A stretch of 61,817 nt of DNA from a virus (IMGVR_UViG_3300036906_000071:1-61817); one strand, 5' to 3'. Counted from the stretch's first letter, positions 1 to 61,817 are shown. Notes: a model not told the origin generated them from the sequence alone. A program made the numbers and translations.

Positions 1-127
1 GGGGGCGGCGTCCCGGTGTAGTAGACGATCAGCGCAACGTTGGCAATGTTCATCTTTCCGTGGTTGCCAGTTTGTCCATAGATGTCAGCCGTAAAAGATG
101 CTCCAGATATCAGTGTTGGATCGATTG
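1..127. repeat. Terminal direct repeat, copy 1 (assembly overlap marking circularity)
   Basis: Bases 1-127 are identical to 61691-61817, and a reading frame is continuous across the join. Confidence 0.95.
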
Positions 128-1070
128 TATAAAGCGCCGTCACCTGCTGCATGGCGTAGTTATTGTTGGTGTTTGTGGGCTTCAGGTTTACGTTTCCAAC
201 GGTGGGGATAATCGCGTACAGATCGACAAACTCTCCCCCACCAGCGAATGAACTGGTAGCGGTCGCATAGATGGCCGTCACATTGGCCGGAAGAACATAG
301 CTTGGCAGGCTGAAGCCCGACCAGGTCATGGTAAAAAACTCCGCGAATGTGGAAGGACATGCGTATGCTGATCCTGATGTGTTTGTAGTGGAGGCACCTC
401 CACCTCCTGGTTCACCACCTCCACTCGGGCATAGCCCATAATCATGCCAAAATAGCGCACCGCCTGGCCCCGGTGTGTTCACCGTGGGATAGATCACCAC
501 AACCTGCCCGATGATCGGCGGCACCACCTGCATCGCAAGGTCCGCCTGTGATACGCATCCCGTCGTGGTGAATGCCCCACCCGTTCCATCTGGGCAGATA
601 GCCGATGTTGTCACCGGCAATGATGTATCCACCAAGGTTCCCACGTTGATTTTGCCGGGAACATTCAGCGCATAAGCTCCCGATATTGTCTGGTCCGCGG
701 TTGGGTTTAGTTGAACAAAATATCCTGAAAAGTTGGTGATAGCCGTCCACACACCATAGATGCACTGCCACGTTGTATTCGGAACGGTTGATATGTTCGT
801 GTAGAATTGGCCACTGACCAGGCAAACGCCACTCGGTACGCCGTTGCCGTAGATGTTGCCCACCTGCAATGTCGAGTTGATTCCTGGGATAAAGAACTGC
901 TGGGTGGGTATAAAGTTGATGGTTGCGTTCGGCAGCGGCGTGCCATTCGATCCGGCCAGCTTCCCCATCAGCGTCACATAGGGAGCCTGCGCAGCGCAGC
1001 TCGCCAGCGCAACCGCCAGCATCGCCGCTGCCCAAACCTTTTTTATCCAGCCCTTCGCAGTCTTCGCCAT
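1..1070 (-). CDS. N-terminal part of a ~1,380-aa tail fibre/receptor-binding-like protein with signal peptide; continues at 58618-61817
   Basis: Missing from the ORF track. The frame is open from ATG 1070 (MAKTAKGWIKKVWAAAMLAVALASCAAQAPY...) to base 1 and is in frame with MNIANVALIV... across the junction. Confidence 0.85.
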   Translation of the reverse strand, partial: MAKTAKGWIKKVWAAAMLAVALASCAAQAPYVTLMGKLAGSNGTPLPNATINFIPTQQFFIPGINSTLQVGNIYGNGVPSGVCLVSGQFYTNISTVPNTTWQCIYGVWTAITNFSGYFVQLNPTADQTISGAYALNVPGKINVGTLVDTSLPVTTSAICPDGTGGAFTTTGCVSQADLAMQVVPPIIGQVVVIYPTVNTPGPGGALFWHDYGLCPSGGGEPGGGGASTTNTSGSAYACPSTFAEFFTMTWSGFSLPSYVLPANVTAIYATATSSFAGGGEFVDLYAIIPTVGNVNLKPTNTNNNYAMQQVTALYTIDPTLISGASFTADIYGQTGNHGKMNIANVALIVYYTGTPP

Positions 1071-1468
1071 CGCCCATCCCTCTGCGCCTCGTAGCATTCA
1101 TCGCCGCAAGGCAGCATGTAGCTCGTAGCTCCAGCCTCTTCCAACCGCCGACGCGAGGCTGCGTCGTCCATCAGCAGCGGGCGGCCGCACACCTTGCAAT
1201 AGCGGAACTCAACCTCGATCGTTACCGGCTCGCCGCCGTCCCTGCGGTCCATCTGCTCCAGCAGCCGCGCATCGCCCGGCCGCAGCCATACAAAATCCTC
1301 GCCCGTCGTCAGCCCCGCAATCGCGTGCTTGCGCGCCCACTCGGGTATCTCCACAACCTCCGGCTCAACCCGCAGCGCCACGCGCCGCCGCCGCTCCGGG
1401 ATCCCACGCATCTTCCGGTCGGCCCGGTTGCGCCGTATTGCCATCCGCCGGTAGTGCCCTGCCCGCAT
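1043..1468 (-). CDS. Hypothetical protein with Cys motifs (CKVC...CGDEC)
   Basis: Tightly packed in the minus-strand operon. Confidence 0.6.
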   Translation of the reverse strand: MRAGHYRRMAIRRNRADRKMRGIPERRRRVALRVEPEVVEIPEWARKHAIAGLTTGEDFVWLRPGDARLLEQMDRRDGGEPVTIEVEFRYCKVCGRPLLMDDAASRRRLEEAGATSYMLPCGDECYEAQRDGRWRRLRRAG

Positions 1469-1471
1469 CGC

Positions 1472-1693
1472 TCAATGTCCCAGGTGCCACTTCCCGCAAA
1501 AGCCACAGTGGTACGGCTGCATCAGCTCCTTGCGGCCCGGCTTCCAGTGCCGGATCCTGCCCTGCCGTTCCATCTCCACCGCCGCCAGCGCCGCCGCTTC
1601 CGTCTCATGCGCCAGCTTTCCCGCGCATACCCGCTCGAACCGCTCCGGATCCGTCTCCGGCTGCTGAATGTACTTTGTCGCTGGGATGATCAT
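1472..1693 (-). CDS. Small zinc-finger protein (YHCGFCGKWHL)
   Basis: CxxCxxxH motif; ATGA overlap with the upstream gene. Confidence 0.7.
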   Translation of the reverse strand: MIIPATKYIQQPETDPERFERVCAGKLAHETEAAALAAVEMERQGRIRHWKPGRKELMQPYHCGFCGKWHLGH

Positions 1694-1875
1694 CGGTTGA
1701 TGTTGTGCGATGCCTGCGCCATCTCGCGCACCTTTGCGCCATGGTCGCCGCGCGGCGCGGCCTGCATCTTCGCTTCTGGGATCGTCTCGTTCTCATCCAC
1801 CCCCAGCGCGCGATGCAACCGCCCTTTGTGCGATTTCTTGAATGCGTCCTTCGCCCACTTCCCATCGTCGGCCAT
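1690..1875 (-). CDS. Small basic protein (KGRLHRALGV type), possibly virion-associated
   Basis: GGAG RBS before MADDGKW...; resembles small basic podovirus proteins. Confidence 0.6.
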   Translation of the reverse strand: MADDGKWAKDAFKKSHKGRLHRALGVDENETIPEAKMQAAPRGDHGAKVREMAQASHNINR

Positions 1876-1987
1876 CACCGCTCCAATCTCAAGGGCCGGC
1901 CTGCCGGCCGTAGCCGAGCGCCAATGGGCGATTGTTGGCCGGCCTGAGCTGAGACGGCGACTCCTCGGCACCGTCAAAGCTAAATCT

Positions 1988-2257
1988 TCATGCTACCAAC
2001 TGCCACACCATCACAGCGCCCGCCGCGCGCCCGCCGCTGATCCGCGGCTTCCAGCGCCGAGGACACTCCAGCTTCAGGCAATTCCCCTCCCAATGCGCCA
2101 TGGCCGTATCGAGTTGCTCGCGGGCACGCGCCATCGTCGTATGCGTATGCGACCTCGAGCAGCACCGCCCCGCAACCATGCGAACCTCCGCCGGCGTCTG
2201 CTGCCCCTGCAGCACGCATACGCGCTCGTTGTCACGCCGTTGCTTCGCCCGCGCCAA
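1988..2257 (-). CDS. Hypothetical protein, probably the first late gene (TTG start)
   Basis: GGAG-N6-TTG; MARAKQRRDNERVCVL...WKPRISGG. Confidence 0.5.
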   Translation of the reverse strand: MARAKQRRDNERVCVLQGQQTPAEVRMVAGRCCSRSHTHTTMARAREQLDTAMAHWEGNCLKLECPRRWKPRISGGRAAGAVMVWQLVA

Positions 2258-2509
2258 TCGACACTCCAGACTTTGTGCGCAACTTGGCGGCCCTCTTTGG
2301 CTGGCCGCTGGCCTGCGCCAGGCGGGATGCGCTCCCCGGTTCCTGGCCTGTTTCTGCGCTGCTCTGTGGTTTTGGCCGGTGGATTCCCGGCCCATCATCG
2401 GCTTCGAGCCCCCGCAGCCTGCGTGCCTGCCAGGTCCGCGCCGCTGAGCGGTGGGAGATGGTATTGATTACACCCCCTCTTCCCCCCAGGGGTTTCCCCC
2501 ATGAAAAAC

Positions 2510-2538
2510 AGTCAATACCCTAAACCACCGGATGTCAA
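2510..2538 (-). promoter_or_regulatory. Candidate leftward (late) promoter
   Basis: TTGACA at 2538-2533 in an AT-rich gap after the integrase; the -10 element is weak or ambiguous. Confidence 0.35.
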
Positions 2539-2569
2539 GGGGCAAAAACCGATAAAACCCGAAGTGGTC

Positions 2570-3487
2570 TCAGCCATTCCGCCGCAGCCGCTCCAGTTGC
2601 ACCGCCCAGGCCTCCAGCATCGCCCGCCGCTGCTCGGCAAACTCGGCCCGATTGTATACCCCGCGCACGTTGCGCAGCTCATGTCCCAATGCCTTCTCCA
2701 CCACCTCCGCCGCCCAGCCCATCTCCGTCAGGTGCGTCGACGCCGTCCGCCGCAGGTCATGCACCGTAAAGTGCGCAGTCCCCGCCCGCCGCTCATACAC
2801 CCGCAGCAGCCCATTCAGCCAGGACGCCCCGGCCGGCGTCAACCACGCCGATCCCATCGGCAGCACCATCTCCACCTCCGGGATCTGGCGCGCGCGCAGC
2901 GCCCGCAGCAGCTCCACCGCCCGCGGCGGCAGGTACACCACATGCGCGCGGTCCATCTTCGTCCGCTCCCCCGCCATCGCCCACTCGCCGCGCTCCAGGT
3001 CGAACTCGCTCCACCGCGCCAGCCGCAACTCCCCCTTGCGCACCATCGTCAGCAACAGCAGCTCCACCGCCTGCGCGCCGCGCCCGCCATCCGCCGCCAG
3101 CACGCGCAGCAGCCGGCCCAGCTCATCCTCCCCCAGCACGCGGCTCCGGCTGCGCAGCCGCCCAACATACCGCCGCGGCACCGCCATCGCCGGGTCGGAC
3201 GTGCACACATGGCACACCCGCCCATAGTCGAACAGGCGTTTGATGACGCCGCGCAACGCCAGCGCCGATGCAGGCTTGCCCGCGTCCCTCCGGCCAAAGA
3301 CGATTGCCTGCACATGGCGCCCGTTCACGCGGTCCATCCGCAGCCGCCCCAGCCGGGGAAGCACGTCCCGCTCCAGATAGCGCGCCACCGCCGCTGGATT
3401 CTTGCGGTCCCGCGCCACCACCTCCGCCAGATAGCGCGTCGTGAACTCCCGCACCGTGATGTTCGTTGCCTGGTTACTGGCTTTCAT
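2570..3487 (-). CDS. int: Tyrosine integrase, P4-like core
   Basis: Catalytic motifs MVRKGEL, HDLRRT, LGH and VYNRA; likely start MKASNQ at 3487 with ATGA overlap. Confidence 0.9.
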   Translation of the reverse strand: MKASNQATNITVREFTTRYLAEVVARDRKNPAAVARYLERDVLPRLGRLRMDRVNGRHVQAIVFGRRDAGKPASALALRGVIKRLFDYGRVCHVCTSDPAMAVPRRYVGRLRSRSRVLGEDELGRLLRVLAADGGRGAQAVELLLLTMVRKGELRLARWSEFDLERGEWAMAGERTKMDRAHVVYLPPRAVELLRALRARQIPEVEMVLPMGSAWLTPAGASWLNGLLRVYERRAGTAHFTVHDLRRTASTHLTEMGWAAEVVEKALGHELRNVRGVYNRAEFAEQRRAMLEAWAVQLERLRRNG

Positions 3488-4127
3488 CCTCTCAACTCCC
3501 GGTACTCCCGCTTCGCTTCCCGGCATGCATGGATGAACTCCGCCGCCGCTGGGACACAGATCGCGTCGCCGTACATGCGAAGCCGTCCCACTCTGGCGGA
3601 ACTCCCATGAGCCAGCGGCTGTAGGCCGGGTCCAATTGGCCTGTACTTGCCGTCGCGCCCGTACCACCAGTCGCAGTCGGCCCAGAAGCCGCCAGTTGCG
3701 CCTGCCTCGGCAACTGATCGAGCCTCGTGCGGGTCGAGCCATCCGGGTCCACGCCACTCTCGGACATCCCCGAAGTGTCCTTCCAGTCCCTCGCCGAGGG
3801 TGTCGTCACCGAGAGAAATACCTGATCCTCCAACCTCGATTTGTTGTCCATCGCACGATCCGGATTGCCCGCCGCGCTGAAGCTGGGGCAGGGGCAGCTT
3901 CCCGTCCACACGGGTCTGTCGTCTGGCCATCCTGCCTGTCGCAGGGCGAGACTCCAAAATCCTCCACCGGCGAAGAAGTGGCACTGGGTATATCCCACAA
4001 GGTCGCTTGGCTGCACATCCGCAATGCTTCGCTCATCCACATCTCCCGGCGCAATCGCGCCCGCCCTGATCGCTTCGCGGATTGTCTCCGCCTTCAGTGG
4101 GTCGATCTCGTTGTAGTACGCCTTCAT
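3484..4127 (-). pseudogene. C5-cytosine DNA methyltransferase with an internal deletion, split across two frames
   Basis: Motif I (FFAGGG) and motif IV (GSCPCPSFSAAG) are present; motifs VI-VIII are absent; the C-terminal GRLRMYGDAI lies in another frame. Confidence 0.7.
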
Positions 4128-4206
4128 TTTGGCTCTAACCCCTGTTCCACGTGGAGCAGAACAAGTCTATACTTAGAAAGTATCCGCGCACTGTGTAAAA
4201 AAGGAC

Positions 4207-4236
4207 TTGACATCATCCCATCTACTATACTAATCT
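4207..4236 (+). promoter_or_regulatory. Sigma70-like rightward promoter
   Basis: TTGACA-N18-TAATCT in a divergent AT-rich gap; similar to 5671-5699. Confidence 0.5.
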
Positions 4237-4269
4237 TACCTTTGTTGGTATTATTAGAGGGTCCCGCCC

Positions 4270-4356
4270 ATGCTTATGATCATCCTTGCCGCCCCCACCG
4301 CACTCGCCTTCGTCCTCCCCATGATCGCCGAACTCTGGCCGAAGACAAACCTGTAG
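4270..4356 (+). CDS. 28-aa hydrophobic peptide
   Basis: GAGG RBS, MLMIILAAPTALAFVLPMIAELWPKTNL, first ORF after the promoter. Confidence 0.4.
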   Translation: MLMIILAAPTALAFVLPMIAELWPKTNL

Positions 4357-4372
4357 CAGATCGGAGAAACCA

Positions 4373-4723
4373 ATGAAGATCGTCCCATTCGAGTTGTGCA
4401 TGGCCCTCACCGGGGCAAAGGCAATGCAGCGCGGCGGCCCGCGCGGCCCACGCGAGGTCCTGCGCTGGGTCCACCTGCCGGAGAGTGTTGCCCCCGAGTT
4501 CCGCATCGTCTACATCGATAGCGACGGCATCCTGCACCTCACCGGCGAAGACGGCCTCTACATGCCGCAGCCCGTCGCCGGCCAGGTGGAAAGCCCCGAA
4601 GACCTCGTGCTCTGGGTGGAGGATGACCTGCACACAACCGCTCCCATCTCTGACGGTTTCACTGACCAACGCGACGAAGACGCCGCCGATCAGGATTACT
4701 GCGACCGCGCCATTGCACTCTAG
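4373..4723 (+). CDS. Hypothetical acidic protein
   Basis: GGAG RBS; GC3-rich codon usage. Confidence 0.7.
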   Translation: MKIVPFELCMALTGAKAMQRGGPRGPREVLRWVHLPESVAPEFRIVYIDSDGILHLTGEDGLYMPQPVAGQVESPEDLVLWVEDDLHTTAPISDGFTDQRDEDAADQDYCDRAIAL

Positions 4724-4778
4724 TAGCAGCCTAGCCGAGATCCACAACGCAACACGACACACAGAGAGGAATCACATC

Positions 4779-5240
4779 ATGGCAACCAATCCAATGACCG
4801 ACTTTTTCGGTGAAGTTATCTCATCCTACAGTCGCGCCGAAGCTATCGAGGACGGCGTACTGGTCAACCTGAGCGGCTCCACATTCCACTTCCGCGAGCG
4901 CCTCGGGCAGCCGTTGAACGTCGTGGAGGAGGCTGGAATCAAGTTCCCCGTTGCAATGACCATCGCAGCCTTCGAGAAGACCGTATCGGAGATTGACGGC
5001 GAACTACCCGCCGGCCAAGACATCAGCGGTCGCATCTGGGACGTTCTCACGATGTTCCGGCTGGCTGCGCGCAATGGTGGGCAGCTCATCCACTTCCGTG
5101 TGAGCGTGACCAACTGGGTTCACGTCAACGGCAAAGCCATCCACAGGACCAAACAAGAACTGGTCACGCTGAAAGCAGTATGTGGGCCAGGCGACGACGC
5201 CGAGCCCGTCATAACGATCATGCTACCCAACGAGGATTGA
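4779..5240 (+). CDS. DUF6573-like protein
   Basis: YSRAEAIEDGVLV...GRIWDVL...CGPGDDAEPVITIMLPNED signature; GAGGA RBS. Confidence 0.75.
   Translation: MATNPMTDFFGEVISSYSRAEAIEDGVLVNLSGSTFHFRERLGQPLNVVEEAGIKFPVAMTIAAFEKTVSEIDGELPAGQDISGRIWDVLTMFRLAARNGGQLIHFRVSVTNWVHVNGKAIHRTKQELVTLKAVCGPGDDAEPVITIMLPNED
5093..5144 (+). repeat. 52-bp perfect inverted repeat, copy A
   Basis: Exact reverse complement of 7778-7829. Confidence 0.95.
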
Positions 5241-5329
5241 CGTTTGAGTCCTGCCCCACCATCGACCGCAGCTATCTCGGTGAGGTCGCAGCTATCCATC
5301 GCGCCCAGTTCGCTGGTTCGTGCCTTACG

Positions 5330-5640
5330 ATCGGTTAAGACTTATAGTTAAAGAGAGAGACTTAATACAGTAGTAGCCGTAGGTGCGATGGAAAACCAGC
5401 ATAAACAGCCTATCTTCCTTAGTACACTGGCTTTACCTGTGCTTCGAAGGGTGTAAAAACCAATTTCACCATTCTGCATAATGCGGAAATCCCAGCTGCC
5501 TCGCTCCGCCAGGGCCCTGTTTTCCTTGCTTTCCACATCCATCCACAGCACTTTCAACAGCCCTGCGGTGCATATCTTTTCATCAGTCGCGCATCTCCCT
5601 CAATACTAACCTTTTACCGACGAAGATTTTCCACATCCCC
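5330..5640. other. Candidate oriC-like replication origin
   Basis: AT-rich with no credible ORF; CAG-TAG-TAG-CCG-TAG run at 5368-5382; DnaA-box-like 9-mers at 5387, 5529, 5539, 5551 and a consensus TTTTCCACA at 5627. Confidence 0.45.
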
Positions 5641-5670
5641 CTCGCAAAACACGGTACTGAATATACTATC

Positions 5671-5699
5671 TTGACTATTCTCGCATCCTATACTATTGT
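5671..5699 (+). promoter_or_regulatory. Sigma70-like rightward promoter
   Basis: TTGACT-N17-TATTGT upstream of a GGAGG RBS. Confidence 0.5.
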
Positions 5700-5726
5700 T
5701 ACTTTGACGGGTAATGGAGGTCTCCA

Positions 5727-5915
5727 ATGTTCCTGCGTGAACGCTTGCTGATTAAGATGATCGATGAGGCGCGCGCCAACCTCGACACCTGCGAGGCGCA
5801 GCCAACCTCTATCTACTCCCGAACGTCTCCCTCTCGGGAAGAAGCCGTCCAGCGCGCCGCCGCCCTGGTCAACGTACTTGAACTCGAGCGGGCCGACGCC
5901 GGCAGCTCCTTCTGA
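5727..5915 (+). CDS. Hypothetical protein
   Basis: GGAGG RBS; 62 aa. Confidence 0.65.
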   Translation: MFLRERLLIKMIDEARANLDTCEAQPTSIYSRTSPSREEAVQRAAALVNVLELERADAGSSF

Positions 5916-5923
5916 AAGAACCT

Positions 5924-6199
5924 ATGCCAAGCACCGCCGAACGCGCTCCGTCCGCCCCGCCAGCACTTCCCATCCTCGCCGGAACCGACGCCTTTCGCGC
6001 CTGGCTGCGCGGGCAATGCAACGCCTCCAGCGTCAATGCGGTGGCCGCCGGGGCCGGCATCAAGCCAGCCTACCTCTCCAACGTCCTCAACGGCCGAAGC
6101 TCCATCGGGCCATCCTTTGCCGCCCGCTTCGGCTACCGCCACCGCCAGGAGGTCGTCTTCGAGCCCATCGCAGCCGCCAGCCCCACGGAGAAAGCCTGA
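5924..6199 (+). CDS. XRE/Cro-like helix-turn-helix regulator
   Basis: SVNAVAAGAGIKPAYLSNVLNGRSSIG fits an HTH pattern. Confidence 0.7.
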   Translation: MPSTAERAPSAPPALPILAGTDAFRAWLRGQCNASSVNAVAAGAGIKPAYLSNVLNGRSSIGPSFAARFGYRHRQEVVFEPIAAASPTEKA

Positions 6200-6303
6200 C
6201 CCCGCCCAAGGTTTAACTCCCTGCCTTGGCTCCAACTATCGGTCTTTACAGCCCTCTCGCCACCCACAATAGGAACGTCAGGCCATCCTCTCCAGCCATG
6301 CCA

Positions 6304-6596
6304 TCACTGCGCCGCCTTGTAGCACGCCCGGCACAGCACAGGCCGTCCCTGCGTCGGCACAAAGGGCACCGTACAACTTACCATATTGACGGCCAGCCGC
6401 AGTTCGCGCACAGCGCCTCCGTCTCCACCATTCGCCGCCCGGTCCCGGTTCCCTGCCCCTTGCTGCCCCGGCACGCCTTGCACCGCTTTGGATCGTTGGT
6501 CAGCCCGCGTTCCTTGTAGAAGCGCTGCTCCCCTGCGGTAAATAGAAACTCGCTGCCACACGCCTTGCACGTCAACTGCCTGTCTGTCGCTTCCAT
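6304..6596 (-). pseudogene. Zinc-ribbon + CxxC-x17-CxxC protein, frameshifted by a 14-nt insertion
   Basis: LTCKACG..FTAGEQRFY..PKRCKAC..CANCG in one frame and TVPFVPTQGRPVLCRAC in another; removing 6376-6389 rejoins them. Confidence 0.75.
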
Positions 6597-6619
6597 GGTC
6601 TCCTCATTCTCCCCTCAGT

Positions 6620-6925
6620 TTATGCCTGCTCCGTGTCCAACAGCACCATCACCGCCTCGTCCTCGTCGGCGATGCTCACCCAGTTCGGGTTGGTTGGATA
6701 GCGCGTCATCAGCCCGCGCGTCTCCAGGTACAGCACCGCATCCTTCAGTGTTTGCTCCTGCTCCTGCGGCAGCTCCCACCACTCGCCCGGTTCGTCGATC
6801 CCAACAAGTCGACCAGGCCATCCGTTCGCGTCGCGTGTCACGTTGACACCGCATCCCTCAATCAGCGACACCGACGCCTCGTAGGCAATCGAATACGTCA
6901 GCCTGTCCAGTTCTGTCTTCGTCAT
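6620..6925 (-). CDS. Hypothetical protein
   Basis: GGAGG RBS; ATGA overlap with the khpA-like gene. Confidence 0.7.
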   Translation of the reverse strand: MTKTELDRLTYSIAYEASVSLIEGCGVNVTRDANGWPGRLVGIDEPGEWWELPQEQEQTLKDAVLYLETRGLMTRYPTNPNWVSIADEDEAVMVLLDTEQA

Positions 6926-7251
6926 AGATCCTCCGTGGATGGAAGTGGTTCTATAAAGTTCCGGCGCGTGACCTTCGTCTCCTGGATATTCAGTTCGCAG
7001 CGCAAACCCATCTTCGTCGCGGCCCCGCCCAGAATTGTGCGCAGGGAGCGCGCCGTCCTCCCTGTCTTGCCGATCAGCTTGCCCACATCGCCTTCCGCCA
7101 CGTCTATGTTCAGCAGCAGCGCGCCGCCGATGTCCTGGACGCCATGGATATAGACCTGCGCCGGATCGTCCACCAGCGCCACTGCCATCTGCCGCAGCAG
7201 ATCGGCCAATGCCATCTCCACATTCGCTTCTGTCGCCTTAGTCTCGTCCAT
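6922..7251 (-). CDS. khpA: KH-domain RNA-binding protein, KhpA/UPF0109 family
   Basis: ALVDDP...DVGKLIGKTGRTARSLRTIL with an intact GxxG loop. Confidence 0.85.
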   Translation of the reverse strand: MDETKATEANVEMALADLLRQMAVALVDDPAQVYIHGVQDIGGALLLNIDVAEGDVGKLIGKTGRTARSLRTILGGAATKMGLRCELNIQETKVTRRNFIEPLPSTEDL

Positions 7252-8350
7252 GCTCTGCCTCCAAATCGGGATTCCCGGCGGGTGATGGGAACTGGTGCCA
7301 CTCCACGCCGTCCAACAGATGCCCCGTAGCCTTCTTGCCCACACGGGTCACAAGGTTGTTTGGTCCGAGTTCAAAACCTACTGGAGAGCTCCCACAGGGG
7401 GCCGATCGTCCGTCGGTCTGTAACCATCGCACCCGCTCAGGTCCAACCGAGCCCGGCTTGATTCCGTGACCGGCAGAAAGATGTTGATCACCACCCTTCC
7501 ACTCACCCCACTGCTTGAAGAAGAACGGAACGCCGGCGGCGACACACTGATCGCGCAGCCCACGCGCCCAATCGGGGTGCATCGGGCGCGCGCCAGGTCC
7601 ACTCTCTCCGCCGCAGATCGCCCAGTCGATTCCCGTCAGGTCAACCGCGCCGGGGTTGAAGATCAGCGGCTCGAAGGAAACGAACCGCACAGCCGCGGGC
7701 GTTTGCCTGAGTATATCGAGCCGCAGGTGTTGGTTCCCTTCATCGCTCACACCCAGCCATACGTTCGGCAGCGGCCAGTGGATGGCTTTGCCGTTGACGT
7801 GAACCCAGTTGGTCACGCTCACACGGAAGCGGAATCCCTCTGGAAGCGAAGAAGAAGGGTGCTTGCCGTCTCTTCTAAGCAACTCCCACATTGCCATCGC
7901 AAGAGACGCATTGGTCGAGGTAGAAGTACTCCGTCTCCTCGATTCGATATACGCCTGCATCCTCTCGGGTCGCTTGGTGAGCACCTGGGAAGTGTGCCGC
8001 GGCGAGAGCGCCATCACCGCGAAGATGCGGTCCAGCATCTCGTCCGTCACGCCCGGATGAAACAGGTCGCTCATGGAGTTCACGAAGATCCGCCGCGGCT
8101 TGAGCCATTTCAGCGGGTCCAGAAGATGCTCTTCCACAAACATGATCTGCCCGTTCCAGCCGCGCCAGAGTGTTCCGCCATTCTCTCCGTTCGCGTGGAA
8201 GGTAATCAGTCCATCGTAGGGTTGGCCAGGTCCGCAGAAACGCGCAGCCTGTTTCTCTGCGTAGCAGTGCCGGCAACCCTCGCTAACCCTCGAACACCCG
8301 CGGATCGGGTTCCAGCTCTCGTCCGTCCATTCGATCTTCGTCGCCATCAT
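7238..8350 (-). CDS. Phage Gp37/Gp68 (DUF5131) family protein
   Basis: TKIEWTDESWNP, CxxxxxxCxxCYA, FVNSMSDLFH, GGESG and FFFKQWG motifs. Confidence 0.9.
   Translation of the reverse strand: MMATKIEWTDESWNPIRGCSRVSEGCRHCYAEKQAARFCGPGQPYDGLITFHANGENGGTLWRGWNGQIMFVEEHLLDPLKWLKPRRIFVNSMSDLFHPGVTDEMLDRIFAVMALSPRHTSQVLTKRPERMQAYIESRRRSTSTSTNASLAMAMWELLRRDGKHPSSSLPEGFRFRVSVTNWVHVNGKAIHWPLPNVWLGVSDEGNQHLRLDILRQTPAAVRFVSFEPLIFNPGAVDLTGIDWAICGGESGPGARPMHPDWARGLRDQCVAAGVPFFFKQWGEWKGGDQHLSAGHGIKPGSVGPERVRWLQTDGRSAPCGSSPVGFELGPNNLVTRVGKKATGHLLDGVEWHQFPSPAGNPDLEAEHGRD
7778..7829 (-). repeat. 52-bp perfect inverted repeat, copy B
   Basis: Exact reverse complement of 5093-5144. Confidence 0.95.
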
Positions 8351-8790
8351 GCCACCGCCCTTCGTTGTGCTGCGTTGTACTCAGCCTTCTGCCGCTCAAT
8401 CGACGCCTTCTTCGGCCCTCGCTTGCGCACCACCAGAATCCGCACCCGCTCCAGCAGCTCGGCAGGCGAGCACGCGCCCTTGGGTAGGAAGGCATCGGCG
8501 CGGCCGGCGGGGTCATAGCTCTGTACCGTGCCGGAGACAATCATCGCGGGCAGATCTGGATGCAGGTCTTTGGCGCGGCGAACCAGTTCGTTGCCATCCA
8601 TCTCCGGCATCAGCAGATCGGTAAGAAGTAGATCGACCGAGCCGGGCCGCATCCCAGCCAGGGCAGTCAGTACCTCGGGCGCCGAAGTAAACTTCTCGAC
8701 ACGGTAGCCGCGCGTCTCCAGAAGGAAACATCGCACACTCAGCGCCTGCGCATTGTCATCGACCACAATCAATCGCTTCTTCGGCCTCAT
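8347..8790 (-). CDS. Stand-alone response regulator receiver domain with a basic tail
   Basis: VVDDN, LLTDLLMPEMDG, IVSG and FLPKG: all phosphorylation-site residues are present. Confidence 0.9.
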   Translation of the reverse strand: MRPKKRLIVVDDNAQALSVRCFLLETRGYRVEKFTSAPEVLTALAGMRPGSVDLLLTDLLMPEMDGNELVRRAKDLHPDLPAMIVSGTVQSYDPAGRADAFLPKGACSPAELLERVRILVVRKRGPKKASIERQKAEYNAAQRRAVA

Positions 8791-9014
8791 GGCTTAACCC
8801 CCAGCTTGCGCCGCCGTCGCTTGCGCTGCCCCGCCGCCACCAGGATGCGCGTCACCGTATTGCGATGCACCCCCAGCCGCAGCGCAGCATGTTCGCGGTG
8901 CCCATTCTCGCGGTCGACCGCATCGCGCACCGCCGCAACCCTCACCCGGCGCTCAATCTCCGCCAGCGTCACATCCATCCCAACCAACTGCCCAACCATC
9001 GCGCCAAGCGTCAT
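8787..9014 (-). CDS. Fis-like HTH protein
   Basis: NGHREHAALRLGVHRNTV fits HTH_8; GGAGG RBS. Confidence 0.8.
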   Translation of the reverse strand: MTLGAMVGQLVGMDVTLAEIERRVRVAAVRDAVDRENGHREHAALRLGVHRNTVTRILVAAGQRKRRRRKLGVKP

Positions 9015-9033
9015 CGTGTCCTCCCGATCGTGC

Positions 9034-9228
9034 CTACCACTTCGGTCCCAGCAGCCAGTGCAGCGCATCGCGCGCGCCCAGTCCCATCAGAAAGATCGTC
9101 AGCAGGGCAACTAGAATCGCGGTGGCCGCGGCGGCGATAAACCCCGCAAACTCACCCGGTGCCATGCCGCGCGGGCTTTGCCGACCACCTCGGCCCTGTA
9201 TGCTGACCACTGTTCCCTGCTGCTTCAT
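9034..9228 (-). CDS. Small membrane protein
   Basis: One hydrophobic helix; ATGA overlap. Confidence 0.6.
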   Translation of the reverse strand: MKQQGTVVSIQGRGGRQSPRGMAPGEFAGFIAAAATAILVALLTIFLMGLGARDALHWLLGPKW

Positions 9229-9554
9229 GGCTTTGGCGCCGCGACGCATACGGGATACCCGTCTGGCCCCTGTTGCGGGATGGAGTCCTTGCCGCAAGCA
9301 TCCATCAATTCCTTCACAGCGGCTTGCAGCGCGATTTGCTTTGCCGGGTTCGCCTGCTGGGCTTGCTGCAGCAGCTCGTTCGCAGACTGGGCCTCAGACA
9401 GCGCCTTGTAGTAGCGCATCTTCACCGCATCGGAGATGATGGGCGGTTTGGTTGCCGCTGCCGCAGCCGCCGGTTTGGTTACGTTCTGCGCCTGCGCTCC
9501 CATGCCAACTGCCAGCAGCGCCATCACCGCAAAAATCAGGATCGTTTGCTTCAT
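9225..9554 (-). CDS. Exported protein with signal peptide
   Basis: MKQTILIFAVMALLAVGMGAQA|QN; two C-terminal Cys. Confidence 0.75.
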   Translation of the reverse strand: MKQTILIFAVMALLAVGMGAQAQNVTKPAAAAAATKPPIISDAVKMRYYKALSEAQSANELLQQAQQANPAKQIALQAAVKELMDACGKDSIPQQGPDGYPVCVAAPKP

Positions 9555-9608
9555 CTTCTTCCTCTCATTCTTCCCGGTGCGCCGGGCCGGTTATGCTTCC
9601 CTGCCTGC

Positions 9609-11015
9609 CTATACCAGCACCGCCTGCGCGGTTGCCTCTTCCAGCCGTCGGCGGCTCATCGCGGCGTACTCCGGGTTGAGCTCGATGCCGATGTAGTTAG
9701 AACGGTTCGCCACAGCGACCAGGCCGGTTGTGCCGCTGCCGCTGAAGGGGTCGAGCACGGTGCAGGGCACCGTTTCTGCTCCACATTTGCAGGATGGGCG
9801 CCAGCCTGTTGTCTCTGCTTTGTACGGCTCGCATCCGTGGCGGCCGTGTGAGGCGTCCTGCATCCTGCCGCCATAACCAGCGGGGTCAGCAATGCGCTTA
9901 CGACGCCCGCGTTGCCCATCCTCCTGGTGATCATTCCAGCCCTTTCCGGTTGTACCCCCTGACTTCTCCACCACCCGCACCCAGGGCGCGCCACAGGCCG
10001 CGCAGCAGCCCCGCTCGCTTGTCCCGGCCAGGATGCACGGCTCAACCAGCTTGCGCGGGAAGGTGGCGAAGTGGGCCTCTGGGAATGGCTCGGTCGCAAT
10101 CTCCCACACGCACCGCTTGTTGCGCTTCATGGTCGACGTGTTCGGATCGTCTCTCCATCCAGCGCCGCGCCCAAACGCCGCACCTTTGGCACTGCGGTTT
10201 TCAGTGGCATCGGACTCTTCCATCTTCTCACCCAATGCTCGCACCTTGCCTACCGTGGGATGGTTGATGAGGTTCTTGCCGTCTTCAAACCTGCTGCCAT
10301 GCCAACTGTCGCGCGGCTCACCGCCGTGCCGCTGTTCGACAGGTCTGCCATCCATCTCCCACGCGCCCTGCGACGTGTACGGTCTGCGCGGATCGTTGGT
10401 TGCCGAATCTTCCTTGATCGCCTCCGCGTCGTAGTAGTAGTGCGCCGCCTTCGTCAGCAGGAAGACGTATTCATGCGCCTTGGTGCAGCGGTCGGTCACG
10501 CTCTCTGGCATCGGGTTTGGCTTGCTCCAGATGATGTCCTGCCGCAACCACCAGCCATCCGCCTGCAACGCAAACGCGAGACGCCACGGCATCCCCACCA
10601 GGTCCTTCGGCTTCAGTGGGCCAGGAATTGACTGCATAGGCTGACCTGGTGCGGCATCTCCACGTTTTGGGTCGCAGTCGGCACCACGCCTTACACGCTG
10701 GCCCTGGTATCCACCGTTGGCCGACGTGTTGTTTTTCCCCCCACTCTTTCCGACCCACTTCGTATCGTTGGAGTAAGAGTCTCCCATATTCACCCAACAT
10801 GTTCCGTCCGAGCGCAGCACCCGCCGCACCTCGCGGAAGACCGCAACCATCTTGGCGATGTACTCCGCCAGTGTCGCCTCCAGGCCAATCTGCCCCGCGA
10901 CCTTATAGTCCCTCAGGCCCCAGTACGGCGGACTCGTCACCACGCAATGCACACTCCCGTCCGGCAGCTCCGCCAGCCGCTCCAGCACGTCGCCCTCGAG
11001 TATCTGGTAGCCCAT
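9609..11015 (-). CDS. Beta-class amino-DNA methyltransferase, probably N4-cytosine
   Basis: TSPPY near the N-terminus; HFATFP and LDPFSGSGTT near the C-terminus. Confidence 0.9.
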   Translation of the reverse strand: MGYQILEGDVLERLAELPDGSVHCVVTSPPYWGLRDYKVAGQIGLEATLAEYIAKMVAVFREVRRVLRSDGTCWVNMGDSYSNDTKWVGKSGGKNNTSANGGYQGQRVRRGADCDPKRGDAAPGQPMQSIPGPLKPKDLVGMPWRLAFALQADGWWLRQDIIWSKPNPMPESVTDRCTKAHEYVFLLTKAAHYYYDAEAIKEDSATNDPRRPYTSQGAWEMDGRPVEQRHGGEPRDSWHGSRFEDGKNLINHPTVGKVRALGEKMEESDATENRSAKGAAFGRGAGWRDDPNTSTMKRNKRCVWEIATEPFPEAHFATFPRKLVEPCILAGTSERGCCAACGAPWVRVVEKSGGTTGKGWNDHQEDGQRGRRKRIADPAGYGGRMQDASHGRHGCEPYKAETTGWRPSCKCGAETVPCTVLDPFSGSGTTGLVAVANRSNYIGIELNPEYAAMSRRRLEEATAQAVLV

Positions 11016-11061
11016 GAGAAAGGTTCTGCCGGCGTTGCCGCCGCCGGCTGCGGGTTGGGAT

Positions 11062-11313
11062 CTAGTTTTCGCCGATAGTGTTCGAGAGGAGCGCCGTGCG
11101 ACCGCGCAACTCTGCGATTGCGCTGTCAACATCGTCCTGCAACTTCTCGATGAGCTCGTTGATCGTCAGCCTTGGCATGGGTTCGCTTTCCGGTGGGGCG
11201 ATTGGGGGCAGGGTACTACCTGTCTGCTGTCCGGCGAGGCACTGTTCCCATATTGGCTTCCGCCCCGGCGTCTTCTTTGCTGCCTTCTTCTTTGCTGCCT
11301 TCTTCAATGCCAT
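11062..11313 (-). CDS. Small protein with a histone-H1-like basic N-terminus
   Basis: MALKKAAKKKAAKK followed by a coiled-coil-like segment. Confidence 0.6.
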   Translation of the reverse strand: MALKKAAKKKAAKKTPGRKPIWEQCLAGQQTGSTLPPIAPPESEPMPRLTINELIEKLQDDVDSAIAELRGRTALLSNTIGEN

Positions 11314-11364
11314 TGTTCTGCCTCGATTCTTTGCGGTTAGTCGTGCGTGAATGTTTGCCGTATC

Positions 11365-11933
11365 CTAGTTCCTATACTCACTTACCAAAAACTGGATTGC
11401 CCGCGCCTTATCCGTCAGGTCCAGCGCATTCCAAATCCTGTCCAGCGCCGCGGCCGGCAGCCTCAGTGTTGCCAGTTCTTCCGGGCCCTGTGCCGCGCAA
11501 CCACAGCCGGCGAGACGTCGCGGCCCGCTGGGGTGGCTGTTACCAGTCTCTGTTTCTTGGATCTCGGCAGGTCGCGGCAGAGCCACGCTACAGTTCCACC
11601 TCCAAGTCCATATTTGCGCTGCCGCGCAGAGTCCGTCATCGTGCCATACTCCGCGCGCACCTTGGCGCGAACCCCTTCGCTGATCCGTCTCTTCGCCATG
11701 CGCTTCCCCTCGTTTCCCACACCATCCACTCCCGCTGCCGGTTTTGTGCTTGCAATAGCTGGCGGCGGGACCTTCACCCCGGCCGCCGCGCCAGCCGGTC
11801 CATCTCGTTCAGCACCACGTCGCTGGTAAACTCCGGCATGCGCCGCGCACATCGGTTCGTCGTCCACCATCACCACTGCGTCCCTCGGGATGTGCTCCAC
11901 GCCGCACGGCATACAATAACCCAGCTTAGACAT
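11365..11933 (-). CDS. Hypothetical protein, possibly frameshifted near 11480-11520
   Basis: The MSKLGYC... frame ends at 11463; a plausible helical C-terminus (LDRIWNALDLTDKARAIQFL) lies in another frame ending at 11365. Confidence 0.5.
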
Positions 11934-12177
11934 CGCTCCCTCGCCCAATAAACTCAACATTCCCGTAGTACCGGCTGCGCCAGATGTTCTGCCGGTTGCC
12001 ATGCTTCTCCGGCCTCTGGCTCCGCCGCACCCGGTCGGTCGCCTCCATCACGCCCAGCGTTCGCGCCCGCTTCATCGCCGGGCCAATCGCCGACAGGTTG
12101 TGCGTCTGCGGCCGCCGCGCCAGCCGGTCCATCTCGTTCAGCACATCGTCGCTGGTAAACTCCGGCATCCGCCGCGC
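11780..12177. repeat. 69-bp direct repeat pair (11780-11848 and 12109-12177)
   Basis: 66/69 identical; read in different frames in two adjacent genes. Confidence 0.9.
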
Positions 12178-12327
12178 CACAGCCACCAGGCAGGCGTCGA
12201 ACAGGTGGCGCCACTCCGGGGCCGCATGGTCGTCGGCCTGCTGCATCCCCGCAGCCACAGTCGCCTGCAGCGCCGGAGACCACCGCCCCGTAAAGTCCAA
12301 TGCCATCTGCGGCGCCATCGCTGCCAT
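11926..12327 (-). CDS. Hypothetical protein, winged-helix-like
   Basis: FTSDDV...AIGPAMKRA...HGNRQNIWRS pattern seen in phage proteins. Confidence 0.7.
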   Translation of the reverse strand: MAAMAPQMALDFTGRWSPALQATVAAGMQQADDHAAPEWRHLFDACLVAVARRMPEFTSDDVLNEMDRLARRPQTHNLSAIGPAMKRARTLGVMEATDRVRRSQRPEKHGNRQNIWRSRYYGNVEFIGRGSDV

Positions 12328-12330
12328 CCC

Positions 12331-12651
12331 TCACCCCTCTGCCAGTAGCATTGCATTCAGGCGTTGGAGCCGGTCAATTTCCGCAGCGATGAGTGCCCCA
12401 GCTTTGACGAGGTTGCGGATTGGATCAGGAGACGGCTTCCACCATGACGGATGCCAAGGCCAATAAGTAGGTAACGTCTCAGTTATGCAGCCGTCTCGCA
12501 GACGTACCTGCGATGCGGCCACGCTCACATAGCTCAGCCCCGCCAAGCCAATCTCAGCATGGGTGTGAATGTCGTCATGCTCCGGCGTCCAGCCCTCAAC
12601 GTCTATCTGGCGCTTCCGTTCCTCTGCAATCAACTCGATTCCACTCTGCAT
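12331..12651 (-). CDS. Conserved phage protein (AEERKRQ..EGWTPEHDD..LVKAGALIAAEIDR)
   Basis: Recognisable family motif; flanked by an 18-bp direct repeat. Confidence 0.8.
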   Translation of the reverse strand: MQSGIELIAEERKRQIDVEGWTPEHDDIHTHAEIGLAGLSYVSVAASQVRLRDGCITETLPTYWPWHPSWWKPSPDPIRNLVKAGALIAAEIDRLQRLNAMLLAEG

Positions 12652-12656
12652 ATCCC

Positions 12657-12884
12657 TCACCCCTCTGCCCGCACATCGGTTGCGCACAGTGACTTGCCCT
12701 TGATCGGCGGCAACGCGCGAAAGCGCAGCCGCTGCCCCAGCTCCCAGCACTCCGGCGGCACATCGGCCTGGCGCACAAACACGTCCCGGCCGCCGCCATC
12801 GTCCGCAATAAACCCATAGCCCGTCGCAAACCGGGCCTTCAGCGTCCCAGTCCGCTCCGCCGCCTCCGCCTTCTTCCGCTCCAT
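12657..12884 (-). CDS. Cold-shock domain protein
   Basis: GYGFI (RNP1) and DVFV (RNP2) motifs. Confidence 0.85.
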   Translation of the reverse strand: MERKKAEAAERTGTLKARFATGYGFIADDGGGRDVFVRQADVPPECWELGQRLRFRALPPIKGKSLCATDVRAEG

Positions 12885-12903
12885 AGCCGCCGCCTCTATC
12901 GCC

Positions 12904-14574
12904 CTACCGGCCCGATACCGGAACTGTTCCCTGCGCCGCCGCCGGCGCCGGCAGGGTGCATACCACCGCCTCCGTCGTCAGCAGCAGCCCGGCAATCGAT
13001 GCCGCCTTCTCCAGCGCCACCTGCGTCACCTTCAGCGGGTCAACCACCCCAGCCTCCACCAGGTCTTCGTACTCATGCGTCTCCGCGTTGAACCCGTAGG
13101 CCTGCTCGCCGTCGACGGACCGCTCCAGGTTCTCCATCACCTCGTTCAGCACCACGTCGGGAGCTTCGCCGGCGTTGGCCGCAATCTGCCGCAGCGGGGC
13201 GCGCAGCGCCTTCACCACAATCTCCCATCCCAGCCGCTCGTCCCTGCCATCATGCAGCACCGTGCCGATCGCAGCCTCCACCGCCCGCGCCGCCCGCACC
13301 AGGGCAACGCCCCCGCCCGCCACAATCCCGCCCTCCGCCGCCGCCCGCGCGCTGAATACCGCGTCCTGCAGGCGGTCTTTCCGCTCGCGCAGCTCCACCC
13401 CGGTGGCCGCGGCCACCTTCAGCACCACCGCGCCGTCGGTCAGCCGGCCAATGCGGATGCCAAACTGCTCCTCCTCGTAGGGATCGTCGGTCGCCCCGCG
13501 CAGCGCCCGCAACTGCTCGGCGCGCTCCAATATCTTGGCCGTATCGCCGCTCGGCTCAATCAGGATGGTGCGGTTCTCCAGCACAATCGCCCGCCGCGCG
13601 CTGCCCAGCATCTGGGCCGTCCACCGGCTCAGGTCATGGCCCATCTCGCTGCTGAATGCCTCGCCCCCCCCCGTCGCAATCGCCAGGTCCTTCAGATGCT
13701 CCTTCCGCTTGGCCCCAAAGCCCGGCGGCACCGCGCAGCAACTCTCCAGCGTTCCCTTGCGGATGTTGGCCGCAAGCACTCTCAGGGCATCGCCGTCCAC
13801 GCTCTCCGCCACAATCAGCAGAGGCCGCTTCGTCCCGGCCACGCTCTCCAGCAGCCGCATCAGGTTCAGCGGATGGTCCATCCGGTCCGTATTGCACTGG
13901 ATCAGGGGCCGCTCGCTCAAAAAGATCAGCGGCTCCTCCAGCACGCAGGCGCTCCGCTCGGGGCTGTTCACAAACCCCTGCTGCGTCCATCCCTGCTCCC
14001 ACTGGTAGCCCGTCTGGTGCTCCAGTTCGCACTTCAGCCCCACCGCGTCCTCGGTCGTAATCATTCCCTGCGGCCCCACCTTGTCGATCGCGTCCGCCAC
14101 CAGGATCCCCAGCTCCGTCTCCCCATGCAGGCTCACCGTCGCCGCCGCCTGGATCATGGCATGGTCCGCCGGTACGGCCTGCCCAGCCAGAGATTCCTGC
14201 GCCACCGCCGCCGCCGCCGACACTCCCGCCGCCAGCCGCATCCGGTCGACCCCCGCCGCCACCAGCTTCATCCCCTCGTTCAGGATCGCCTCCGCCAGCA
14301 CCACCGCCGTCGTTGTGCCGTCCCCCGCGCTCTCGTCCGCGCTTGCCGCCACCATCCGCAGCAGCCGCGCGCCCGCCTGCTCCAGCGGGTCTTCCAGCTC
14401 GATCTCCTTGGCCACGGTCACGCCATCGCGCGTCGCCGCCACCCCAAACGGCCGCACCAGCAAGGCATTCCGCCCGCCCGGCCCCAGCGTCGACTTCACC
14501 GCATCCGCCAGCAGCCGGATGCCACGCATCACCTTCTCGCGGGCCTCATCGCCCAAGATCACTCGGTTTGCCAT
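12904..14574 (-). CDS. groL: Chaperonin GroEL, divergent
   Basis: TLGPGGRN, TRDGVTVAKEI, GDGTTTA, GIVAGGG and GVVDPLKV motifs; no GGM tail. Confidence 0.97.
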   Translation of the reverse strand: MANRVILGDEAREKVMRGIRLLADAVKSTLGPGGRNALLVRPFGVAATRDGVTVAKEIELEDPLEQAGARLLRMVAASADESAGDGTTTAVVLAEAILNEGMKLVAAGVDRMRLAAGVSAAAAVAQESLAGQAVPADHAMIQAAATVSLHGETELGILVADAIDKVGPQGMITTEDAVGLKCELEHQTGYQWEQGWTQQGFVNSPERSACVLEEPLIFLSERPLIQCNTDRMDHPLNLMRLLESVAGTKRPLLIVAESVDGDALRVLAANIRKGTLESCCAVPPGFGAKRKEHLKDLAIATGGGEAFSSEMGHDLSRWTAQMLGSARRAIVLENRTILIEPSGDTAKILERAEQLRALRGATDDPYEEEQFGIRIGRLTDGAVVLKVAAATGVELRERKDRLQDAVFSARAAAEGGIVAGGGVALVRAARAVEAAIGTVLHDGRDERLGWEIVVKALRAPLRQIAANAGEAPDVVLNEVMENLERSVDGEQAYGFNAETHEYEDLVEAGVVDPLKVTQVALEKAASIAGLLLTTEAVVCTLPAPAAAQGTVPVSGR

Positions 14575-14607
14575 TCTGCCCTTTCCGTTAGTTACTGGAT
14601 TAGTGGT

Positions 14608-15069
14608 TTAGTCCTCGACAACAATCTGCGCCTTCAGCAGTTCAACGGTGTTCTGAAACGCCCTTACAAGGACTTCGGTTGGAATTTCCAGCGGATAGAC
14701 CGATCCTGAGCGAGCCATGCCAGCCATCACGCAGTCGGCGATCATGTCCAGCACGTCAATGAGGTTTACATCCGCAGGTACGCCATCGGGTTGCATCAGG
14801 TGGTGCCGATTGACTTTGCGGTGATTGTCCCACCATGTGGTCTGCTTGAAGCCGGTGAGAAAGTCTCGGTGGAATCCGTCAATGTCGCTGATCTTATCGA
14901 AGTCGTGATGCTCTGCCTGGTCGCACAGCAGGATGCCGAGGAACCCCATCGCGGCACCAACGTCTTGAATGTGTTGGATGCTGCTCGCCAACAGCGTTTC
15001 CTTGCTTGTGTGGGCAAAGTCGCAGGTTCTAGTGTCGGCTGTCGGACTCTTTTTGATCCTGATCTTCAT
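14608..15069 (-). CDS. HD-like hypothetical protein
   Basis: HHDFDK...NRHH...DMIADC metal-binding pattern. Confidence 0.65.
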   Translation of the reverse strand: MKIRIKKSPTADTRTCDFAHTSKETLLASSIQHIQDVGAAMGFLGILLCDQAEHHDFDKISDIDGFHRDFLTGFKQTTWWDNHRKVNRHHLMQPDGVPADVNLIDVLDMIADCVMAGMARSGSVYPLEIPTEVLVRAFQNTVELLKAQIVVED

Positions 15070-15079
15070 GGGTAAACTC

Positions 15080-15382
15080 CTATTGTTTTGCGCGAGAGAT
15101 ACCAAGGTACTCGTCTGCAATCCAAGATGGTTTAGTGAACGGGCCGCCAGAGATGAGGTATGGGGAGCCAATCATACCCCCAAGAAACATCTCCTTAACC
15201 CAACTTGGGTCGGGACTCGATGGATTGATGAGAGTGATGATGGTCTTTGATGGCCCAAAGCCCCAATCACATCCTATAAACCTTCGTGGCCAGCCGCCTA
15301 CCGGCGCGAAGAAGTAGGATGGCGCCACCGCAGCCACCGGCGCTGCCATGCCAAGCATCTGTAGAAATTGGCGCCGGTCCAT
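15080..15382 (-). CDS. Hypothetical protein with a twin-arginine-like N-terminus
   Basis: MDRRQFLQMLG; GAGGAG RBS. Confidence 0.6.
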   Translation of the reverse strand: MDRRQFLQMLGMAAPVAAVAPSYFFAPVGGWPRRFIGCDWGFGPSKTIITLINPSSPDPSWVKEMFLGGMIGSPYLISGGPFTKPSWIADEYLGISRAKQ

Positions 15383-15405
15383 TATGTCTCCTCAGTGAAA
15401 AGTTT

Positions 15406-16164
15406 GGGACTTATATACTTGAGTCCCTTTCATACAAACTCCATGACTTGCTGCGCCATCCGCTTCGCGGCAATCTCGCAGTATTTCTCTTCCCGCTCGA
15501 TCCCGACCGCAGTCAACCCCGCGTCCTTCGCAGCGCGCAGCGTGGTTCCTGACCCACAATAGGGGTCTAGAACGGTCTTGGCAGTTGGGAAGAACATCAG
15601 ACACCACTTCATCAGAGCAACTGGTTTTTGAGTGGGGTGCAGCCTCTGTAAAGCCTCCGATGTACCTCGCTTGCGTTTGGCCTCAGCGCTGTCGGATTGA
15701 ATGCAAAGCCCGTTCCAAAGAAACCGGAATATGCGAAGTGGCTGATCCCGGGAAGTCCACGCCGCCTCACCATCCCCGAAGTCGTTAGAGGTAAGTCCCA
15801 CTTTTTTGTCCCACACAAGCCAACTCCCGGGAGGCAATTGATGGGCCAATTTATGCGCTCCCCAAATAACAGAGTTGTCCGCAACACTCGGAAGCCATGA
15901 AACATCTACCGCCTCGCCATCCCCGGTAACAGAGTCAGAAGTACTCCTCTCCCGATGAACCCAGTTACCATTTAGACCCGGGGCCTTCTTATTCCGAGGA
16001 CTTGGGGCTTTATAACTTTGGCCATACGGGGGATCAGTCAGCAGCAAGTCGAAGCGCGGCAGGGTCGGCAGTATCTCTCTGCAGTCGCCGTGGTATATCG
16101 TGCTACCCGCGTGCTCGTAGTAAGTCTTCATTCAGTCTCCAAGGGAGTCATGTATATAAGTCCC
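15406..16164. mobile_element. Non-autonomous insertion cassette with IS1595-like ends carrying a DNA methyltransferase
   Basis: 24-bp TIRs (22/24 match, GGGACTTATATAC...); 8-bp duplication AAAAGTTT at 15398-15405 and 16165-16172; no transposase. Confidence 0.85.
15430..16131 (-). CDS. Beta-class N6-adenine/N4-cytosine DNA methyltransferase (passenger gene)
   Basis: TDPPY, HPTQKP and LDPYCGSGTT motifs; lower GC than flanks. Confidence 0.9.
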   Translation of the reverse strand: MKTYYEHAGSTIYHGDCREILPTLPRFDLLLTDPPYGQSYKAPSPRNKKAPGLNGNWVHRERSTSDSVTGDGEAVDVSWLPSVADNSVIWGAHKLAHQLPPGSWLVWDKKVGLTSNDFGDGEAAWTSRDQPLRIFRFLWNGLCIQSDSAEAKRKRGTSEALQRLHPTQKPVALMKWCLMFFPTAKTVLDPYCGSGTTLRAAKDAGLTAVGIEREEKYCEIAAKRMAQQVMEFV

Positions 16165-16298
16165 AAAAGTTTCACAAGTTCCTGCCGTTCGAGGTCGGCT
16201 ATCGTGCGCGCCCCCTGCCAGCCGCTGCGGTAGCTGTGCAGCACACCGTCAAAGTCGATCGACAGAACCGGCTTTCCCTTCGTCAGGTCATTCGCCAT
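16128..16298 (-). pseudogene. Truncated HAD-family protein whose 3' end is interrupted by the cassette
   Basis: MANDLTKGKPVLSIDFDGVLHSYRSGW (DxDG motif), only 56 aa; reads through the TIR and its TGA overlaps the MTase ATG. Confidence 0.65.
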
Positions 16299-16322
16299 TG
16301 CCGCCCCCCTGCTTTCAAATTG

Positions 16323-17078
16323 CTACACGATCACTGGCAGGTTGACGATCTCTTCTACTGTGCTGGTCTTGATCTTCTGTTCCAGCCATGCGGCGATGTT
16401 CTGCTGCGCGGTAAGCTTCCAGCGCCCGGCATCCGCCTCGAATAGTGCACAGTGGTTGCCTGCCCCCTCCGGCGACTTCACCCGGAAAATGAAATCGCCC
16501 GAGGGCTGCTCCACCTCCAGGAAGGTGCGGAAAGGCTTCAATGTCACCCGCGGCTTCATGGTCACAGTCTCAACCATGTGGACCCCGGACTTCACAGAGA
16601 CCTTCTGAGCAAAGCCATCGTCCTCCTGGCGCAGTTCGCTATCCTTGGCGATGTTGCCAGCCAGTTTCACCAGTGCGTCGAGATCCTCGTCCTGCACAAA
16701 CATCGAGCGCAGCGCGATGTTGAACTCCTCCTGCGGCATGAACTGGTTGAAGCGGAACTCCCGCTCTGGCTTCGGGGCCTCCGCCAGCAAGTAGTGCAGC
16801 CGCCGGCCATACTCGTCGCTCCTGGTGGCAACCAGAAACACCTTGTCGTGGTCGCATACCCACACCAGGGATGTCTTCGGATCGAAGCCCTCTACCTTGT
16901 TCTCCAGCATCAGCATAAACCCGGAGAGCGTGCTGACGCCCAGGGTCTTCAGCATCGGAGGCGTAAAGAGCGTGCAGGTCTTGTCTTTGTCGATGAGCTC
17001 GAAGCCGCGAACCTCGAGTACCTTTGCCGGAGCCAAACTAAGTATCCGGTCAATCGTCACTGGATTTACATTGTCCAT
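16323..17078 (-). CDS. Conserved phage protein (LKPFRTFLEVEQP..FIFR..LFEADAGRW)
   Basis: Recognisable family, usually paired with the upstream gene. Confidence 0.8.
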   Translation of the reverse strand: MDNVNPVTIDRILSLAPAKVLEVRGFELIDKDKTCTLFTPPMLKTLGVSTLSGFMLMLENKVEGFDPKTSLVWVCDHDKVFLVATRSDEYGRRLHYLLAEAPKPEREFRFNQFMPQEEFNIALRSMFVQDEDLDALVKLAGNIAKDSELRQEDDGFAQKVSVKSGVHMVETVTMKPRVTLKPFRTFLEVEQPSGDFIFRVKSPEGAGNHCALFEADAGRWKLTAQQNIAAWLEQKIKTSTVEEIVNLPVIV

Positions 17079-17134
17079 CGGTCCTTCTCTCTGCCGGCTT
17101 GCGCCATGCGGTTGATGTGTCTAGGTGTGGAGCT

Positions 17135-17524
17135 TCAGTTTGTCCGGGTCTTTGCTGGAGGATCAATCGTCGGCCCGCTCATATCGAACTCAATCTCCGA
17201 CTGCTGCGTGTTGCGGCCAAAGGCCAGAAACTCCCCGTCTTTGTGGGCAAAGTACATATTCGCGGTGGCGGGTTTCAGACCGGCCAGCTTGGTCTCCACC
17301 TTTGCGTTGTACTCCGCGCCGCTGCGGTCCTTGTACGGGGTAATCTCGATCGACAGCAGAATCTTCCGCTTCTGTGTCGGCTCCGTGTTTGGGTCGGCGA
17401 CATTCGCCGCCAACCGCTTCAGTGCTTCGTTGAACATCTCGTACACGGCGCCCGACGCCATGTTGTCGATGCTCAATAACTCCGGTAGACCGTTGTGTAC
17501 CGGCGCTTCCGTCTTCTTCTCCAT
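17135..17524 (-). CDS. Conserved phage protein (NVADPNT..KRKI..TKLA)
   Basis: Partner of 16323-17078. Confidence 0.8.
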   Translation of the reverse strand: MEKKTEAPVHNGLPELLSIDNMASGAVYEMFNEALKRLAANVADPNTEPTQKRKILLSIEITPYKDRSGAEYNAKVETKLAGLKPATANMYFAHKDGEFLAFGRNTQQSEIEFDMSGPTIDPPAKTRTN

Positions 17525-17542
17525 CGCTTTACCTTCCTCCGT

Positions 17543-17770
17543 TCAAATTGGCAGCGCCTTGCGTCGTGCCGCCTTCATCTCTTCACGCGCCATCTGCCGC
17601 GCCAGCAGGCGGACCCGCCTCCGGGTCGCCGGCCATTGGTAGCCGCCAACGTCGCCTCTGGGTCCGCAGACCCACAGCTTCGTCGAGAGTTTTTTGAGGA
17701 CAACACGGTGGATGACGCGAAACATCCGGGGCCGGTCAACCAGCTTCACCCCGCCTAACTCAATCGTCAT
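17543..17770 (-). CDS. Small basic hypothetical protein
   Basis: Packed in the operon. Confidence 0.5.
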   Translation of the reverse strand: MTIELGGVKLVDRPRMFRVIHRVVLKKLSTKLWVCGPRGDVGGYQWPATRRRVRLLARQMAREEMKAARRKALPI

Positions 17771-18089
17771 GGCTCGGCCCCGTCTTCTGCATACGCCGCC
17801 CCAGAATCTCCTCGTCGCGCAGTATCAGATACTCCACCCCGCCCACCACCACCTTCGTTCCGGCAAACTGGCCGAAGAGCACCTGATCTCCCACCGCGCA
17901 CGCCACCGGAATAAATACCCCAAGCTCGTGCCGCCCTGGCCCGGTCGCCATCACCCGGCCCTCCAGCGGACGCTCCTTCTGGTTGTCCGGCACCACAATC
18001 CCACCCGGCCGCGCCTCCTCGCCGGCAGCCTCGTCCTGCCTCACCAGCACACGGTCATGGAACGGCTCAAAGTCTACTGCTTCAGGCAT
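17760..18089 (-). CDS. groS: Co-chaperonin GroES
   Basis: PFHDRVLV, GGIVVPD mobile loop, VGDQVLF and EYLILRDEEILG; AGGAG RBS. Confidence 0.95.
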   Translation of the reverse strand: MPEAVDFEPFHDRVLVRQDEAAGEEARPGGIVVPDNQKERPLEGRVMATGPGRHELGVFIPVACAVGDQVLFGQFAGTKVVVGGVEYLILRDEEILGRRMQKTGPSHDD

Positions 18090-18366
18090 GGTTCTCCTCT
18101 CCCGGCATCGATCCGGCCTCTGGTTGTAGCCTCGCTGGGTTCGCTGGCGGCGCAAGGGTCGCGCGCAGTTGCACCCGCGCCTCATAGCAGATTTGGATTC
18201 GCATTCGCAGCCGCTTGGAGGCGGCCGGCGGCATTGCAACCGCGGCAATCCGCTCCTCGCACTCCTCGCCATACTTCCACAAGGCGCGCAGAATGGCGTC
18301 GAAGTTATCGCCTGGAACTGTTGGGGGGGGCTGCAATACGGGTAGGCTGGACATCATCATCACCAT
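18082..18366 (-). CDS. Hypothetical protein, first gene of the leftward early operon
   Basis: Start must lie downstream of the promoter at 18391-18419. Confidence 0.55.
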   Translation of the reverse strand: MVMMMSSLPVLQPPPTVPGDNFDAILRALWKYGEECEERIAAVAMPPAASKRLRMRIQICYEARVQLRATLAPPANPARLQPEAGSMPGEENHA

Positions 18367-18390
18367 CGGCTTCGGTCTGCTGCCACGGTC

Positions 18391-18419
18391 AAGATACTTC
18401 GCGGAAGCAGGCATGTCAA
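18391..18419 (-). promoter_or_regulatory. Strong sigma70-type leftward promoter
   Basis: TTGACA-N17-TATCTT. Confidence 0.75.
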
Positions 18420-18563
18420 GCAGTATATCGGCGCGCCTGTGCAAAAGTTTAGCCGCCGCACCGAAACCGGCAACACCGTCCCCTCTGCGCGCTCTATCAT
18501 CTTTTTATGCTTTTTTGCAATAATAGTTGTTTACAAGCGTAAATCCGTGCTATTCTGTGTGGC

Positions 18564-18755
18564 ATGAAACGCAAGATTGCGGCAGCGCAGCAGACCAAGT
18601 CCGCGCCCTCGCGCATCACTGTCACTCTCGCGCCGCATATCGCCGAGGCCCTCGCCAAGGCCGCCGCCCACCGCGGCATCCGGCCCACCACCTGCATCCA
18701 GATTATCGTCGGCGACTTTCTCGCCCAGGACAAGACCAAGGCCATCGCCCCATGA
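18564..18755 (+). CDS. Ribbon-helix-helix-like regulator, probably leaderless
   Basis: RITVTL strand plus two helices; extended -10 TGCTATTCT ends 7 nt before the ATG; divergent from the early operon. Confidence 0.65.
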   Translation: MKRKIAAAQQTKSAPSRITVTLAPHIAEALAKAAAHRGIRPTTCIQIIVGDFLAQDKTKAIAP

Positions 18756-19066
18756 GCACCGTTCCCTCCGACAGCCCGCTCGCCTTCAACCCTGCGCCCC
18801 GCCAGACGCGCCCCGGCCTCCTCGGCCGCCGCCTTCGCCTCACCTGCGAGTTTGGCCACATCGTCCCCCGGCAGGAGCGGATCGCCCTGGACGCTGCCTG
18901 GCAATGCCGCTACCCCTCCCACCTCTTGCAGCCCTGCGGCAGCCGCCGCCGCCAGTGGGCCTGGTTCCCCGCCCCACTCTACCGCGTGGCCTGGCAGTGG
19001 GCCACCTGGGCCCTCCGCCGCCTCTTCCAACTCGTGTTGCCCGGAGGACGCCATGCCCAACCCTGA
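18752..19066 (+). CDS. Hypothetical protein
   Basis: ATGA overlap; Cys/His/Trp-rich. Confidence 0.55.
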   Translation: MSTVPSDSPLAFNPAPRQTRPGLLGRRLRLTCEFGHIVPRQERIALDAAWQCRYPSHLLQPCGSRRRQWAWFPAPLYRVAWQWATWALRRLFQLVLPGGRHAQP

Positions 19067-19565
19067 GACCGAGTTGCAACCCTTTCGCTTCGACCTGGCC
19101 CTGCTCATCGCCAAGGCTGCCCACCACGGCCAGCTCGACCTCGCCGGCAAACCCTACCTCTGGCACGTCCTCCGCGTCGGTGTCTCCCTGCTGCCCGACA
19201 TGGACGCCGCCATCGCCGGCCTGCTCCACGATGTGCTCGAAGATGGTCCCGTGTCTGGCGACTTCATCCTCTACAGAACTTTTCCAGGTCCAATCCTCTA
19301 CGCCGTCCACGCCCTCACCCGGTGCAAGCAGGCCGAGAGCTACACCGAATACATCCGCCGCGTCGCCGCCGACCCGCTCGCCGCCAAAGTCAAGCTCGCC
19401 GACCTCGCCGACAACCTCCGGCCCGACCGCCTCGCCGCCGTCCGCGCCGCCAAAGGGATGGAGAAGGAGGCTGAACTGCTGCAGCGTTACACCGCCGCGC
19501 GAGACTACCTGCTGGGCAACGTGTTCGTTGCGGGGTACATGGCGCGAGACATCTTTAAGGGTTGA
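19053..19565 (+). CDS. HD-domain protein, small alarmone hydrolase/MESH1-like
   Basis: AHHGQ..GKPYLWH..LLHDVLED..VKLADLADN. Confidence 0.85.
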   Translation: MPNPETELQPFRFDLALLIAKAAHHGQLDLAGKPYLWHVLRVGVSLLPDMDAAIAGLLHDVLEDGPVSGDFILYRTFPGPILYAVHALTRCKQAESYTEYIRRVAADPLAAKVKLADLADNLRPDRLAAVRAAKGMEKEAELLQRYTAARDYLLGNVFVAGYMARDIFKG

Positions 19566-19580
19566 TCCACTGGAGGCAGC

Positions 19581-19934
19581 ATGAAACGAATCGCAATCAT
19601 CGCACTGTTCTTGGCTGTGCCGCTCATCGCGCAGACCTCCAAGCCAGTTCCGGCATCTCAGACGACATTCATATCCGATTGCTCGACGCATCCCGAAGCC
19701 TGTATCTCCACGACTCCATCATTCGTTATGAATCCAGTTGACGAGCATGGGTGCAGCCAGTTCAACGGGTACCAGTGGGATGAGTCTGTGAAGGGATGCG
19801 CTATCACGGTAACATTTTCATCGGATGAAACAAGTCCGTTGACCTGCAAAATAACGGCACGAGACAGCCATACGCAGACTGTCACATGCTGGTACACGCC
19901 CGCGCCAGCCAAGACGCCCGAACCAGCGAAGTGA
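19581..19934 (+). CDS. Exported Cys-rich protein (moron-like)
   Basis: MKRIAIIALFLAVPLIA|QT; six Cys; lower GC; flanked by a 12-bp direct repeat. Confidence 0.75.
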   Translation: MKRIAIIALFLAVPLIAQTSKPVPASQTTFISDCSTHPEACISTTPSFVMNPVDEHGCSQFNGYQWDESVKGCAITVTFSSDETSPLTCKITARDSHTQTVTCWYTPAPAKTPEPAK

Positions 19935-19968
19935 CGGCCTCTCGTTGACCTGGGAGCAGGGTTGATCC

Positions 19969-20172
19969 ATGAAAATCTGCTACGATTGCGGCTGTCAGAT
20001 CCACCGCCGGGAGAAGTGGAAGATCACCGGCTGCCTCGTCCGCCACATCAACTGCAAGAACCCCCGGCTCCAGCAGCGAAGCCTGCTCCTTTCTCAGCCC
20101 TCCCAAGGCCCCGCCGCCCCGCTAGACTCCCAGCCCCCCATGCTCGACACGGTAAAACCGGAGAGTGAATAA
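19969..20172 (+). CDS. Small zinc-binding protein
   Basis: CxxC...HxxC motif. Confidence 0.6.
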   Translation: MKICYDCGCQIHRREKWKITGCLVRHINCKNPRLQQRSLLLSQPSQGPAAPLDSQPPMLDTVKPESE

Positions 20173-20522
20173 TGGATTTAGTAGGGACGTGTCCAAAGGA
20201 CTTTTGGGAAGAGTGGATTGCCGAAGGAGATGCCGCCGGCGAGCTATACACTGGCGAAGAGTGGGGCTGGTACACACGGGACAGAAAGGCTCCATCGGCG
20301 AAACCGGGAGATCGCTTCTATGTTGTGGCTCACGGAAAGTTGCGTGGGTGGGCACCAGTGACGCGAGTGCAGAACAATGGGAATGGCGCGTTTGTGATCT
20401 GCCGCAGAGGGGGTGCAGTCGCCTGCACCGTTCCATTCGCCATTCCCGGATTTCGCGGTTTACGCAAACGATGGTGGGACTGGACGATCGAAGCGCCGTT
20501 TGTAGATTGGCGTATCCCGTAG
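20172..20522 (+). CDS. Hypothetical protein, possibly PUA/EVE-like
   Basis: W..EGD..PGDRFYVV..GFRG pattern; TAATG overlap. Confidence 0.6.
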   Translation: MDLVGTCPKDFWEEWIAEGDAAGELYTGEEWGWYTRDRKAPSAKPGDRFYVVAHGKLRGWAPVTRVQNNGNGAFVICRRGGAVACTVPFAIPGFRGLRKRWWDWTIEAPFVDWRIP

Positions 20523-20523
20523 C

Positions 20524-22167
20524 CTACCGCTGCACCGGCGTCTCCAGCATCGATCGCCGCGTCAGCGGAATCCCTCGCGCCGCCATCCGCTCCGCCTCGT
20601 CCAGCTCCAGCCGCTTCCGCCAGCGGTAGTGCGCCAGCGATGTCTCGTCCAGCCCCCGCTGCCGCATCTCCTCCAACTCCTTGTCCAGCGCCACCTCCCC
20701 AGGGGCGTTGCTCGTGTCGTAGTAGGTGTTGTACCCGTACCGCGTCTCGTCCGTGATGTCGTCCAGCGGGTCGCCATGCACCTTCTTGATCGCCCGCCGC
20801 TCGTCGATCACCCGCGAGCTCAGCGCCTTGTAGGTGTACGGAACGCCGCTCGTCAGCACCAGCTCCTGGCTGGCCAGCCCGTTGTACAGGTGCTGCGCGC
20901 TGGCCTGGCTGTCCTTCGCCTCCGCCCCGCTCTTGATGCACGGTATCCCATACTCGTTGAAGACCTCCGCCATGATCTCGAAGTTGCTGCGCCCCGTTCC
21001 CGAGTGCTGGTCGTTGGCCGAATCGATTACCGCAAAGTTGATCCGCGGCCCCTCCGGGTCGCGGCCCTTCAGCTTGGCCAGCCACGCCTCCTGCATCGGC
21101 TGCGGCAGCCCCGGTTCCCCGTCCCCGATCGCGGCAAACCCGTCCTTGCAGATGCGCAGCGCAAACTCCTTCGACGACATCTTCTTCTCGATCCGCTCGC
21201 GCGTCTTGAACGTCCGCCCCAGCGGGCTGACCGCGTACATCCCCGCCGCCGCCGAGCTGTTGCCAAACCCAAAGTCGATGCTGATAAAGTGGTTCCACCA
21301 CCACTCCTCCGTCACCGTCTGGATCTTCACCACCATCCCCGGCTGCATGAAGTCGTAGTAGATTCCCTCCGCATTGCACCAGCAGCCGTCCAGCAGTTGC
21401 TTGCGCAGCACCGCCGTCTGGCTCATCAGCCCCTTGATCTTCGACTCGTAGTAGCTGGGATTGTCGTGGATAAACGCCGGTATGAACGCCGTGGTAAAGC
21501 CCACCGGCTCGCCCGTGGTCCAGCGCGCCCCGCGGTATACCTTCCCCGGCACCACGCTGGTCTCCCTCGGCCGGCTGTCGTCGGGCGGCGCCGGGAAGTG
21601 GATTGGGCACCGCCCGCGCAGGAACACCTGCATCTGCCAGCCATAGCCCTCGCCGCCGGGATTGCAGGTAAACCGGCCACGCACCCGCAGCCCGCTCTCC
21701 GCCGGCGCCACCAGCCAGGCCACCAGCGCGCGCACCCGGTGCTCCGGGTGCTGCCCGCTCTCGTCAATCCCCAGAAAGCTGAATGGGTTGCCCTGGTAGT
21801 TGTCCAGGTGCGCATCGGTCTTCAGATAGCCGTAGCGGATGGTCCCCCCGGCCGGGAACTGCCACGCATGGTCGGTGCGCATGTGCCGCCCGCCCAGCGG
21901 CCGGTAGATGCGCTGCATGATGTCCTTCAGCTCGGGCATGTCCGTGCGCTGCTTGCGAATCAGCACCCCGGTCAGCCAGGGGTTGCGGTACTCGTCGGCC
22001 GCGTCCGCCACCAGCAGCTGGCTCTTCCCCCCGCCCGACGCCCCGCCATAGTCCAGCAACTCTGCAGCGGAGTTGCGCGCCGCCTGCTGCGCCGTGTTGA
22101 TCGGCCACCACATCGCCTTCGAGTTGGTAGGCCTCGGCTCCAGCGCAGGATAGTTGCACTCAATCAT
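20524..22167 (-). CDS. terL: Terminase large subunit
   Basis: YGGASGGGKS (Walker A), LGIDES (Walker B), TCNPGG, SIDFG and DDITDETRY. Confidence 0.92.
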   Translation of the reverse strand: MIECNYPALEPRPTNSKAMWWPINTAQQAARNSAAELLDYGGASGGGKSQLLVADAADEYRNPWLTGVLIRKQRTDMPELKDIMQRIYRPLGGRHMRTDHAWQFPAGGTIRYGYLKTDAHLDNYQGNPFSFLGIDESGQHPEHRVRALVAWLVAPAESGLRVRGRFTCNPGGEGYGWQMQVFLRGRCPIHFPAPPDDSRPRETSVVPGKVYRGARWTTGEPVGFTTAFIPAFIHDNPSYYESKIKGLMSQTAVLRKQLLDGCWCNAEGIYYDFMQPGMVVKIQTVTEEWWWNHFISIDFGFGNSSAAAGMYAVSPLGRTFKTRERIEKKMSSKEFALRICKDGFAAIGDGEPGLPQPMQEAWLAKLKGRDPEGPRINFAVIDSANDQHSGTGRSNFEIMAEVFNEYGIPCIKSGAEAKDSQASAQHLYNGLASQELVLTSGVPYTYKALSSRVIDERRAIKKVHGDPLDDITDETRYGYNTYYDTSNAPGEVALDKELEEMRQRGLDETSLAHYRWRKRLELDEAERMAARGIPLTRRSMLETPVQR

Positions 22168-22853
22168 CGCCGCGCCGCCGCCGCCGGCACCGGGACCTCA
22201 AGCACCGCCTTGGCTGCGTGCGCGCTCGCCCGCGCATCGTCCGGCGTCTTTGCCGCAACATGGGCCGCCGGCCGCGCCAGAGGCGATGTCTTCGCTGCCG
22301 CCGCTGGCGCAGCCTCATCGGGTAACAAGTCGGCAGGCTCCTGCTGCACCTGGCTCGCCGCCCTCGTGTAGATGGATTGGTAGATGCAGGGTTCGGGAAC
22401 ACCCAATGTTCCGTCTGGTTGCGACATTCGTTCAATCTTCTCCAGCCGCCCATCCCGGATTGTTCCCGTAAACACCGCCGCCAGCTTTAAAAACTGCGCC
22501 TTCATTTGGTGGCCGTTCTTCATCTCCTCCGCGGGCGTCTCGATCAGGCGGATCATCTGCTGGAAAATCTTCTTCTCCGTCAGGTCGATCTGCTCGTCTT
22601 CCTTCGTCTCCCGCCGGTTCAGGTCGGCGGCGTCCAGCTTGGCCTGCTCATACTCCAGCAGATGCCGCCGCCGCGCCAGCTCCTCGCCCACATGCACGCG
22701 CTTCAGCAGCGCCTGCGCCCGCTCCAGTGTGATCTTGGTCTTGCGCGCAGCCTTCGCCAGCTTGTCCTCCGTCCCACCCTCGCGGATGTAGTGGCGCAGC
22801 AGGCGCTGCTCCTCGCTGGTCAGGCATCGGTCTGCTTGGGCGGTGCGGCTCAT
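22164..22853 (-). CDS. terS: Probable terminase small subunit
   Basis: Directly upstream of terL with ATGA overlap; HTH-like N-terminus. Confidence 0.65.
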   Translation of the reverse strand: MSRTAQADRCLTSEEQRLLRHYIREGGTEDKLAKAARKTKITLERAQALLKRVHVGEELARRRHLLEYEQAKLDAADLNRRETKEDEQIDLTEKKIFQQMIRLIETPAEEMKNGHQMKAQFLKLAAVFTGTIRDGRLEKIERMSQPDGTLGVPEPCIYQSIYTRAASQVQQEPADLLPDEAAPAAAAKTSPLARPAAHVAAKTPDDARASAHAAKAVLEVPVPAAAARR

Positions 22854-22911
22854 AGGCGTTCCGGCGATTCACTTTCTGGCCTTGCGGTGCTTCTGCTTCA
22901 TCCTACAACAC

Positions 22912-22938
22912 AGAAAAGCCCCACCCATGGGGTGAGGC
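22912..22938 (-). terminator. Intrinsic terminator
   Basis: GCCTCACCC-CAT-GGGTGGGGC followed by TTTTCT. Confidence 0.6.
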
Positions 22939-23055
22939 CCTCCTGCATCTTCGGGGATCGGGAGAGCGGCTCCCTACGCCCTGGTTGCCATCTCCTGACG
23001 CCGTTCGCCTTCGGAGACAGCCGCGCGCCGGGAAACGGCAAAAACCGGCGCACAC

Positions 23056-23373
23056 TCAAAAATTGAATCCCGTGCGTTCACACCAATCCTCGCCCCTCAT
23101 CTGAGCAACCCGGACTCGCTGATCTCTACTGCCAAAGTAGCGACAATATGTGCTGAATAGCCGCATTTTTATTTCCATCCAGCATAGCTCTACATCAGCG
23201 CGAAGCATCTTGAGCCATAGACCCGCCCACGTCTTCGAAACCACATAGCCACCACCGCAGACTTCCAGCCCCATCGGTTGGATGAAGTAAGCAATCCATC
23301 CTCCACTGTAGAGTTGGTAGGGTTGATAGTAGTGATGGACATAGTGACTGATGGTTCGAAATAGTCTGCTCAT
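23056..23373 (-). CDS. Low-GC hypothetical protein
   Basis: GAGG RBS; 105 aa. Confidence 0.5.
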   Translation of the reverse strand: MSRLFRTISHYVHHYYQPYQLYSGGWIAYFIQPMGLEVCGGGYVVSKTWAGLWLKMLRADVELCWMEIKMRLFSTYCRYFGSRDQRVRVAQMRGEDWCERTGFNF

Positions 23374-23439
23374 CGTCGCCTCAATCTTCGACGGATAGAT
23401 TGATGCTCCAACTCATGGTGTTTATCCTTGTGGTTCGGA

Positions 23440-23516
23440 TGGTTGCGGGGGCCGGATTTGAACCGGCGACCTGTGAGTTATGAGCCCACTGTTCTACCAG
23501 GCTGAACTACCCCGCT
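23440..23516 (-). tRNA. tRNA-Met(CAT), initiator-like variant
   Basis: Full cloverleaf with encoded CCA, unpaired 1:72 and T-loop TTCAAAT. Confidence 0.92.
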
Positions 23517-23533
23517 CAGCGCAGTATACTCAG

Positions 23534-26500
23534 CTACGGGTTGCTGTCAACCTTCATTACATCGTTCAGCTCCGCCTCGAACGGCTCCATGCTTGCCGGG
23601 TCCTTCACATAGGCTTCGTTGGCCTTTTTCCCGATCACCCCCTGCAGCGCCGCGCGCTCCTCCGGGGTCGCCTTCTTCCAGATTTGCAGGTTCTGCTGCA
23701 GGCTCAGGCGCTTTGCCATCCGCTCCAGCGGCGGCTCAAAGGCCTCCTCCTGCGCCGTCTGGAACTCCCGCTCCGTAATCTTTCCGTCCACCAGGGCCTC
23801 GTTCAGCTTCCTGTCGTCCAGGTTGCCCGCCCGCAGCGCCTGCACCAGGTTGCGCTCGCTCTCGCTGTGTTCTGCCTGCTCCCGCGTGCGCGGCGCCTCC
23901 GGGTTCTCCTGCATATAGTGCTCCGCCAGGTTCATCGCACTGCTGTTCTGCACAATCTTCGTTGCCGGCTGGAAGCCCGCATAGCCCAGCAACCCCATCA
24001 GGCCCAAACTCTTCTTGGTTATGTCGCTAAATTCGCCGCCGCCGGCATTCTGCCGCTGCCGCTGCATGCTCTCGATCGAGAATGGCACATACTTGCTGGC
24101 AATATACTTCGCATACTCGCCCGCCTGGCTCGAGCCCAGGTTCCTGCTGAACCATGGATCGTCTTCGTTGCGGATCTGCCTTCCGTAGTAGTCGCTGTTC
24201 ATCATCATCTCCGCGGCCACGTTGATGCCGGGGCTGGCAAAGTTGAAGGCCGTCCGCCAGGGCACTGTGTTCTGCGCAACGTCCTCGCCCACCGCCATCA
24301 GGTTCTTGGTGTAGCCGGGAATGCTCAGCATCGTGCCATCCGGCGTCTCCACCATCGCATAGGCCTTCAGGCCATGCTTCTCCGTGTCTGGAGCATGGCC
24401 GGTCATCAGGTAGGTTGCCGCCGCCGAAAACATCCCAGTAAAGATCGGCGTAGCCAGGGAAAACGCCATCTTGTGCGTTAACTCCGGCCGCCGCCGCGCC
24501 GCCGCCCGCGCAAACGCCCTTGCCGTATCCGTCACCGCCCCGCCATACTCCATGTAGGTCCCGCTCTGCCAGCCCACACTGCGCACCCCCAACTGGGCCA
24601 GGTGCTGCGCCGTCTTGTTCCAGAAGCGGTTGTCGTAGATCATCTGGCCATAGCGGTAGTCCACGCTGTCCGATGCATCCTGCACCCGCCGCCGAATCTC
24701 CGCATCGTCCCAGCCGCGCCGCGTGGCCTCTGCCAGGATGTTTGCGGTCATGTCCTGCAACGTTCCAGCCTTGATCCGGGGAATCATCCCGCGCATCAGC
24801 CAGCTACCCGCCAGGTCGATCGTGGCCGGCACCGCCCCCTTCGCGCCCTTGAACCAGTCGCCCCGGCGGATGTCCTCCGTCACCTGCTTCCACCGTGGGG
24901 CGTCCAGCCGCAACGCCTGCTCCGGCCGCCACCCGCTGCGCGTAATCCAGTTCACCTCCGCCTGGTAGCGTGCCGCCGAGCCGGGATTCAGGTACTCGCC
25001 CATGGGCGCCACCGTCCGCTCCAGCAGGTTGTAGCGCGAGGGCCGCGCGCCAGCCTCGTAGTACTCCCGCAGCACCTTGTTGCCAACGTAGAGATGCCGC
25101 GCCACCGGGCCAACCGTGCTTACGCCCCGCGCAATATGCTTCGCCGCGCTCAGGCCCCGCCCCTGCAATGCCTCTTCCAGCCCCAGCGAGATGTCGCCAA
25201 TCGCCAGGTTGACGGTGCTGGCCGTTGCATGGAAGGCGCTCAGCGCCAGTTGCGTGGCATTCATCGAACGGTTTACATCGAAGGCCGCGTCCAGCATGGC
25301 ATTGCGCCCAATCAGCCCCTGCGACACAAAGTTGTTGAAGCTCTTCGCCGCCGCATCCGGAGCATAGTAGTGGCCATCCAGCACCCGCTCGCCATCGGCA
25401 TTCATGTGCGTCACCGTGGCAAAGCGGTCGTTGATCTGCGTCCAGTCCGCCGGCGCGTCCTTGGGCGATTTGAACATCCGCAGCAACCCCTGCCCCCGCA
25501 TCTGCTGGATCGTGTCCTGCGCGAAGATGTACCGCCGGATGGCCAGGTGCCGCTCCAGAATCGCGTCCACCGGGTTCCAGCTCTTCGGCTCCAGGTGGTA
25601 GTCCAGCGCGGTTTTGAAGTAGCGGATCTCGCGCGGCTGCAAAAACTTCTTGTTCCCGAAGATCGAGCCCTGCTTGCCAAACACCTTCGCATAGCCTGGG
25701 CTGCTTCGGTCCCAGATGTGCGGATAATGGTTTTGCAGGAAGTTCTGGAACTTCTCCGGGTCCAGCTTCTCCAGCGCGTGCCAGTCGTCCAGCCCGATGT
25801 TGTACAGCACCTTCGCCTGCTCGCGGTGCTTTGGGTCGATCTCATCGAACCGGCCATGCTCCCAACTGTCGATCATGTCGGCGGTCTTCGCCTTGGCCAG
25901 CCCCTCGAAGTCCTTGCGCATCTCGCCCAGCGACTGCTTCAACTGGAGCACGCTGCGGTCCATCTGCCCCCGCTTATCGCGCAGCAGCTCCCGCGTGTCG
26001 CTGCCTGCGTTGGGGGCCTCGTCGCGCCAGTCCGTGTAGGCGCCCAGCGCGCGCTTCCACACCGATGGCCCGCCCAGGGGCAGCGGCCGCTGCTCCTCCG
26101 CCGGCTCGGTGCGCTCGGGCCGCGGCATCGGCTCCCACTCGCCCCGGCCCTGCGCCTCCTTCACCCAGTCCGGCTTGTACTCCTTGTCTTCGGACTTCTG
26201 GAACATCGACACACCCTGCTCCCCCACCGCCTTACGCATCTCCGGCGTGATGTCCAGCACGGGTACTTTAGTAGCCGCACGCATCCGAACTTCGTCATTG
26301 GGTGAGTCCTTGTGCTGCGCCGCCTCTTCCGCAGTGTCCCATGGCCCAGCGTAGGATTCGGTCTGACCTGGGCGATAGATGTCGTACCCGCGATCCAGCT
26401 TTGTGCTTGGGGCATCCACAAACGTCTCTCCCACCTTCGCGCCCCACTGCTTGCCAAACTTCCGCGCATAGTCCGGCAGCATCTTGTCGTAGAAGCCCTT

Positions 26501-29500
26501 CATCCCCTCCCCGCCCACTCGCAGGTCTGCGTTGTGCAGAAACCTCGCCGCATAGGGGTTGTTTGGGTCTGGCTCGGGCTGGTCTAAGAGTTTCTGTGCT
26601 GCTTCTTTGCCGATGATGTCTGCGAGTCCATCCCGTGTGGTCTTTACGCTGTCCATCACGCGCCGATGGTTGAGGTCGGTTGCCGTGATGTCGAGATCGT
26701 CGCCGCGGCCATTCAGGGTTATGTCGTTGATCTGTTTGCTCAGGTAGTACCGCTTGGCCTGCTCTTCGCCCGGCGTCCAGCTCACCCCATCGTAGCCATT
26801 GTCCGCGGCGTACTTCACCGCCCGGCGGAAGGCCATCTCGTGCCAGTCCTTCTTGAAGGGCGCGTCGGGAACGCTATTGCCAAAATTGTGTCGTGTGCGC
26901 TCGTCTTCCAGTGCTTGCTCGGCCAGTCGCGCATCACGCCAGGTGTTGATGCTCTGAATATCTCTCGGGTCGGTCACATCCCATCGTTCAGCCCAGTCGG
27001 GATGTCCAAGCACTGCGCTTCTGGCTTGCCCCATCGTGTCATATCCAAGATTGTCTGATCTGTTAAACGCGGCCACTGAGTCTGCAGCGGTGACAGATCG
27101 GAGATCATTTGCTGCTTTGTATCGTGCAGTAAACTCTTCCGCTTCAGGAGTTTTATACCCTCGTGCCCGCCCCTTCTGGTGCCAGTCGCTCTGAATCTCC
27201 TCGATGTGCAGCAGCTTCTTCCCATCCGGCGCGGTGCGGTCGTTGAAGCGGATGTGCGCCAGCACGTCATCTTCAGCCCAGTGGCCGCTATGAAACGATT
27301 GCCCACGTTCCAATCCCATGGCTGCGCGGGTGCCGGGCTTAGCGCGGCTAGCCGGATCAGAAAGTATCAGCAGCTTCTCCCGGTAGTTCTCCCCGCCAGG
27401 CAGGGTGTAGGTGCCATACTTCGGCTCTGAACTACGATCGCTCTCGGAGCGTTCAGACAATGCGCGGCTGTTCATTAGGTTTGTCAGATAGTGGGCGGCG
27501 CGTATTCGCGCACTGCCTACGTACCCCTGATCAACCTGAAACTCGCGGCCTGTGTTTGGATCGTTGGCCACATACTGGTGCTCGGTCTTCCGCACATCGC
27601 TAGCTTCCAATCGCACCTGTGGGCGTTCCTTGGGTACATGGTCGCCCTTTGTCACCTCTTCCACTTTGATTGTGTTCTCGGCCAGGTGCTGTTGCACCTC
27701 GGCGGGCGTCACCCTCGGCCTGCCGCGCAGCTCTTCCAGCCCGCTCCACTTCAACTCCTCGGCCTTCACGCCGTTGTTCTCCAGCATCCGCACCAGCGCG
27801 TCGCCCGGCATCGGCCCCTTCATCTTCTCGCCCAGGATGCGCGCGCTCTTCAAAAACCACGGATTCTGCCGGTTCGCTTCCTTGTCCTCCACAGCCCGCT
27901 GGAAGAGAATGCTTCCCTCACTCCTCGGCGCATCGTCCCGGGTCTGGATGGTGTAGACCTTTGCTGGTAGCTGCTCGCCCTGCCGCTTGGCATACTCTGC
28001 GCGATGCGTTCCCTCATACAGCACGTCGCCGCCCGCTGTGCGCACAACCTCCGCCGCTGGAAAGTCCTTTGCGCTGACATTCGACCTCTTCCAGTCCGCG
28101 AGCTTGCCTTCGCGCGTCCAGTCCTGAAGCCGCGTCAGCTTTGCCGGATCGACCGCCTCCCGCTCAATCGACAGGATCTTTACGCCCGGCTGGTTCTTCA
28201 GCCAGTGGTCCAGCGTGTAGGCACCCGTCTTGCCCCGGGTCAGCATGTCCACTACTTTTTCGTTTGGCTTCTCTTCCGTCCGCTGGAAGAGCGTGTCCTG
28301 CCCGCCCGCGCCCGTGCCAAAGAATAGCGGCGACTCCCGCTCCATCTGTCCCGCTTTTTTGCTGATGTTCGCGCCCGGCTCCCGCAGCCGCTCGGTCAAC
28401 TCCCGGCCCTGCTGCTCCGCCTCGGCCTGCGCGCGCTCCGCATCCGCGCCCTCCATCCCCGGCAATGCCCGGCTCGGCGGCGGCTTCGGCGGCTGGAGGC
28501 GGCTGCCTTCCCGCGCACTTCGATACTGTTGATGGCTGAGACGATAATCCCCGCGATCCCTGCCGGCGGTCTCCTCTGCCTGCGTGCGCGGACGCACTTC
28601 AGCCTGCCGGGCTTGTTCTCTGAGGCGCTCAAGTTCGCCGTCCAGTTGGTCGAGAAGGTCGTTGGCGCGGGCCTCCTGTGGGCTGCCCTCTTTCGCCGCA
28701 CTGTAGGCACGGGCGGCCTTCTCCCAGCGCTCCTCCGCATCCCGGATCGCAGCATCGCGCGCTGTAACCTCCTCGCGCTCCCGCACCAAATCTTCCATGC
28801 CAGGAAAAGCAACCGAAGTGCCTTTCAGGGGCTCATATCCCGCAGGCCGCGCCCGCTGGAAGGCGGGCGGTATCGGTGGCTTGCCTTGTTGCGCTCTCTT
28901 TTCGAGGATACGCTGTGCCGCCTGCACTGCTTCATTGTCGGGATGCCCCGCTGCGGTACGCGCCAGCCGCTGGCTCTCTGTCATCTCGCGGATCTCGCCG
29001 GCGGCCAGCGCGTGGCTGTAATCCTGGCGCAACGCTTCACGCCGCTCGGTCAGAGCGGCATCTTTCGCATCTTGATTTTTGAGTGCCGCTTTCCAAGATG
29101 TGTGGCTTGTGCTGCTGTTGCTCCGTGAGAGTGCCGGGTCCCCATATCCCTGCCGTCCAGCATCGTGTTGCGCCGCGTAGTCCTCAAAGTCTCGGTAGAG
29201 AGGTGTGGTCAGTTCACCTTGCGGCGCGCCGCCTTCTGAAACACCTCGTTCGCCACCTTCAGCAATGGGTCGTCCTCCACCCCGGTCATGTGGACCGGCC
29301 CCATCTGTTTGGCGAACTTCGCCCCCAGTTTGTCCACCGCCGCCTCGTGCCGCCGATGCACTGCGTCCCGCAGCGCCTTGGTTGTACTCGTCGCCATAGT
29401 CGTACCCCCTGCGTACCTCGTCGATCACCGCCTTCAACCGCGGATCGGTCTCCGGCAGGTCCTGCAGAATCCCAGGCCCTTTTTCTTCCACAGCCTCGGT

Positions 29501-32500
29501 CAGGAACGAGCGTACCATACTTACGCGCTCTTCGTCGCCGATTTTAAACGCTGGATCGCCCGCCATGGCCTTCGCCATCAGCTCCATCGCCACCACCGAT
29601 GGCTTGGCCTCTCTATAGCCTATTCTGCGCAGCCCATCGGCAATCTCCGCAAATTCAGGCTGATCGGCCACGCTGGTCATCGCGTAGGAGTTGTCCAACC
29701 CATGCTCGCGCTGCCACTGGTGCGCCGCCTCCTCCCGCGCCGTGTCCCCGCGGTAGTCTCCGCGCAGGATCGAAGCCCCACCCTGCTCGTTCTGCGCCTC
29801 CTTCAGCAGCTTCACCATCCGCTCATAGCCCGCCCGCGCGCCCTCGTCCGGCATCCCCAAAGCGTCTAAATCCCCCTGGACTGCCTTCATAAACGCAATG
29901 GCCGTGTTGACCTGTTCCTTGGTCAGCGTCATCCCAGTCCAGCTCTGCCGCGCGCCCAGCAGCTTGCCCAGCTTCGAGTCTTTGATCTGGCCAAACAGCC
30001 GGTGCCACACCCCCTCGCCGTCCGCATCCAGCACCAGATGCTTCCGCCCGCCCGCCTCCACCACCGCGCTCTTGTGCGCTGCGGCGTTCTCGTGCTGGTC
30101 GCGGCCAACAGCGGCGGCAAGTTGAGACTTGCGGTTGGAAGCTCGCGTCTCGTTCTCTGCAATTTCTTTGTCTTGGGGGTTTAGTACTTGACTCCGAACT
30201 TCGGGTCGTCCTTCGCCCGCTTGTGCAGATCCTCGATCCCCTTCTGTGCGATCTCGCGGGCCACCTGCTTCAGTGGCACCTGCTGCGCTGGGGAGGATAC
30301 TTGGGGCTTCGGCTGCTGCATAGATTGCCTTTCCTCTGTCACCATCAAAGACCCCCTTGTCCTTCAGGGCCTTTAACTCTTCCTGCATCTGCTGTGCTAC
30401 TTCATCCTGCTTCAATTGTTTCATTTCCTCGAGCGTTTGTCGAGTGTTTTCCAGAAGTTTTTCGCTGCCCTTGGCTCCGGAGTTATCGATCCCCTGGACC
30501 CCAATCTGGTCTCCGTACTTGTCCATCATGGCCAGCAGGGTCTTTGGCAGGTCGGTGTAAGCCTTTGCCATGTAGTCCACATTCACCGTGCGTCCAATGC
30601 CCGGCTTGCCATCGTGGCCTACCGCTCGCATCACCATCCGGTTGACCGTGGTTTTGGGGTCATCCACATAGATCCAGCGAATCACCGGCCGGCGCCCGCT
30701 CGCCAGTATCTTGTCAATCAGGATCGAGGAATCCTTTGGGTCGGTCATAATGTCTTCCACCCGCAGTCCAACCCTCGATTCCGCCTCTGCACTCTGAGTG
30801 AAGGTCTTCCCACTGCCAGGGCTTGCCGTCACTATGTCCACCATATCCTTACCGGCTTTTACCGGCGCCGCCAGTTCTGTGTTGAGGGCTGCCGAGGCAA
30901 CCGCCGCGGCTGAGGTGTGGACGTCGCGCTCAGCGCGCGTTGGGTCTTTCTGAAAGTCGGAATACATCTCCTTGGCCGCATCCGTCGCAATCGTGGCAAC
31001 CCCGTCGACTGAATGCTTGGCTAGGTACTGGTCCACCAACTTCGGCAGGTTCTCTTTGGTGTAGTTGATGTTGGCTTTTTCTGCGTCGCTGCCCGTCACT
31101 GGCGCCATGGACCCTTTCCGCTGGTCTGGCCCCACATACCGTTTGCTACCGGCTTTTACCGGTTCGGGCAGGCGCATCTCACCCACCGGCACATTGCGCA
31201 CCTTTGTTCTGGCAGCGTCGTCCAGCGTCACCCGTCCGCTGGCTTTGTTCCCATTCCACCCAGGGTTGTAGTGTTCCAGCGTGCCCGGCCGCCACTCGCC
31301 GTCCGGGCCGCGAACCTCCACTGGCGTCGACTGCCTCCCCGCCGTCCACGCTACTCTGCGTTCTGCTGACCCGGCTCCGGCTGCTGCTGCTGCTGGGCGC
31401 TCGGCTCCGGCTCTGCGGGTGGGGGGGATGGGGGGACGGCCGGCTGGCCGTGCTTGCGCAGCTTCTTGAACTCCCGCACGGCCGCTGTCTGCTCCGCCAG
31501 GGACAGCTTTTGATAGCTCTGCCCGGATGTCGTCGTAGGCTCGCTGTTTGATGCCATTTGCGTTCCCTCCGTCCGCCAACTCTCTGGCCGCGCGGTTCAG
31601 GATATCGTCAATTGTACCCCCGCGCGTGCTCAGTCGATCGTAAATTTCTTGCGCCTGCGCCGCGTCGCGCGCGATCCTGGCATTCTCTTCCGGCTTCAAC
31701 TGCTGGCCCTCAACCTTGCCCAACATCGCCGCTTTGCCTGTATCGGCCACGCTCTGGAATGTCCGCCGTTCCTGCGCAATCCTGTCGCGCACAGCACTCG
31801 AAATCTCCGCCTTCTCCAGCGCCAGGCTGCGCGTCATCTCCTGCGCGCCAAACAATCCCTGCTGTGTCTCGGTGGTCTGTTGCGCACCTTTCACCATCCG
31901 GGCGAGTTCGTCGACCACATCGTCCGTAACCTTGCCGCCCTTCGCCTCCCGCTTCTGAATCAGTTTGACGATGGCTTCCTGGTCCGCCGCGTCCGCCGTG
32001 GCGTTGCCAATGGCAATGGCCCGGCCCTGGCGGAGCTTGCCGCTTACTACCTGATCGAATAGGCTGGGGTCCAACCGGCTTAGCGCAACCCCGTTGGCCG
32101 CCGTTGCCTCACCCATGCTTATTCCCAAGTCGTCCAGCTTCTCCGGGGTAAATCCCGAGTCGCGGAAGAACTTCGCGGCATCCATCGCCGTCCCGCGCCC
32201 TTCGGCTATGTTCTGCAGCGCTCCCACCGCCCGCGCCGCCGCCGCCGTCGGTGCGTCGATCTTCTTCACATCAATGTCCGGTACACCGTTCTCCTGCGCC
32301 AACTGTAAGCGATGATGCCCATTCACCGCGTAAGTTTTGCCAGTCTCAGGGTCCTTCCATACACTGACAACCCCGGCCAGGTCGTTGTTCCACTTCCGTC
32401 CCTTTAGCAGGTTGGTCACACCAGATCTGTCAGTGTTCATCTTGTACTGAAAGCGCTGAGGATCGAGCGTGATGTCACTTACCGGCATTCGCACCACGCC

Positions 32501-35194
32501 GTCAGCCTTCTGCGCTTCGGAGATGGCCGGCTCGCTCGCCACCGGCAGCGTCACCCCCTGCACTCCGCGTGCGGGTTCTGGCGCTACGACTTGCGCTTCG
32601 CGGGTGGCTTCGGGGCGCGCGGCGGGAGCTTCCGCCCCTTGCTGGCCTGGTTCCACTCCTCCACGTTCACCCCCTGTTGCTCCAGCTTCTTGCGGTGGGC
32701 GTTGAAGAACGCCTCCTGCGCCTTGCTCCGGTACGGCATTGGCTGTCTCCTGTCTCGTCCGCGCCGCTTGCTCGGCCGCCTCGTGCTGTTGAATGATCTT
32801 GCGCTCCAGTACCTCGGCCTCGGCGTCCTTGCCCTGCTGGCGAAGCTCCTGGGCCTTGCGGTAGTCGTCGTGCGTCGCCTCCGCCGCGCGCTCCATCTCC
32901 GGCGTCTGGATCAGCACCTCGGCCCGCTTCACCGGCTCATTTTCCACACCCGCTTCGCGAGCAGCTCCCTCAGTGTTGACAATGGCTTGCGTCTGCCGGA
33001 CGGCATTCTTGCCCGGCTCGCCTGTTACCGTGCCGTTCACGCTCTCCACCGGCATCGTCTGGTCCAGGTTCCGCAGCACATGGTCCGCCGCCGCCTGGTC
33101 CGGCACCGTCACCTTCGCGGCTGCAATATCACCAATTTGGCTCGGTGCTACGCCCTGCTCTTCAGTTTTATTGATGATGCGCCCACTGTCTTTTGAGTCA
33201 CGCACCGCCTTCAAATTCGCGCCGGGTACTCCTTCGGTTGCCGCCTCCACCGCATCTCCAATGTGGGGTGCTTGCCTCTCCGCGCTCGCGCGCAGTGCTT
33301 CCACATCGTTTGTGGCGTGAAGTGGCGGCTTTCGCGCGGCATCTGCCATGACTCGCCGCTGTCCCTCGGAGTTTATCTCAGAGGGTGAACCACCACCCTG
33401 GACTGCCTCCGCAACGCGCGTAGCGGCCTGCTGCGCCCGATACTCTGCCACCGCCTCCGGTTTGATGGGTAGTACCTTGTCCATCACCCCCTCAACTCCA
33501 CCCTTCACCGCATGGCGCGCGGCCATCCCAGCCATCGCACCATCGATGATTGCCGAGGTAGCCAGCGCTGCCGCTTTCTCATGGTCGCCAGCCTGATAAG
33601 CCTTCCATGCCTCCGGCGTCTCTTGAATCACCCCGCGCGCCATCTGTCCGCCAAAATACAGGCTCACCAACTTCGATTCCGGCATGGTGGCAATCAGCGC
33701 AGCTTGGTCAAGCCGGCTGAAGTCGCTGAGTTTGTCGCGTACAGCTTTGGCCACCGCACCTGGGATTCCAGTAGAGCTCTGCCTCCAATTTCGGGTCAGC
33801 AACTCTCGCTGTTGCGGAGTTAGCCTGGTTGGGTCAATGTTCCCTTTGGCAGCCTCGCCCTTCAGCACTGCAACCTGGTCCTGCTCCTCGGCGGTCAGCG
33901 GTACATCGCGTGGGATCAGACGTGGGACGCGCGATTCAAGATCGGCGGTGGTGGTTGCCTTCTGTTGGCCATACTGCTGCTCCTCGGCTGGAGTCAGACG
34001 ATGGATGTTGCCCAGTTGTGCGCGGTCTTTGTCGGTGAGTAGAAGGCTCTGGACAATGCTCCCGTAGCCCTCCTTCTCCATCGGCACACCCTGCGCAGCC
34101 ACGTCGCGCGGTGTAGGCAGGGGTGCCACTGTGGGCGATGCGGGAGTATAGGGCTGGATGTGGGGTGCTGTACGTCCGTTGATGTTGGGCAGCGCCGCTT
34201 GCTGTTCATGGAGTTGCTGGGCATAGGCTGTGGCATGTTCCGGTGTGTCGAAAATACCAATGGTTTTGCCGTACTTCTGATAGTAGGCTTCAGCCTCTGA
34301 GGGTTTGCCGTTGATGCGCTTATCGGACAGAATATGAGGCGGTTTTCCATCCTCGCCGTCGGTGACGCGCGGCACTAAAACCTCACCCTGATCCGTTCCA
34401 AAGCTGGTTGACCAAAGTGTGCTTGACTGATTGGGACCAGCCTGGGGATTGGGAACAATCGGGCGATCATTGATGTTAACGTTGCTGCTGCCGTGTTTCA
34501 TCCCAACCGGGTTTCCCCACACTGTCTGGGGCACACTGGCGCGCACCTGTTGCGCTTGCTGGCCCATTGTTGTAGGTTCTGGCAGCTTCGGAAGACGGTA
34601 GGCAACATCCCCCGCGTGCTCACGCGCAAGCTCACGGTTGGCGCCCTCCTCCAGACTTTGAGCCTGAAAGGGGCTGGCCGGCGGCGGCGCGAGCGGGGCG
34701 GGACCGGGGGCATTCAGGGGATTGTCGGCAGTGGTTGGTACGGGGGCTTGACCGGGCCGCGCCAGCAGTTGCGGCAGAGTCGTAGGAGCAGACTGTAACT
34801 GATACTGTGTATCGCGGGCGGCGATAGGGGTTGCTGGGCGAGGCGCTGTGTATAGGAATGGGTTGGGGGGCTTGGGTGCCCCACCCGCCGCTGCCTGTGG
34901 TGCAGCAACCCCACTATTTGCAGGAGATATGGGTTTATTGGGATCGCCACTTGAGCGCATACCCACCGGAGCACCAGAGACTCCTCTGCTGTAGACCGTG
35001 GGCGTAAACCCAGCCTCGGTCTGCTCCATTGTGGGGTATCCCAGTGGTTGAGTTGGAGGGTGTAAAGCATCCGGTGCGGTTGCCGACCCGATGACCTTAT
35101 ACCCGTCGGGGATGTCGCTGTAGGCCGGCGGCGGGGCCGATGGCAGTACCTTGTAGCCATCCGGCACATCGCTATATTGCTGGCTACCGTCCAT
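23534..35194 (-). CDS. Giant polyvalent internal virion (ejection) protein, ~3,886 aa
   Basis: TAATG overlap with the upstream gene; RelA/SpoT-like, ParB-like (VNGHHR), zeta-like P-loop (ASPGSGKT), zincin-like (REEAAH) and EEIQSDWHQ segments; last of the ejection genes. Confidence 0.9.
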   Translation of the reverse strand: MDGSQQYSDVPDGYKVLPSAPPPAYSDIPDGYKVIGSATAPDALHPPTQPLGYPTMEQTEAGFTPTVYSRGVSGAPVGMRSSGDPNKPISPANSGVAAPQAAAGGAPKPPNPFLYTAPRPATPIAARDTQYQLQSAPTTLPQLLARPGQAPVPTTADNPLNAPGPAPLAPPPASPFQAQSLEEGANRELAREHAGDVAYRLPKLPEPTTMGQQAQQVRASVPQTVWGNPVGMKHGSSNVNINDRPIVPNPQAGPNQSSTLWSTSFGTDQGEVLVPRVTDGEDGKPPHILSDKRINGKPSEAEAYYQKYGKTIGIFDTPEHATAYAQQLHEQQAALPNINGRTAPHIQPYTPASPTVAPLPTPRDVAAQGVPMEKEGYGSIVQSLLLTDKDRAQLGNIHRLTPAEEQQYGQQKATTTADLESRVPRLIPRDVPLTAEEQDQVAVLKGEAAKGNIDPTRLTPQQRELLTRNWRQSSTGIPGAVAKAVRDKLSDFSRLDQAALIATMPESKLVSLYFGGQMARGVIQETPEAWKAYQAGDHEKAAALATSAIIDGAMAGMAARHAVKGGVEGVMDKVLPIKPEAVAEYRAQQAATRVAEAVQGGGSPSEINSEGQRRVMADAARKPPLHATNDVEALRASAERQAPHIGDAVEAATEGVPGANLKAVRDSKDSGRIINKTEEQGVAPSQIGDIAAAKVTVPDQAAADHVLRNLDQTMPVESVNGTVTGEPGKNAVRQTQAIVNTEGAAREAGVENEPVKRAEVLIQTPEMERAAEATHDDYRKAQELRQQGKDAEAEVLERKIIQQHEAAEQAARTRQETANAVPEQGAGGVLQRPPQEAGATGGERGGVEPGQQGAEAPAARPEATREAQVVAPEPARGVQGVTLPVASEPAISEAQKADGVVRMPVSDITLDPQRFQYKMNTDRSGVTNLLKGRKWNNDLAGVVSVWKDPETGKTYAVNGHHRLQLAQENGVPDIDVKKIDAPTAAAARAVGALQNIAEGRGTAMDAAKFFRDSGFTPEKLDDLGISMGEATAANGVALSRLDPSLFDQVVSGKLRQGRAIAIGNATADAADQEAIVKLIQKREAKGGKVTDDVVDELARMVKGAQQTTETQQGLFGAQEMTRSLALEKAEISSAVRDRIAQERRTFQSVADTGKAAMLGKVEGQQLKPEENARIARDAAQAQEIYDRLSTRGGTIDDILNRAARELADGGNANGIKQRAYDDIRAELSKAVPGGADSGRAGVQEAAQARPAGRPPIPPTRRAGAERPAAAAAGAGSAERRVAWTAGRQSTPVEVRGPDGEWRPGTLEHYNPGWNGNKASGRVTLDDAARTKVRNVPVGEMRLPEPVKAGSKRYVGPDQRKGSMAPVTGSDAEKANINYTKENLPKLVDQYLAKHSVDGVATIATDAAKEMYSDFQKDPTRAERDVHTSAAAVASAALNTELAAPVKAGKDMVDIVTASPGSGKTFTQSAEAESRVGLRVEDIMTDPKDSSILIDKILASGRRPVIRWIYVDDPKTTVNRMVMRAVGHDGKPGIGRTVNVDYMAKAYTDLPKTLLAMMDKYGDQIGVQGIDNSGAKGSEKLLENTRQTLEEMKQLKQDEVAQQMQEELKALKDKGVFDGDRGKAIYAAAEAPSILPSAAGATEAGGPRDRTEGDRGSAQAGEGRPEVRSQVLNPQDKEIAENETRASNRKSQLAAAVGRDQHENAAAHKSAVVEAGGRKHLVLDADGEGVWHRLFGQIKDSKLGKLLGARQSWTGMTLTKEQVNTAIAFMKAVQGDLDALGMPDEGARAGYERMVKLLKEAQNEQGGASILRGDYRGDTAREEAAHQWQREHGLDNSYAMTSVADQPEFAEIADGLRRIGYREAKPSVVAMELMAKAMAGDPAFKIGDEERVSMVRSFLTEAVEEKGPGILQDLPETDPRLKAVIDEVRRGYDYGDEYNQGAAGRSASAARGGGGQTGGEVRQTDGAGPHDRGGGRPIAEGGERGVSEGGAPQGELTTPLYRDFEDYAAQHDAGRQGYGDPALSRSNSSTSHTSWKAALKNQDAKDAALTERREALRQDYSHALAAGEIREMTESQRLARTAAGHPDNEAVQAAQRILEKRAQQGKPPIPPAFQRARPAGYEPLKGTSVAFPGMEDLVREREEVTARDAAIRDAEERWEKAARAYSAAKEGSPQEARANDLLDQLDGELERLREQARQAEVRPRTQAEETAGRDRGDYRLSHQQYRSAREGSRLQPPKPPPSRALPGMEGADAERAQAEAEQQGRELTERLREPGANISKKAGQMERESPLFFGTGAGGQDTLFQRTEEKPNEKVVDMLTRGKTGAYTLDHWLKNQPGVKILSIEREAVDPAKLTRLQDWTREGKLADWKRSNVSAKDFPAAEVVRTAGGDVLYEGTHRAEYAKRQGEQLPAKVYTIQTRDDAPRSEGSILFQRAVEDKEANRQNPWFLKSARILGEKMKGPMPGDALVRMLENNGVKAEELKWSGLEELRGRPRVTPAEVQQHLAENTIKVEEVTKGDHVPKERPQVRLEASDVRKTEHQYVANDPNTGREFQVDQGYVGSARIRAAHYLTNLMNSRALSERSESDRSSEPKYGTYTLPGGENYREKLLILSDPASRAKPGTRAAMGLERGQSFHSGHWAEDDVLAHIRFNDRTAPDGKKLLHIEEIQSDWHQKGRARGYKTPEAEEFTARYKAANDLRSVTAADSVAAFNRSDNLGYDTMGQARSAVLGHPDWAERWDVTDPRDIQSINTWRDARLAEQALEDERTRHNFGNSVPDAPFKKDWHEMAFRRAVKYAADNGYDGVSWTPGEEQAKRYYLSKQINDITLNGRGDDLDITATDLNHRRVMDSVKTTRDGLADIIGKEAAQKLLDQPEPDPNNPYAARFLHNADLRVGGEGMKGFYDKMLPDYARKFGKQWGAKVGETFVDAPSTKLDRGYDIYRPGQTESYAGPWDTAEEAAQHKDSPNDEVRMRAATKVPVLDITPEMRKAVGEQGVSMFQKSEDKEYKPDWVKEAQGRGEWEPMPRPERTEPAEEQRPLPLGGPSVWKRALGAYTDWRDEAPNAGSDTRELLRDKRGQMDRSVLQLKQSLGEMRKDFEGLAKAKTADMIDSWEHGRFDEIDPKHREQAKVLYNIGLDDWHALEKLDPEKFQNFLQNHYPHIWDRSSPGYAKVFGKQGSIFGNKKFLQPREIRYFKTALDYHLEPKSWNPVDAILERHLAIRRYIFAQDTIQQMRGQGLLRMFKSPKDAPADWTQINDRFATVTHMNADGERVLDGHYYAPDAAAKSFNNFVSQGLIGRNAMLDAAFDVNRSMNATQLALSAFHATASTVNLAIGDISLGLEEALQGRGLSAAKHIARGVSTVGPVARHLYVGNKVLREYYEAGARPSRYNLLERTVAPMGEYLNPGSAARYQAEVNWITRSGWRPEQALRLDAPRWKQVTEDIRRGDWFKGAKGAVPATIDLAGSWLMRGMIPRIKAGTLQDMTANILAEATRRGWDDAEIRRRVQDASDSVDYRYGQMIYDNRFWNKTAQHLAQLGVRSVGWQSGTYMEYGGAVTDTARAFARAAARRRPELTHKMAFSLATPIFTGMFSAAATYLMTGHAPDTEKHGLKAYAMVETPDGTMLSIPGYTKNLMAVGEDVAQNTVPWRTAFNFASPGINVAAEMMMNSDYYGRQIRNEDDPWFSRNLGSSQAGEYAKYIASKYVPFSIESMQRQRQNAGGGEFSDITKKSLGLMGLLGYAGFQPATKIVQNSSAMNLAEHYMQENPEAPRTREQAEHSESERNLVQALRAGNLDDRKLNEALVDGKITEREFQTAQEEAFEPPLERMAKRLSLQQNLQIWKKATPEERAALQGVIGKKANEAYVKDPASMEPFEAELNDVMKVDSNP

Positions 35195-36654
35195 TATGCC
35201 TTCACCCACTTGCCGTTGGTCTTCACTTCAACCGTGCCATCCGGTGCCTGGCGGTGAGTTCCGTCCGGGGCTGGCTGTGGTTTTGCTGCGGCGTTTGGTG
35301 CTGCTGGCGCCGGTGCAGCAGTATCCGGTTTCCACGATCCATCCGGTTGAATGGTCATGTGGTTAGCCGTGCCGCCAGCTTCTTCGAGGGCAGATTCGTA
35401 CTTGTCCTGGGCCTCCTGCATGTCCGCCAACCAATTCTGTAGTGTATACCGCCCCCCTGCCTTATCCCTCCTGTCGCGTAGCAGGGTCGTCGCAGCATCC
35501 ATTGCAGACTTCTTTTCGTCGAGTATCTTGTTGGCGAGGGCCGGAGGAATCGGTGCGCCGGAGCCTTTGTCTGGCCGCCCTGCCGCCGTGGTATTGATCT
35601 GCTCGAGTGCCTCCATGGTTAGCTTCTGGCCGGGGTTGTTCTGCCGCCAGACGCTCAGTGCTTGGCTGCGCGCAATCTCCTCCGCCGTCGCCTGTCGCGG
35701 GTCGAAGAGCTTCCCATTCGCCCTGAAGAAGGTGGCATTTTGCCCCGTCAGCCCCAGCCGGTTCGCCTGCGTGTTCCATGCGTCGAAATTCGCCAACATC
35801 TCCAGCGACTTTGCCTTGGCCTTGGCCTCCGGCGTCTCGTTTGCATTCCGCGCCGCCGCATCCACAGATTCGTTCGCGTTCTTCACATTCGCGTTGGCCC
35901 CGGTTGTCAGGTCGCCGGCCAGCTTGCCGCTCGCGTCAATCTGCTTTGCCTTGGCGGCTGTCGCGTCCACCCGCGCCTTCCAGGCCTCCTTCGCCACCGC
36001 CGCCTGGGCCTGCGTATCGCCAAGCTCCTGCTTCCGCTCGGCCTCTTCCCGCCCATAGCTGGCGTTCGGCGCGCCATAGGCCGTCCCGCCGCGAATGTCC
36101 TGCGGCTCGATCGCGCCCACCAGCCCTCCGGGAATCCCACCCGTCAGGTATCCAACCGCGCCCGACCGCACTCCCCGCCCAATCCGCTGCATCACGGTCG
36201 GCTTATACTGCGCCAGCATCGCTCCCGTGCCCTCGCTCCGCCCCGCCGCCGTGTCCTCCGGCGTCATCGTCCGCAGCGGCGTTGGGGCGCTCTTCGCCGC
36301 AGCCTTCTGGTTCAGCGCATCCAGTTGTGGATTGTCTGTCGGGATCTCGTTCTCCGCCCCCGCAGCCGCCCCCATCTCCCGCTGCAAGCCCGCCAGCCCA
36401 GCCATGCTGTAGTCCTGCGCCGTCGTCGGCGATGCCGTCGCCGGAATGGGCGCTGCTGCCGCCGGTGCTGAAGCTCCGGCCGGCGGAGGCGTTCCCTGGC
36501 CGGCGGTCTCCGCTCTGGGATAGCCCTGGCTATAGGCTGGCACGGGGACATCCCGAATCGCCATCAGCTCATCGATCGACAATGGCGTTGCCGCGCTGGG
36601 ATACTTCGCCAGATCGCCCGAATCCAGGTTGCTGCTGTACTTATCGTCCGCCAT
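35194..36654 (-). CDS. Internal virion/ejection protein
   Basis: Ala/Gly-rich with a short hydrophobic segment; genomic position. Confidence 0.7.
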   Translation of the reverse strand: MADDKYSSNLDSGDLAKYPSAATPLSIDELMAIRDVPVPAYSQGYPRAETAGQGTPPPAGASAPAAAAPIPATASPTTAQDYSMAGLAGLQREMGAAAGAENEIPTDNPQLDALNQKAAAKSAPTPLRTMTPEDTAAGRSEGTGAMLAQYKPTVMQRIGRGVRSGAVGYLTGGIPGGLVGAIEPQDIRGGTAYGAPNASYGREEAERKQELGDTQAQAAVAKEAWKARVDATAAKAKQIDASGKLAGDLTTGANANVKNANESVDAAARNANETPEAKAKAKSLEMLANFDAWNTQANRLGLTGQNATFFRANGKLFDPRQATAEEIARSQALSVWRQNNPGQKLTMEALEQINTTAAGRPDKGSGAPIPPALANKILDEKKSAMDAATTLLRDRRDKAGGRYTLQNWLADMQEAQDKYESALEEAGGTANHMTIQPDGSWKPDTAAPAPAAPNAAAKPQPAPDGTHRQAPDGTVEVKTNGKWVKA

Positions 36655-37480
36655 TGCCCACCGCCTTCTTTAGCGCCAGATTGAAGAGCCACTGGAAGAA
36701 CCGCCGCAACCTCTTCCGCGTCTGGATCTTCTTCGCCATCCGCTTGCCCCAGCGTCCATACGCCGCCAGCACCGTCGGCCCATACCAGTGCGCGCGGAAG
36801 TCGCTGCCAAGCCATCTGCGCACAAGAATTGTGCGCGGGTCGGCCCAGCCGCCCCACAGCTCCGCCGCAATCCAGCAGCGTCCTGCCGCATTTTCCACAA
36901 TCGTATTTGCAGCCTGTTGCTGTTGCTCCAGATAGCTTGGCATCTCGCCAGCCTTCTGCTCTTCACCCAGCGCTCCAGCCGCCAGTTCGCCCTCGTCCTT
37001 GGCCAGGCCCATCTGCTGCCCAGTCACCCCTGCCTGCATTCCCGGCACTGCCTGATAGCCGCCCAGCGCCTTCTCGTTGTATCCGGCCTCCTGGCCGATC
37101 CGCTCCTGGTTCGCGCCCGCCACCTGCCCGCCCATGGTGCGCTGCGCCTGCTGCGCCGCCTCTTCCGCGCCCGCCACCGCGCCGCCCACATTCGCGCCGG
37201 TGCGCACGCTTGCGCCCTCCACCGCCTGCTTGGTCGCGTCGCTCACCCCCGCCGCCGTGTCGGCAAGCTGCTGGTTCTGCGCCGTCTGGAACTCGCCGCC
37301 CGCCACATAGGGGTTTGCCGAGGCAAACTTCCCCAACTGCGACTGGAAATTGTTAACGTCGCCCTGCTGGGTGGCAATGTCGCCCGGGACCGCGCCAAAC
37401 GCAGTTGTCGAATTTGCGTTGAGGGTTTGGTTCTGACTCTTGGCTGTATCTACTACCTGTCCTTCTTGGGCTCGGCTCAT
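36641..37480 (-). CDS. Internal virion/pilot-like protein with a CWIAAELWG C-terminal domain
   Basis: Gln/Ala/Gly-rich; basic C-terminal domain resembling CFI-box-CTERM. Confidence 0.7.
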   Translation of the reverse strand: MSRAQEGQVVDTAKSQNQTLNANSTTAFGAVPGDIATQQGDVNNFQSQLGKFASANPYVAGGEFQTAQNQQLADTAAGVSDATKQAVEGASVRTGANVGGAVAGAEEAAQQAQRTMGGQVAGANQERIGQEAGYNEKALGGYQAVPGMQAGVTGQQMGLAKDEGELAAGALGEEQKAGEMPSYLEQQQQAANTIVENAAGRCWIAAELWGGWADPRTILVRRWLGSDFRAHWYGPTVLAAYGRWGKRMAKKIQTRKRLRRFFQWLFNLALKKAVGNGGR

Positions 37481-37487
37481 CGTGTCC

Positions 37488-37907
37488 TCACAATTCTCGA
37501 TAGAAATGGGCCAGGTCTCCATCGACTCTGGCGGTGCATAGGCGTTTCGTCAATCCATCCTCAATCTGCGAAACTCGTGTCTTCGGCACCAGCACATGAA
37601 AGTCCTGGTAACCCATCTCGCGCAGCGCATAGAAGATCGCCGGGGCCTCGTCCATCATCGCTCCGGTTACCTCTTCCCCTCCGCCAAAACACATCAACTC
37701 CAGCGTCCTTTCAAACACGGCGCTTGCGCGCACCCGTCCGCGTTCATCCACGGCCACCAGCGCCAACGCAATCTTTGGCATCGGCCGGCCCTCCCGGTCG
37801 AACACCGGCGGCACCCCGTACTTCGTTCCGTCGCGCCGGTTCTGCGCCCGGCAGTGGCGCAGCACGGCCCTCATATCCGACGGCCGCATCCTGCGAATCT
37901 CGATCAC
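37488..37907 (-). CDS. GNAT-like tail assembly protein
   Basis: IEIRRMRPSDMRAV N-terminus; sits between tail and ejection genes; GTGA overlap. Confidence 0.6.
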   Translation of the reverse strand: MIEIRRMRPSDMRAVLRHCRAQNRRDGTKYGVPPVFDREGRPMPKIALALVAVDERGRVRASAVFERTLELMCFGGGEEVTGAMMDEAPAIFYALREMGYQDFHVLVPKTRVSQIEDGLTKRLCTARVDGDLAHFYREL

Positions 37908-38233
37908 TTCGGCCCGCTCCCGGTCCGCAGCGTTGGGTTCTGCTCCAGCTTCTCCATCACCGCCCGGTGGTGCGCGTGCAACGCCTCCAGCGTCTCCTGC
38001 TTCACCTTCTCGAAGTCTACCGGCGCGGCAGGCGTGGCCCGTCCGCACAACCTGCATGTGTCGCCGCCGAAGTGGTGGATCAGGTGGTGCTCCAGAGGCA
38101 CCAGCTTCCTGGGGTACACCTCTCTCCCGGTAATCGCGCTCACCGACGGAACCAGCACATCGGGGTTGTGAAACACCACCGTATGCGTCGCCGCCGCTGG
38201 ATCAAGCCATTCGTCTTTCTGTTGCCAGGCCAT
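37904..38233 (-). CDS. Hypothetical protein
   Basis: AGGAG RBS; CxxC motif. Confidence 0.7.
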   Translation of the reverse strand: MAWQQKDEWLDPAAATHTVVFHNPDVLVPSVSAITGREVYPRKLVPLEHHLIHHFGGDTCRLCGRATPAAPVDFEKVKQETLEALHAHHRAVMEKLEQNPTLRTGSGPK

Positions 38234-38242
38234 CGCTCGCTC

Positions 38243-39073
38243 CTACACTGCTGTCAGTCTTCCGCCGTTTCCGCCGGTTGCCGTGCCGCCGCCGGGAACT
38301 GGGCTGCCAACCGTCACCACTCCCACCGGCTCCAGATTGTCCGCCAGCGTCGTTGCCAGGCTGGGCTGCAGCCGGAACTGGCTGCCGTCCCACCCCACAA
38401 ACTGCTTACTCTGCTGCACCAGCCCCACAATCGTCGCCGATGGCCGCAGGCTCTCCACCCCGCCCTTCACCGCCGTGTAGGGCGTATACTTCCCGCCCGG
38501 CCCATTCACGCTCACCACGTCGCCCGCCCCGGTCGAAGTCGATGTTACCTCCGCGTAGTTGGTCTGGTTGAACGTCCCTCCCGGCGCAATCGCGCTCGAG
38601 CTCACCAGCCCGGCGTCCACCGCCGACTGCGACGCCATCTGGTATCCAGACCAGTTCTGCCGGTCGTAGCTCACCCGCATCCGCACAAAGTGGCTGGCCC
38701 CCGGCTGGTTCAGCACCAGGCTGTTGCCCGTCGTCACTGGATGCACTGTCACATTCGACGTAAATCCCTTCACCGGCGAGGTGCTGATCTCCTTCCACAC
38801 CGGCCGCCCCGCCTGCTCGCCGTCTTCCATCGCAATCGTGATGGCGCCGTTCGCCCCGCTCGCCGCGATCGATGTGCCGGCTGGCGCCACCTGCGTCGCC
38901 GCCGCCCCCTGGGGCCGCAGCGCATTCGGGTTGGTGGCCTGGATCGCCCCCACCAGCGTCTCCGCCAGCGTGCGAAAGTCCTCCGCCGCCGCGCTTCCGC
39001 CATTCGACGCAATCGACCTGCGCACGCTCTCAATCTGCGCGCTCAACGGCAGCGGACTGGCCTGGGTGCTCAT
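38243..39073 (-). CDS. Putative tail/adaptor protein
   Basis: Starts MSTQASP with ATGA overlap; beta-rich. Confidence 0.65.
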   Translation of the reverse strand: MSTQASPLPLSAQIESVRRSIASNGGSAAAEDFRTLAETLVGAIQATNPNALRPQGAAATQVAPAGTSIAASGANGAITIAMEDGEQAGRPVWKEISTSPVKGFTSNVTVHPVTTGNSLVLNQPGASHFVRMRVSYDRQNWSGYQMASQSAVDAGLVSSSAIAPGGTFNQTNYAEVTSTSTGAGDVVSVNGPGGKYTPYTAVKGGVESLRPSATIVGLVQQSKQFVGWDGSQFRLQPSLATTLADNLEPVGVVTVGSPVPGGGTATGGNGGRLTAV

Positions 39074-42000
39074 CGATCCTTCTCTCCGCGTCCCGGCGTC
39101 ACCGGAATCAGGTATACGGTCATCATCTTCAGGCTGAACCAGCTGTCCTTCACCTTGTTGTTGCGGAACTCCACGCTCCAATACTCGCCCATCTTCGGCG
39201 GCACCTTGCGCGTGATCCCCTCGCTCATGTCCGGCGTCAGAGGAATGTCGCGGCACTTGATCGCCAGCTTCGACCCGCCCTGCCCCGTCGCGCTGTCGCG
39301 CCCCTTCCTGAATGCCGCCGACAGGATGCCCTGCCCGTTGGCGTTCAGGTTGAAGCCCTCCGGCTTGCACACCGCCTGCATCAGCCCCGCGCTCACCGTC
39401 CGGTAGACGCAATCGATCCCAGTGCCATTGTCGTTGTAGATGCCCGGCGTCCTGCACGAGAGCCCGCCATCACCGCCGCTCGACCCAAAGAAGAGCTGGC
39501 TGACGGTAAAGCTCGAGTCCGGCATGGTGTTCCAGTCCGGCCCATTCACATACGCCGGCCCCGGCGGCAGCGTCCGCTTTACCCGCCGGATGGTGTTCGC
39601 CTGGATGTCCTGGAAGCTGTACCGCCGCGCCGCCTCCTGTGTCGCCTCGTGCTGCATGTATCCGAAGAAGTGGATTGGGTCCAGCCAGCCTTCCAGATAC
39701 GAAATTGCAATCACCATGTTCGGCACCGTCGAGCCGCCCATCGGCACGCTCACCAGCACCTGCTTCGTGTTCTCGTCGATGTAGCACTCGATCAGGCGCT
39801 TGCAGCTCCAGTTCACCTTCGCCCACTGCCGCGGCACCTCCTTCGCCATCAGGTCGGTCTCCCCGCCCTCGTACTTGTAGATTCCCTTCTCGTTCACCAG
39901 CATCACAAACTTCGAGCAGGCCGCCCACGCCTTCGGCCCGCACGCGCCAATGCCCTGGCTTGGCCCCTCGCCGCCCCAGCGCCGCTTCGCATTCCATCCC
40001 GACGCGCCGCCCGTCGTCGGCTCGATCGCATACCCCGAGGCCGACCGGACCGCCAGAATGATTCCCATGAATTTGTCCGTGAATCCGTAGCACTCCTCGC
40101 CGTTGGCGGAGATGGCCAGCGGCCCCAGGTCCCCGCGAAAGCTCTCCGGGTCGGTCTGCACCGAGATCATCCCCCCGCCATTCAACCCATCCACGCCGCT
40201 CAACGCCAGCGCCTGCACACTCTCCAGGTAATCCACACGCACGCACGGCGGCGGCGCAATCACCTGCATCCGGTCGTCCACATTGTTCTGCTGCATCAGG
40301 TAGGTGTCGTCGAAGCTGAAGCTGGCCTGCGTCGTTGTATTGTCCAGGATCGCCGTCGGCGTGTAGTTCGCATTGCCCACCGCCTCGGTCATCCCATACA
40401 CAAAGTTCTCGCTGGGAACAAGCAGGTTGATGTCGCCAATCCAGTCGAATGGGCCGTCCGCGGTGCCATCGGCCACGGTAAACGCCACCAGCCGCGCCTT
40501 CACATTGGCCGGCCCAATGGCAATCAGGAAGGCCCCCAGCTCCCAGCCATCCTCATCCACCGCGCAGCTCACCACGCTTGCCGCCGTAAAGCCGCTCACC
40601 GTCTCGTTCTGGTTCATCCACATCAGCGCGGCATAGCGCCGGCCCTGGCTGCCATTGATGCCGCCGCCTGCCGTGTCCGCCGCAATCGACCCTCCGGGGC
40701 CCGTCCCATTGACAGTTGGCGGATTCGGCCCAGTAGCCGTCTGCACGATGAATGGCTGCTGCGCCGGCTGGTAGTAGCCCACCAGCGCAAAGGCCGAAGG
40801 CGGCGGCGCGGCAGTCCCGGTCGCCACGTCCGCCTCGTAGATCCCAACGCTCGTGATGCTGTAAAGTTGCTCGTTGTCCGGCCCCAGCGGCTCGGCCACC
40901 GTCACCACCACCGCATCGTTCGGGTTGGTGTTGACGATGGAGTTGGCCGGCCCCAGCGGCGTCTCTCCCACACTGTTGGTGTAGGTCATCGCCACATAAA
41001 CGTCGCGCCCCGCAGGGAACAAGCCGGCGGGCAGCGTGGCTGAATTGGCGATAGGCGGCTGCGCACCGCCCGGAGTGACCCCTGTTACTATTGGCGCACT
41101 GCCTACTGCATAAGGAACTGCGTTGGCGCGGCAGTAAGGGCCGCCAAACTCCGATTGGTAGGCATTCACGCCGGTTACCGTCGGCCCATAGCTTGCCGCC
41201 AGGGAAATCTGCACTCCCTGGTTCGCTGCGGTGGTCGTAATCGTGGCAACCGCGCCCGGCGTGGTCTCCCCATTTATATTCAGCAGTGTCAGTTCAATCA
41301 GCACCACTGTGCCCGATCCAAACGTGCCGCTGCCATTCACCAGCGAGAGTCCCGGCGCCGCTGGCGGCGTCACCACGCTCCCCGCAGCCGAGCGCAGGAT
41401 GTCCGGCATCGCCGTTGGCGTCGGCAGTTGACCCGCGGTCACTCGCGCGCTGCAGAAGTTCGGCGGCGCGGCATTTCCCGGATCAACTCCATTTACGGGA
41501 AGAGTGGTTCCCAACCCCACTTCATACCCATATTGCGTATAGGTCGAGATCGCAGGGGCTGGAGAGCCTGTCGGCACAATCGCCACATAGACATTCGCTG
41601 TCAGCGGAATATAGGCCGCGCTCAGCGTCTGCTCCCATGCCGGCAATTGCGCCAGAGTGGGAATTGGTACTCGAACCGAGGTGCTTCCGAAGGTTGTGGT
41701 GATGAACACAGACGTAGAGGGCAGCGTCTCGCCAGCCGTATTATTTAATGTAATAACGACGTAGACATCCATCCCGGCAGCTATGCCGCCACCAGTGTTC
41801 AGGCTGAGGGTGGGAGAAGAGGGTGTCCAAAGCCGGTTGGCAATCACCATCGTCAGTTCTTTCCACACCACCTGGTTGGGGCCTGGATTGTCGATGTATT
41901 CTGTGCCGTCCGGGTCGGAAGCAGTGAAGGCCGGCGCTGCGGCTGCCGTGGTGCCATTGTTCTGCGCCTGGTAGGTGTGCCCGTTGCCCCCAGCTACCGC

Positions 42001-42555
42001 CGGCGTGCATATCTCGTTCGCCAGCACCGGCGTGTTCGGCTGCCACACCCAGCCCACCGGCTTCATCCCCAGCGGATAGACGGTCAGCGCCTTCGGATCG
42101 ATGCAGGCCGGGGTTGTGCTGGCCTGTTTCAGATTGCTGAACGCTGCCCACACTTTGTTGAAGGCCGAGCAGCCCAGCATGTGCGTCCCCACCGGCGGCG
42201 TGAATCCGCCGGGCGTGGCAGGGAACGCCACCGCGCGGCCCGTGCCCAGCGGCGCCTCGTATTGCAGCGTTCCGGCCGCATCGAAGAAGACAGGCCGCTC
42301 AAAGGCAGCCGTGACCCCGGCAAACTCCGGCTGATACACAAACTCTTCATGCCCGGTGATCGCCGCCTGGTTCTTGCCCTGGATGCCGAGATTGATTCCC
42401 GCCCGCGTCGTCGCCGAGGTCACATTGCCCTGGTCGCGCGCAAACTCAACATTGCGGCAGACGCTGGCGCAGCCCACAGGCAGATTGGTCGGGTCGTCCT
42501 GGTCAACCTGCCCCAGGGAGCGCACAAACTGGACAGCTTTTCCAAACCATTGCAT
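39070..42555 (-). CDS. Tail nozzle/hub-like protein with repeated Ig-like inserts
   Basis: 1,161 aa; repeated T.xN..GET.P modules; position after the adaptor. Confidence 0.7.
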   Translation of the reverse strand: MQWFGKAVQFVRSLGQVDQDDPTNLPVGCASVCRNVEFARDQGNVTSATTRAGINLGIQGKNQAAITGHEEFVYQPEFAGVTAAFERPVFFDAAGTLQYEAPLGTGRAVAFPATPGGFTPPVGTHMLGCSAFNKVWAAFSNLKQASTTPACIDPKALTVYPLGMKPVGWVWQPNTPVLANEICTPAVAGGNGHTYQAQNNGTTAAAAPAFTASDPDGTEYIDNPGPNQVVWKELTMVIANRLWTPSSPTLSLNTGGGIAAGMDVYVVITLNNTAGETLPSTSVFITTTFGSTSVRVPIPTLAQLPAWEQTLSAAYIPLTANVYVAIVPTGSPAPAISTYTQYGYEVGLGTTLPVNGVDPGNAAPPNFCSARVTAGQLPTPTAMPDILRSAAGSVVTPPAAPGLSLVNGSGTFGSGTVVLIELTLLNINGETTPGAVATITTTAANQGVQISLAASYGPTVTGVNAYQSEFGGPYCRANAVPYAVGSAPIVTGVTPGGAQPPIANSATLPAGLFPAGRDVYVAMTYTNSVGETPLGPANSIVNTNPNDAVVVTVAEPLGPDNEQLYSITSVGIYEADVATGTAAPPPSAFALVGYYQPAQQPFIVQTATGPNPPTVNGTGPGGSIAADTAGGGINGSQGRRYAALMWMNQNETVSGFTAASVVSCAVDEDGWELGAFLIAIGPANVKARLVAFTVADGTADGPFDWIGDINLLVPSENFVYGMTEAVGNANYTPTAILDNTTTQASFSFDDTYLMQQNNVDDRMQVIAPPPCVRVDYLESVQALALSGVDGLNGGGMISVQTDPESFRGDLGPLAISANGEECYGFTDKFMGIILAVRSASGYAIEPTTGGASGWNAKRRWGGEGPSQGIGACGPKAWAACSKFVMLVNEKGIYKYEGGETDLMAKEVPRQWAKVNWSCKRLIECYIDENTKQVLVSVPMGGSTVPNMVIAISYLEGWLDPIHFFGYMQHEATQEAARRYSFQDIQANTIRRVKRTLPPGPAYVNGPDWNTMPDSSFTVSQLFFGSSGGDGGLSCRTPGIYNDNGTGIDCVYRTVSAGLMQAVCKPEGFNLNANGQGILSAAFRKGRDSATGQGGSKLAIKCRDIPLTPDMSEGITRKVPPKMGEYWSVEFRNNKVKDSWFSLKMMTVYLIPVTPGRGEKDR

Positions 42556-42635
42556 CGATGCCGGCCCTCAGTTGCAAATACACATCGGCCCACGCCCCGG
42601 TGCTCCAGGGCGCGGGCGATGCGGTTGGCTTGGTT

Positions 42636-43010
42636 CTATGCGGACTCTTCGGCCAGATGGATGCCCAGCAGCACGGATCCTGCAAGCACGGGTGCGGGAT
42701 AAGCCGCGCCGTTCGCCTGCTGCACCCCGGCCAGATACACCTCCAGCCCGATGTTGGTCAACGTCGGCACAGCCGGCCACGTCGGCTGCACATCGTAGCC
42801 AGCCATGTTGACGCTCAGCACCTCCACCGGCGTCGATGGCGCGCGCGATGGAAACGGACCGCCCAGCAGTTTCGGGTCCAGGATCGCGCCCAGGTTCAGT
42901 GCGTCGCTCTGTCCACCGGCGGCAGGCGTATTTCCGCTGAAGACCGCCTCCACCAGCAGTGTGTCGGGATTCGATGCCGGCCGACGCCCCAGCAGTGTCA
43001 ATGTAACCAT
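42636..43010 (-). CDS. Putative virion structural protein
   Basis: AAGGAG RBS; MVTLTLLG... Confidence 0.65.
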   Translation of the reverse strand: MVTLTLLGRRPASNPDTLLVEAVFSGNTPAAGGQSDALNLGAILDPKLLGGPFPSRAPSTPVEVLSVNMAGYDVQPTWPAVPTLTNIGLEVYLAGVQQANGAAYPAPVLAGSVLLGIHLAEESA

Positions 43011-43048
43011 GATGTTGCTCCTTTTTTGACCCGCCGCGGCGGGAGATT

Positions 43049-43756
43049 TTACTGCCAACGATACCCGTAGTAGCCACTGGCGTTGCGGTCCATCCGTCCG
43101 GTCCTCGCCGGGTTGTCTTGCGTCTGCCGCACCAGTTCGGCGGCAATGTTGTCGCAGGTTGCGTCGGCCCGCATGGCGTAGCCCTCCAATATCTGAGGGT
43201 TGGCGCGCTCCACCGCCGCCAGCGCCGCCGCTCCATAGCTTGTCGCCACCCACATCGAGGGGTCCACAATCAGCTCGTCCTCGTCCGCTGTCAGCTCCGG
43301 CGGCGTGAACCGGCCCCGTACTTCGAAGTCCAGCGCAGCCGCCGATGGCGTTACCAGCAGCTTGTTCCCCAGCCAGTCCCAGGCCACTACCGCATTTAGC
43401 ATCACTGGCGTCGCGCCCGGCGGGGACGCCGGCGGCAACTGGTGCGGCCCGTGCCCCCTGCGAAAGTAGTTTGCCGGCGTCCCCGCCGGCTTCGTCCAAA
43501 CATGGTCCGGCGTGTACAGCCCGCACAGCGGCTGGCCCGCTCTCTGGTATTGATAGAGGCTAGTCGTGCCGGCGGCTACATTCGCCACCAGCACGACACC
43601 CTCCAGGTTCTGTCCGCAGGCGTTCCGTATGCGCAGATACTGGTCGCCATAGGTCTGGTTGATGAGCGGCGTCACATACTCGTCCGTCACCCAGTCCCCA
43701 TCCGGGTCGCCCAGCAGCGACTGTACCTTCGCCTTTACGTCTGCCAGTGTGTTCAC
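43049..43756 (-). CDS. Head-tail adaptor-like protein
   Basis: TLADVKAKVQSLLGD N-terminus; size and position fit podovirus adaptors. Confidence 0.65.
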   Translation of the reverse strand: MNTLADVKAKVQSLLGDPDGDWVTDEYVTPLINQTYGDQYLRIRNACGQNLEGVVLVANVAAGTTSLYQYQRAGQPLCGLYTPDHVWTKPAGTPANYFRRGHGPHQLPPASPPGATPVMLNAVVAWDWLGNKLLVTPSAAALDFEVRGRFTPPELTADEDELIVDPSMWVATSYGAAALAAVERANPQILEGYAMRADATCDNIAAELVRQTQDNPARTGRMDRNASGYYGYRWQ

Positions 43757-44895
43757 TTCTTCTCACCTGTCGCTTTCGCGCGCTCCTGCCGCCGCGCCGT
43801 CTGCTCCGTCAACAGCTTCATCACCTCTTTGTGCTCGGCCTCGGGCAGCACGTCCAGCACGCTCTCCGCCACCGGCCAGCCCCGCCGCACGCATTCCACG
43901 GCGCACTTCGCGTCGTAGGGCACCTTGCACGCTCCGCACATCAACGCCTCCGGGTCGATGGTGCTCGTCCGGCATACCGGGCAAACCTTCATCGCCTCGA
44001 ACGTCCCGCCTGCATCCGCATTCTCGTTCATCCATGGCTGCTTCTCCTTGAAGTAGCCGATCTCCACCCCAAAGAGACCCCAAACGCGCATTGGCCGCGT
44101 CACGTTGCGCCGTTCCATCTCGTCCTTCGAGTTGAACAGGCTGTACGCCTTCTGGCTGATCTCGTTGGTGAAGCGCACCTGATTCGCAATCAGCTTCTCC
44201 AGCTCCTCATACAGGTCGGTCTCGCGCAGCCGCACGCCAAGCTGGCCGTCGGTGTCCGGGATGGTGTATGCCTCCGGCACCCATATCTTGTTCTTGTTCT
44301 GCTTCAGCCGGTGCTCGTCCAGTTCGTGAATGTCGCCGTCGAAGATCAGCACGCCGCCCGTCATCTCTCCATCGCCCTGCGCCGTCGAGTAGGCGCGCCA
44401 GAAGTGCCACGCAATCTCCATCGGCGGGATGTAGCGCGCGCTCATCGTCGGCGTCGCCCAGGTCAGCTCGGGATGGTCCATCTGGCCGCCCGGCGATAGG
44501 TAATACTTCGCATCGCCCAGCGTCACATAGTGGGCGCGGTGCAGCCTTCCGCCGCGCTTGAACTCCCACTGCGTCTTCGATCCCGGCTCGCTGAAGGCTG
44601 GGATGCGCATATTGATCTGCCCGCCTACATGCAGCGGCACAGGATTGAAGTTCATGATGGTGCAGGGCTGCAGCGGCCCGCGGATGCGCCCCGTCTGGTC
44701 CTTCATTGTGCGGTCCTTCAGCTCGGCCCGCAGGTGGCGCATGGCGCGCTGGTTAGCCCGGTCGGCCGCGCCTATGGCCTCCTTCTGTTGTGTTGCAACC
44801 GCCTGTGGCATGGGCTCGGCCTGTATCTGTGTCGCTTTGGGTGCTTCTAAAGTTGCTGGCATTTCAATGCTCCTGGCGTTACTGGGTTGATTCAT
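43753..44895 (-). CDS. Hypothetical protein with a C-terminal zinc ribbon
   Basis: CPVC...CGAC. Confidence 0.8.
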   Translation of the reverse strand: MNQPSNARSIEMPATLEAPKATQIQAEPMPQAVATQQKEAIGAADRANQRAMRHLRAELKDRTMKDQTGRIRGPLQPCTIMNFNPVPLHVGGQINMRIPAFSEPGSKTQWEFKRGGRLHRAHYVTLGDAKYYLSPGGQMDHPELTWATPTMSARYIPPMEIAWHFWRAYSTAQGDGEMTGGVLIFDGDIHELDEHRLKQNKNKIWVPEAYTIPDTDGQLGVRLRETDLYEELEKLIANQVRFTNEISQKAYSLFNSKDEMERRNVTRPMRVWGLFGVEIGYFKEKQPWMNENADAGGTFEAMKVCPVCRTSTIDPEALMCGACKVPYDAKCAVECVRRGWPVAESVLDVLPEAEHKEVMKLLTEQTARRQERAKATGEKK

Positions 44896-44900
44896 CGCCT

Positions 44901-45593
44901 TTAAAACGCGGAAAGCTGAAAATCCTCTCCGCGGCCTACCTCTATCGCTACCTGGTTGCGGAACCGCTGCGCCGCCCGGCTCAGCGACCCCAGCACCGGA
45001 CCCACCATCGCCCGGCTGGTTGCCGCCATGCTCTCCTCGTACATTCCGGCAAGCCGCGAGCGCTCATACGCCTCCTCGGCCAGTTCGCCCTGCAAATAGG
45101 CGTCCCAGTCCTTTGGCCGCTCCTGCTCCTGGCGCATCCACTCCCGCACCCGCGCCCGCAGGTCCCCGGCCGCCTCGATCGCCGGCCATGGCCCGTCCAG
45201 CATGAAGTAGTCTCCGGCCCGCGGCACGCCCTGCATCATCCGCGTTCGCCCGTCCGCCCCGCTGCGCTGCGCGTCGTAGAACTCCTCGCTGCCCCACGAG
45301 CTCGCCGGAAACCAGCGCTCCAGAATCCATCCCTGGAACTTGTACCGTGGAACGTAAAACACGCCCTCCTGCACCCGGTCCGGCGCGGGCAACGCCACCT
45401 CCAACCCCCGCCCCGTCCACTTCTCCTCGCCGCCGCTGGGCATCGTGCGCAGTACGCCCTCCACCCGCAGCCGCTTGGCCTGCGCCAGAATCATCCGCCA
45501 CAGCGGACGTCCGTCCGGCGTGGCACCGCCATAGGCGCGCAGCATCGCGCGGACCCGCGCCGGTGTCTCCATCTCCAGGCAGTCGTCAGCCAT
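44901..45593 (-). CDS. Hypothetical head-associated protein
   Basis: WILERWFP motif; position after the capsid gene. Confidence 0.75.
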   Translation of the reverse strand: MADDCLEMETPARVRAMLRAYGGATPDGRPLWRMILAQAKRLRVEGVLRTMPSGGEEKWTGRGLEVALPAPDRVQEGVFYVPRYKFQGWILERWFPASSWGSEEFYDAQRSGADGRTRMMQGVPRAGDYFMLDGPWPAIEAAGDLRARVREWMRQEQERPKDWDAYLQGELAEEAYERSRLAGMYEESMAATSRAMVGPVLGSLSRAAQRFRNQVAIEVGRGEDFQLSAF

Positions 45594-46128
45594 TAGACAG
45601 CCTCGTAGGTCTTCTCAAAGATGTCGGGTTTACAGGGATAGAAGTGTTCTCCATCTGGTTCAGGAATAACAAAATCTCCGAGTTCTAGATTAACCAACTG
45701 CCCAGCATGAATGGTGTGGACATGAGGTTGATCGTTTCCAGATGTAAAGCAGGACATAGAATTACACATCCCCTTCACTAGTTTTGGGACTTATATACTT
45801 CAGTCCCTTTCTCCTAATCGACCCTGCGATATACGCCCGCAGTTAGCACTAACTCTTCGGGCACAAACATTTCCTTGATTGGACCGCCATGCGCATAGCC
45901 GGTGGCCAGGTTCAGAGATTCCAGCCCGACAAGATTTTGGGTGCCGACTACACCGAGATAGACCCCGGCGATGCAAAGGCGTTGCGACCTGCAATTACAA
46001 CGTCACCAACCTTCATTTTTGGTTCTCCTTTTCCCGTAAGGGATTCAAATATGTAATTCCCCTAGTTTTCCGTATTCGACATATTGTTCGGCTTCAATGA
46101 CAACAGGCTTCTTGCGATACTTTGCCAT
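45593..46128 (-). pseudogene. Conserved phage gene (YRKKPVVIEA...YPCKPDIFEKTYE) split by a cassette
   Basis: Removing 45786-46061 plus one duplication copy restores an 83-aa ORF (...EYGKL|VKGMC...). Confidence 0.9.
45786..46061. mobile_element. 276-bp non-autonomous cassette of the same TIR family as 15406-16164
   Basis: TIRs match 19/24; 8-bp duplication CTAGTTTT at 45778-45785 and 46062-46069; frameshifted passenger ORF at 45814-46016. Confidence 0.9.
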
Positions 46129-46151
46129 GTGCGGGCTCCTTGCTAAAGTTG

Positions 46152-46180
46152 CGCGGCGGGGTTTGTGAGGCCCCGCCGCG
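46152..46180 (-). terminator. Strong hairpin after the capsid gene
   Basis: CGCGGCGGGG...CCCCGCCGCG stem with a weak U-tract. Confidence 0.45.
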
Positions 46181-46202
46181 GACTGAATTGCAGCTCGGAC
46201 AA

Positions 46203-47501
46203 CTAGGCGGCTACGGTCAACGCTGGATTGATTCCCAGGTTGTGCGCCACCGCGTGGACCCACGGCTTGCGCGTGTACACCGTCCAGCTGTCCTGGAAGT
46301 GCGCATCGTAGGTTGTGGTGTGCTGCCCGTTAACAATCCGCTCATACCAGAAGCCCTTGATCGGCCCGGTCATGAACTTCTGGCTGCCCGGATAACGCGC
46401 CTTGCCCAGCAGGCTTGGCGCAATGTCGTACAGATAGTCCACGGCCGCAACCGAGTCCTCCTGCACATCCTTGCCGCCAATGGTCCAGACCCGCTTGCGG
46501 TTTGGCGAGATGTCCAGCGTCTGGGTCGTCTGCCCAGGCGAGTTCATCTCCACCCGCTTCGCAAAACCGAGCTGGTTGGCCGTCACGCGCTGCACCGGGT
46601 TGGTGTAGTAGAACGCGGTCTCCTGCTCGGCGTCCATCCCGTTCGAGAGCGACTTCCGCACCTCGAGCGAGTCGATCACGCCCAGCGATAGCGGCGCCGT
46701 GCCCGCATTCGCGCTGGCGGCCTGCACCTGCTCCACCGTCCGCTGAATGCCGAACATGTCGCCGGCCTGCGTTGCGTTGATGAGGTACTGCAGCCCTGCC
46801 GGCCCTACCGGCACCCCGCTGGCATAGTTCAGCGGGATCAGGGACCCGCCCGAGACAATGAGGGCTGGATAGTCCACCGTCACCGTGTCCACGGTCGCGC
46901 CCGTCGGCTTCGACTTGGCCAGGATCGTCACCTGCCCCAGCACGTTCATGTTCGCGTCGGTCGCCTGGTACACGTTGTTCAGGTCGAGCTGCCGGTTGCC
47001 GAAGCTCAGCATCGCCAGCGGCACTGGGTTTGCCCCGTTGACGGTGGCGTCCCCGGTCGCCAGAATGCCCTGGTTGTACCCCTGAAGCAGGCAGTTGCGG
47101 AAGTGCGCCATCTTCATCTTCGACTTCGCAATCAGCCGCGCCACCACGTCCGTGATGATCGGCCGCTGGTCCCCGCCAGCCTCCTCGCTGATGCGGTTCA
47201 TCAGGTCGGTCGAGGCAATGGCCACATCGTGGCTTACCGGAACGATGATGAACTGTAGGTACTCGGCCCCATTGCCCTGCGGCAGCGGCCCGCCATCCGG
47301 CGAGAGCCCTGCCACCTGCCCGCCACTGTCCACCTGCAGCGGCACGCGGAACTTCTCCGTGCCCACGTCGTAGGCGCTGATGGTGGCAATCCGTTTGTCC
47401 AGCCCCACATCGAGGTTCTGGCTCAATTCAATGTTCGTGTCGATCACCTGGCGCATTACGGCAATCGCCGACTGCGCTGTGTAGTTCACTGGAGGTGCCA
47501 T
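46203..47501 (-). CDS. Major capsid protein
   Basis: 432 aa after portal and scaffold; strong RBS; followed by a hairpin. Confidence 0.75.
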   Translation of the reverse strand: MAPPVNYTAQSAIAVMRQVIDTNIELSQNLDVGLDKRIATISAYDVGTEKFRVPLQVDSGGQVAGLSPDGGPLPQGNGAEYLQFIIVPVSHDVAIASTDLMNRISEEAGGDQRPIITDVVARLIAKSKMKMAHFRNCLLQGYNQGILATGDATVNGANPVPLAMLSFGNRQLDLNNVYQATDANMNVLGQVTILAKSKPTGATVDTVTVDYPALIVSGGSLIPLNYASGVPVGPAGLQYLINATQAGDMFGIQRTVEQVQAASANAGTAPLSLGVIDSLEVRKSLSNGMDAEQETAFYYTNPVQRVTANQLGFAKRVEMNSPGQTTQTLDISPNRKRVWTIGGKDVQEDSVAAVDYLYDIAPSLLGKARYPGSQKFMTGPIKGFWYERIVNGQHTTTYDAHFQDSWTVYTRKPWVHAVAHNLGINPALTVAA

Positions 47502-47614
47502 GGTTGTCTTCCCTCCCAGCTTTTACCGGCTGGGTGTGTATGGCGTTGTCCCTTCGTCACGCGCGGCCAGATGTGTTTCTTGCGCTTCGCCTGGCCCCGC
47601 GGCCTGCAAAATCG

Positions 47615-49267
47615 TCAATAACCGTACTTCAGCCGGGTCCGCGCGCTCATCAGGATGGCGGCCCTGTCCTCCTCGTCCCCTGCGGCCCAGCGCGGGTCCT
47701 TCTGCGCCGTCTCCCGCGCCTTCTCGCTCAACTGCGCCTCCGTCAGCACCGGCTGGCTTCCTCCCCCGGCGCTCTGCGGCTCGATGCGCGCCACCCCGGC
47801 AATCTTCTGCTGGCGGTCCGCCTCCCCTGCCTGGCTCTGCCGCAGCCCGTCCTGCAACTCTTTCACCTTGCGTTGAAGGATCGGCGTCAGATAGCTGGCG
47901 CGCAGCCGCGCCGCATTGGTCTCGCGCTGTTGCACCCCGGCCGGGCCCAGCCGCTGCAGCCGCTGGATCTCAGCCCGCTCCGTTGGCATCCCCATCACCG
48001 TCCGGTCGAACTCCGTCAGCGCCTCCACGGCAAACGCCGGTATGGTGCTTGGCTGCTGCGTCGCCGGATCGATCCATGGGCGCGTTATCAGGAACTCCGG
48101 GATTGCCTCGCCGCGCGCCTTGGCGGCGTCAAGGTAGGTGTCGATGTCCTTGCCCACGCCCTTCTGCCAGCTGACGCGCTGCGCGCCTTCGAACTGGCGT
48201 ACCGTGCTGGCCTGCGCGCCCTTTCCAGCCTCCTGCTGCTGGCGGTTGAACTCGGCCTGCTGCCGCTCCAGCCGCTCCTGAAACTGCTTTTGCTCCGGTG
48301 TCGCATCCTCCGGCAGCGGCGGCGGCGCCGCTGGCCCGGGATTCAGAAGGCTTAGCACATAGTTCAGCGCGTCCCGCGTGTATCCCGCATCCTCCAGCGC
48401 GGCCAGATCGGCGTCCTTTGCCGCCTGGTCCGGGTAGACGCCCTTTGTCTTCGCTTCCAGATCGCGGAGCTGGCCCAGGCTCTGGTCGCGCATCTCCGTT
48501 AGCTTCTCCAGGCTGGCCGGCGTTCTCAGGCATAGGTCGTAGTCCTTGCCATACACCGGCTGGCCGTCCGCCCCGCGCAGGGCCACGCCCTTGTCGTCCG
48601 TCTTTACAAACTGATCCTTCAGGCCGGTGTAGCCTGCCGTCCGCGCAGCCGGGTCGTCCACGCCCATCAGCATGTTGTGCCGCACATCCAGCACCACGTT
48701 GGCCTGGCGCGCCATGAACTGCGCAGCCTCCAGCGTCGGCGCCAGCGCCAGAATCGGCTTGGCCGCCTCGCTCGCCCGCGCAGCCTCCATCACCAGCTGC
48801 TGCGCCGCCGGGTTCGCCTCCAATGCCGCCTTCAGCGCCGGATCGGCGGCAATCGCATCGTCAAACGCCTTCGGCAAGGCCTCGGTCGCCGCCGCAGGCG
48901 GTGGTGTCTCCTTGCCAGCCTCCGCCGCTGGAACCTCCGCCGCTGGGACCTCCGCCTCCGCAGCCTCCGGGTTCTGCTGCGCCCACGCATCGTGCTCGGT
49001 AATGAACTTCCTCAAACCCTCTTCCGTCGGCTCATAGCCGCCCGACTGCGGCTCGGCTGGCGGTGCCGCTGCTGCTGCCGGGGTAGCCGGCACCCCTGGC
49101 GCTGCGGGCGCTGCCGGTGCTGCGGGCGTAGAGGGTGTTGCCGGCGCAGCCGGTGTGCTTGGCGGTGCCGCTGGCGTTGCTGGCGCGCTGGGCGTAGAGG
49201 GTGTTGCCGGCGCAGCCGGGGCTGGCGCTGGCGCTGCTGCTGCTACTGGCGTTACTGGCGTTGCCAT
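47615..49267 (-). CDS. Scaffold-like protein
   Basis: Pro/Ala-rich N-terminus, helical body; lies between portal and capsid. Confidence 0.65.
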   Translation of the reverse strand: MATPVTPVAAAAPAPAPAAPATPSTPSAPATPAAPPSTPAAPATPSTPAAPAAPAAPGVPATPAAAAAPPAEPQSGGYEPTEEGLRKFITEHDAWAQQNPEAAEAEVPAAEVPAAEAGKETPPPAAATEALPKAFDDAIAADPALKAALEANPAAQQLVMEAARASEAAKPILALAPTLEAAQFMARQANVVLDVRHNMLMGVDDPAARTAGYTGLKDQFVKTDDKGVALRGADGQPVYGKDYDLCLRTPASLEKLTEMRDQSLGQLRDLEAKTKGVYPDQAAKDADLAALEDAGYTRDALNYVLSLLNPGPAAPPPLPEDATPEQKQFQERLERQQAEFNRQQQEAGKGAQASTVRQFEGAQRVSWQKGVGKDIDTYLDAAKARGEAIPEFLITRPWIDPATQQPSTIPAFAVEALTEFDRTVMGMPTERAEIQRLQRLGPAGVQQRETNAARLRASYLTPILQRKVKELQDGLRQSQAGEADRQQKIAGVARIEPQSAGGGSQPVLTEAQLSEKARETAQKDPRWAAGDEEDRAAILMSARTRLKYGY

Positions 49268-49289
49268 AGTGGTTCTCCTTTATTTTGCG

Positions 49290-51851
49290 TTACTTGTTGA
49301 TTAAGTCCGCTGCTTTTACGGTTGTGTCCACAATCTCTTTGCCCGCGCTTACCTGCGCGCTGGCCGTGCCCTTGGTTAGCGATGGGTCCATCTGCGCAAT
49401 CTGGGCCAGCCGCAGGATCGCCGGCGCAGCCTGTTGCATCAATAGCTGGAACTCCTGCTGCATCGTCTGCTGCTGGGCGTCGGGCTGCTTTGGCGGCTGG
49501 CCGGCCTGGGTTATTCTCATCTGCCGCTGCGCCTGCTTCATCAGCTTCACCGTCCGCACCTCGCCGATCGCATCGTAGTAGAGCTGCCACCACTGCCATG
49601 CCGGGGTCCCATCGTACTGCCGGCTGGCAGTGTCCTGCATATACTTCGCAGCCACCCTCTCCGATATGTCCAGATTGTCGCTCAGCGATGGCGCCGCCGG
49701 CAGTTGTACCGGCTGCATTGTTCCATCCGCTCCCGCTGCGGCCTGCGGTGGCGCTGTCTTCAGCTCCGCCAGCTTCGCCAGGTCGCCCAGCGTCTTCAAC
49801 CGCTGGCTCTCGCTCGGCGCATTCGATCCTGGAACGATCGCCGTACATGCCTTCGCCTGGTTCTCCGGGTCGTCAAACCACTCCGCCGCAGCCGGGTTTT
49901 GGTTGTTCAGCGCGCTAAAGACCGACAGAATCGCCTCGCGTATCTCCTCCGCGGTCGCCGGCAGGTTCTGGTCCGGATCCTGGGTGAAGCTGCAATCCCC
50001 ATCCAGGTCGGCGGGATACACGGTCTCGTTCTGGTAGCTTCCGCCCTGGTCCTTGCGCACGTCCCAAAGCTGCTGGATCGCCCCCGCCTGCATCAGTTGC
50101 TTCAGCCAGTACACAATGTTCTCGTCAGACTGCGCGGCCTCCCGCTTGGCGTTCATCCAGTACCGCCGGAAGGTTGTCAGCGCCCGGTCCAGCATCTGCG
50201 CCTGGCCCATCCCGGTATCGACGCCCACCGTCGTGCCGGTCCCCTGCACCTGCGGCGGAAGCTCCGCCACCAGCATCAGGAAGGTGTACAGCGATGAAGC
50301 ATAGTTCCACATCTCGGGCGCCATCGGCGTGTCGAAATGCGCGAATGTATCGCCCAACGGCCTCGGTTCGCCATTGATCTTGTCGGGGACCGGGATAATC
50401 GTCATCGGCGACAGGCGCAAGGCGGCAATCTTTTTCTGGTCGCCCATCGACGCCCGCATCAGGTTCAGCCCCATCGATGCGCGCATAGCCTGCTCATCCA
50501 CCAGTTGATTGGCTGCGTTGATCCTGCGGTTGAATGGCACCACGCGGTTGGCGATCGCCGGCGGATACGCTCCAAATCCCTGCTGCAGTTTGCCCTGCGT
50601 CCACTCCCGCACCAGGCTCGCAGACCGGATCTCCGTCGTCTCCTCGCCCAGGTTCGCTATCATCAGCCCCTTGGGAAACAGCCGCTTCATCTTGTCGCCA
50701 AACTCTTTGTCGCCCGTCCGGTAGAAGGTCCGCGGCTGGCACCACACCTCGCTGTAGGTCACCGAGCTCTGGTTCATGTCGGAGGTCTGGTTGGCAGCCA
50801 TCGCATACCCTTCCAACCGGCGAAACCGCTCATACTCCGAGTTCGCGCTGGTCGGCGAGACCGCCCCCTCCTGGATCGAGTCCGCCAGGTCCGGGTGCAT
50901 CTCCCGTGCCTCGCCTATATCGATCTCCCACTCATGCGCCAGCAGCGGTGTGGCCGCAACGCGCTTCGCCTTCGGGTCCATGTCGATCTCGCGCGGATCG
51001 TGGATGGTCTCCTTCACCCCGGCGCGCGGCACCTCCTTCATGCCCGCCATGCGCAGTCCCGTGGTGCCGCCTTCGCCCTCGGCGTAGTACGACTCGGGCC
51101 CCAGCGTTGCTCCGCAGCCGGGGCACGCCGGAAGCTCTCCATGGCCGCCCGGCGCCAGCTCCGTCAGCGGCGTCTCCTTGCCGCACTGCCGGCACTTCAT
51201 CCGCGCCGGCGGCCGCACCTCAAAGTCCTCGTAGGCCGCCACCTGGTCCACGCCGAACAGATCGCCGTCGAAGACCGCCCGCACATGCCGGAAGTACGTC
51301 CCAAAATCGAATTGAGACTCGAAGGCCTCCGACAGCAGCTCCTCCGCCCCATTCTTGCGATGCACACTCTCGATCGCCGTCTTCGCCGCCTTCGCCGCCT
51401 TTACATCCTTCGGCACGGTGGCATCCACCGGGTCCACCACCGTGCGCGGCAATGCGCTCGCCAGTATCCCCGTCCAAACATTGCAGCACAGCAGCGTGAC
51501 GTTGGTGACAAAGGGTTCCAGGTCCGCGTTCTCACCCGGGGCCATCTGGTCCGATGCGCGATACTGCGCCAGCGCGTCGAACCAGCTGTTTGTCCCAGGG
51601 TTCCATCCCAGGCATTGCACACCCTTCCTGAAGAGCGAGTTGCGCCCCCAGTCGCGGAACAGCTCCAGCCGGTTGGTCATCCAACTGTCGCGGTACTGGC
51701 GAATGCAGTCCAGTATCTTGCGGCGGTCGGCGTCGTCGATCCCCAGATGGCTGAAGTCGCGCTTGCCCGGCTTGGGCGGCCCGCTCTGCGCGCTCTGGCG
51801 GGTTGTGCCGTCGTCGACGCCCGGCTCTCGAATTGCTATGCCTGATGCCAT
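49290..51851 (-). CDS. Portal protein, P22-like, with a zinc-ribbon insertion
   Basis: 853 aa, Gln-rich C-terminal tail, CRQC...CPGC insert; genomic position. Confidence 0.8.
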   Translation of the reverse strand: MASGIAIREPGVDDGTTRQSAQSGPPKPGKRDFSHLGIDDADRRKILDCIRQYRDSWMTNRLELFRDWGRNSLFRKGVQCLGWNPGTNSWFDALAQYRASDQMAPGENADLEPFVTNVTLLCCNVWTGILASALPRTVVDPVDATVPKDVKAAKAAKTAIESVHRKNGAEELLSEAFESQFDFGTYFRHVRAVFDGDLFGVDQVAAYEDFEVRPPARMKCRQCGKETPLTELAPGGHGELPACPGCGATLGPESYYAEGEGGTTGLRMAGMKEVPRAGVKETIHDPREIDMDPKAKRVAATPLLAHEWEIDIGEAREMHPDLADSIQEGAVSPTSANSEYERFRRLEGYAMAANQTSDMNQSSVTYSEVWCQPRTFYRTGDKEFGDKMKRLFPKGLMIANLGEETTEIRSASLVREWTQGKLQQGFGAYPPAIANRVVPFNRRINAANQLVDEQAMRASMGLNLMRASMGDQKKIAALRLSPMTIIPVPDKINGEPRPLGDTFAHFDTPMAPEMWNYASSLYTFLMLVAELPPQVQGTGTTVGVDTGMGQAQMLDRALTTFRRYWMNAKREAAQSDENIVYWLKQLMQAGAIQQLWDVRKDQGGSYQNETVYPADLDGDCSFTQDPDQNLPATAEEIREAILSVFSALNNQNPAAAEWFDDPENQAKACTAIVPGSNAPSESQRLKTLGDLAKLAELKTAPPQAAAGADGTMQPVQLPAAPSLSDNLDISERVAAKYMQDTASRQYDGTPAWQWWQLYYDAIGEVRTVKLMKQAQRQMRITQAGQPPKQPDAQQQTMQQEFQLLMQQAAPAILRLAQIAQMDPSLTKGTASAQVSAGKEIVDTTVKAADLINK

Positions 51852-51852
51852 G

Positions 51853-52176
51853 CTATCCCCCAGCCCTTATGCGCGATCCCGGCAGGCGTATCGCGCCGGC
51901 TTTCGCCGCATCGTTTGCCCACGTCTCAACGCTCTCGAAGGTGGCCTGCGTCCGCAGCGGCGGGTCTTTGCCCTCGACTGCCGCAGCCTCCGGCGTCTGG
52001 GCCCGCACCTCAAACGGCCGGCCACCAGCCGCTTCCGCTTCCGCTCCAACCGTCAACGGGTCTACGCCCAGCACCCGCAGATAGCGGTCCAGCAGCTCAC
52101 GGTTCAGCGCCTCCAGCGCGCGGATGCGCTCCTCGGCCGCGCGCAGCCTTCGCCCGCTTGCCAGTGGCCAGTTCAT
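51853..52176 (-). CDS. Hypothetical coiled-coil protein
   Basis: Overlapping stop/start packing. Confidence 0.65.
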   Translation of the reverse strand: MNWPLASGRRLRAAEERIRALEALNRELLDRYLRVLGVDPLTVGAEAEAAGGRPFEVRAQTPEAAAVEGKDPPLRTQATFESVETWANDAAKAGAIRLPGSRIRAGG

Positions 52177-52556
52177 CAGTACCACTCCCTTACGATTGCC
52201 TGCGTCGGGGTCGCCGTCGCCGAGGTCAGCTTCGCCACCACCGCCCCCATGCCGCCCACCGGCACGCCCCACCCGCCATGCACCGAGCGCGGATCGCCCA
52301 GGTTGATGAGCGCCTGCGGCACAGCCGCGGGATCGTCCTGCTTCCAGAAGCCCGCGCCCGCCGCCGGCGGCGAGAGAGTTCCGGTGATTGGGTCCACCAG
52401 GTTGCCCGCAAAACCCTGCGCCACGCCGCCATTCGGAGATCCCGCAGCCATGTCCTCGGCAATCTCCACAAACCGCGCCATCACGCTCAGTACTATCGCA
52501 GTCATGGCGCCGCCGCTCGCATTCAACGGCACATAGGTAAGTTTGGGATTCGTCAT
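52176..52556 (-). CDS. Hypothetical, probably structural
   Basis: GAGG RBS; beta-rich. Confidence 0.7.
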   Translation of the reverse strand: MTNPKLTYVPLNASGGAMTAIVLSVMARFVEIAEDMAAGSPNGGVAQGFAGNLVDPITGTLSPPAAGAGFWKQDDPAAVPQALINLGDPRSVHGGWGVPVGGMGAVVAKLTSATATPTQAIVREWY

Positions 52557-52592
52557 TGCAGCCTCGCTTTCGTTTGGTCCTTGCTGGTTGGC

Positions 52593-53009
52593 TTATTGCG
52601 CGCCATTTCCCTCGTTGTCGGTCTTATCCTTGCGCTCAACGCTTGTTCTGTTGAAAGTGCTGCTCTTTCCCCCAAACTGTATTCTGCCCCCCAAACCGTG
52701 CAACAGCACAAGCAGCGTCATGAACACAGATCCAATGTCCCGGATCGATCGAAAGTCGTCACCAAGATCGCGGATGGCGCTGTTTGTTATATCGATCTTT
52801 TGGTCGATTTTGTCGAACCGCACCGCCATCCGCGTCTGCGTATCGCTCAGGTTGTCGATCCGCGTCGCGCTTACCGCTATCTGCGATTGCAGGCTGAGCT
52901 GGGAGTTGCTCTGCCCCCATACATCCACGCCAATTCCTATGCACACCGATATTGCGAGCGAACACAACACATAGAGCCATCTGGCAATGTGTTTCCCGAA
53001 GATCTTCAT
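52593..53009 (-). CDS. Membrane protein (signal/TM + coiled coil + TM), lysis candidate
   Basis: Hydrophobic N-terminus ending VWG|Q, heptad region, C-terminal TM helix. Confidence 0.65.
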   Translation of the reverse strand: MKIFGKHIARWLYVLCSLAISVCIGIGVDVWGQSNSQLSLQSQIAVSATRIDNLSDTQTRMAVRFDKIDQKIDITNSAIRDLGDDFRSIRDIGSVFMTLLVLLHGLGGRIQFGGKSSTFNRTSVERKDKTDNEGNGAQ

Positions 53010-53090
53010 CGTTTAGTCCCTCCGTCTACTGCTTGCATTGAGGGCGTTGCCAGGGTGTTGCTCCGCGTTTCTACCTGCTCGAGGGCGTTG

Positions 53091-53921
53091 CTACTTGCCC
53101 CAGCCAATCAGCAATCCGAAGATCGGCTGGTAGCCGGTGCCGTTCGATACCGACGACTTCATAAACCGCAGCGAAGGCATCAGATAGTAGTTCCCCTTCA
53201 CCTTGATGGCCACCAGGGCGCCACCGTTCCACTGCCACCCGGTGTTTGTCCCGCTCCAACTGATTCCCGCCGCCGTTGGAACGTACACCGGCACATTGCC
53301 GAGCGTGAATACCTTCTGCGCAATCCCGGCGCCAATGTTCGTGGTCACCGTAAAAGGCTTCATCGTGTTGGGCAGCGCGTCCACCGCGGTGAAGGCGTAG
53401 GTGCCAGACACGTTCAGCGCATGCGCATACAGCGCCGTGCCCGCCACCGAGGGCGAGGCATTCACGCTGTACGATCCGCCCGCGGCATAGAGATTCTGTA
53501 TGTCCGGCGTAGCTGTCTGCGCCTTCAGGTGCGTGGGGAATGCCAGGCCCGGGCCCAGCAGCAGCGCGCCAACAACTACTTTGGCGATGATGTTCTGTGC
53601 GGCAGCAGCCTGTTGTGCAGCGGCAGCAGCAACGGCGGCATCGGCCTGCTGTTGCACCGCGTCCGAAGGGCCGGCAAAGATCGTTGGGCTGATCACATGC
53701 AGCAGGACCGAGAGCGACACCAGTGCGGCAAATATCCCGGCGTGCTCCGGCTGCGCAAGCCAGTTGTGGGCCAGCGTGGGAACCCCAATCACGGCGGCCA
53801 GCGTTCCAATTCCATGAAGCAGTTGCGGTATCTTGACTGTCATCGGTGTTCTCTCCTTCGCTACGGCCTCAATCTTGTTGAAGTCGCTGTAAGCCTTCCA
53901 TAGTTTCACGGGGCTAAGCAT
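53091..53921 (-). CDS. Two-TM domain fused to an internal signal peptide and a putative 8-stranded beta-barrel
   Basis: Two hydrophobic helices, then LLLGPGLAFPTHLKA|Q, then eight amphipathic strands ending LLIGW. Confidence 0.7.
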   Translation of the reverse strand: MLSPVKLWKAYSDFNKIEAVAKERTPMTVKIPQLLHGIGTLAAVIGVPTLAHNWLAQPEHAGIFAALVSLSVLLHVISPTIFAGPSDAVQQQADAAVAAAAAQQAAAAQNIIAKVVVGALLLGPGLAFPTHLKAQTATPDIQNLYAAGGSYSVNASPSVAGTALYAHALNVSGTYAFTAVDALPNTMKPFTVTTNIGAGIAQKVFTLGNVPVYVPTAAGISWSGTNTGWQWNGGALVAIKVKGNYYLMPSLRFMKSSVSNGTGYQPIFGLLIGWGK

Positions 53922-54015
53922 TATGGCCCTCCTTCGGGAAGCAGGCCGCCAGCCCAGCTTCTGTCCCTGCGCTGGCGGCCCTGTTGAGTTGCAGCGGTTG
54001 GTGCGGACCCAATCC

Positions 54016-54354
54016 TTACTTCTTCTTAGCAGCCACCGGCTGCACGGGTATGTTCTTGTCGTTGGACCCGTCGATAGACGGTTGCGGTGGCTGGGCGGGA
54101 GCGGCCTTTGCCGCCTCCGCAGCCTTCATCTGGTCAAGCCAGTACTGGCACTCCTGGATCGCCCCCCCTGTGGCGTTGGCGTTGGCCACCATCTGGTCGT
54201 ACTGCTGCTTGAGCAGCACCAGCCGCGCCTCCAGCGCGCGTTGGGTGACGCCCTGCGGCGCCGGTTGCGGTGCGGGCGGGGCGGCCGGCTGCTGGGCAGA
54301 GACCATAAGGCCCCCACCCAGCAGCAGGATCAGGCAAATCGCTTGGTGGCGCAT
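54016..54354 (-). CDS. Exported coiled-coil protein
   Basis: MRHQAICLILLLGGGLMVSA|QQ. Confidence 0.75.
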   Translation of the reverse strand: MRHQAICLILLLGGGLMVSAQQPAAPPAPQPAPQGVTQRALEARLVLLKQQYDQMVANANATGGAIQECQYWLDQMKAAEAAKAAPAQPPQPSIDGSNDKNIPVQPVAAKKK

Positions 54355-54375
54355 GGCGGTGCTCCTTGCTTGGTT

Positions 54376-55596
54376 CTAGGTTCCCGGCGTGCCCTTGTAG
54401 GCGATGTAGGCGTCGGTGCCGTTGACCTTGATCTTCAGGTAGCCCGTCACCGATCCAGCGGATGCCGTGCTTCCGTTGATGAATGCAGAGCCGTTGTTTG
54501 ACAGATCGAACAGATACCCAGCCTTCGAGTAGCCGTAGATCAGCGAGTTGAAGGTGGTTGCCGTGGTGTTGGTCAGCACCGCCGAATCGCAAAAGGCGCA
54601 GGTCACGCTGGGGCCTGTCGCTCCTGCATCGCTCCATATCGGGGTGACGTGCGACCCGGAGGTCAGTGTGGCTGCTGAGATGTCCAACTGCCCCAGCAAG
54701 CCGGCGATCCATGCGGTGCCGGCGACCGTCCCGGCCAGGATGAGCTTTCCTTGGGTGCCGTTCGCATAACCGCCAGCGACTGTCGTTCCGGCAGCGAAGG
54801 TTGCAGTCCCGCGAACGCCCGTCAGATTGTTCCCGCCATCCGAGAAGGAGGCGTTGGTGGTTGTGATTGCGCCGATAATCGTGCGCACACTGCCCGGCGT
54901 CGCTGTGGTCTGCGTGTTGCTCACCGACAATATGCCCGGCGTATAGGCCAGCGCCAGTTGGGTGTACGCCGCGCCGGTCCAGGTGTAGTAGGTCATCGGC
55001 GCCGTTGTCACGTCGACGATCATCAGGTTGGTTGTGCCAAAGGCGGCAGGGATCGCAGCAATTTCGGCGGCCGGCGTCTGGCTTCCCGGCAGGCTGGCAA
55101 TGTACGTCTTCCACGCCGGGTCCAGAACGACCATCGTCGGATAGGCCGCGCTCTTATTGTTGTAGAGCGCCTCCTGCAGCCCGCCCGTGCCGGATTTGAC
55201 GTAGAAGGTGATGTGGCTGTGGTTGGTCGACGAGCTAAAGCCGCAGCTCGATCCGGTCTGGAAGGTGGTCGATGGGCTCACCACCTCGCTGTTGGCCGTG
55301 TTGCTGTCCTGGAGATACAGCGGGAACGGGGTTGCCGCCGGGCCAAAGACGAAGTAGGGATTGGACGACGATCCGTTCGGGTAGGTCTGGCAACTTCCCG
55401 GCCCGGTCGGTCCGGTGTTCCAGTTGAAGTTGTTTGCGCCCGAACCCTGCATATTTGCCTGGGCATAGTCGATCGCAAAGACCCAGTGGAAGTTCGCGCT
55501 GCCGTACTGGCTCTGCGCCAGCGCGGGAACAGCACAGGTCAACGCAAGGATTGCTGTCGCCACCATGGCGACACCGATTGCTCGTAGCGTTTTCAT
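54376..55596 (-). CDS. Signal-peptide-bearing fibre/spike-like protein
   Basis: ...AVPALA|QS; Thr/Gly-rich; C-terminal GYLKIKVNGTDAYIAY resembles fibre tips. Confidence 0.75.
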   Translation of the reverse strand: MKTLRAIGVAMVATAILALTCAVPALAQSQYGSANFHWVFAIDYAQANMQGSGANNFNWNTGPTGPGSCQTYPNGSSSNPYFVFGPAATPFPLYLQDSNTANSEVVSPSTTFQTGSSCGFSSSTNHSHITFYVKSGTGGLQEALYNNKSAAYPTMVVLDPAWKTYIASLPGSQTPAAEIAAIPAAFGTTNLMIVDVTTAPMTYYTWTGAAYTQLALAYTPGILSVSNTQTTATPGSVRTIIGAITTTNASFSDGGNNLTGVRGTATFAAGTTVAGGYANGTQGKLILAGTVAGTAWIAGLLGQLDISAATLTSGSHVTPIWSDAGATGPSVTCAFCDSAVLTNTTATTFNSLIYGYSKAGYLFDLSNNGSAFINGSTASAGSVTGYLKIKVNGTDAYIAYKGTPGT

Positions 55597-55717
55597 GGTT
55601 TCTCTTTTCTGAGGGCCTCTGGCCGCTCAACCAGCGCCCTCGGACGCTGGACAATTCAGATTGGTTGCAAGGGGCGGAAGCTCCCCGCCCCTCGGACGAT
55701 TGCGCGCGCTGCCGTGC

Positions 55718-56230
55718 TTAACTTTGCGGTGCTGGCGGATCGGGGTCTTCCGGGGCCTCGGTCTGTGCCGGGGCTTCCGGCTGGGCTGGTGCGAGCGGCG
55801 CTTCCGGCTGGGCTGGTGCCTGTGCGAGCAGCGCTTCCGGCTGGGCAGGCGCCTGTGCGAGCGCCTGCTCTGCGGCAACCGCGTCCAGGTCTTCAGCCGA
55901 CGGCAGGTCCACAGCCGGCGGTTGCGGCGGGTTCGGGTCTGGCGGCGCGACAGATGGTGGATAGACGCCCGGCGTACCGGGCGCATCCGAGGCCACGCGC
56001 ACGCTGAATGCGCGCTGGATATAGCCGTCGATGTCCTTCGCCAACCCCGGTGCGTTTGGGTCCAGATACACCAGGGTGACGTGCTCCTCCGCTGGCAATG
56101 TCTTGCCGTCACCGTCCAGCAGCGCGTTGCCGCCGCGCGAGGGCAGAAACAATTCGCTCGATACAACCAGCGCCACTACCACCGGCCCATCCTGCACCGG
56201 ACGATACATTACCGCATCTCCGTATTTCAT
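55718..56230 (-). CDS. Hypothetical protein with PAQPEA repeats
   Basis: AAGGAG RBS; MKYGDAVMY... Confidence 0.7.
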   Translation of the reverse strand: MKYGDAVMYRPVQDGPVVVALVVSSELFLPSRGGNALLDGDGKTLPAEEHVTLVYLDPNAPGLAKDIDGYIQRAFSVRVASDAPGTPGVYPPSVAPPDPNPPQPPAVDLPSAEDLDAVAAEQALAQAPAQPEALLAQAPAQPEAPLAPAQPEAPAQTEAPEDPDPPAPQS

Positions 56231-56252
56231 TGTGTTTCTCCTTTGCTGCGAT

Positions 56253-57707
56253 TTAATTGTGGTGCGCATGACAATAAACATCTGGTGTTACGCCACCTCC
56301 GCCGTTTTGCATGATTTGAGTTACATGCAATTCGAGCAAACCAGCAGGTGCCGTTGGTAAAGGTGTTGTCCCAATGCTCACTGAAAGACTGCTGGGCGAG
56401 CTTAGCGCGTTGGCAAAACAGAATACTTGATAGGATGTGTCTGGCATCGCTCCCGGTAGATAGGCTGCGGCCAAACACTGGTTCGGTTGTCCTGTGCCAA
56501 TTGTACAAGCTGCCGGAATTGTCCAGTAGTAATCGATTGTAATTGTAGCTGTTAGGCAGGGAGATCCCGAATCACCCGCGCCGCCATACGCGTCCCAGTT
56601 CATGCAGTGGCCATGAACTCCCGCGCCGTTGGACGTGACAACCTCACCCTCCGTGCCCGTTCCGTTCAGCTTTATGTTGGTCGCCTTCGGCGATGTTGGA
56701 TGGTCCGTCACAATGAAAAGCGGCGATTGCGTGAAGTTGATCGCAGGCTCGACCGGCAGCGCCGTGCCCGCCAGCATGATGGTCTGGTAGTTGATCGTGC
56801 TCGACTCCGAGCAGGGCGTTGCCGACGGCATAAAGGTGTGGTAGGCGTCGCTCCCAGCGCACAGCGTGTATCCTGTTCCCACGCCCAGCCCGCCATTGAC
56901 GATGTAGCCGCCTAGAGAGTTGGTTGCGCCCAGCTCGTTGTCGATCGGCCAGCCCGGCACATTGGTTCCCACACCCAGCGCCAGCACCTGCAGTAGCGGA
57001 TAGCCGGCTAAACTCAGCGGCCCGGAGATCGACTGTAACCCGTGGTTGTACGGAATCGCCTGGATCGTCGATCCGTAGGTCGCCACTCCGTTGTAGAGCG
57101 GCAACCCAGTGTTGAGGTTATATGTCTGTCCCGGCCCCAGCAACTGCCACTGCATCGGGTACCCAGGCAACGCATTCCCGTTGCGGTCGATCAGCGACAC
57201 ATTGTACCCGGTCCCGGTCGGCCATCCCGCATCGTTGGCCGTCTGCTCGCACAGTGTTGTGTTCGTCGCCGGCAGCACCGCCCCGCTGGCCAATGCCGCC
57301 GCCTGCGTGTATACCGCGCTCCCGCTGGTCGTTCCCTGCAACGTCTCCGCCCCGCTCGCCGTGCCGATGTAGACTCCCATCCCCACCGCCAGCGCAGGCA
57401 TCCCCGGCGGCGGAGCCACCTGCATGGATCCCGGCGCGCTCAACTGCGCGCTCGTCTCCGGGCTGGCCAGCGTCGTGTGCCCCGCCGCATCCAGCCACGC
57501 AATCTCCACATAGTAGGTCGCGGCAGGCAGAGCGCCGCTATAGACGGGCGCAAGCGTTGGCACCGTCAGAGGATTCAGCAACCCCACCACGCTCCCATCC
57601 ACGCTGGTTGCGCAGCTCGAAGTCGACTGCACCACCACCGGCACCGTCTGCGCGCGCACCCCTGCGGCCAGCAATACCATCGTCAAATAAGTTGCAATCC
57701 TCTTCAT
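56253..57707 (-). CDS. Signal-peptide-bearing fibre-like protein
   Basis: MKRIATYLTMVLLAAGVRA|QT; Cys-containing beta-rich modules. Confidence 0.8.
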   Translation of the reverse strand: MKRIATYLTMVLLAAGVRAQTVPVVVQSTSSCATSVDGSVVGLLNPLTVPTLAPVYSGALPAATYYVEIAWLDAAGHTTLASPETSAQLSAPGSMQVAPPPGMPALAVGMGVYIGTASGAETLQGTTSGSAVYTQAAALASGAVLPATNTTLCEQTANDAGWPTGTGYNVSLIDRNGNALPGYPMQWQLLGPGQTYNLNTGLPLYNGVATYGSTIQAIPYNHGLQSISGPLSLAGYPLLQVLALGVGTNVPGWPIDNELGATNSLGGYIVNGGLGVGTGYTLCAGSDAYHTFMPSATPCSESSTINYQTIMLAGTALPVEPAINFTQSPLFIVTDHPTSPKATNIKLNGTGTEGEVVTSNGAGVHGHCMNWDAYGGAGDSGSPCLTATITIDYYWTIPAACTIGTGQPNQCLAAAYLPGAMPDTSYQVFCFANALSSPSSLSVSIGTTPLPTAPAGLLELHVTQIMQNGGGGVTPDVYCHAHHN

Positions 57708-57768
57708 CGTTCGCCTCAGTCTGCCGCCGCGACCTGCGGCATGGGCACTGCGTAGTTTGCTTCCAGCT

Positions 57769-58164
57769 TTACTGCTCCGCCTGCGTCTGTCCACTGATAA
57801 CTGTAAGCTGATTGTCGCCAGCCACCACAGCCGTTCCCATTGCGATGCGGGTGTTGTGCGGCATAATCATGCAGCCCTCTGAGGCGGTATGATTCATCGC
57901 TTCATTGTCCCCGTGACAGAAAAAGTCTGCGCGTCCAAACATTTCATTCGCCGGGTCGGGGATGAGCCGCATGGCAATAATCCCCACCTTTGGATCGGTG
58001 CATGGAGGCATGATGGTATAGAGTCCCTGCGGAAGCGGCCCAACCTTGGGAACGTCCTGCATGGCTGGATTGTTTAGTCCAGATCCACACCCCGCGTAAC
58101 CCGTGGCCATTTCCTCGCCGTCATGCGTCAAGATTCCTGTCGATTGCTGATATTGAAATGCCAT
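57769..58164 (-). CDS. Tlde1/DUF2778 L,D-peptidase-fold protein, probable endolysin
   Basis: GPLPQGLYTI...FGRADFFCHGD...ASEGC with His and Cys catalytic residues. Confidence 0.8.
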   Translation of the reverse strand: MAFQYQQSTGILTHDGEEMATGYAGCGSGLNNPAMQDVPKVGPLPQGLYTIMPPCTDPKVGIIAMRLIPDPANEMFGRADFFCHGDNEAMNHTASEGCMIMPHNTRIAMGTAVVAGDNQLTVISGQTQAEQ

Positions 58165-58229
58165 TCAAAACCTCATATTTGCCCACCATCGTTCGCGTAC
58201 TATCGCCGGCATCGCTTCCGCTGCAAACC

Positions 58230-58555
58230 TTTGAGGCGCGGCTCCGATTCTGGCTAACCAGTCACCGTTTTATCCCTTGCGGGAGAGACCTGTCAGTTCC
58301 GCCTCAAACTCTTTTCCCGTCCCAAACCGATAAGGATGTCCGTGCGACAACCATCCTCCGGCTCGACTTAGCAGACCGATAAGGCGTTCTGAACAGCCTC
58401 CGGCCCGCGACGGGAAACTTTATAAACCCCTAAAATGTGGGGCCGTTCGGACTTGCAGATACTAGGCTTCGACCGATCTTACAGCTTATTATGGACGATC
58501 AATCGGCTTGGCGTCCAGCTTATACCTCTCCACCGTTCTCATCCTACTAGGCCCC
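58230..58555 (-). ncRNA. Array of three stem-closed structured RNA candidates
   Basis: Closing stems at 58230-58308, 58313-58417 and 58439-58555; G-U pairs and a GCAA tetraloop favour the minus strand. Confidence 0.6.
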
Positions 58556-58576
58556 TTCGTCGGGGGTATCTCAAAT

Positions 58577-58616
58577 TGGTTGCGGACCGAAGAGTTGAAC
58601 TTCGCCTCTCGGCTTC
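58577..58616 (-). pseudogene. 3' half of a tRNA
   Basis: CGAAG-TTCAACT-CTTCG T-arm plus GTCCGCA-ACCA; the 5' half is absent and the fragment abuts the fibre stop codon. Confidence 0.7.
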
Positions 58617-58617
58617 A

Positions 58618-61600
58618 TCAATGTGTCAACCACGCATACGCCGATCCGCTGTAGCTGCAAATCACCGCAGCCGTGACTGTGCCGCCGCTCGTATATGCGG
58701 TCATGTACAGGGGCGCGGCTGCATCGCTCACAACAGCCGTATCTCCATTTATTCCAGAGGCGCATGTGGGGAGAGGGGTGCCTGCCGCACTATAACCTCC
58801 ACCCAAACTACCACCTACAGGGAAAAAAGCCCCTCCTGCGGTCGGCTGTAAATATAGCGCCATTGGAGTCACCGACGTATCGGCATACCATTTATAGGAT
58901 GAGGAAGCAGCGATAGCCCCTGGCATCTCAAACAGTTCGTATACACCGGGCGTCCCACTGGCACCAGTCACGGCGCTTAGGGTCGTCCAAGTCAAATTAT
59001 TGTCAGAATACTGTATGTTGAAGGCTGTCGGATTTTCACCGCTATAACTATCGGGAACAATGGCAACCTCTGCGACGGGAACCGAAGAACCGAAATCGTA
59101 CTCCACATAACCGCTTGATCCGCCAGCGTTGGACGCCCAGCGATTGGGGAAAGACCCAACCTGACTGAGCTGATTGATGTCGGTCCCATATCCTGTGTTC
59201 GGGGAATACCATGTCCCGCCCGCCGGAGCCTGAATTACTCCCGCTACCGCACGGAATTGCAATGCTGACATGGACCAGTAAGTACCGCCTGCTGAGGAGA
59301 CTAAGACCATTCTCCAGTAGCGGTGAAAGGGGGGAGGAGCGCCAGACCCGCTATATGTAGTCGGTACGCTCCCGGCTCCAGTATAGGTCGTCCATGTTGC
59401 GCTCGCTGGGCAGTAGGTGATTTTTCCGTCCTGTGAGGAAACATAAGCTCCGAGCCGGCTGCAACTTCCGGTGGGCGCTGCCGCTGGCCCAAGCACTCCG
59501 CCAGGAGGCAAAAAGCTGCCATCACCAAAATACTGAAAATCAGTAGAATTTACGGTCCCTAAATACTCATCAACCACATTTGCCTTCAAACCCATCACCA
59601 AGGAATTAGTAAGTGAATTATTGCCCTGGTAGTTGAAACAAAAGTATGCTTGATTATAAGGCGGATTGTTGCCCTGCCCAAATGAATGGCACTGGGCGCG
59701 CCCGGTAGCATAAGTCAAATTGGGCATATAGTCCACATCGGTTAGACCATATTGGTTAGGGTTGTTTCCCGTGCTGGTCTGACGATAAAAATTGTTCACG
59801 CCCACTTGGTGCTGAATCGTATTTACCACAAAATCGTCTGCATCTTGAGCGGCGTCCGTTATCGAAAAGGCATCATAGCTATCGACCAGTGGCGTGTGTA
59901 TTTCGCCCTTTGCTTGCAGTCTTCCAGAGTCTAATAGAGACGATCCATAGTAAATGTAGCTTTTCGCCTTTGTTGCTGATGACTGCGATGCCATCGCTTC
60001 GTTCAGTGTCTGCGCGTAGGGCTGCACTCCGCCCGGAGCTATCCCGCCGTTTGAAGCGATTAGGTTGGTGTCCATGAAATTACTAAGTACCGATCCCACG
60101 TCAGCTAGATTGTCCCAATATTCTCCAGCGTACAAGCCTGTAGTGTTGAAGCTGGTTTTTCCTTGGCTGTACAGCCAATTATTTATCCTAGCTGCGTTGA
60201 TAAACACTGATGGGCAACTCATGTTGTTCCAGGGCGCAAAAGTGGAAGTTCCCTGCACTACAACCCACCCATCCGTGTGCGCCTTCGCCCAGATGGATTG
60301 CAGATGACCCTCGATCGTTGCCGCCGTCGCGCAGTCGTGCAGGTCGTTATTGAAGATGTCGTTGATGATAAGGTACTCAGGCGTGTTCCCCGTCATTACC
60401 GGGCTAATCGAGTGGAACAAAGCGGTGTAGTCAGAGTCGATGCCTGCCAAATAATTATTGGAATCGAGTATTATTTTGAATGCACCGTGTCCATTGAAGA
60501 AGGGCTGCTGCATCGTCTGTTGAGCCAGAAAGTAGTTTGCGCGCTGCACCGTGCCGCCTGTAATCGTCGCCGTGGCATAGGTGTAGTTGAACTCAAACTG
60601 TGTGCTGCTCAATCCTGTTGAGAGAACCTGGAAAAACCCGTATCCAGTGGTGGCGTTGCTAAACGGACTCGGCGGGGATGGGAACCCTGTTACATTAGCG
60701 CCAACAAAAACCCAGTCGCTCACCGCCAGCCCATTCGTGCCGCTGTTGGTGATGGTGCAGACCGTCCCATTGCAGCTTCCGCCCGTCACTGCAATCTGCG
60801 GGGCCAGCACTTGCGTGTCATCGGCCAGAATCGAGTCGCCGGTGAAGACGTAGAGCGTGTTCGCCGGGTTGTAGGACACCGATCCTCCGCCCGACGGTGC
60901 GCCCCCATCAACAAGGCTCCATGCATTCGCTGTTTTTTGGAACTCCGCAAGATGCCCGGGCGTAGGTGGTGCTGCTGCGCTGAAGACCGGAAGGAGTTTA
61001 TCCGCGCCACTGGCCCATATATGCCAGTTATTATAGGTACTATCGTAAAGAATTTGGCCCGCATACATAGTATTGCCTCCGCCCACCTGCGGAAGAAATA
61101 CTGAAGCATTGGAAAAATCATAAGTGGCTCCTGGCGCTATCCCACCCAAAATATCAGCGAGCGTCGGTTGGGCCTGGGTAAAAGCTCCAGTTATTGCTGA
61201 ATATCCAGTGAGATACTGGTGCGTAACAGCAGCAGCTGTCGCCGCTGCTGTTGCCGCCGCGTAACAGGGGTTTGGAGTGCTCGCGGTTGTGTACTGCACA
61301 TTCTGGCCATTCGTCGGTGCGAACCCCGTGCAGAACGGAACCGCATTCAGTCCCTTCACGGTCGCCGCCACGCTCCCGCTTCCAGATCCCGTCACATCCC
61401 CGGTGAGCGCGGTGATTCCGCTGCTGCCTGCGCTGAACGCGCTCCATGCCGTCCCATTGGTCTGGCACAGCACAGTATGCGTGCTGCCGCCCGTGGTGCA
61501 GTCCGTCGCGCTCGTCCCGTCCATCACCGAGTAGATTGTGCCCACTGGCGGCGTAGCAGCGTCTGGCAGTGTCGCCACAGTTGCCGGTTGCAAATCCAGC

Positions 61601-61817
61601 CCAGGAAACGGCGCATTGGGATCGACACCCAGCGTGTTGATCGATGGGTTGTAGAACGCCGGGGGAACCACCTGGATCGCTGTCGTCGCCGGGGGCGGCG
61701 TCCCGGTGTAGTAGACGATCAGCGCAACGTTGGCAATGTTCATCTTTCCGTGGTTGCCAGTTTGTCCATAGATGTCAGCCGTAAAAGATGCTCCAGATAT
61801 CAGTGTTGGATCGATTG
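58618..61817 (-). CDS. C-terminal part of the ~1,380-aa fibre-like protein; SGNH-like and discoidin-like domains
   Basis: FTGDSI motif; RYWRM...YVEYDFG...FNIQYSDN; continuous with 1-1070. Confidence 0.85.
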   Translation of the reverse strand, partial: IDPTLISGASFTADIYGQTGNHGKMNIANVALIVYYTGTPPPATTAIQVVPPAFYNPSINTLGVDPNAPFPGLDLQPATVATLPDAATPPVGTIYSVMDGTSATDCTTGGSTHTVLCQTNGTAWSAFSAGSSGITALTGDVTGSGSGSVAATVKGLNAVPFCTGFAPTNGQNVQYTTASTPNPCYAAATAAATAAAVTHQYLTGYSAITGAFTQAQPTLADILGGIAPGATYDFSNASVFLPQVGGGNTMYAGQILYDSTYNNWHIWASGADKLLPVFSAAAPPTPGHLAEFQKTANAWSLVDGGAPSGGGSVSYNPANTLYVFTGDSILADDTQVLAPQIAVTGGSCNGTVCTITNSGTNGLAVSDWVFVGANVTGFPSPPSPFSNATTGYGFFQVLSTGLSSTQFEFNYTYATATITGGTVQRANYFLAQQTMQQPFFNGHGAFKIILDSNNYLAGIDSDYTALFHSISPVMTGNTPEYLIINDIFNNDLHDCATAATIEGHLQSIWAKAHTDGWVVVQGTSTFAPWNNMSCPSVFINAARINNWLYSQGKTSFNTTGLYAGEYWDNLADVGSVLSNFMDTNLIASNGGIAPGGVQPYAQTLNEAMASQSSATKAKSYIYYGSSLLDSGRLQAKGEIHTPLVDSYDAFSITDAAQDADDFVVNTIQHQVGVNNFYRQTSTGNNPNQYGLTDVDYMPNLTYATGRAQCHSFGQGNNPPYNQAYFCFNYQGNNSLTNSLVMGLKANVVDEYLGTVNSTDFQYFGDGSFLPPGGVLGPAAAPTGSCSRLGAYVSSQDGKITYCPASATWTTYTGAGSVPTTYSGSGAPPPFHRYWRMVLVSSAGGTYWSMSALQFRAVAGVIQAPAGGTWYSPNTGYGTDINQLSQVGSFPNRWASNAGGSSGYVEYDFGSSVPVAEVAIVPDSYSGENPTAFNIQYSDNNLTWTTLSAVTGASGTPGVYELFEMPGAIAASSSYKWYADTSVTPMALYLQPTAGGAFFPVGGSLGGGYSAAGTPLPTCASGINGDTAVVSDAAAPLYMTAYTSGGTVTAAVICSYSGSAYAWLTH
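61691..61817. repeat. Terminal direct repeat, copy 2
   Basis: Identical to 1-127. Confidence 0.95.

Follow-up and report, generated by a model that had tools for sequence, protein, structure and literature searches.

The classical tail fibres and tailspikes of tailed phages, such as P22 gp9, T7 gp17, the K1-specific lyase and endosialidase spikes and those of the multi-spike phage CBA120, fold in the cytoplasm and have no leader. In the filamentous Ff phages, the coat proteins pIII and pVIII have Sec signal peptides, pIII has periplasmic disulfides, and the particle is finished at the envelope. Signal peptidase I sites follow the -3/-1 small-residue rule, and the lipobox consensus at the end of the hydrophobic core is L-[AS]-[GAS]-C.

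Leaderless cytoplasmic folding is stated for DGR-targeted phage proteins in a passage of PMC6199706. The Q-rule, the exposure of Gln after signal peptidase I cleavage in Bacteroidetes, is described in passages of PMC5837995 and PMC10653852; "Acidobacteri" occurs nowhere in the main text of the Q-rule paper. Phages of Porphyromonas gingivalis encode signal-peptide proteins of unknown function that obey this rule, according to a section of PMC10367356. Literature searches gave no tailed phage that receives Sec-exported virion parts, in line with the initial annotation of the DNA studied here, which knew of no characterised example.

Genome and Gene Order

The window, the whole stretch of DNA that was analysed (61,817 nucleotides; IMGVR_UViG_3300036906_000071), contains the complete circular genome (61,690 bp) of a temperate, podovirus-like phage. 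The host group is peat-soil Acidobacteria. The 127-bp ends of the window are an assembly overlap (positions 1-127 are the same as 61691-61817), and thus the gene for the 1380-aa protein runs past the window start and resumes at 61690 down to 58618. The tail is considered to be of the podovirus type because the 235-aa head-tail adaptor is SU10_adaptor-like (Table 1).

Upstream of the portal gene, the genes for the 1380-, 484-, 406-, and 112-aa proteins are found in this order. They are on the same strand as the lysis genes, closely packed with them, and immediately upstream of portal. Promoter-like and terminator-like sites are at chance level (5 vs 4.0 expected and 8 vs 8.1 expected, respectively). 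Contigs from RNA libraries include pieces on capsid/adaptor genes and on cluster genes alike, with DNA carry-over possible. The 853-aa protein has no family match in the window; the name "portal" is based on its position and size. Its homologues in locus L002 and in the prophages of G403, G731, G744, and G404 adjoin homologues of the capsid-like (432-aa), adaptor, and 1161-aa proteins. The 131-aa Tlde1-domain protein is a probable endolysin within the cluster, and its homologue adjoins a 276-aa-like gene in L010. The 276-aa protein is a candidate holin or envelope-disruption protein. The 187-aa protein is kept within the cluster in two other loci (L007 and L009).

Table 1. Features of the leader-protein cluster and of the adjacent head/tail block, in window coordinates.
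Feature	Position	Strand	Remarks
1380-aa gene, 5' part	1..1070	-	ATG at 1070; leader residues 1-27 (1070-990), Gln28 after A-A
1380-aa gene, remainder	58618..61817	-	61691-61817 repeats 1-127
131-aa Tlde1-domain protein (L,D-transpeptidase-like fold)	57769..58164	-	Pfam 1.4e-11; phrog_24118 1.2e-33; without leader
484-aa fibre-like protein	56253..57707	-	leader residues 1-19 (57707-57651), Gln20
187-aa Pro/Ala-rich protein	55718..56281	-	without leader; likely start is internal MKYGD
406-aa fibre-like protein	54376..55596	-	leader residues 1-27 (55596-55516), Gln28
112-aa small exported partner (predicted)	54016..54354	-	leader residues 1-20 (54354-54295), Gln21
276-aa membrane protein	53091..53921	-	N-half hydrophobic segments, C-half beta-rich
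138-aa protein	52593..53009	-	N-terminal 18-residue hydrophobic segment
853-aa portal-like protein	49290..51851	-	without leader; opens head/tail block downstream of cluster
235-aa head-tail adaptor, SU10_adaptor-like	43049..43756	-	without leader; E 1.2e-5, 26.2 bits vs cut-off 27

Leaders of the Late Proteins

Leaders were scanned with a simple heuristic for n-, h-, and c-regions, applied to 51 ORFs of the greedy set and to the 1380-aa protein. Seven of the 51 ORFs and the 1380-aa protein were flagged. Seven of these eight positives are in the ten-gene stretch 51853..1070 (wrapped), and the remaining one is at 9225-9554. By manual count, leaders are present in 5/10 genes of this stretch versus 1/46 elsewhere (Fisher p = 3.6e-4). 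The heuristic flagged none of the portal-like, capsid-like, adaptor, and 1161-aa "nozzle" proteins, consistent with the earlier statement that portal, capsid, and nozzle lack leaders.

The leaders of the 1380-, 484-, 406-, and 112-aa proteins consist of a basic n-region, an uncharged hydrophobic core, and small residues at -3 and -1, followed by Gln. K/R residues are present in the first 2-11 residues of all four. The core lengths by the heuristic are 16 (1380-aa), 11 (484-aa), and 15 (112-aa) residues; the heuristic overran the 406-aa core, which by eye is ~18 residues, from A6 to V23. The predicted cut sites, marked by a slash, are C-A-A/Q (1380-aa), V-R-A/Q (484-aa), A-L-A/Q (406-aa), and V-S-A/Q (112-aa). 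Gln is at +1 of the predicted cleavage site in all window leaders.

The initial annotation read a basic-hydrophobic leader followed by Gln on five N-termini, and our readings agree (LASC-AA/Q, GVRA/Q, PALA/Q, VSA/Q, and VWG/Q). The last, from the 138-aa protein, was assigned to the same pattern as the fibre candidates. The VWG/Q reading stands, but the N-terminus looks more like a signal anchor or a spanin type than a fibre. This protein shows a weak similarity to DUF2570 (E 0.0084, 16.5 bits vs cut-off 26.6) with an i-spanin-compatible topology. It is more likely to be signal-anchor or i-spanin-like than a fibre.

The lipobox-like LASC pointed out before is present in the 1380-aa leader (L22-A-S-C25) but is not conserved. 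Most homologues end with ...SAQ or ...GRAQ, or have a Cys outside of a lipobox (VRC, GHC, SEC). The assignment as a lipoprotein was therefore set aside.

Conservation of Leaders and Cysteine Pairs

The comparison of homologues that had been proposed as a check showed that the leaders are kept. In the 484-aa family, 111 of the 120 listed homologues (228 were found) have a leader; the other nine are N-truncated, and no clearly leaderless homologue is among the 120 listed. Leaders are present in 27/30 homologues of the 1380-aa N-part and in 31/40 homologues of the 406-aa protein. Across the alignments, the position of the leader is constant while its sequence drifts, and the consensus of the 484-aa family is undefined within the leader and well defined past it. 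Gln is possible at +1 in 50/58 homologue leaders. The A-x-A/Q habit is also seen in host ORFs (24/56 heuristic positives from two Terriglobales genomes).

The 1380-aa protein has 20 mature Cys residues arranged as ten sequential local pairs (p = 9e-5), while the leaderless 1161-aa protein has 18 that are unpaired (p = 0.35). Closely spaced Cys pairs had been ascribed to the fibre-like proteins in general; this is true for the 1380-aa protein but not for the 484-aa protein, in which local pairing is not significant (p = 0.31). The 406-aa protein has one CxxC. In its family, CxxC is present in 23 and absent in 8 of the sequences with a leader, and present in 1 and absent in 8 of those without it (Fisher p = 0.0012, with the relatedness of sequences ignored). 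This cysteine signature is consistent with an oxidising compartment.

The kept boundary in a drifting sequence, the host-like A-x-A/Q, and the covariation with cysteines support the leaders being real, selected export signals. Sec export of the fibre-like proteins, itself deduced from sequence comparison, is well supported.

Fibre-like Architecture

In the 1380-aa protein, the leader is followed by the N-domain type A (YVTLxGxLxGxNGxP...) with an invariant Cys pair (C83 and C103), and a F5/8 type C lectin domain is close to the C-terminus. In the 484-aa protein, the N-domain type B (..CATSxDGSVVG..) precedes an Ig/FN3-like beta-sandwich, and the C-terminal part varies. The N-domain of the 406-aa protein is of type C, and its C-domain spans about residues 216-406, with the CxxC conserved. 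The N-domain types recur on proteins of 365-1587 aa with differing C-parts of lectin, beta-helix, and glycanase types (F5/8 type C, Ice_binding-like, Laminin_G_3, and GH16). Two to four paralogues per genome have common conserved N-terminal domains with swapped C-parts.

The window fibre candidates show no match to curated tail-fibre families, and no further candidate was recognised among the leaderless window proteins. Tip domains are seen in homologues. Six homologues of the 484-aa family were scanned, and Gp53-like_C, a "putative tail fiber" tip, was found in four and K1-lyase_C in one, all above the cut-off. In precomputed Pfam assignments, 13 of the 120 listed homologues have Gp53-like_C and one has K1-lyase_C.

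The initial annotation proposed trimer prediction and a structure search, and both gave fibre-like results. The model of the 484-aa protein has a confident beta-sandwich, for which BFVD gave 27 matches (E <= 0.001) to tail proteins of phages. The monomer model of the 406-aa protein is poor (pLDDT 60.7). Residues 216-406 modelled as three copies scored 0.86, versus 0.00 for the best control. This mark was reached by 20/30 proteins solved as one-chain pairs and 1/23 solved as single chains, a calibration that differs from the trimer run, which used its own alignment and three copies. At least 95% of contacts agree among the runs, and partner pLDDT is at least 86. The 406-aa C-domain is thus predicted to be an intertwined homotrimer.

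The 112-aa protein has a conserved helical core flanked by Pro-rich linkers, and its homologue comes after the 406-type C-domain gene in 5/5 viral loci. It would be the small partner of the fibres, possibly a periplasmic assembly chaperone. An o-spanin was considered and rejected: the protein has Gly where the L002 and L003 homologues have ..GGC, and its constant companion is the 406-type C-domain rather than any lysis gene.

In the G403 prophage, leader-bearing homologues are between the portal and nozzle homologues, adjoining the capsid homologue. In two unrelated phage backbones, L004 and L005, the portal or the major head protein is followed by the 406-type C-domain, here on another N-domain, together with the 112-type gene. 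The cassette of the 406-type C-domain and the 112-type gene is at varying places in different phages, moron-like. Modular N-domains, the predicted trimer, tip domains in homologues, and structural-gene neighbours in prophages together support the original view of the leader-bearing proteins as fibre- or spike-like phage late proteins.

The Same Signature in Tunturi 1

Tunturi 1 (PP887698; PMC11924767) is a cultured Acidobacteria podophage of Tunturiibacter. Leaders are present on its gp12, gp13, gp14 ("tail spike protein"), and gp16 and gp17 ("virion structural protein"); these names are the depositors' homology annotations. The leader proteins have even mature Cys counts in local pairs (20, 10, 20, 32; p = 0.00015 to 0.0045), and the other structural proteins have no leader. 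No sequence similarity to the window was detected, and Tunturi 1 is counted as an independent lineage. Neither "mass spectrometry" nor "signal peptide" occurs in the main text of the Tunturi paper (PMC11924767).

In Tunturi 3 and Tunturi 4, phages of the same host genus, the same heuristic flagged 0/22 and 1/24 checked CDS. The leader is not a host requirement, as these two phages have leaderless tail fibres.

Proposed Assembly and Alternatives

The leaders are found on proteins that resemble host-recognition fibres, and therefore those parts probably fold outside the cytoplasm. We tentatively favour the reading that the 1380-, 484-, and 406-aa proteins are modular fibres of the receptor-binding or depolymerase type, which are exported by Sec, fold in the periplasm, and dock on virions at lysis. 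The analysis shows the leaders, their conservation, the cysteine signature, the modularity, the predicted trimer, and the late/structural operon position; export, cleavage, and disulfides go a step beyond these data, and virion docking goes furthest beyond them.

The fibre-like proteins would be late products, synthesised as Sec pre-proteins and passed into the periplasm while still unfolded. Signal peptidase I would cut them immediately before Gln, and the cut proteins would fold, trimerise, and form local disulfides there. Leaderless proteins would build the DNA-filled podovirus particle in the cytoplasm. Once the inner membrane and the wall were breached by the holin-type membrane protein and the Tlde1-type wall enzyme, particles and fibres would mix, and the fibres would dock via their conserved N-terminal domains (types A, B, and C). 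The separation of cytoplasmic heads from periplasmic fibres until lysis weighs against this reading. So do the failure of literature searches to find a precedent among tailed phages, the lack of curated tail-fibre matches for the window fibre candidates, the homology-based names of the Tunturi 1 proteins, the moron-like variation in cassette position, the temperate lifestyle with an integrase close to the cluster, and the leaderless fibres of Tunturi 3 and Tunturi 4. Docking competes with a non-virion role in the envelope, and the alternative given in the initial annotation, cell-surface proteins, may also hold.

A less likely reading, which shares all of the export evidence, is that the proteins are exported without being virion-bound and act as late enzymes or lectins, either unattached within the periplasm or, once the cell has lysed, in the surrounding slime. 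Their task would be to remove or cover the polysaccharide receptors of the infected cell, or to loosen exopolysaccharide and free the progeny, and the true receptor-binding protein of the virion would be an unrecognised leaderless one. The large leaderless proteins of unassigned function that come after the 1161-aa nozzle gene leave room for it. Carbohydrate-binding or -cleaving C-parts, a GT4 glycosyltransferase within the L007 cluster, and the variable position of the cassette between phages are also in its favour. A small share of prophage CAZymes is known to have signal peptides (5%, 3261/64,678, in a section of PMC13507307). However, paralogues with the same N-domains and swapped C-parts are a hallmark of docking on a common partner, tail-fibre tip domains are present in homologues, and the genes occur among those for portal, nozzle, and capsid. 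The coding cost is high for free proteins (2382 aa in this phage, ~4100 aa in Tunturi 1), and passage from the periplasm to the cell surface needs an extra secretion step.

That the N-termini are membrane anchors, or are partly used to give a dual localisation, with fibres assembled in the cytoplasm or at the inner membrane face, appears improbable. The 138-aa protein does resemble an anchor. On the other side, the cores of three of the four leaders have only 11-16 residues, and in hundreds of homologues the small -3/-1 residues and the Gln after them keep a constant spacing to the conserved mature domain. The paired Cys residues, and their loss where homologues have no leader, point to an oxidising compartment.

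Slightly less probable still is lysogenic-conversion cargo, that is, surface or periplasmic proteins expressed from the prophage for adhesion, nutrient capture, or phage exclusion. The integrase is on the strand of the cluster, which starts four small genes beyond it. The GC content of the 1380-aa gene is foreign (48-56% in the 58618..61817 part vs ~63% for the genome), and the signal-peptide proteins of Porphyromonas phages, obeying the host Gln rule, have been so interpreted in part of PMC10367356. Against these, the same signature is present in Tunturi 1, described with lytic infection cycles in a passage of PMC11924767; the cluster contains an endolysin-like gene and abuts portal; and the genes are between structural genes in prophages. 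The protein family was seen in 0/401 genomes sampled phylum-wide and in 19/401 of the order, and the four sites checked (G403, G731, G744, and G404) are prophages related to this phage.

A start-codon artefact or chance hydrophobic N-termini are extremely unlikely: high GC gives many alternative starts, and 56253-57794 is a longer GTG-started frame, but homologues in independent assemblies begin at the same leader, and the positives are clustered, with few in the Tunturi 3 and 4 controls.

Extending the favoured assembly reading, we suggest slightly more cautiously that in Acidobacteria phages of at least two unrelated podovirus lineages, including Tunturi 1, the receptor-binding fibres or spikes leave the cytoplasm through Sec and lose their leaders by a cut in front of Gln. 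In the periplasm they would form disulfides and trimers, together with a chaperone that is exported as well, and they would join the cytoplasmic heads only when lysis unites the two compartments. If true, this would be a two-compartment assembly pathway, which is not known from tailed phages.

Comparison with Known Systems

The proteins of this phage resemble classical fibres in the conserved N-part, the exchangeable C-part, the late operon position, the predicted trimer, the small partner gene found downstream of the C-domain and shifting together with it, and the Gp53-like_C and K1-lyase_C tips of homologues. They differ in the cleavable-type Sec leader before Gln and, on large members, in the paired Cys. 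With pIII and pVIII of Ff, they share Sec signal peptides on candidate virion proteins. Filamentous phages, however, lack a pre-assembled head and leave the cell by extrusion instead of lysis, whereas a cytoplasmic tailed particle and lysis are proposed here.

Signal-peptide and SAR endolysins and spanins are likewise late Sec-using phage proteins that await lysis in the envelope, and the cluster is interleaved with lysis genes. Those are small effectors, in contrast to the modular fibre-like proteins of 400-1600 aa here, and the probable wall enzyme of this phage (Tlde1 domain) has no leader. In the Porphyromonas gingivalis phages, too, leaders follow the Gln habit of the host. The host phylum is different, and their genes, in the part of the report concerned, are not described as fibre-like and are interpreted as host-modifying. 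A further parallel is with gp12-gp17 of Tunturi 1. Although Tunturi 1 is a lytic isolate and sequence-unrelated to the window phage, it is likewise an Acidobacteria podophage with large leader-bearing, Cys-paired proteins encoded between a tail protein and lysis genes.

Sec-Type Leaders in the Fibre-Like Cluster

The five N-termini singled out in the initial annotation, each described as a basic-hydrophobic leader followed by Gln, were confirmed exactly. Four of them, on the 1380-, 484-, 406- and 112-aa proteins, are textbook Sec leaders with two to four Lys/Arg, an uncharged hydrophobic core and small residues at -3/-1 before the Gln, but the fifth, at 52593-53009, reads as a signal anchor. 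Leaders were called by a home-made n/h/c heuristic. It is positive for eight proteins of the window genome, seven of which lie within the ten-gene stretch of the cluster. By our own count, leaders are enriched in this stretch (5/10) versus elsewhere (1/46; Fisher p = 3.6e-4). In the control phages Tunturi 3 and Tunturi 4, 0/22 and 1/24 of the structural and lysis genes, respectively, were positive. Tat export was rejected, as reading of the sequences showed no twin-arginine motif beside any hydrophobic core.

The initial annotation had asked whether homologues keep the leaders, and most members of all three families do. The 406-aa protein has 40 relatives, 31 with a leader and 9 without; the genomic context of two leaderless homologues, P0023 and P0036, was looked for and not found. 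For the N-terminal 356 residues of the 1380-aa protein, 27 of 30 representatives are flagged; two of the other three start past the first domain, and the third shows a leader that escaped the heuristic. The 484-aa family is the largest, with 228 relatives. Among the 120 listed, 86 are flagged directly, and with a conserved Cys motif as anchor a leader is found in 111. Nine of the 120 begin within the leader or the domain, and there is no clear full-length leaderless form among them.

In the alignments, leader columns have no majority residue and the columns just after the Gln are strongly conserved. This is the pattern in which cleaved signal peptides evolve. Gln can be placed at +1 in 50 of 58 leaders. 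The same habit, A-x-A followed by Gln, is seen in 24 of 56 heuristic-positive proteins among 322 ORFs of host DNA (L047-L066) from the two prophage-bearing genomes G403 and G404, and thus the phage leaders look adapted to the signal peptidase of the host. The habit is a Q-rule-like trait in Terriglobales. It resembles the Q-rule of Bacteroidetes, as described in PMC5837995 and PMC10653852; "Acidobacteri" is absent from the main text of PMC5837995.

Cysteines

Closely spaced Cys pairs had been claimed for the fibre-like proteins in general. The claim stands for the 1380-aa protein, but in the 484-aa protein the pairing is not significant (p 0.31). The 20 Cys of the mature 1380-aa protein group into ten consecutive local pairs (5-39 residues apart within a pair, 42-216 between pairs), an arrangement matched by random placement in 9 of 100,000 trials. 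The first pair is invariant across homologues. The mature 484-aa and 406-aa proteins have 10 and 4 Cys. Cys-richness alone is not specific, because the leaderless 1161-aa nozzle protein has 18.

In the 406-aa family, the conserved CxxC is present in 23 of the 31 leader-bearing members (7 of the remaining 8 match the N-domain only) and in 1 of the 9 leaderless ones, which is seemingly truncated (Fisher p 0.0012, shared ancestry ignored). Export to an oxidising compartment would predict that leader and cysteines occur jointly or are both lacking. The leaderless proteins encoded downstream of the nozzle gene have few Cys or none and are possibly internal or ejected virion proteins.

An Independent Leader-Bearing Block in Tunturi 1

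Tunturi 1 (PP887698; PMC11924767), an isolated podophage of Tunturiibacter psychrotolerans, shows no detectable similarity to the window and is an independent, cultured case. Leaders of the same kind are found on gp12, gp13, gp14, gp16 and gp17, which form a single block flanked by a tail protein and the lysis genes. In the deposited record, gp14 is named "tail spike protein" and gp17 "virion structural protein". The four large leader-bearing proteins have even mature Cys counts (20, 10, 20 and 32), paired locally (p = 0.00015 to 0.0045); gp31, a leaderless protein of 1307 aa, has 7 Cys. The terms "signal peptide", "spike" and "mass spectrometry" are all absent from the main text of PMC11924767. 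The tail fibres of Tunturi 3, which shares the host strain of Tunturi 1, and of Tunturi 4, which infects a sister species, are leaderless and Cys-poor, so the leader is a strategy of the lineage, not a necessity of the host.

Fibre-Like Character of the Leader-Bearing Proteins

Three types of N-domain recur directly after the leaders: A (YVTLxGxLxGxNGxP), B (CATSxDGSVVG) and C (LYAxxFxxW). They are found on proteins of 257 to 1587 aa with unrelated C-parts, and four related viral contigs carry runs of such proteins. The heuristic is positive for cluster genes in 6/6 (L002), 5/7 (L007), 3/6 (L009) and 4/5 (L010) cases. The misses are two proteins with a hydrophobic leader by eye, the 187-aa-type protein, a GT4 glycosyltransferase and one unassigned protein.

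The domains in the C-parts are carbohydrate-binding or beta-helical, with F5/8 type C in the window and Ice_binding-like, Laminin_G_3 and GH16 in relatives. Among six homologues of the 484-aa protein scanned with Pfam, four have the C-terminal domain of "putative tail fiber protein gp53-like" and one has the K1-lyase C-terminal domain, all above cut-off. The model of the 484-aa protein contains a confident beta-sandwich at about residues 40-150, which resembles phage tail proteins in BFVD, where 27 matches reach E <= 0.001. Of the named matches, the best is to a protein from a Bacillus phage; the RefSeq copy annotates its gene as "tail protein". Foldseek of this model against the PDB gave no match at E <= 0.001, and the ESM Atlas gave no usable match.

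Trimer prediction, suggested in the initial annotation, gave a positive result for the 406-aa C-domain, where three copies scored 0.86 versus 0.00 for the best control. In the calibration, 20 of 30 proteins with solved structures as pairs of one chain attain this mark, against 1 of 23 solved as single chains; the trimer run departs from that set-up in its own alignment and its three copies. Contacts agree between runs at >= 95%, with partner pLDDT >= 86. The 406-aa monomer model is poor (pLDDT 60.7) and had no Foldseek match in the PDB at E <= 0.001; a wide VIA-align search gave no more than middling beta-solenoid matches for residues 221-342 (best Z 9.1). PHROGs and Pfam gave almost no matches for the fibre candidates and ten head/tail proteins, and querying the PDB by sequence with the 1065-aa C-terminal part of the 1380-aa protein gave 0 hits.

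A homologue of the exported 112-aa protein follows the 406-type C-domain in 5/5 viral loci. Two of these loci, L004 and L005, have recognisable terminase, portal and capsid genes unrelated to the window and a different N-domain; the pair follows the portal in L004 and the major head protein in L005. Such joint movement of a C-terminal binding domain and its small partner, joined to an N-domain particular to each lineage, is the well-known pattern of fibre-plus-chaperone exchange. Some 112-aa homologues end the leader core in a lipobox-like ..GGC, where the window copy has Gly, and some phages may have the partner in lipoprotein form.

Genome Organization and Lysis-Type Genes

Identical ends, together with the IMG/VR rating of direct terminal repeats and 100% completeness, indicate that the real genome is a 61,690-bp circle and the end repeat an assembly overlap. 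The 1380-aa gene spans the junction and appears as two open-ended ORFs in linear reading. Almost every long gene lies on the minus strand. Apart from the genes in the table, a DUF5131 protein, a receiver-domain protein and an N6/N4 DNA methylase are recognisable; the head and tail proteins other than the adaptor have no family match. Promoter and terminator scans were at chance level.

Features of the window, with the cluster in order of transcription, and of related contigs
Feature	Position	Strand	Remarks
Terminal repeat	1-127; 61691-61817		Exact 127-bp direct repeat
Tyrosine integrase	2570-3757		Followed by four small genes, then the 1380-aa gene
1380-aa gene	1070 to 1, then 61690 to 58618
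1380-aa gene, variable part	60873-61361		376-487 bases replaced or skipped in public-run contigs
Contig end	58216-58230		38-kb phage contig of one DNA run ends at 58216
131-aa Tlde1-domain protein	57769-58164	-	L,D-transpeptidase-like, at the expected endolysin place; homologue L010 11558-11923
484-aa gene
187-aa protein			Pro/Ala-rich
406-aa gene
112-aa gene			Lipobox-like homologues L002 7200-7481, L003/L004 10762-11064
276-aa membrane protein	53091-53921	-	Hydrophobic segments in N-half, beta-rich C-half, aromatic C-terminal end; homologue L010 10518-11396
138-aa protein	52593-53009		Single N-terminal hydrophobic segment, 18-residue core; weak DUF2570 match below threshold; then two small genes
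Rejected leader call	52176-52556		Heuristic-positive; judged false, as prophage relatives lack such an N-terminus
853-aa portal-like gene	49290-51851	-	CxxC...CxxC zinc-ribbon-like insert, residues 220-246, kept in relative L002 16215-17174; rest of head/tail block follows
550-aa gene	47615-49267		Directly downstream of portal-like gene, a scaffold-like position; degenerate 9-nt periodic repeat at 49062-49229 encodes Ala/Gly/Pro-rich tract
SU10-type head-tail adaptor	43049-43756		E 1.2e-5, just below Pfam cut-off
3891-aa protein	23534-35209	-	Zero Cys, as in neighbouring 404-aa and 486-aa proteins; weak RelA_SpoT-like match, residues 673-785 (E 2.6e-4, 21.7 bits, cut-off 27)
GroEL-type chaperonin	12904-14574	-	Cpn60_TCP1, 6.1e-62; 40%-identical copy L009 691-2430
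Early-region direct repeat	11780-11848; 12109-12177		69 nt, 96% identical, 329 nt apart
109-aa protein	9225-9554	-	Clear leader ...GAQA then Q; early region, distant from cluster
Phage_lysozyme gene	L002 14780-15193		In place of Tlde1
GT4 glycosyltransferase	L007 15555-16544		Leaderless, within fibre cluster; also matches "GT4 in conflict systems"; unassigned 400-aa gene at equivalent place in L009

The Tlde1 domain is known from type VI effectors. The protein here has no leader. The 276-aa protein, whose L010 homologue is encoded beside the Tlde1 gene, may be a holin that carries an outer-envelope disruptor or itself serves as one, and we read the 138-aa protein as a putative lysis-type protein with a signal anchor.

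Relatives, Host, and Environment

In the G403 prophage, a leader-bearing 893-aa homologue is encoded between the portal and nozzle homologues, and further leader-bearing homologues flank the capsid gene. Related prophages occur in the order holding the genome of L011, where 19 of 401 genomes gave matches, three of them flagged unpublished; a phylum-wide genome sample gave matches in 0 of 401. L011 itself, the only locus from the scan of the genome collection, proved spurious, a match of 31 residues next to a gene for a kinase, and served only to lead to the order. Scanning metagenomes yielded 14 loci, most of them short, and a portal-based search found no relatives among viral contigs or in the phage collection. 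A Terracidiphilus MAG is the named source of one homologue. This and the related prophages point to a Terriglobales-type Acidobacteriota host.

Near-identical DNA is present in 20 of the 24 listed runs, from 16 studies, mostly of peat. Two metatranscriptome libraries contain contig pieces of capsid/adaptor genes and of cluster genes, which can neither rank expression nor exclude DNA; uncovered bins carry no meaning. In one DNA run, word depth is about 15 but climbs to 43-177 across the 1380-aa gene, which seems common to several co-occurring phages or strains.

Discussion

To our knowledge, textbook tailed-phage morphogenesis is entirely cytoplasmic. A signal peptide is often taken as an argument against a virion role of a gene. 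Searches for signal peptides on tail fibres or tailspikes and for Acidobacteria phages, in a library largely without subscription journals, returned no account of tailed phages whose fibres or spikes bear Sec leaders. In related papers, phage DGR target proteins are without signal peptides, taken to support phage origin (PMC6199706), function-unassigned signal-peptide proteins of Porphyromonas phages follow the Q-rule (PMC10367356), and signal peptides are found on 5% of prophage CAZymes (PMC13507307).

The leader observation of the initial annotation holds well beyond the window, in homologue families, related contigs, prophages and Tunturi 1. The sequence evidence is read most naturally as export, cleavage ahead of the Gln and disulfide folding in the periplasm, and the cluster proteins are very probably exported. 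Completion of virions outside the cytoplasm is plausible, as a proposal. Particles would be built in the cytoplasm, the exported proteins would be cut before Gln and disulfide-folded in the periplasm, a holin-type protein and the leaderless Tlde1-type enzyme would open the envelope, and the fibres would then dock late onto finished particles.

The main rival is that the exported proteins remain unbound and work on polysaccharides of the cell itself or on the slime around it. They would then be a large, conserved lectin-/glycanase-type arsenal, made by phages of abundant peat bacteria, and would bear on how soil phages handle slime and receptors. We favour late docking on cytoplasm-built particles, because the N-domains look like docking modules, the fibre genes are embedded in structural operons, the coding outlay is high (2382 aa here, about 4100 aa in Tunturi 1), and no other fibre candidate is visible.

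If the fibres are exported, tailed-virion assembly can be split over two cell compartments, and receptor-binding proteins stabilised by disulfides become an option in Gram-negative hosts. Pipelines that drop leader-bearing proteins as "host-like" would then miss host-range determinants of soil phages, and the soil phages affected would be a major group. The question is directly testable, since both Tunturi 1 and the bacterium it infects are cultured.

It has long been known that the spikes of P22 can be added to finished heads in vitro, which makes late addition of fibres physically plausible.
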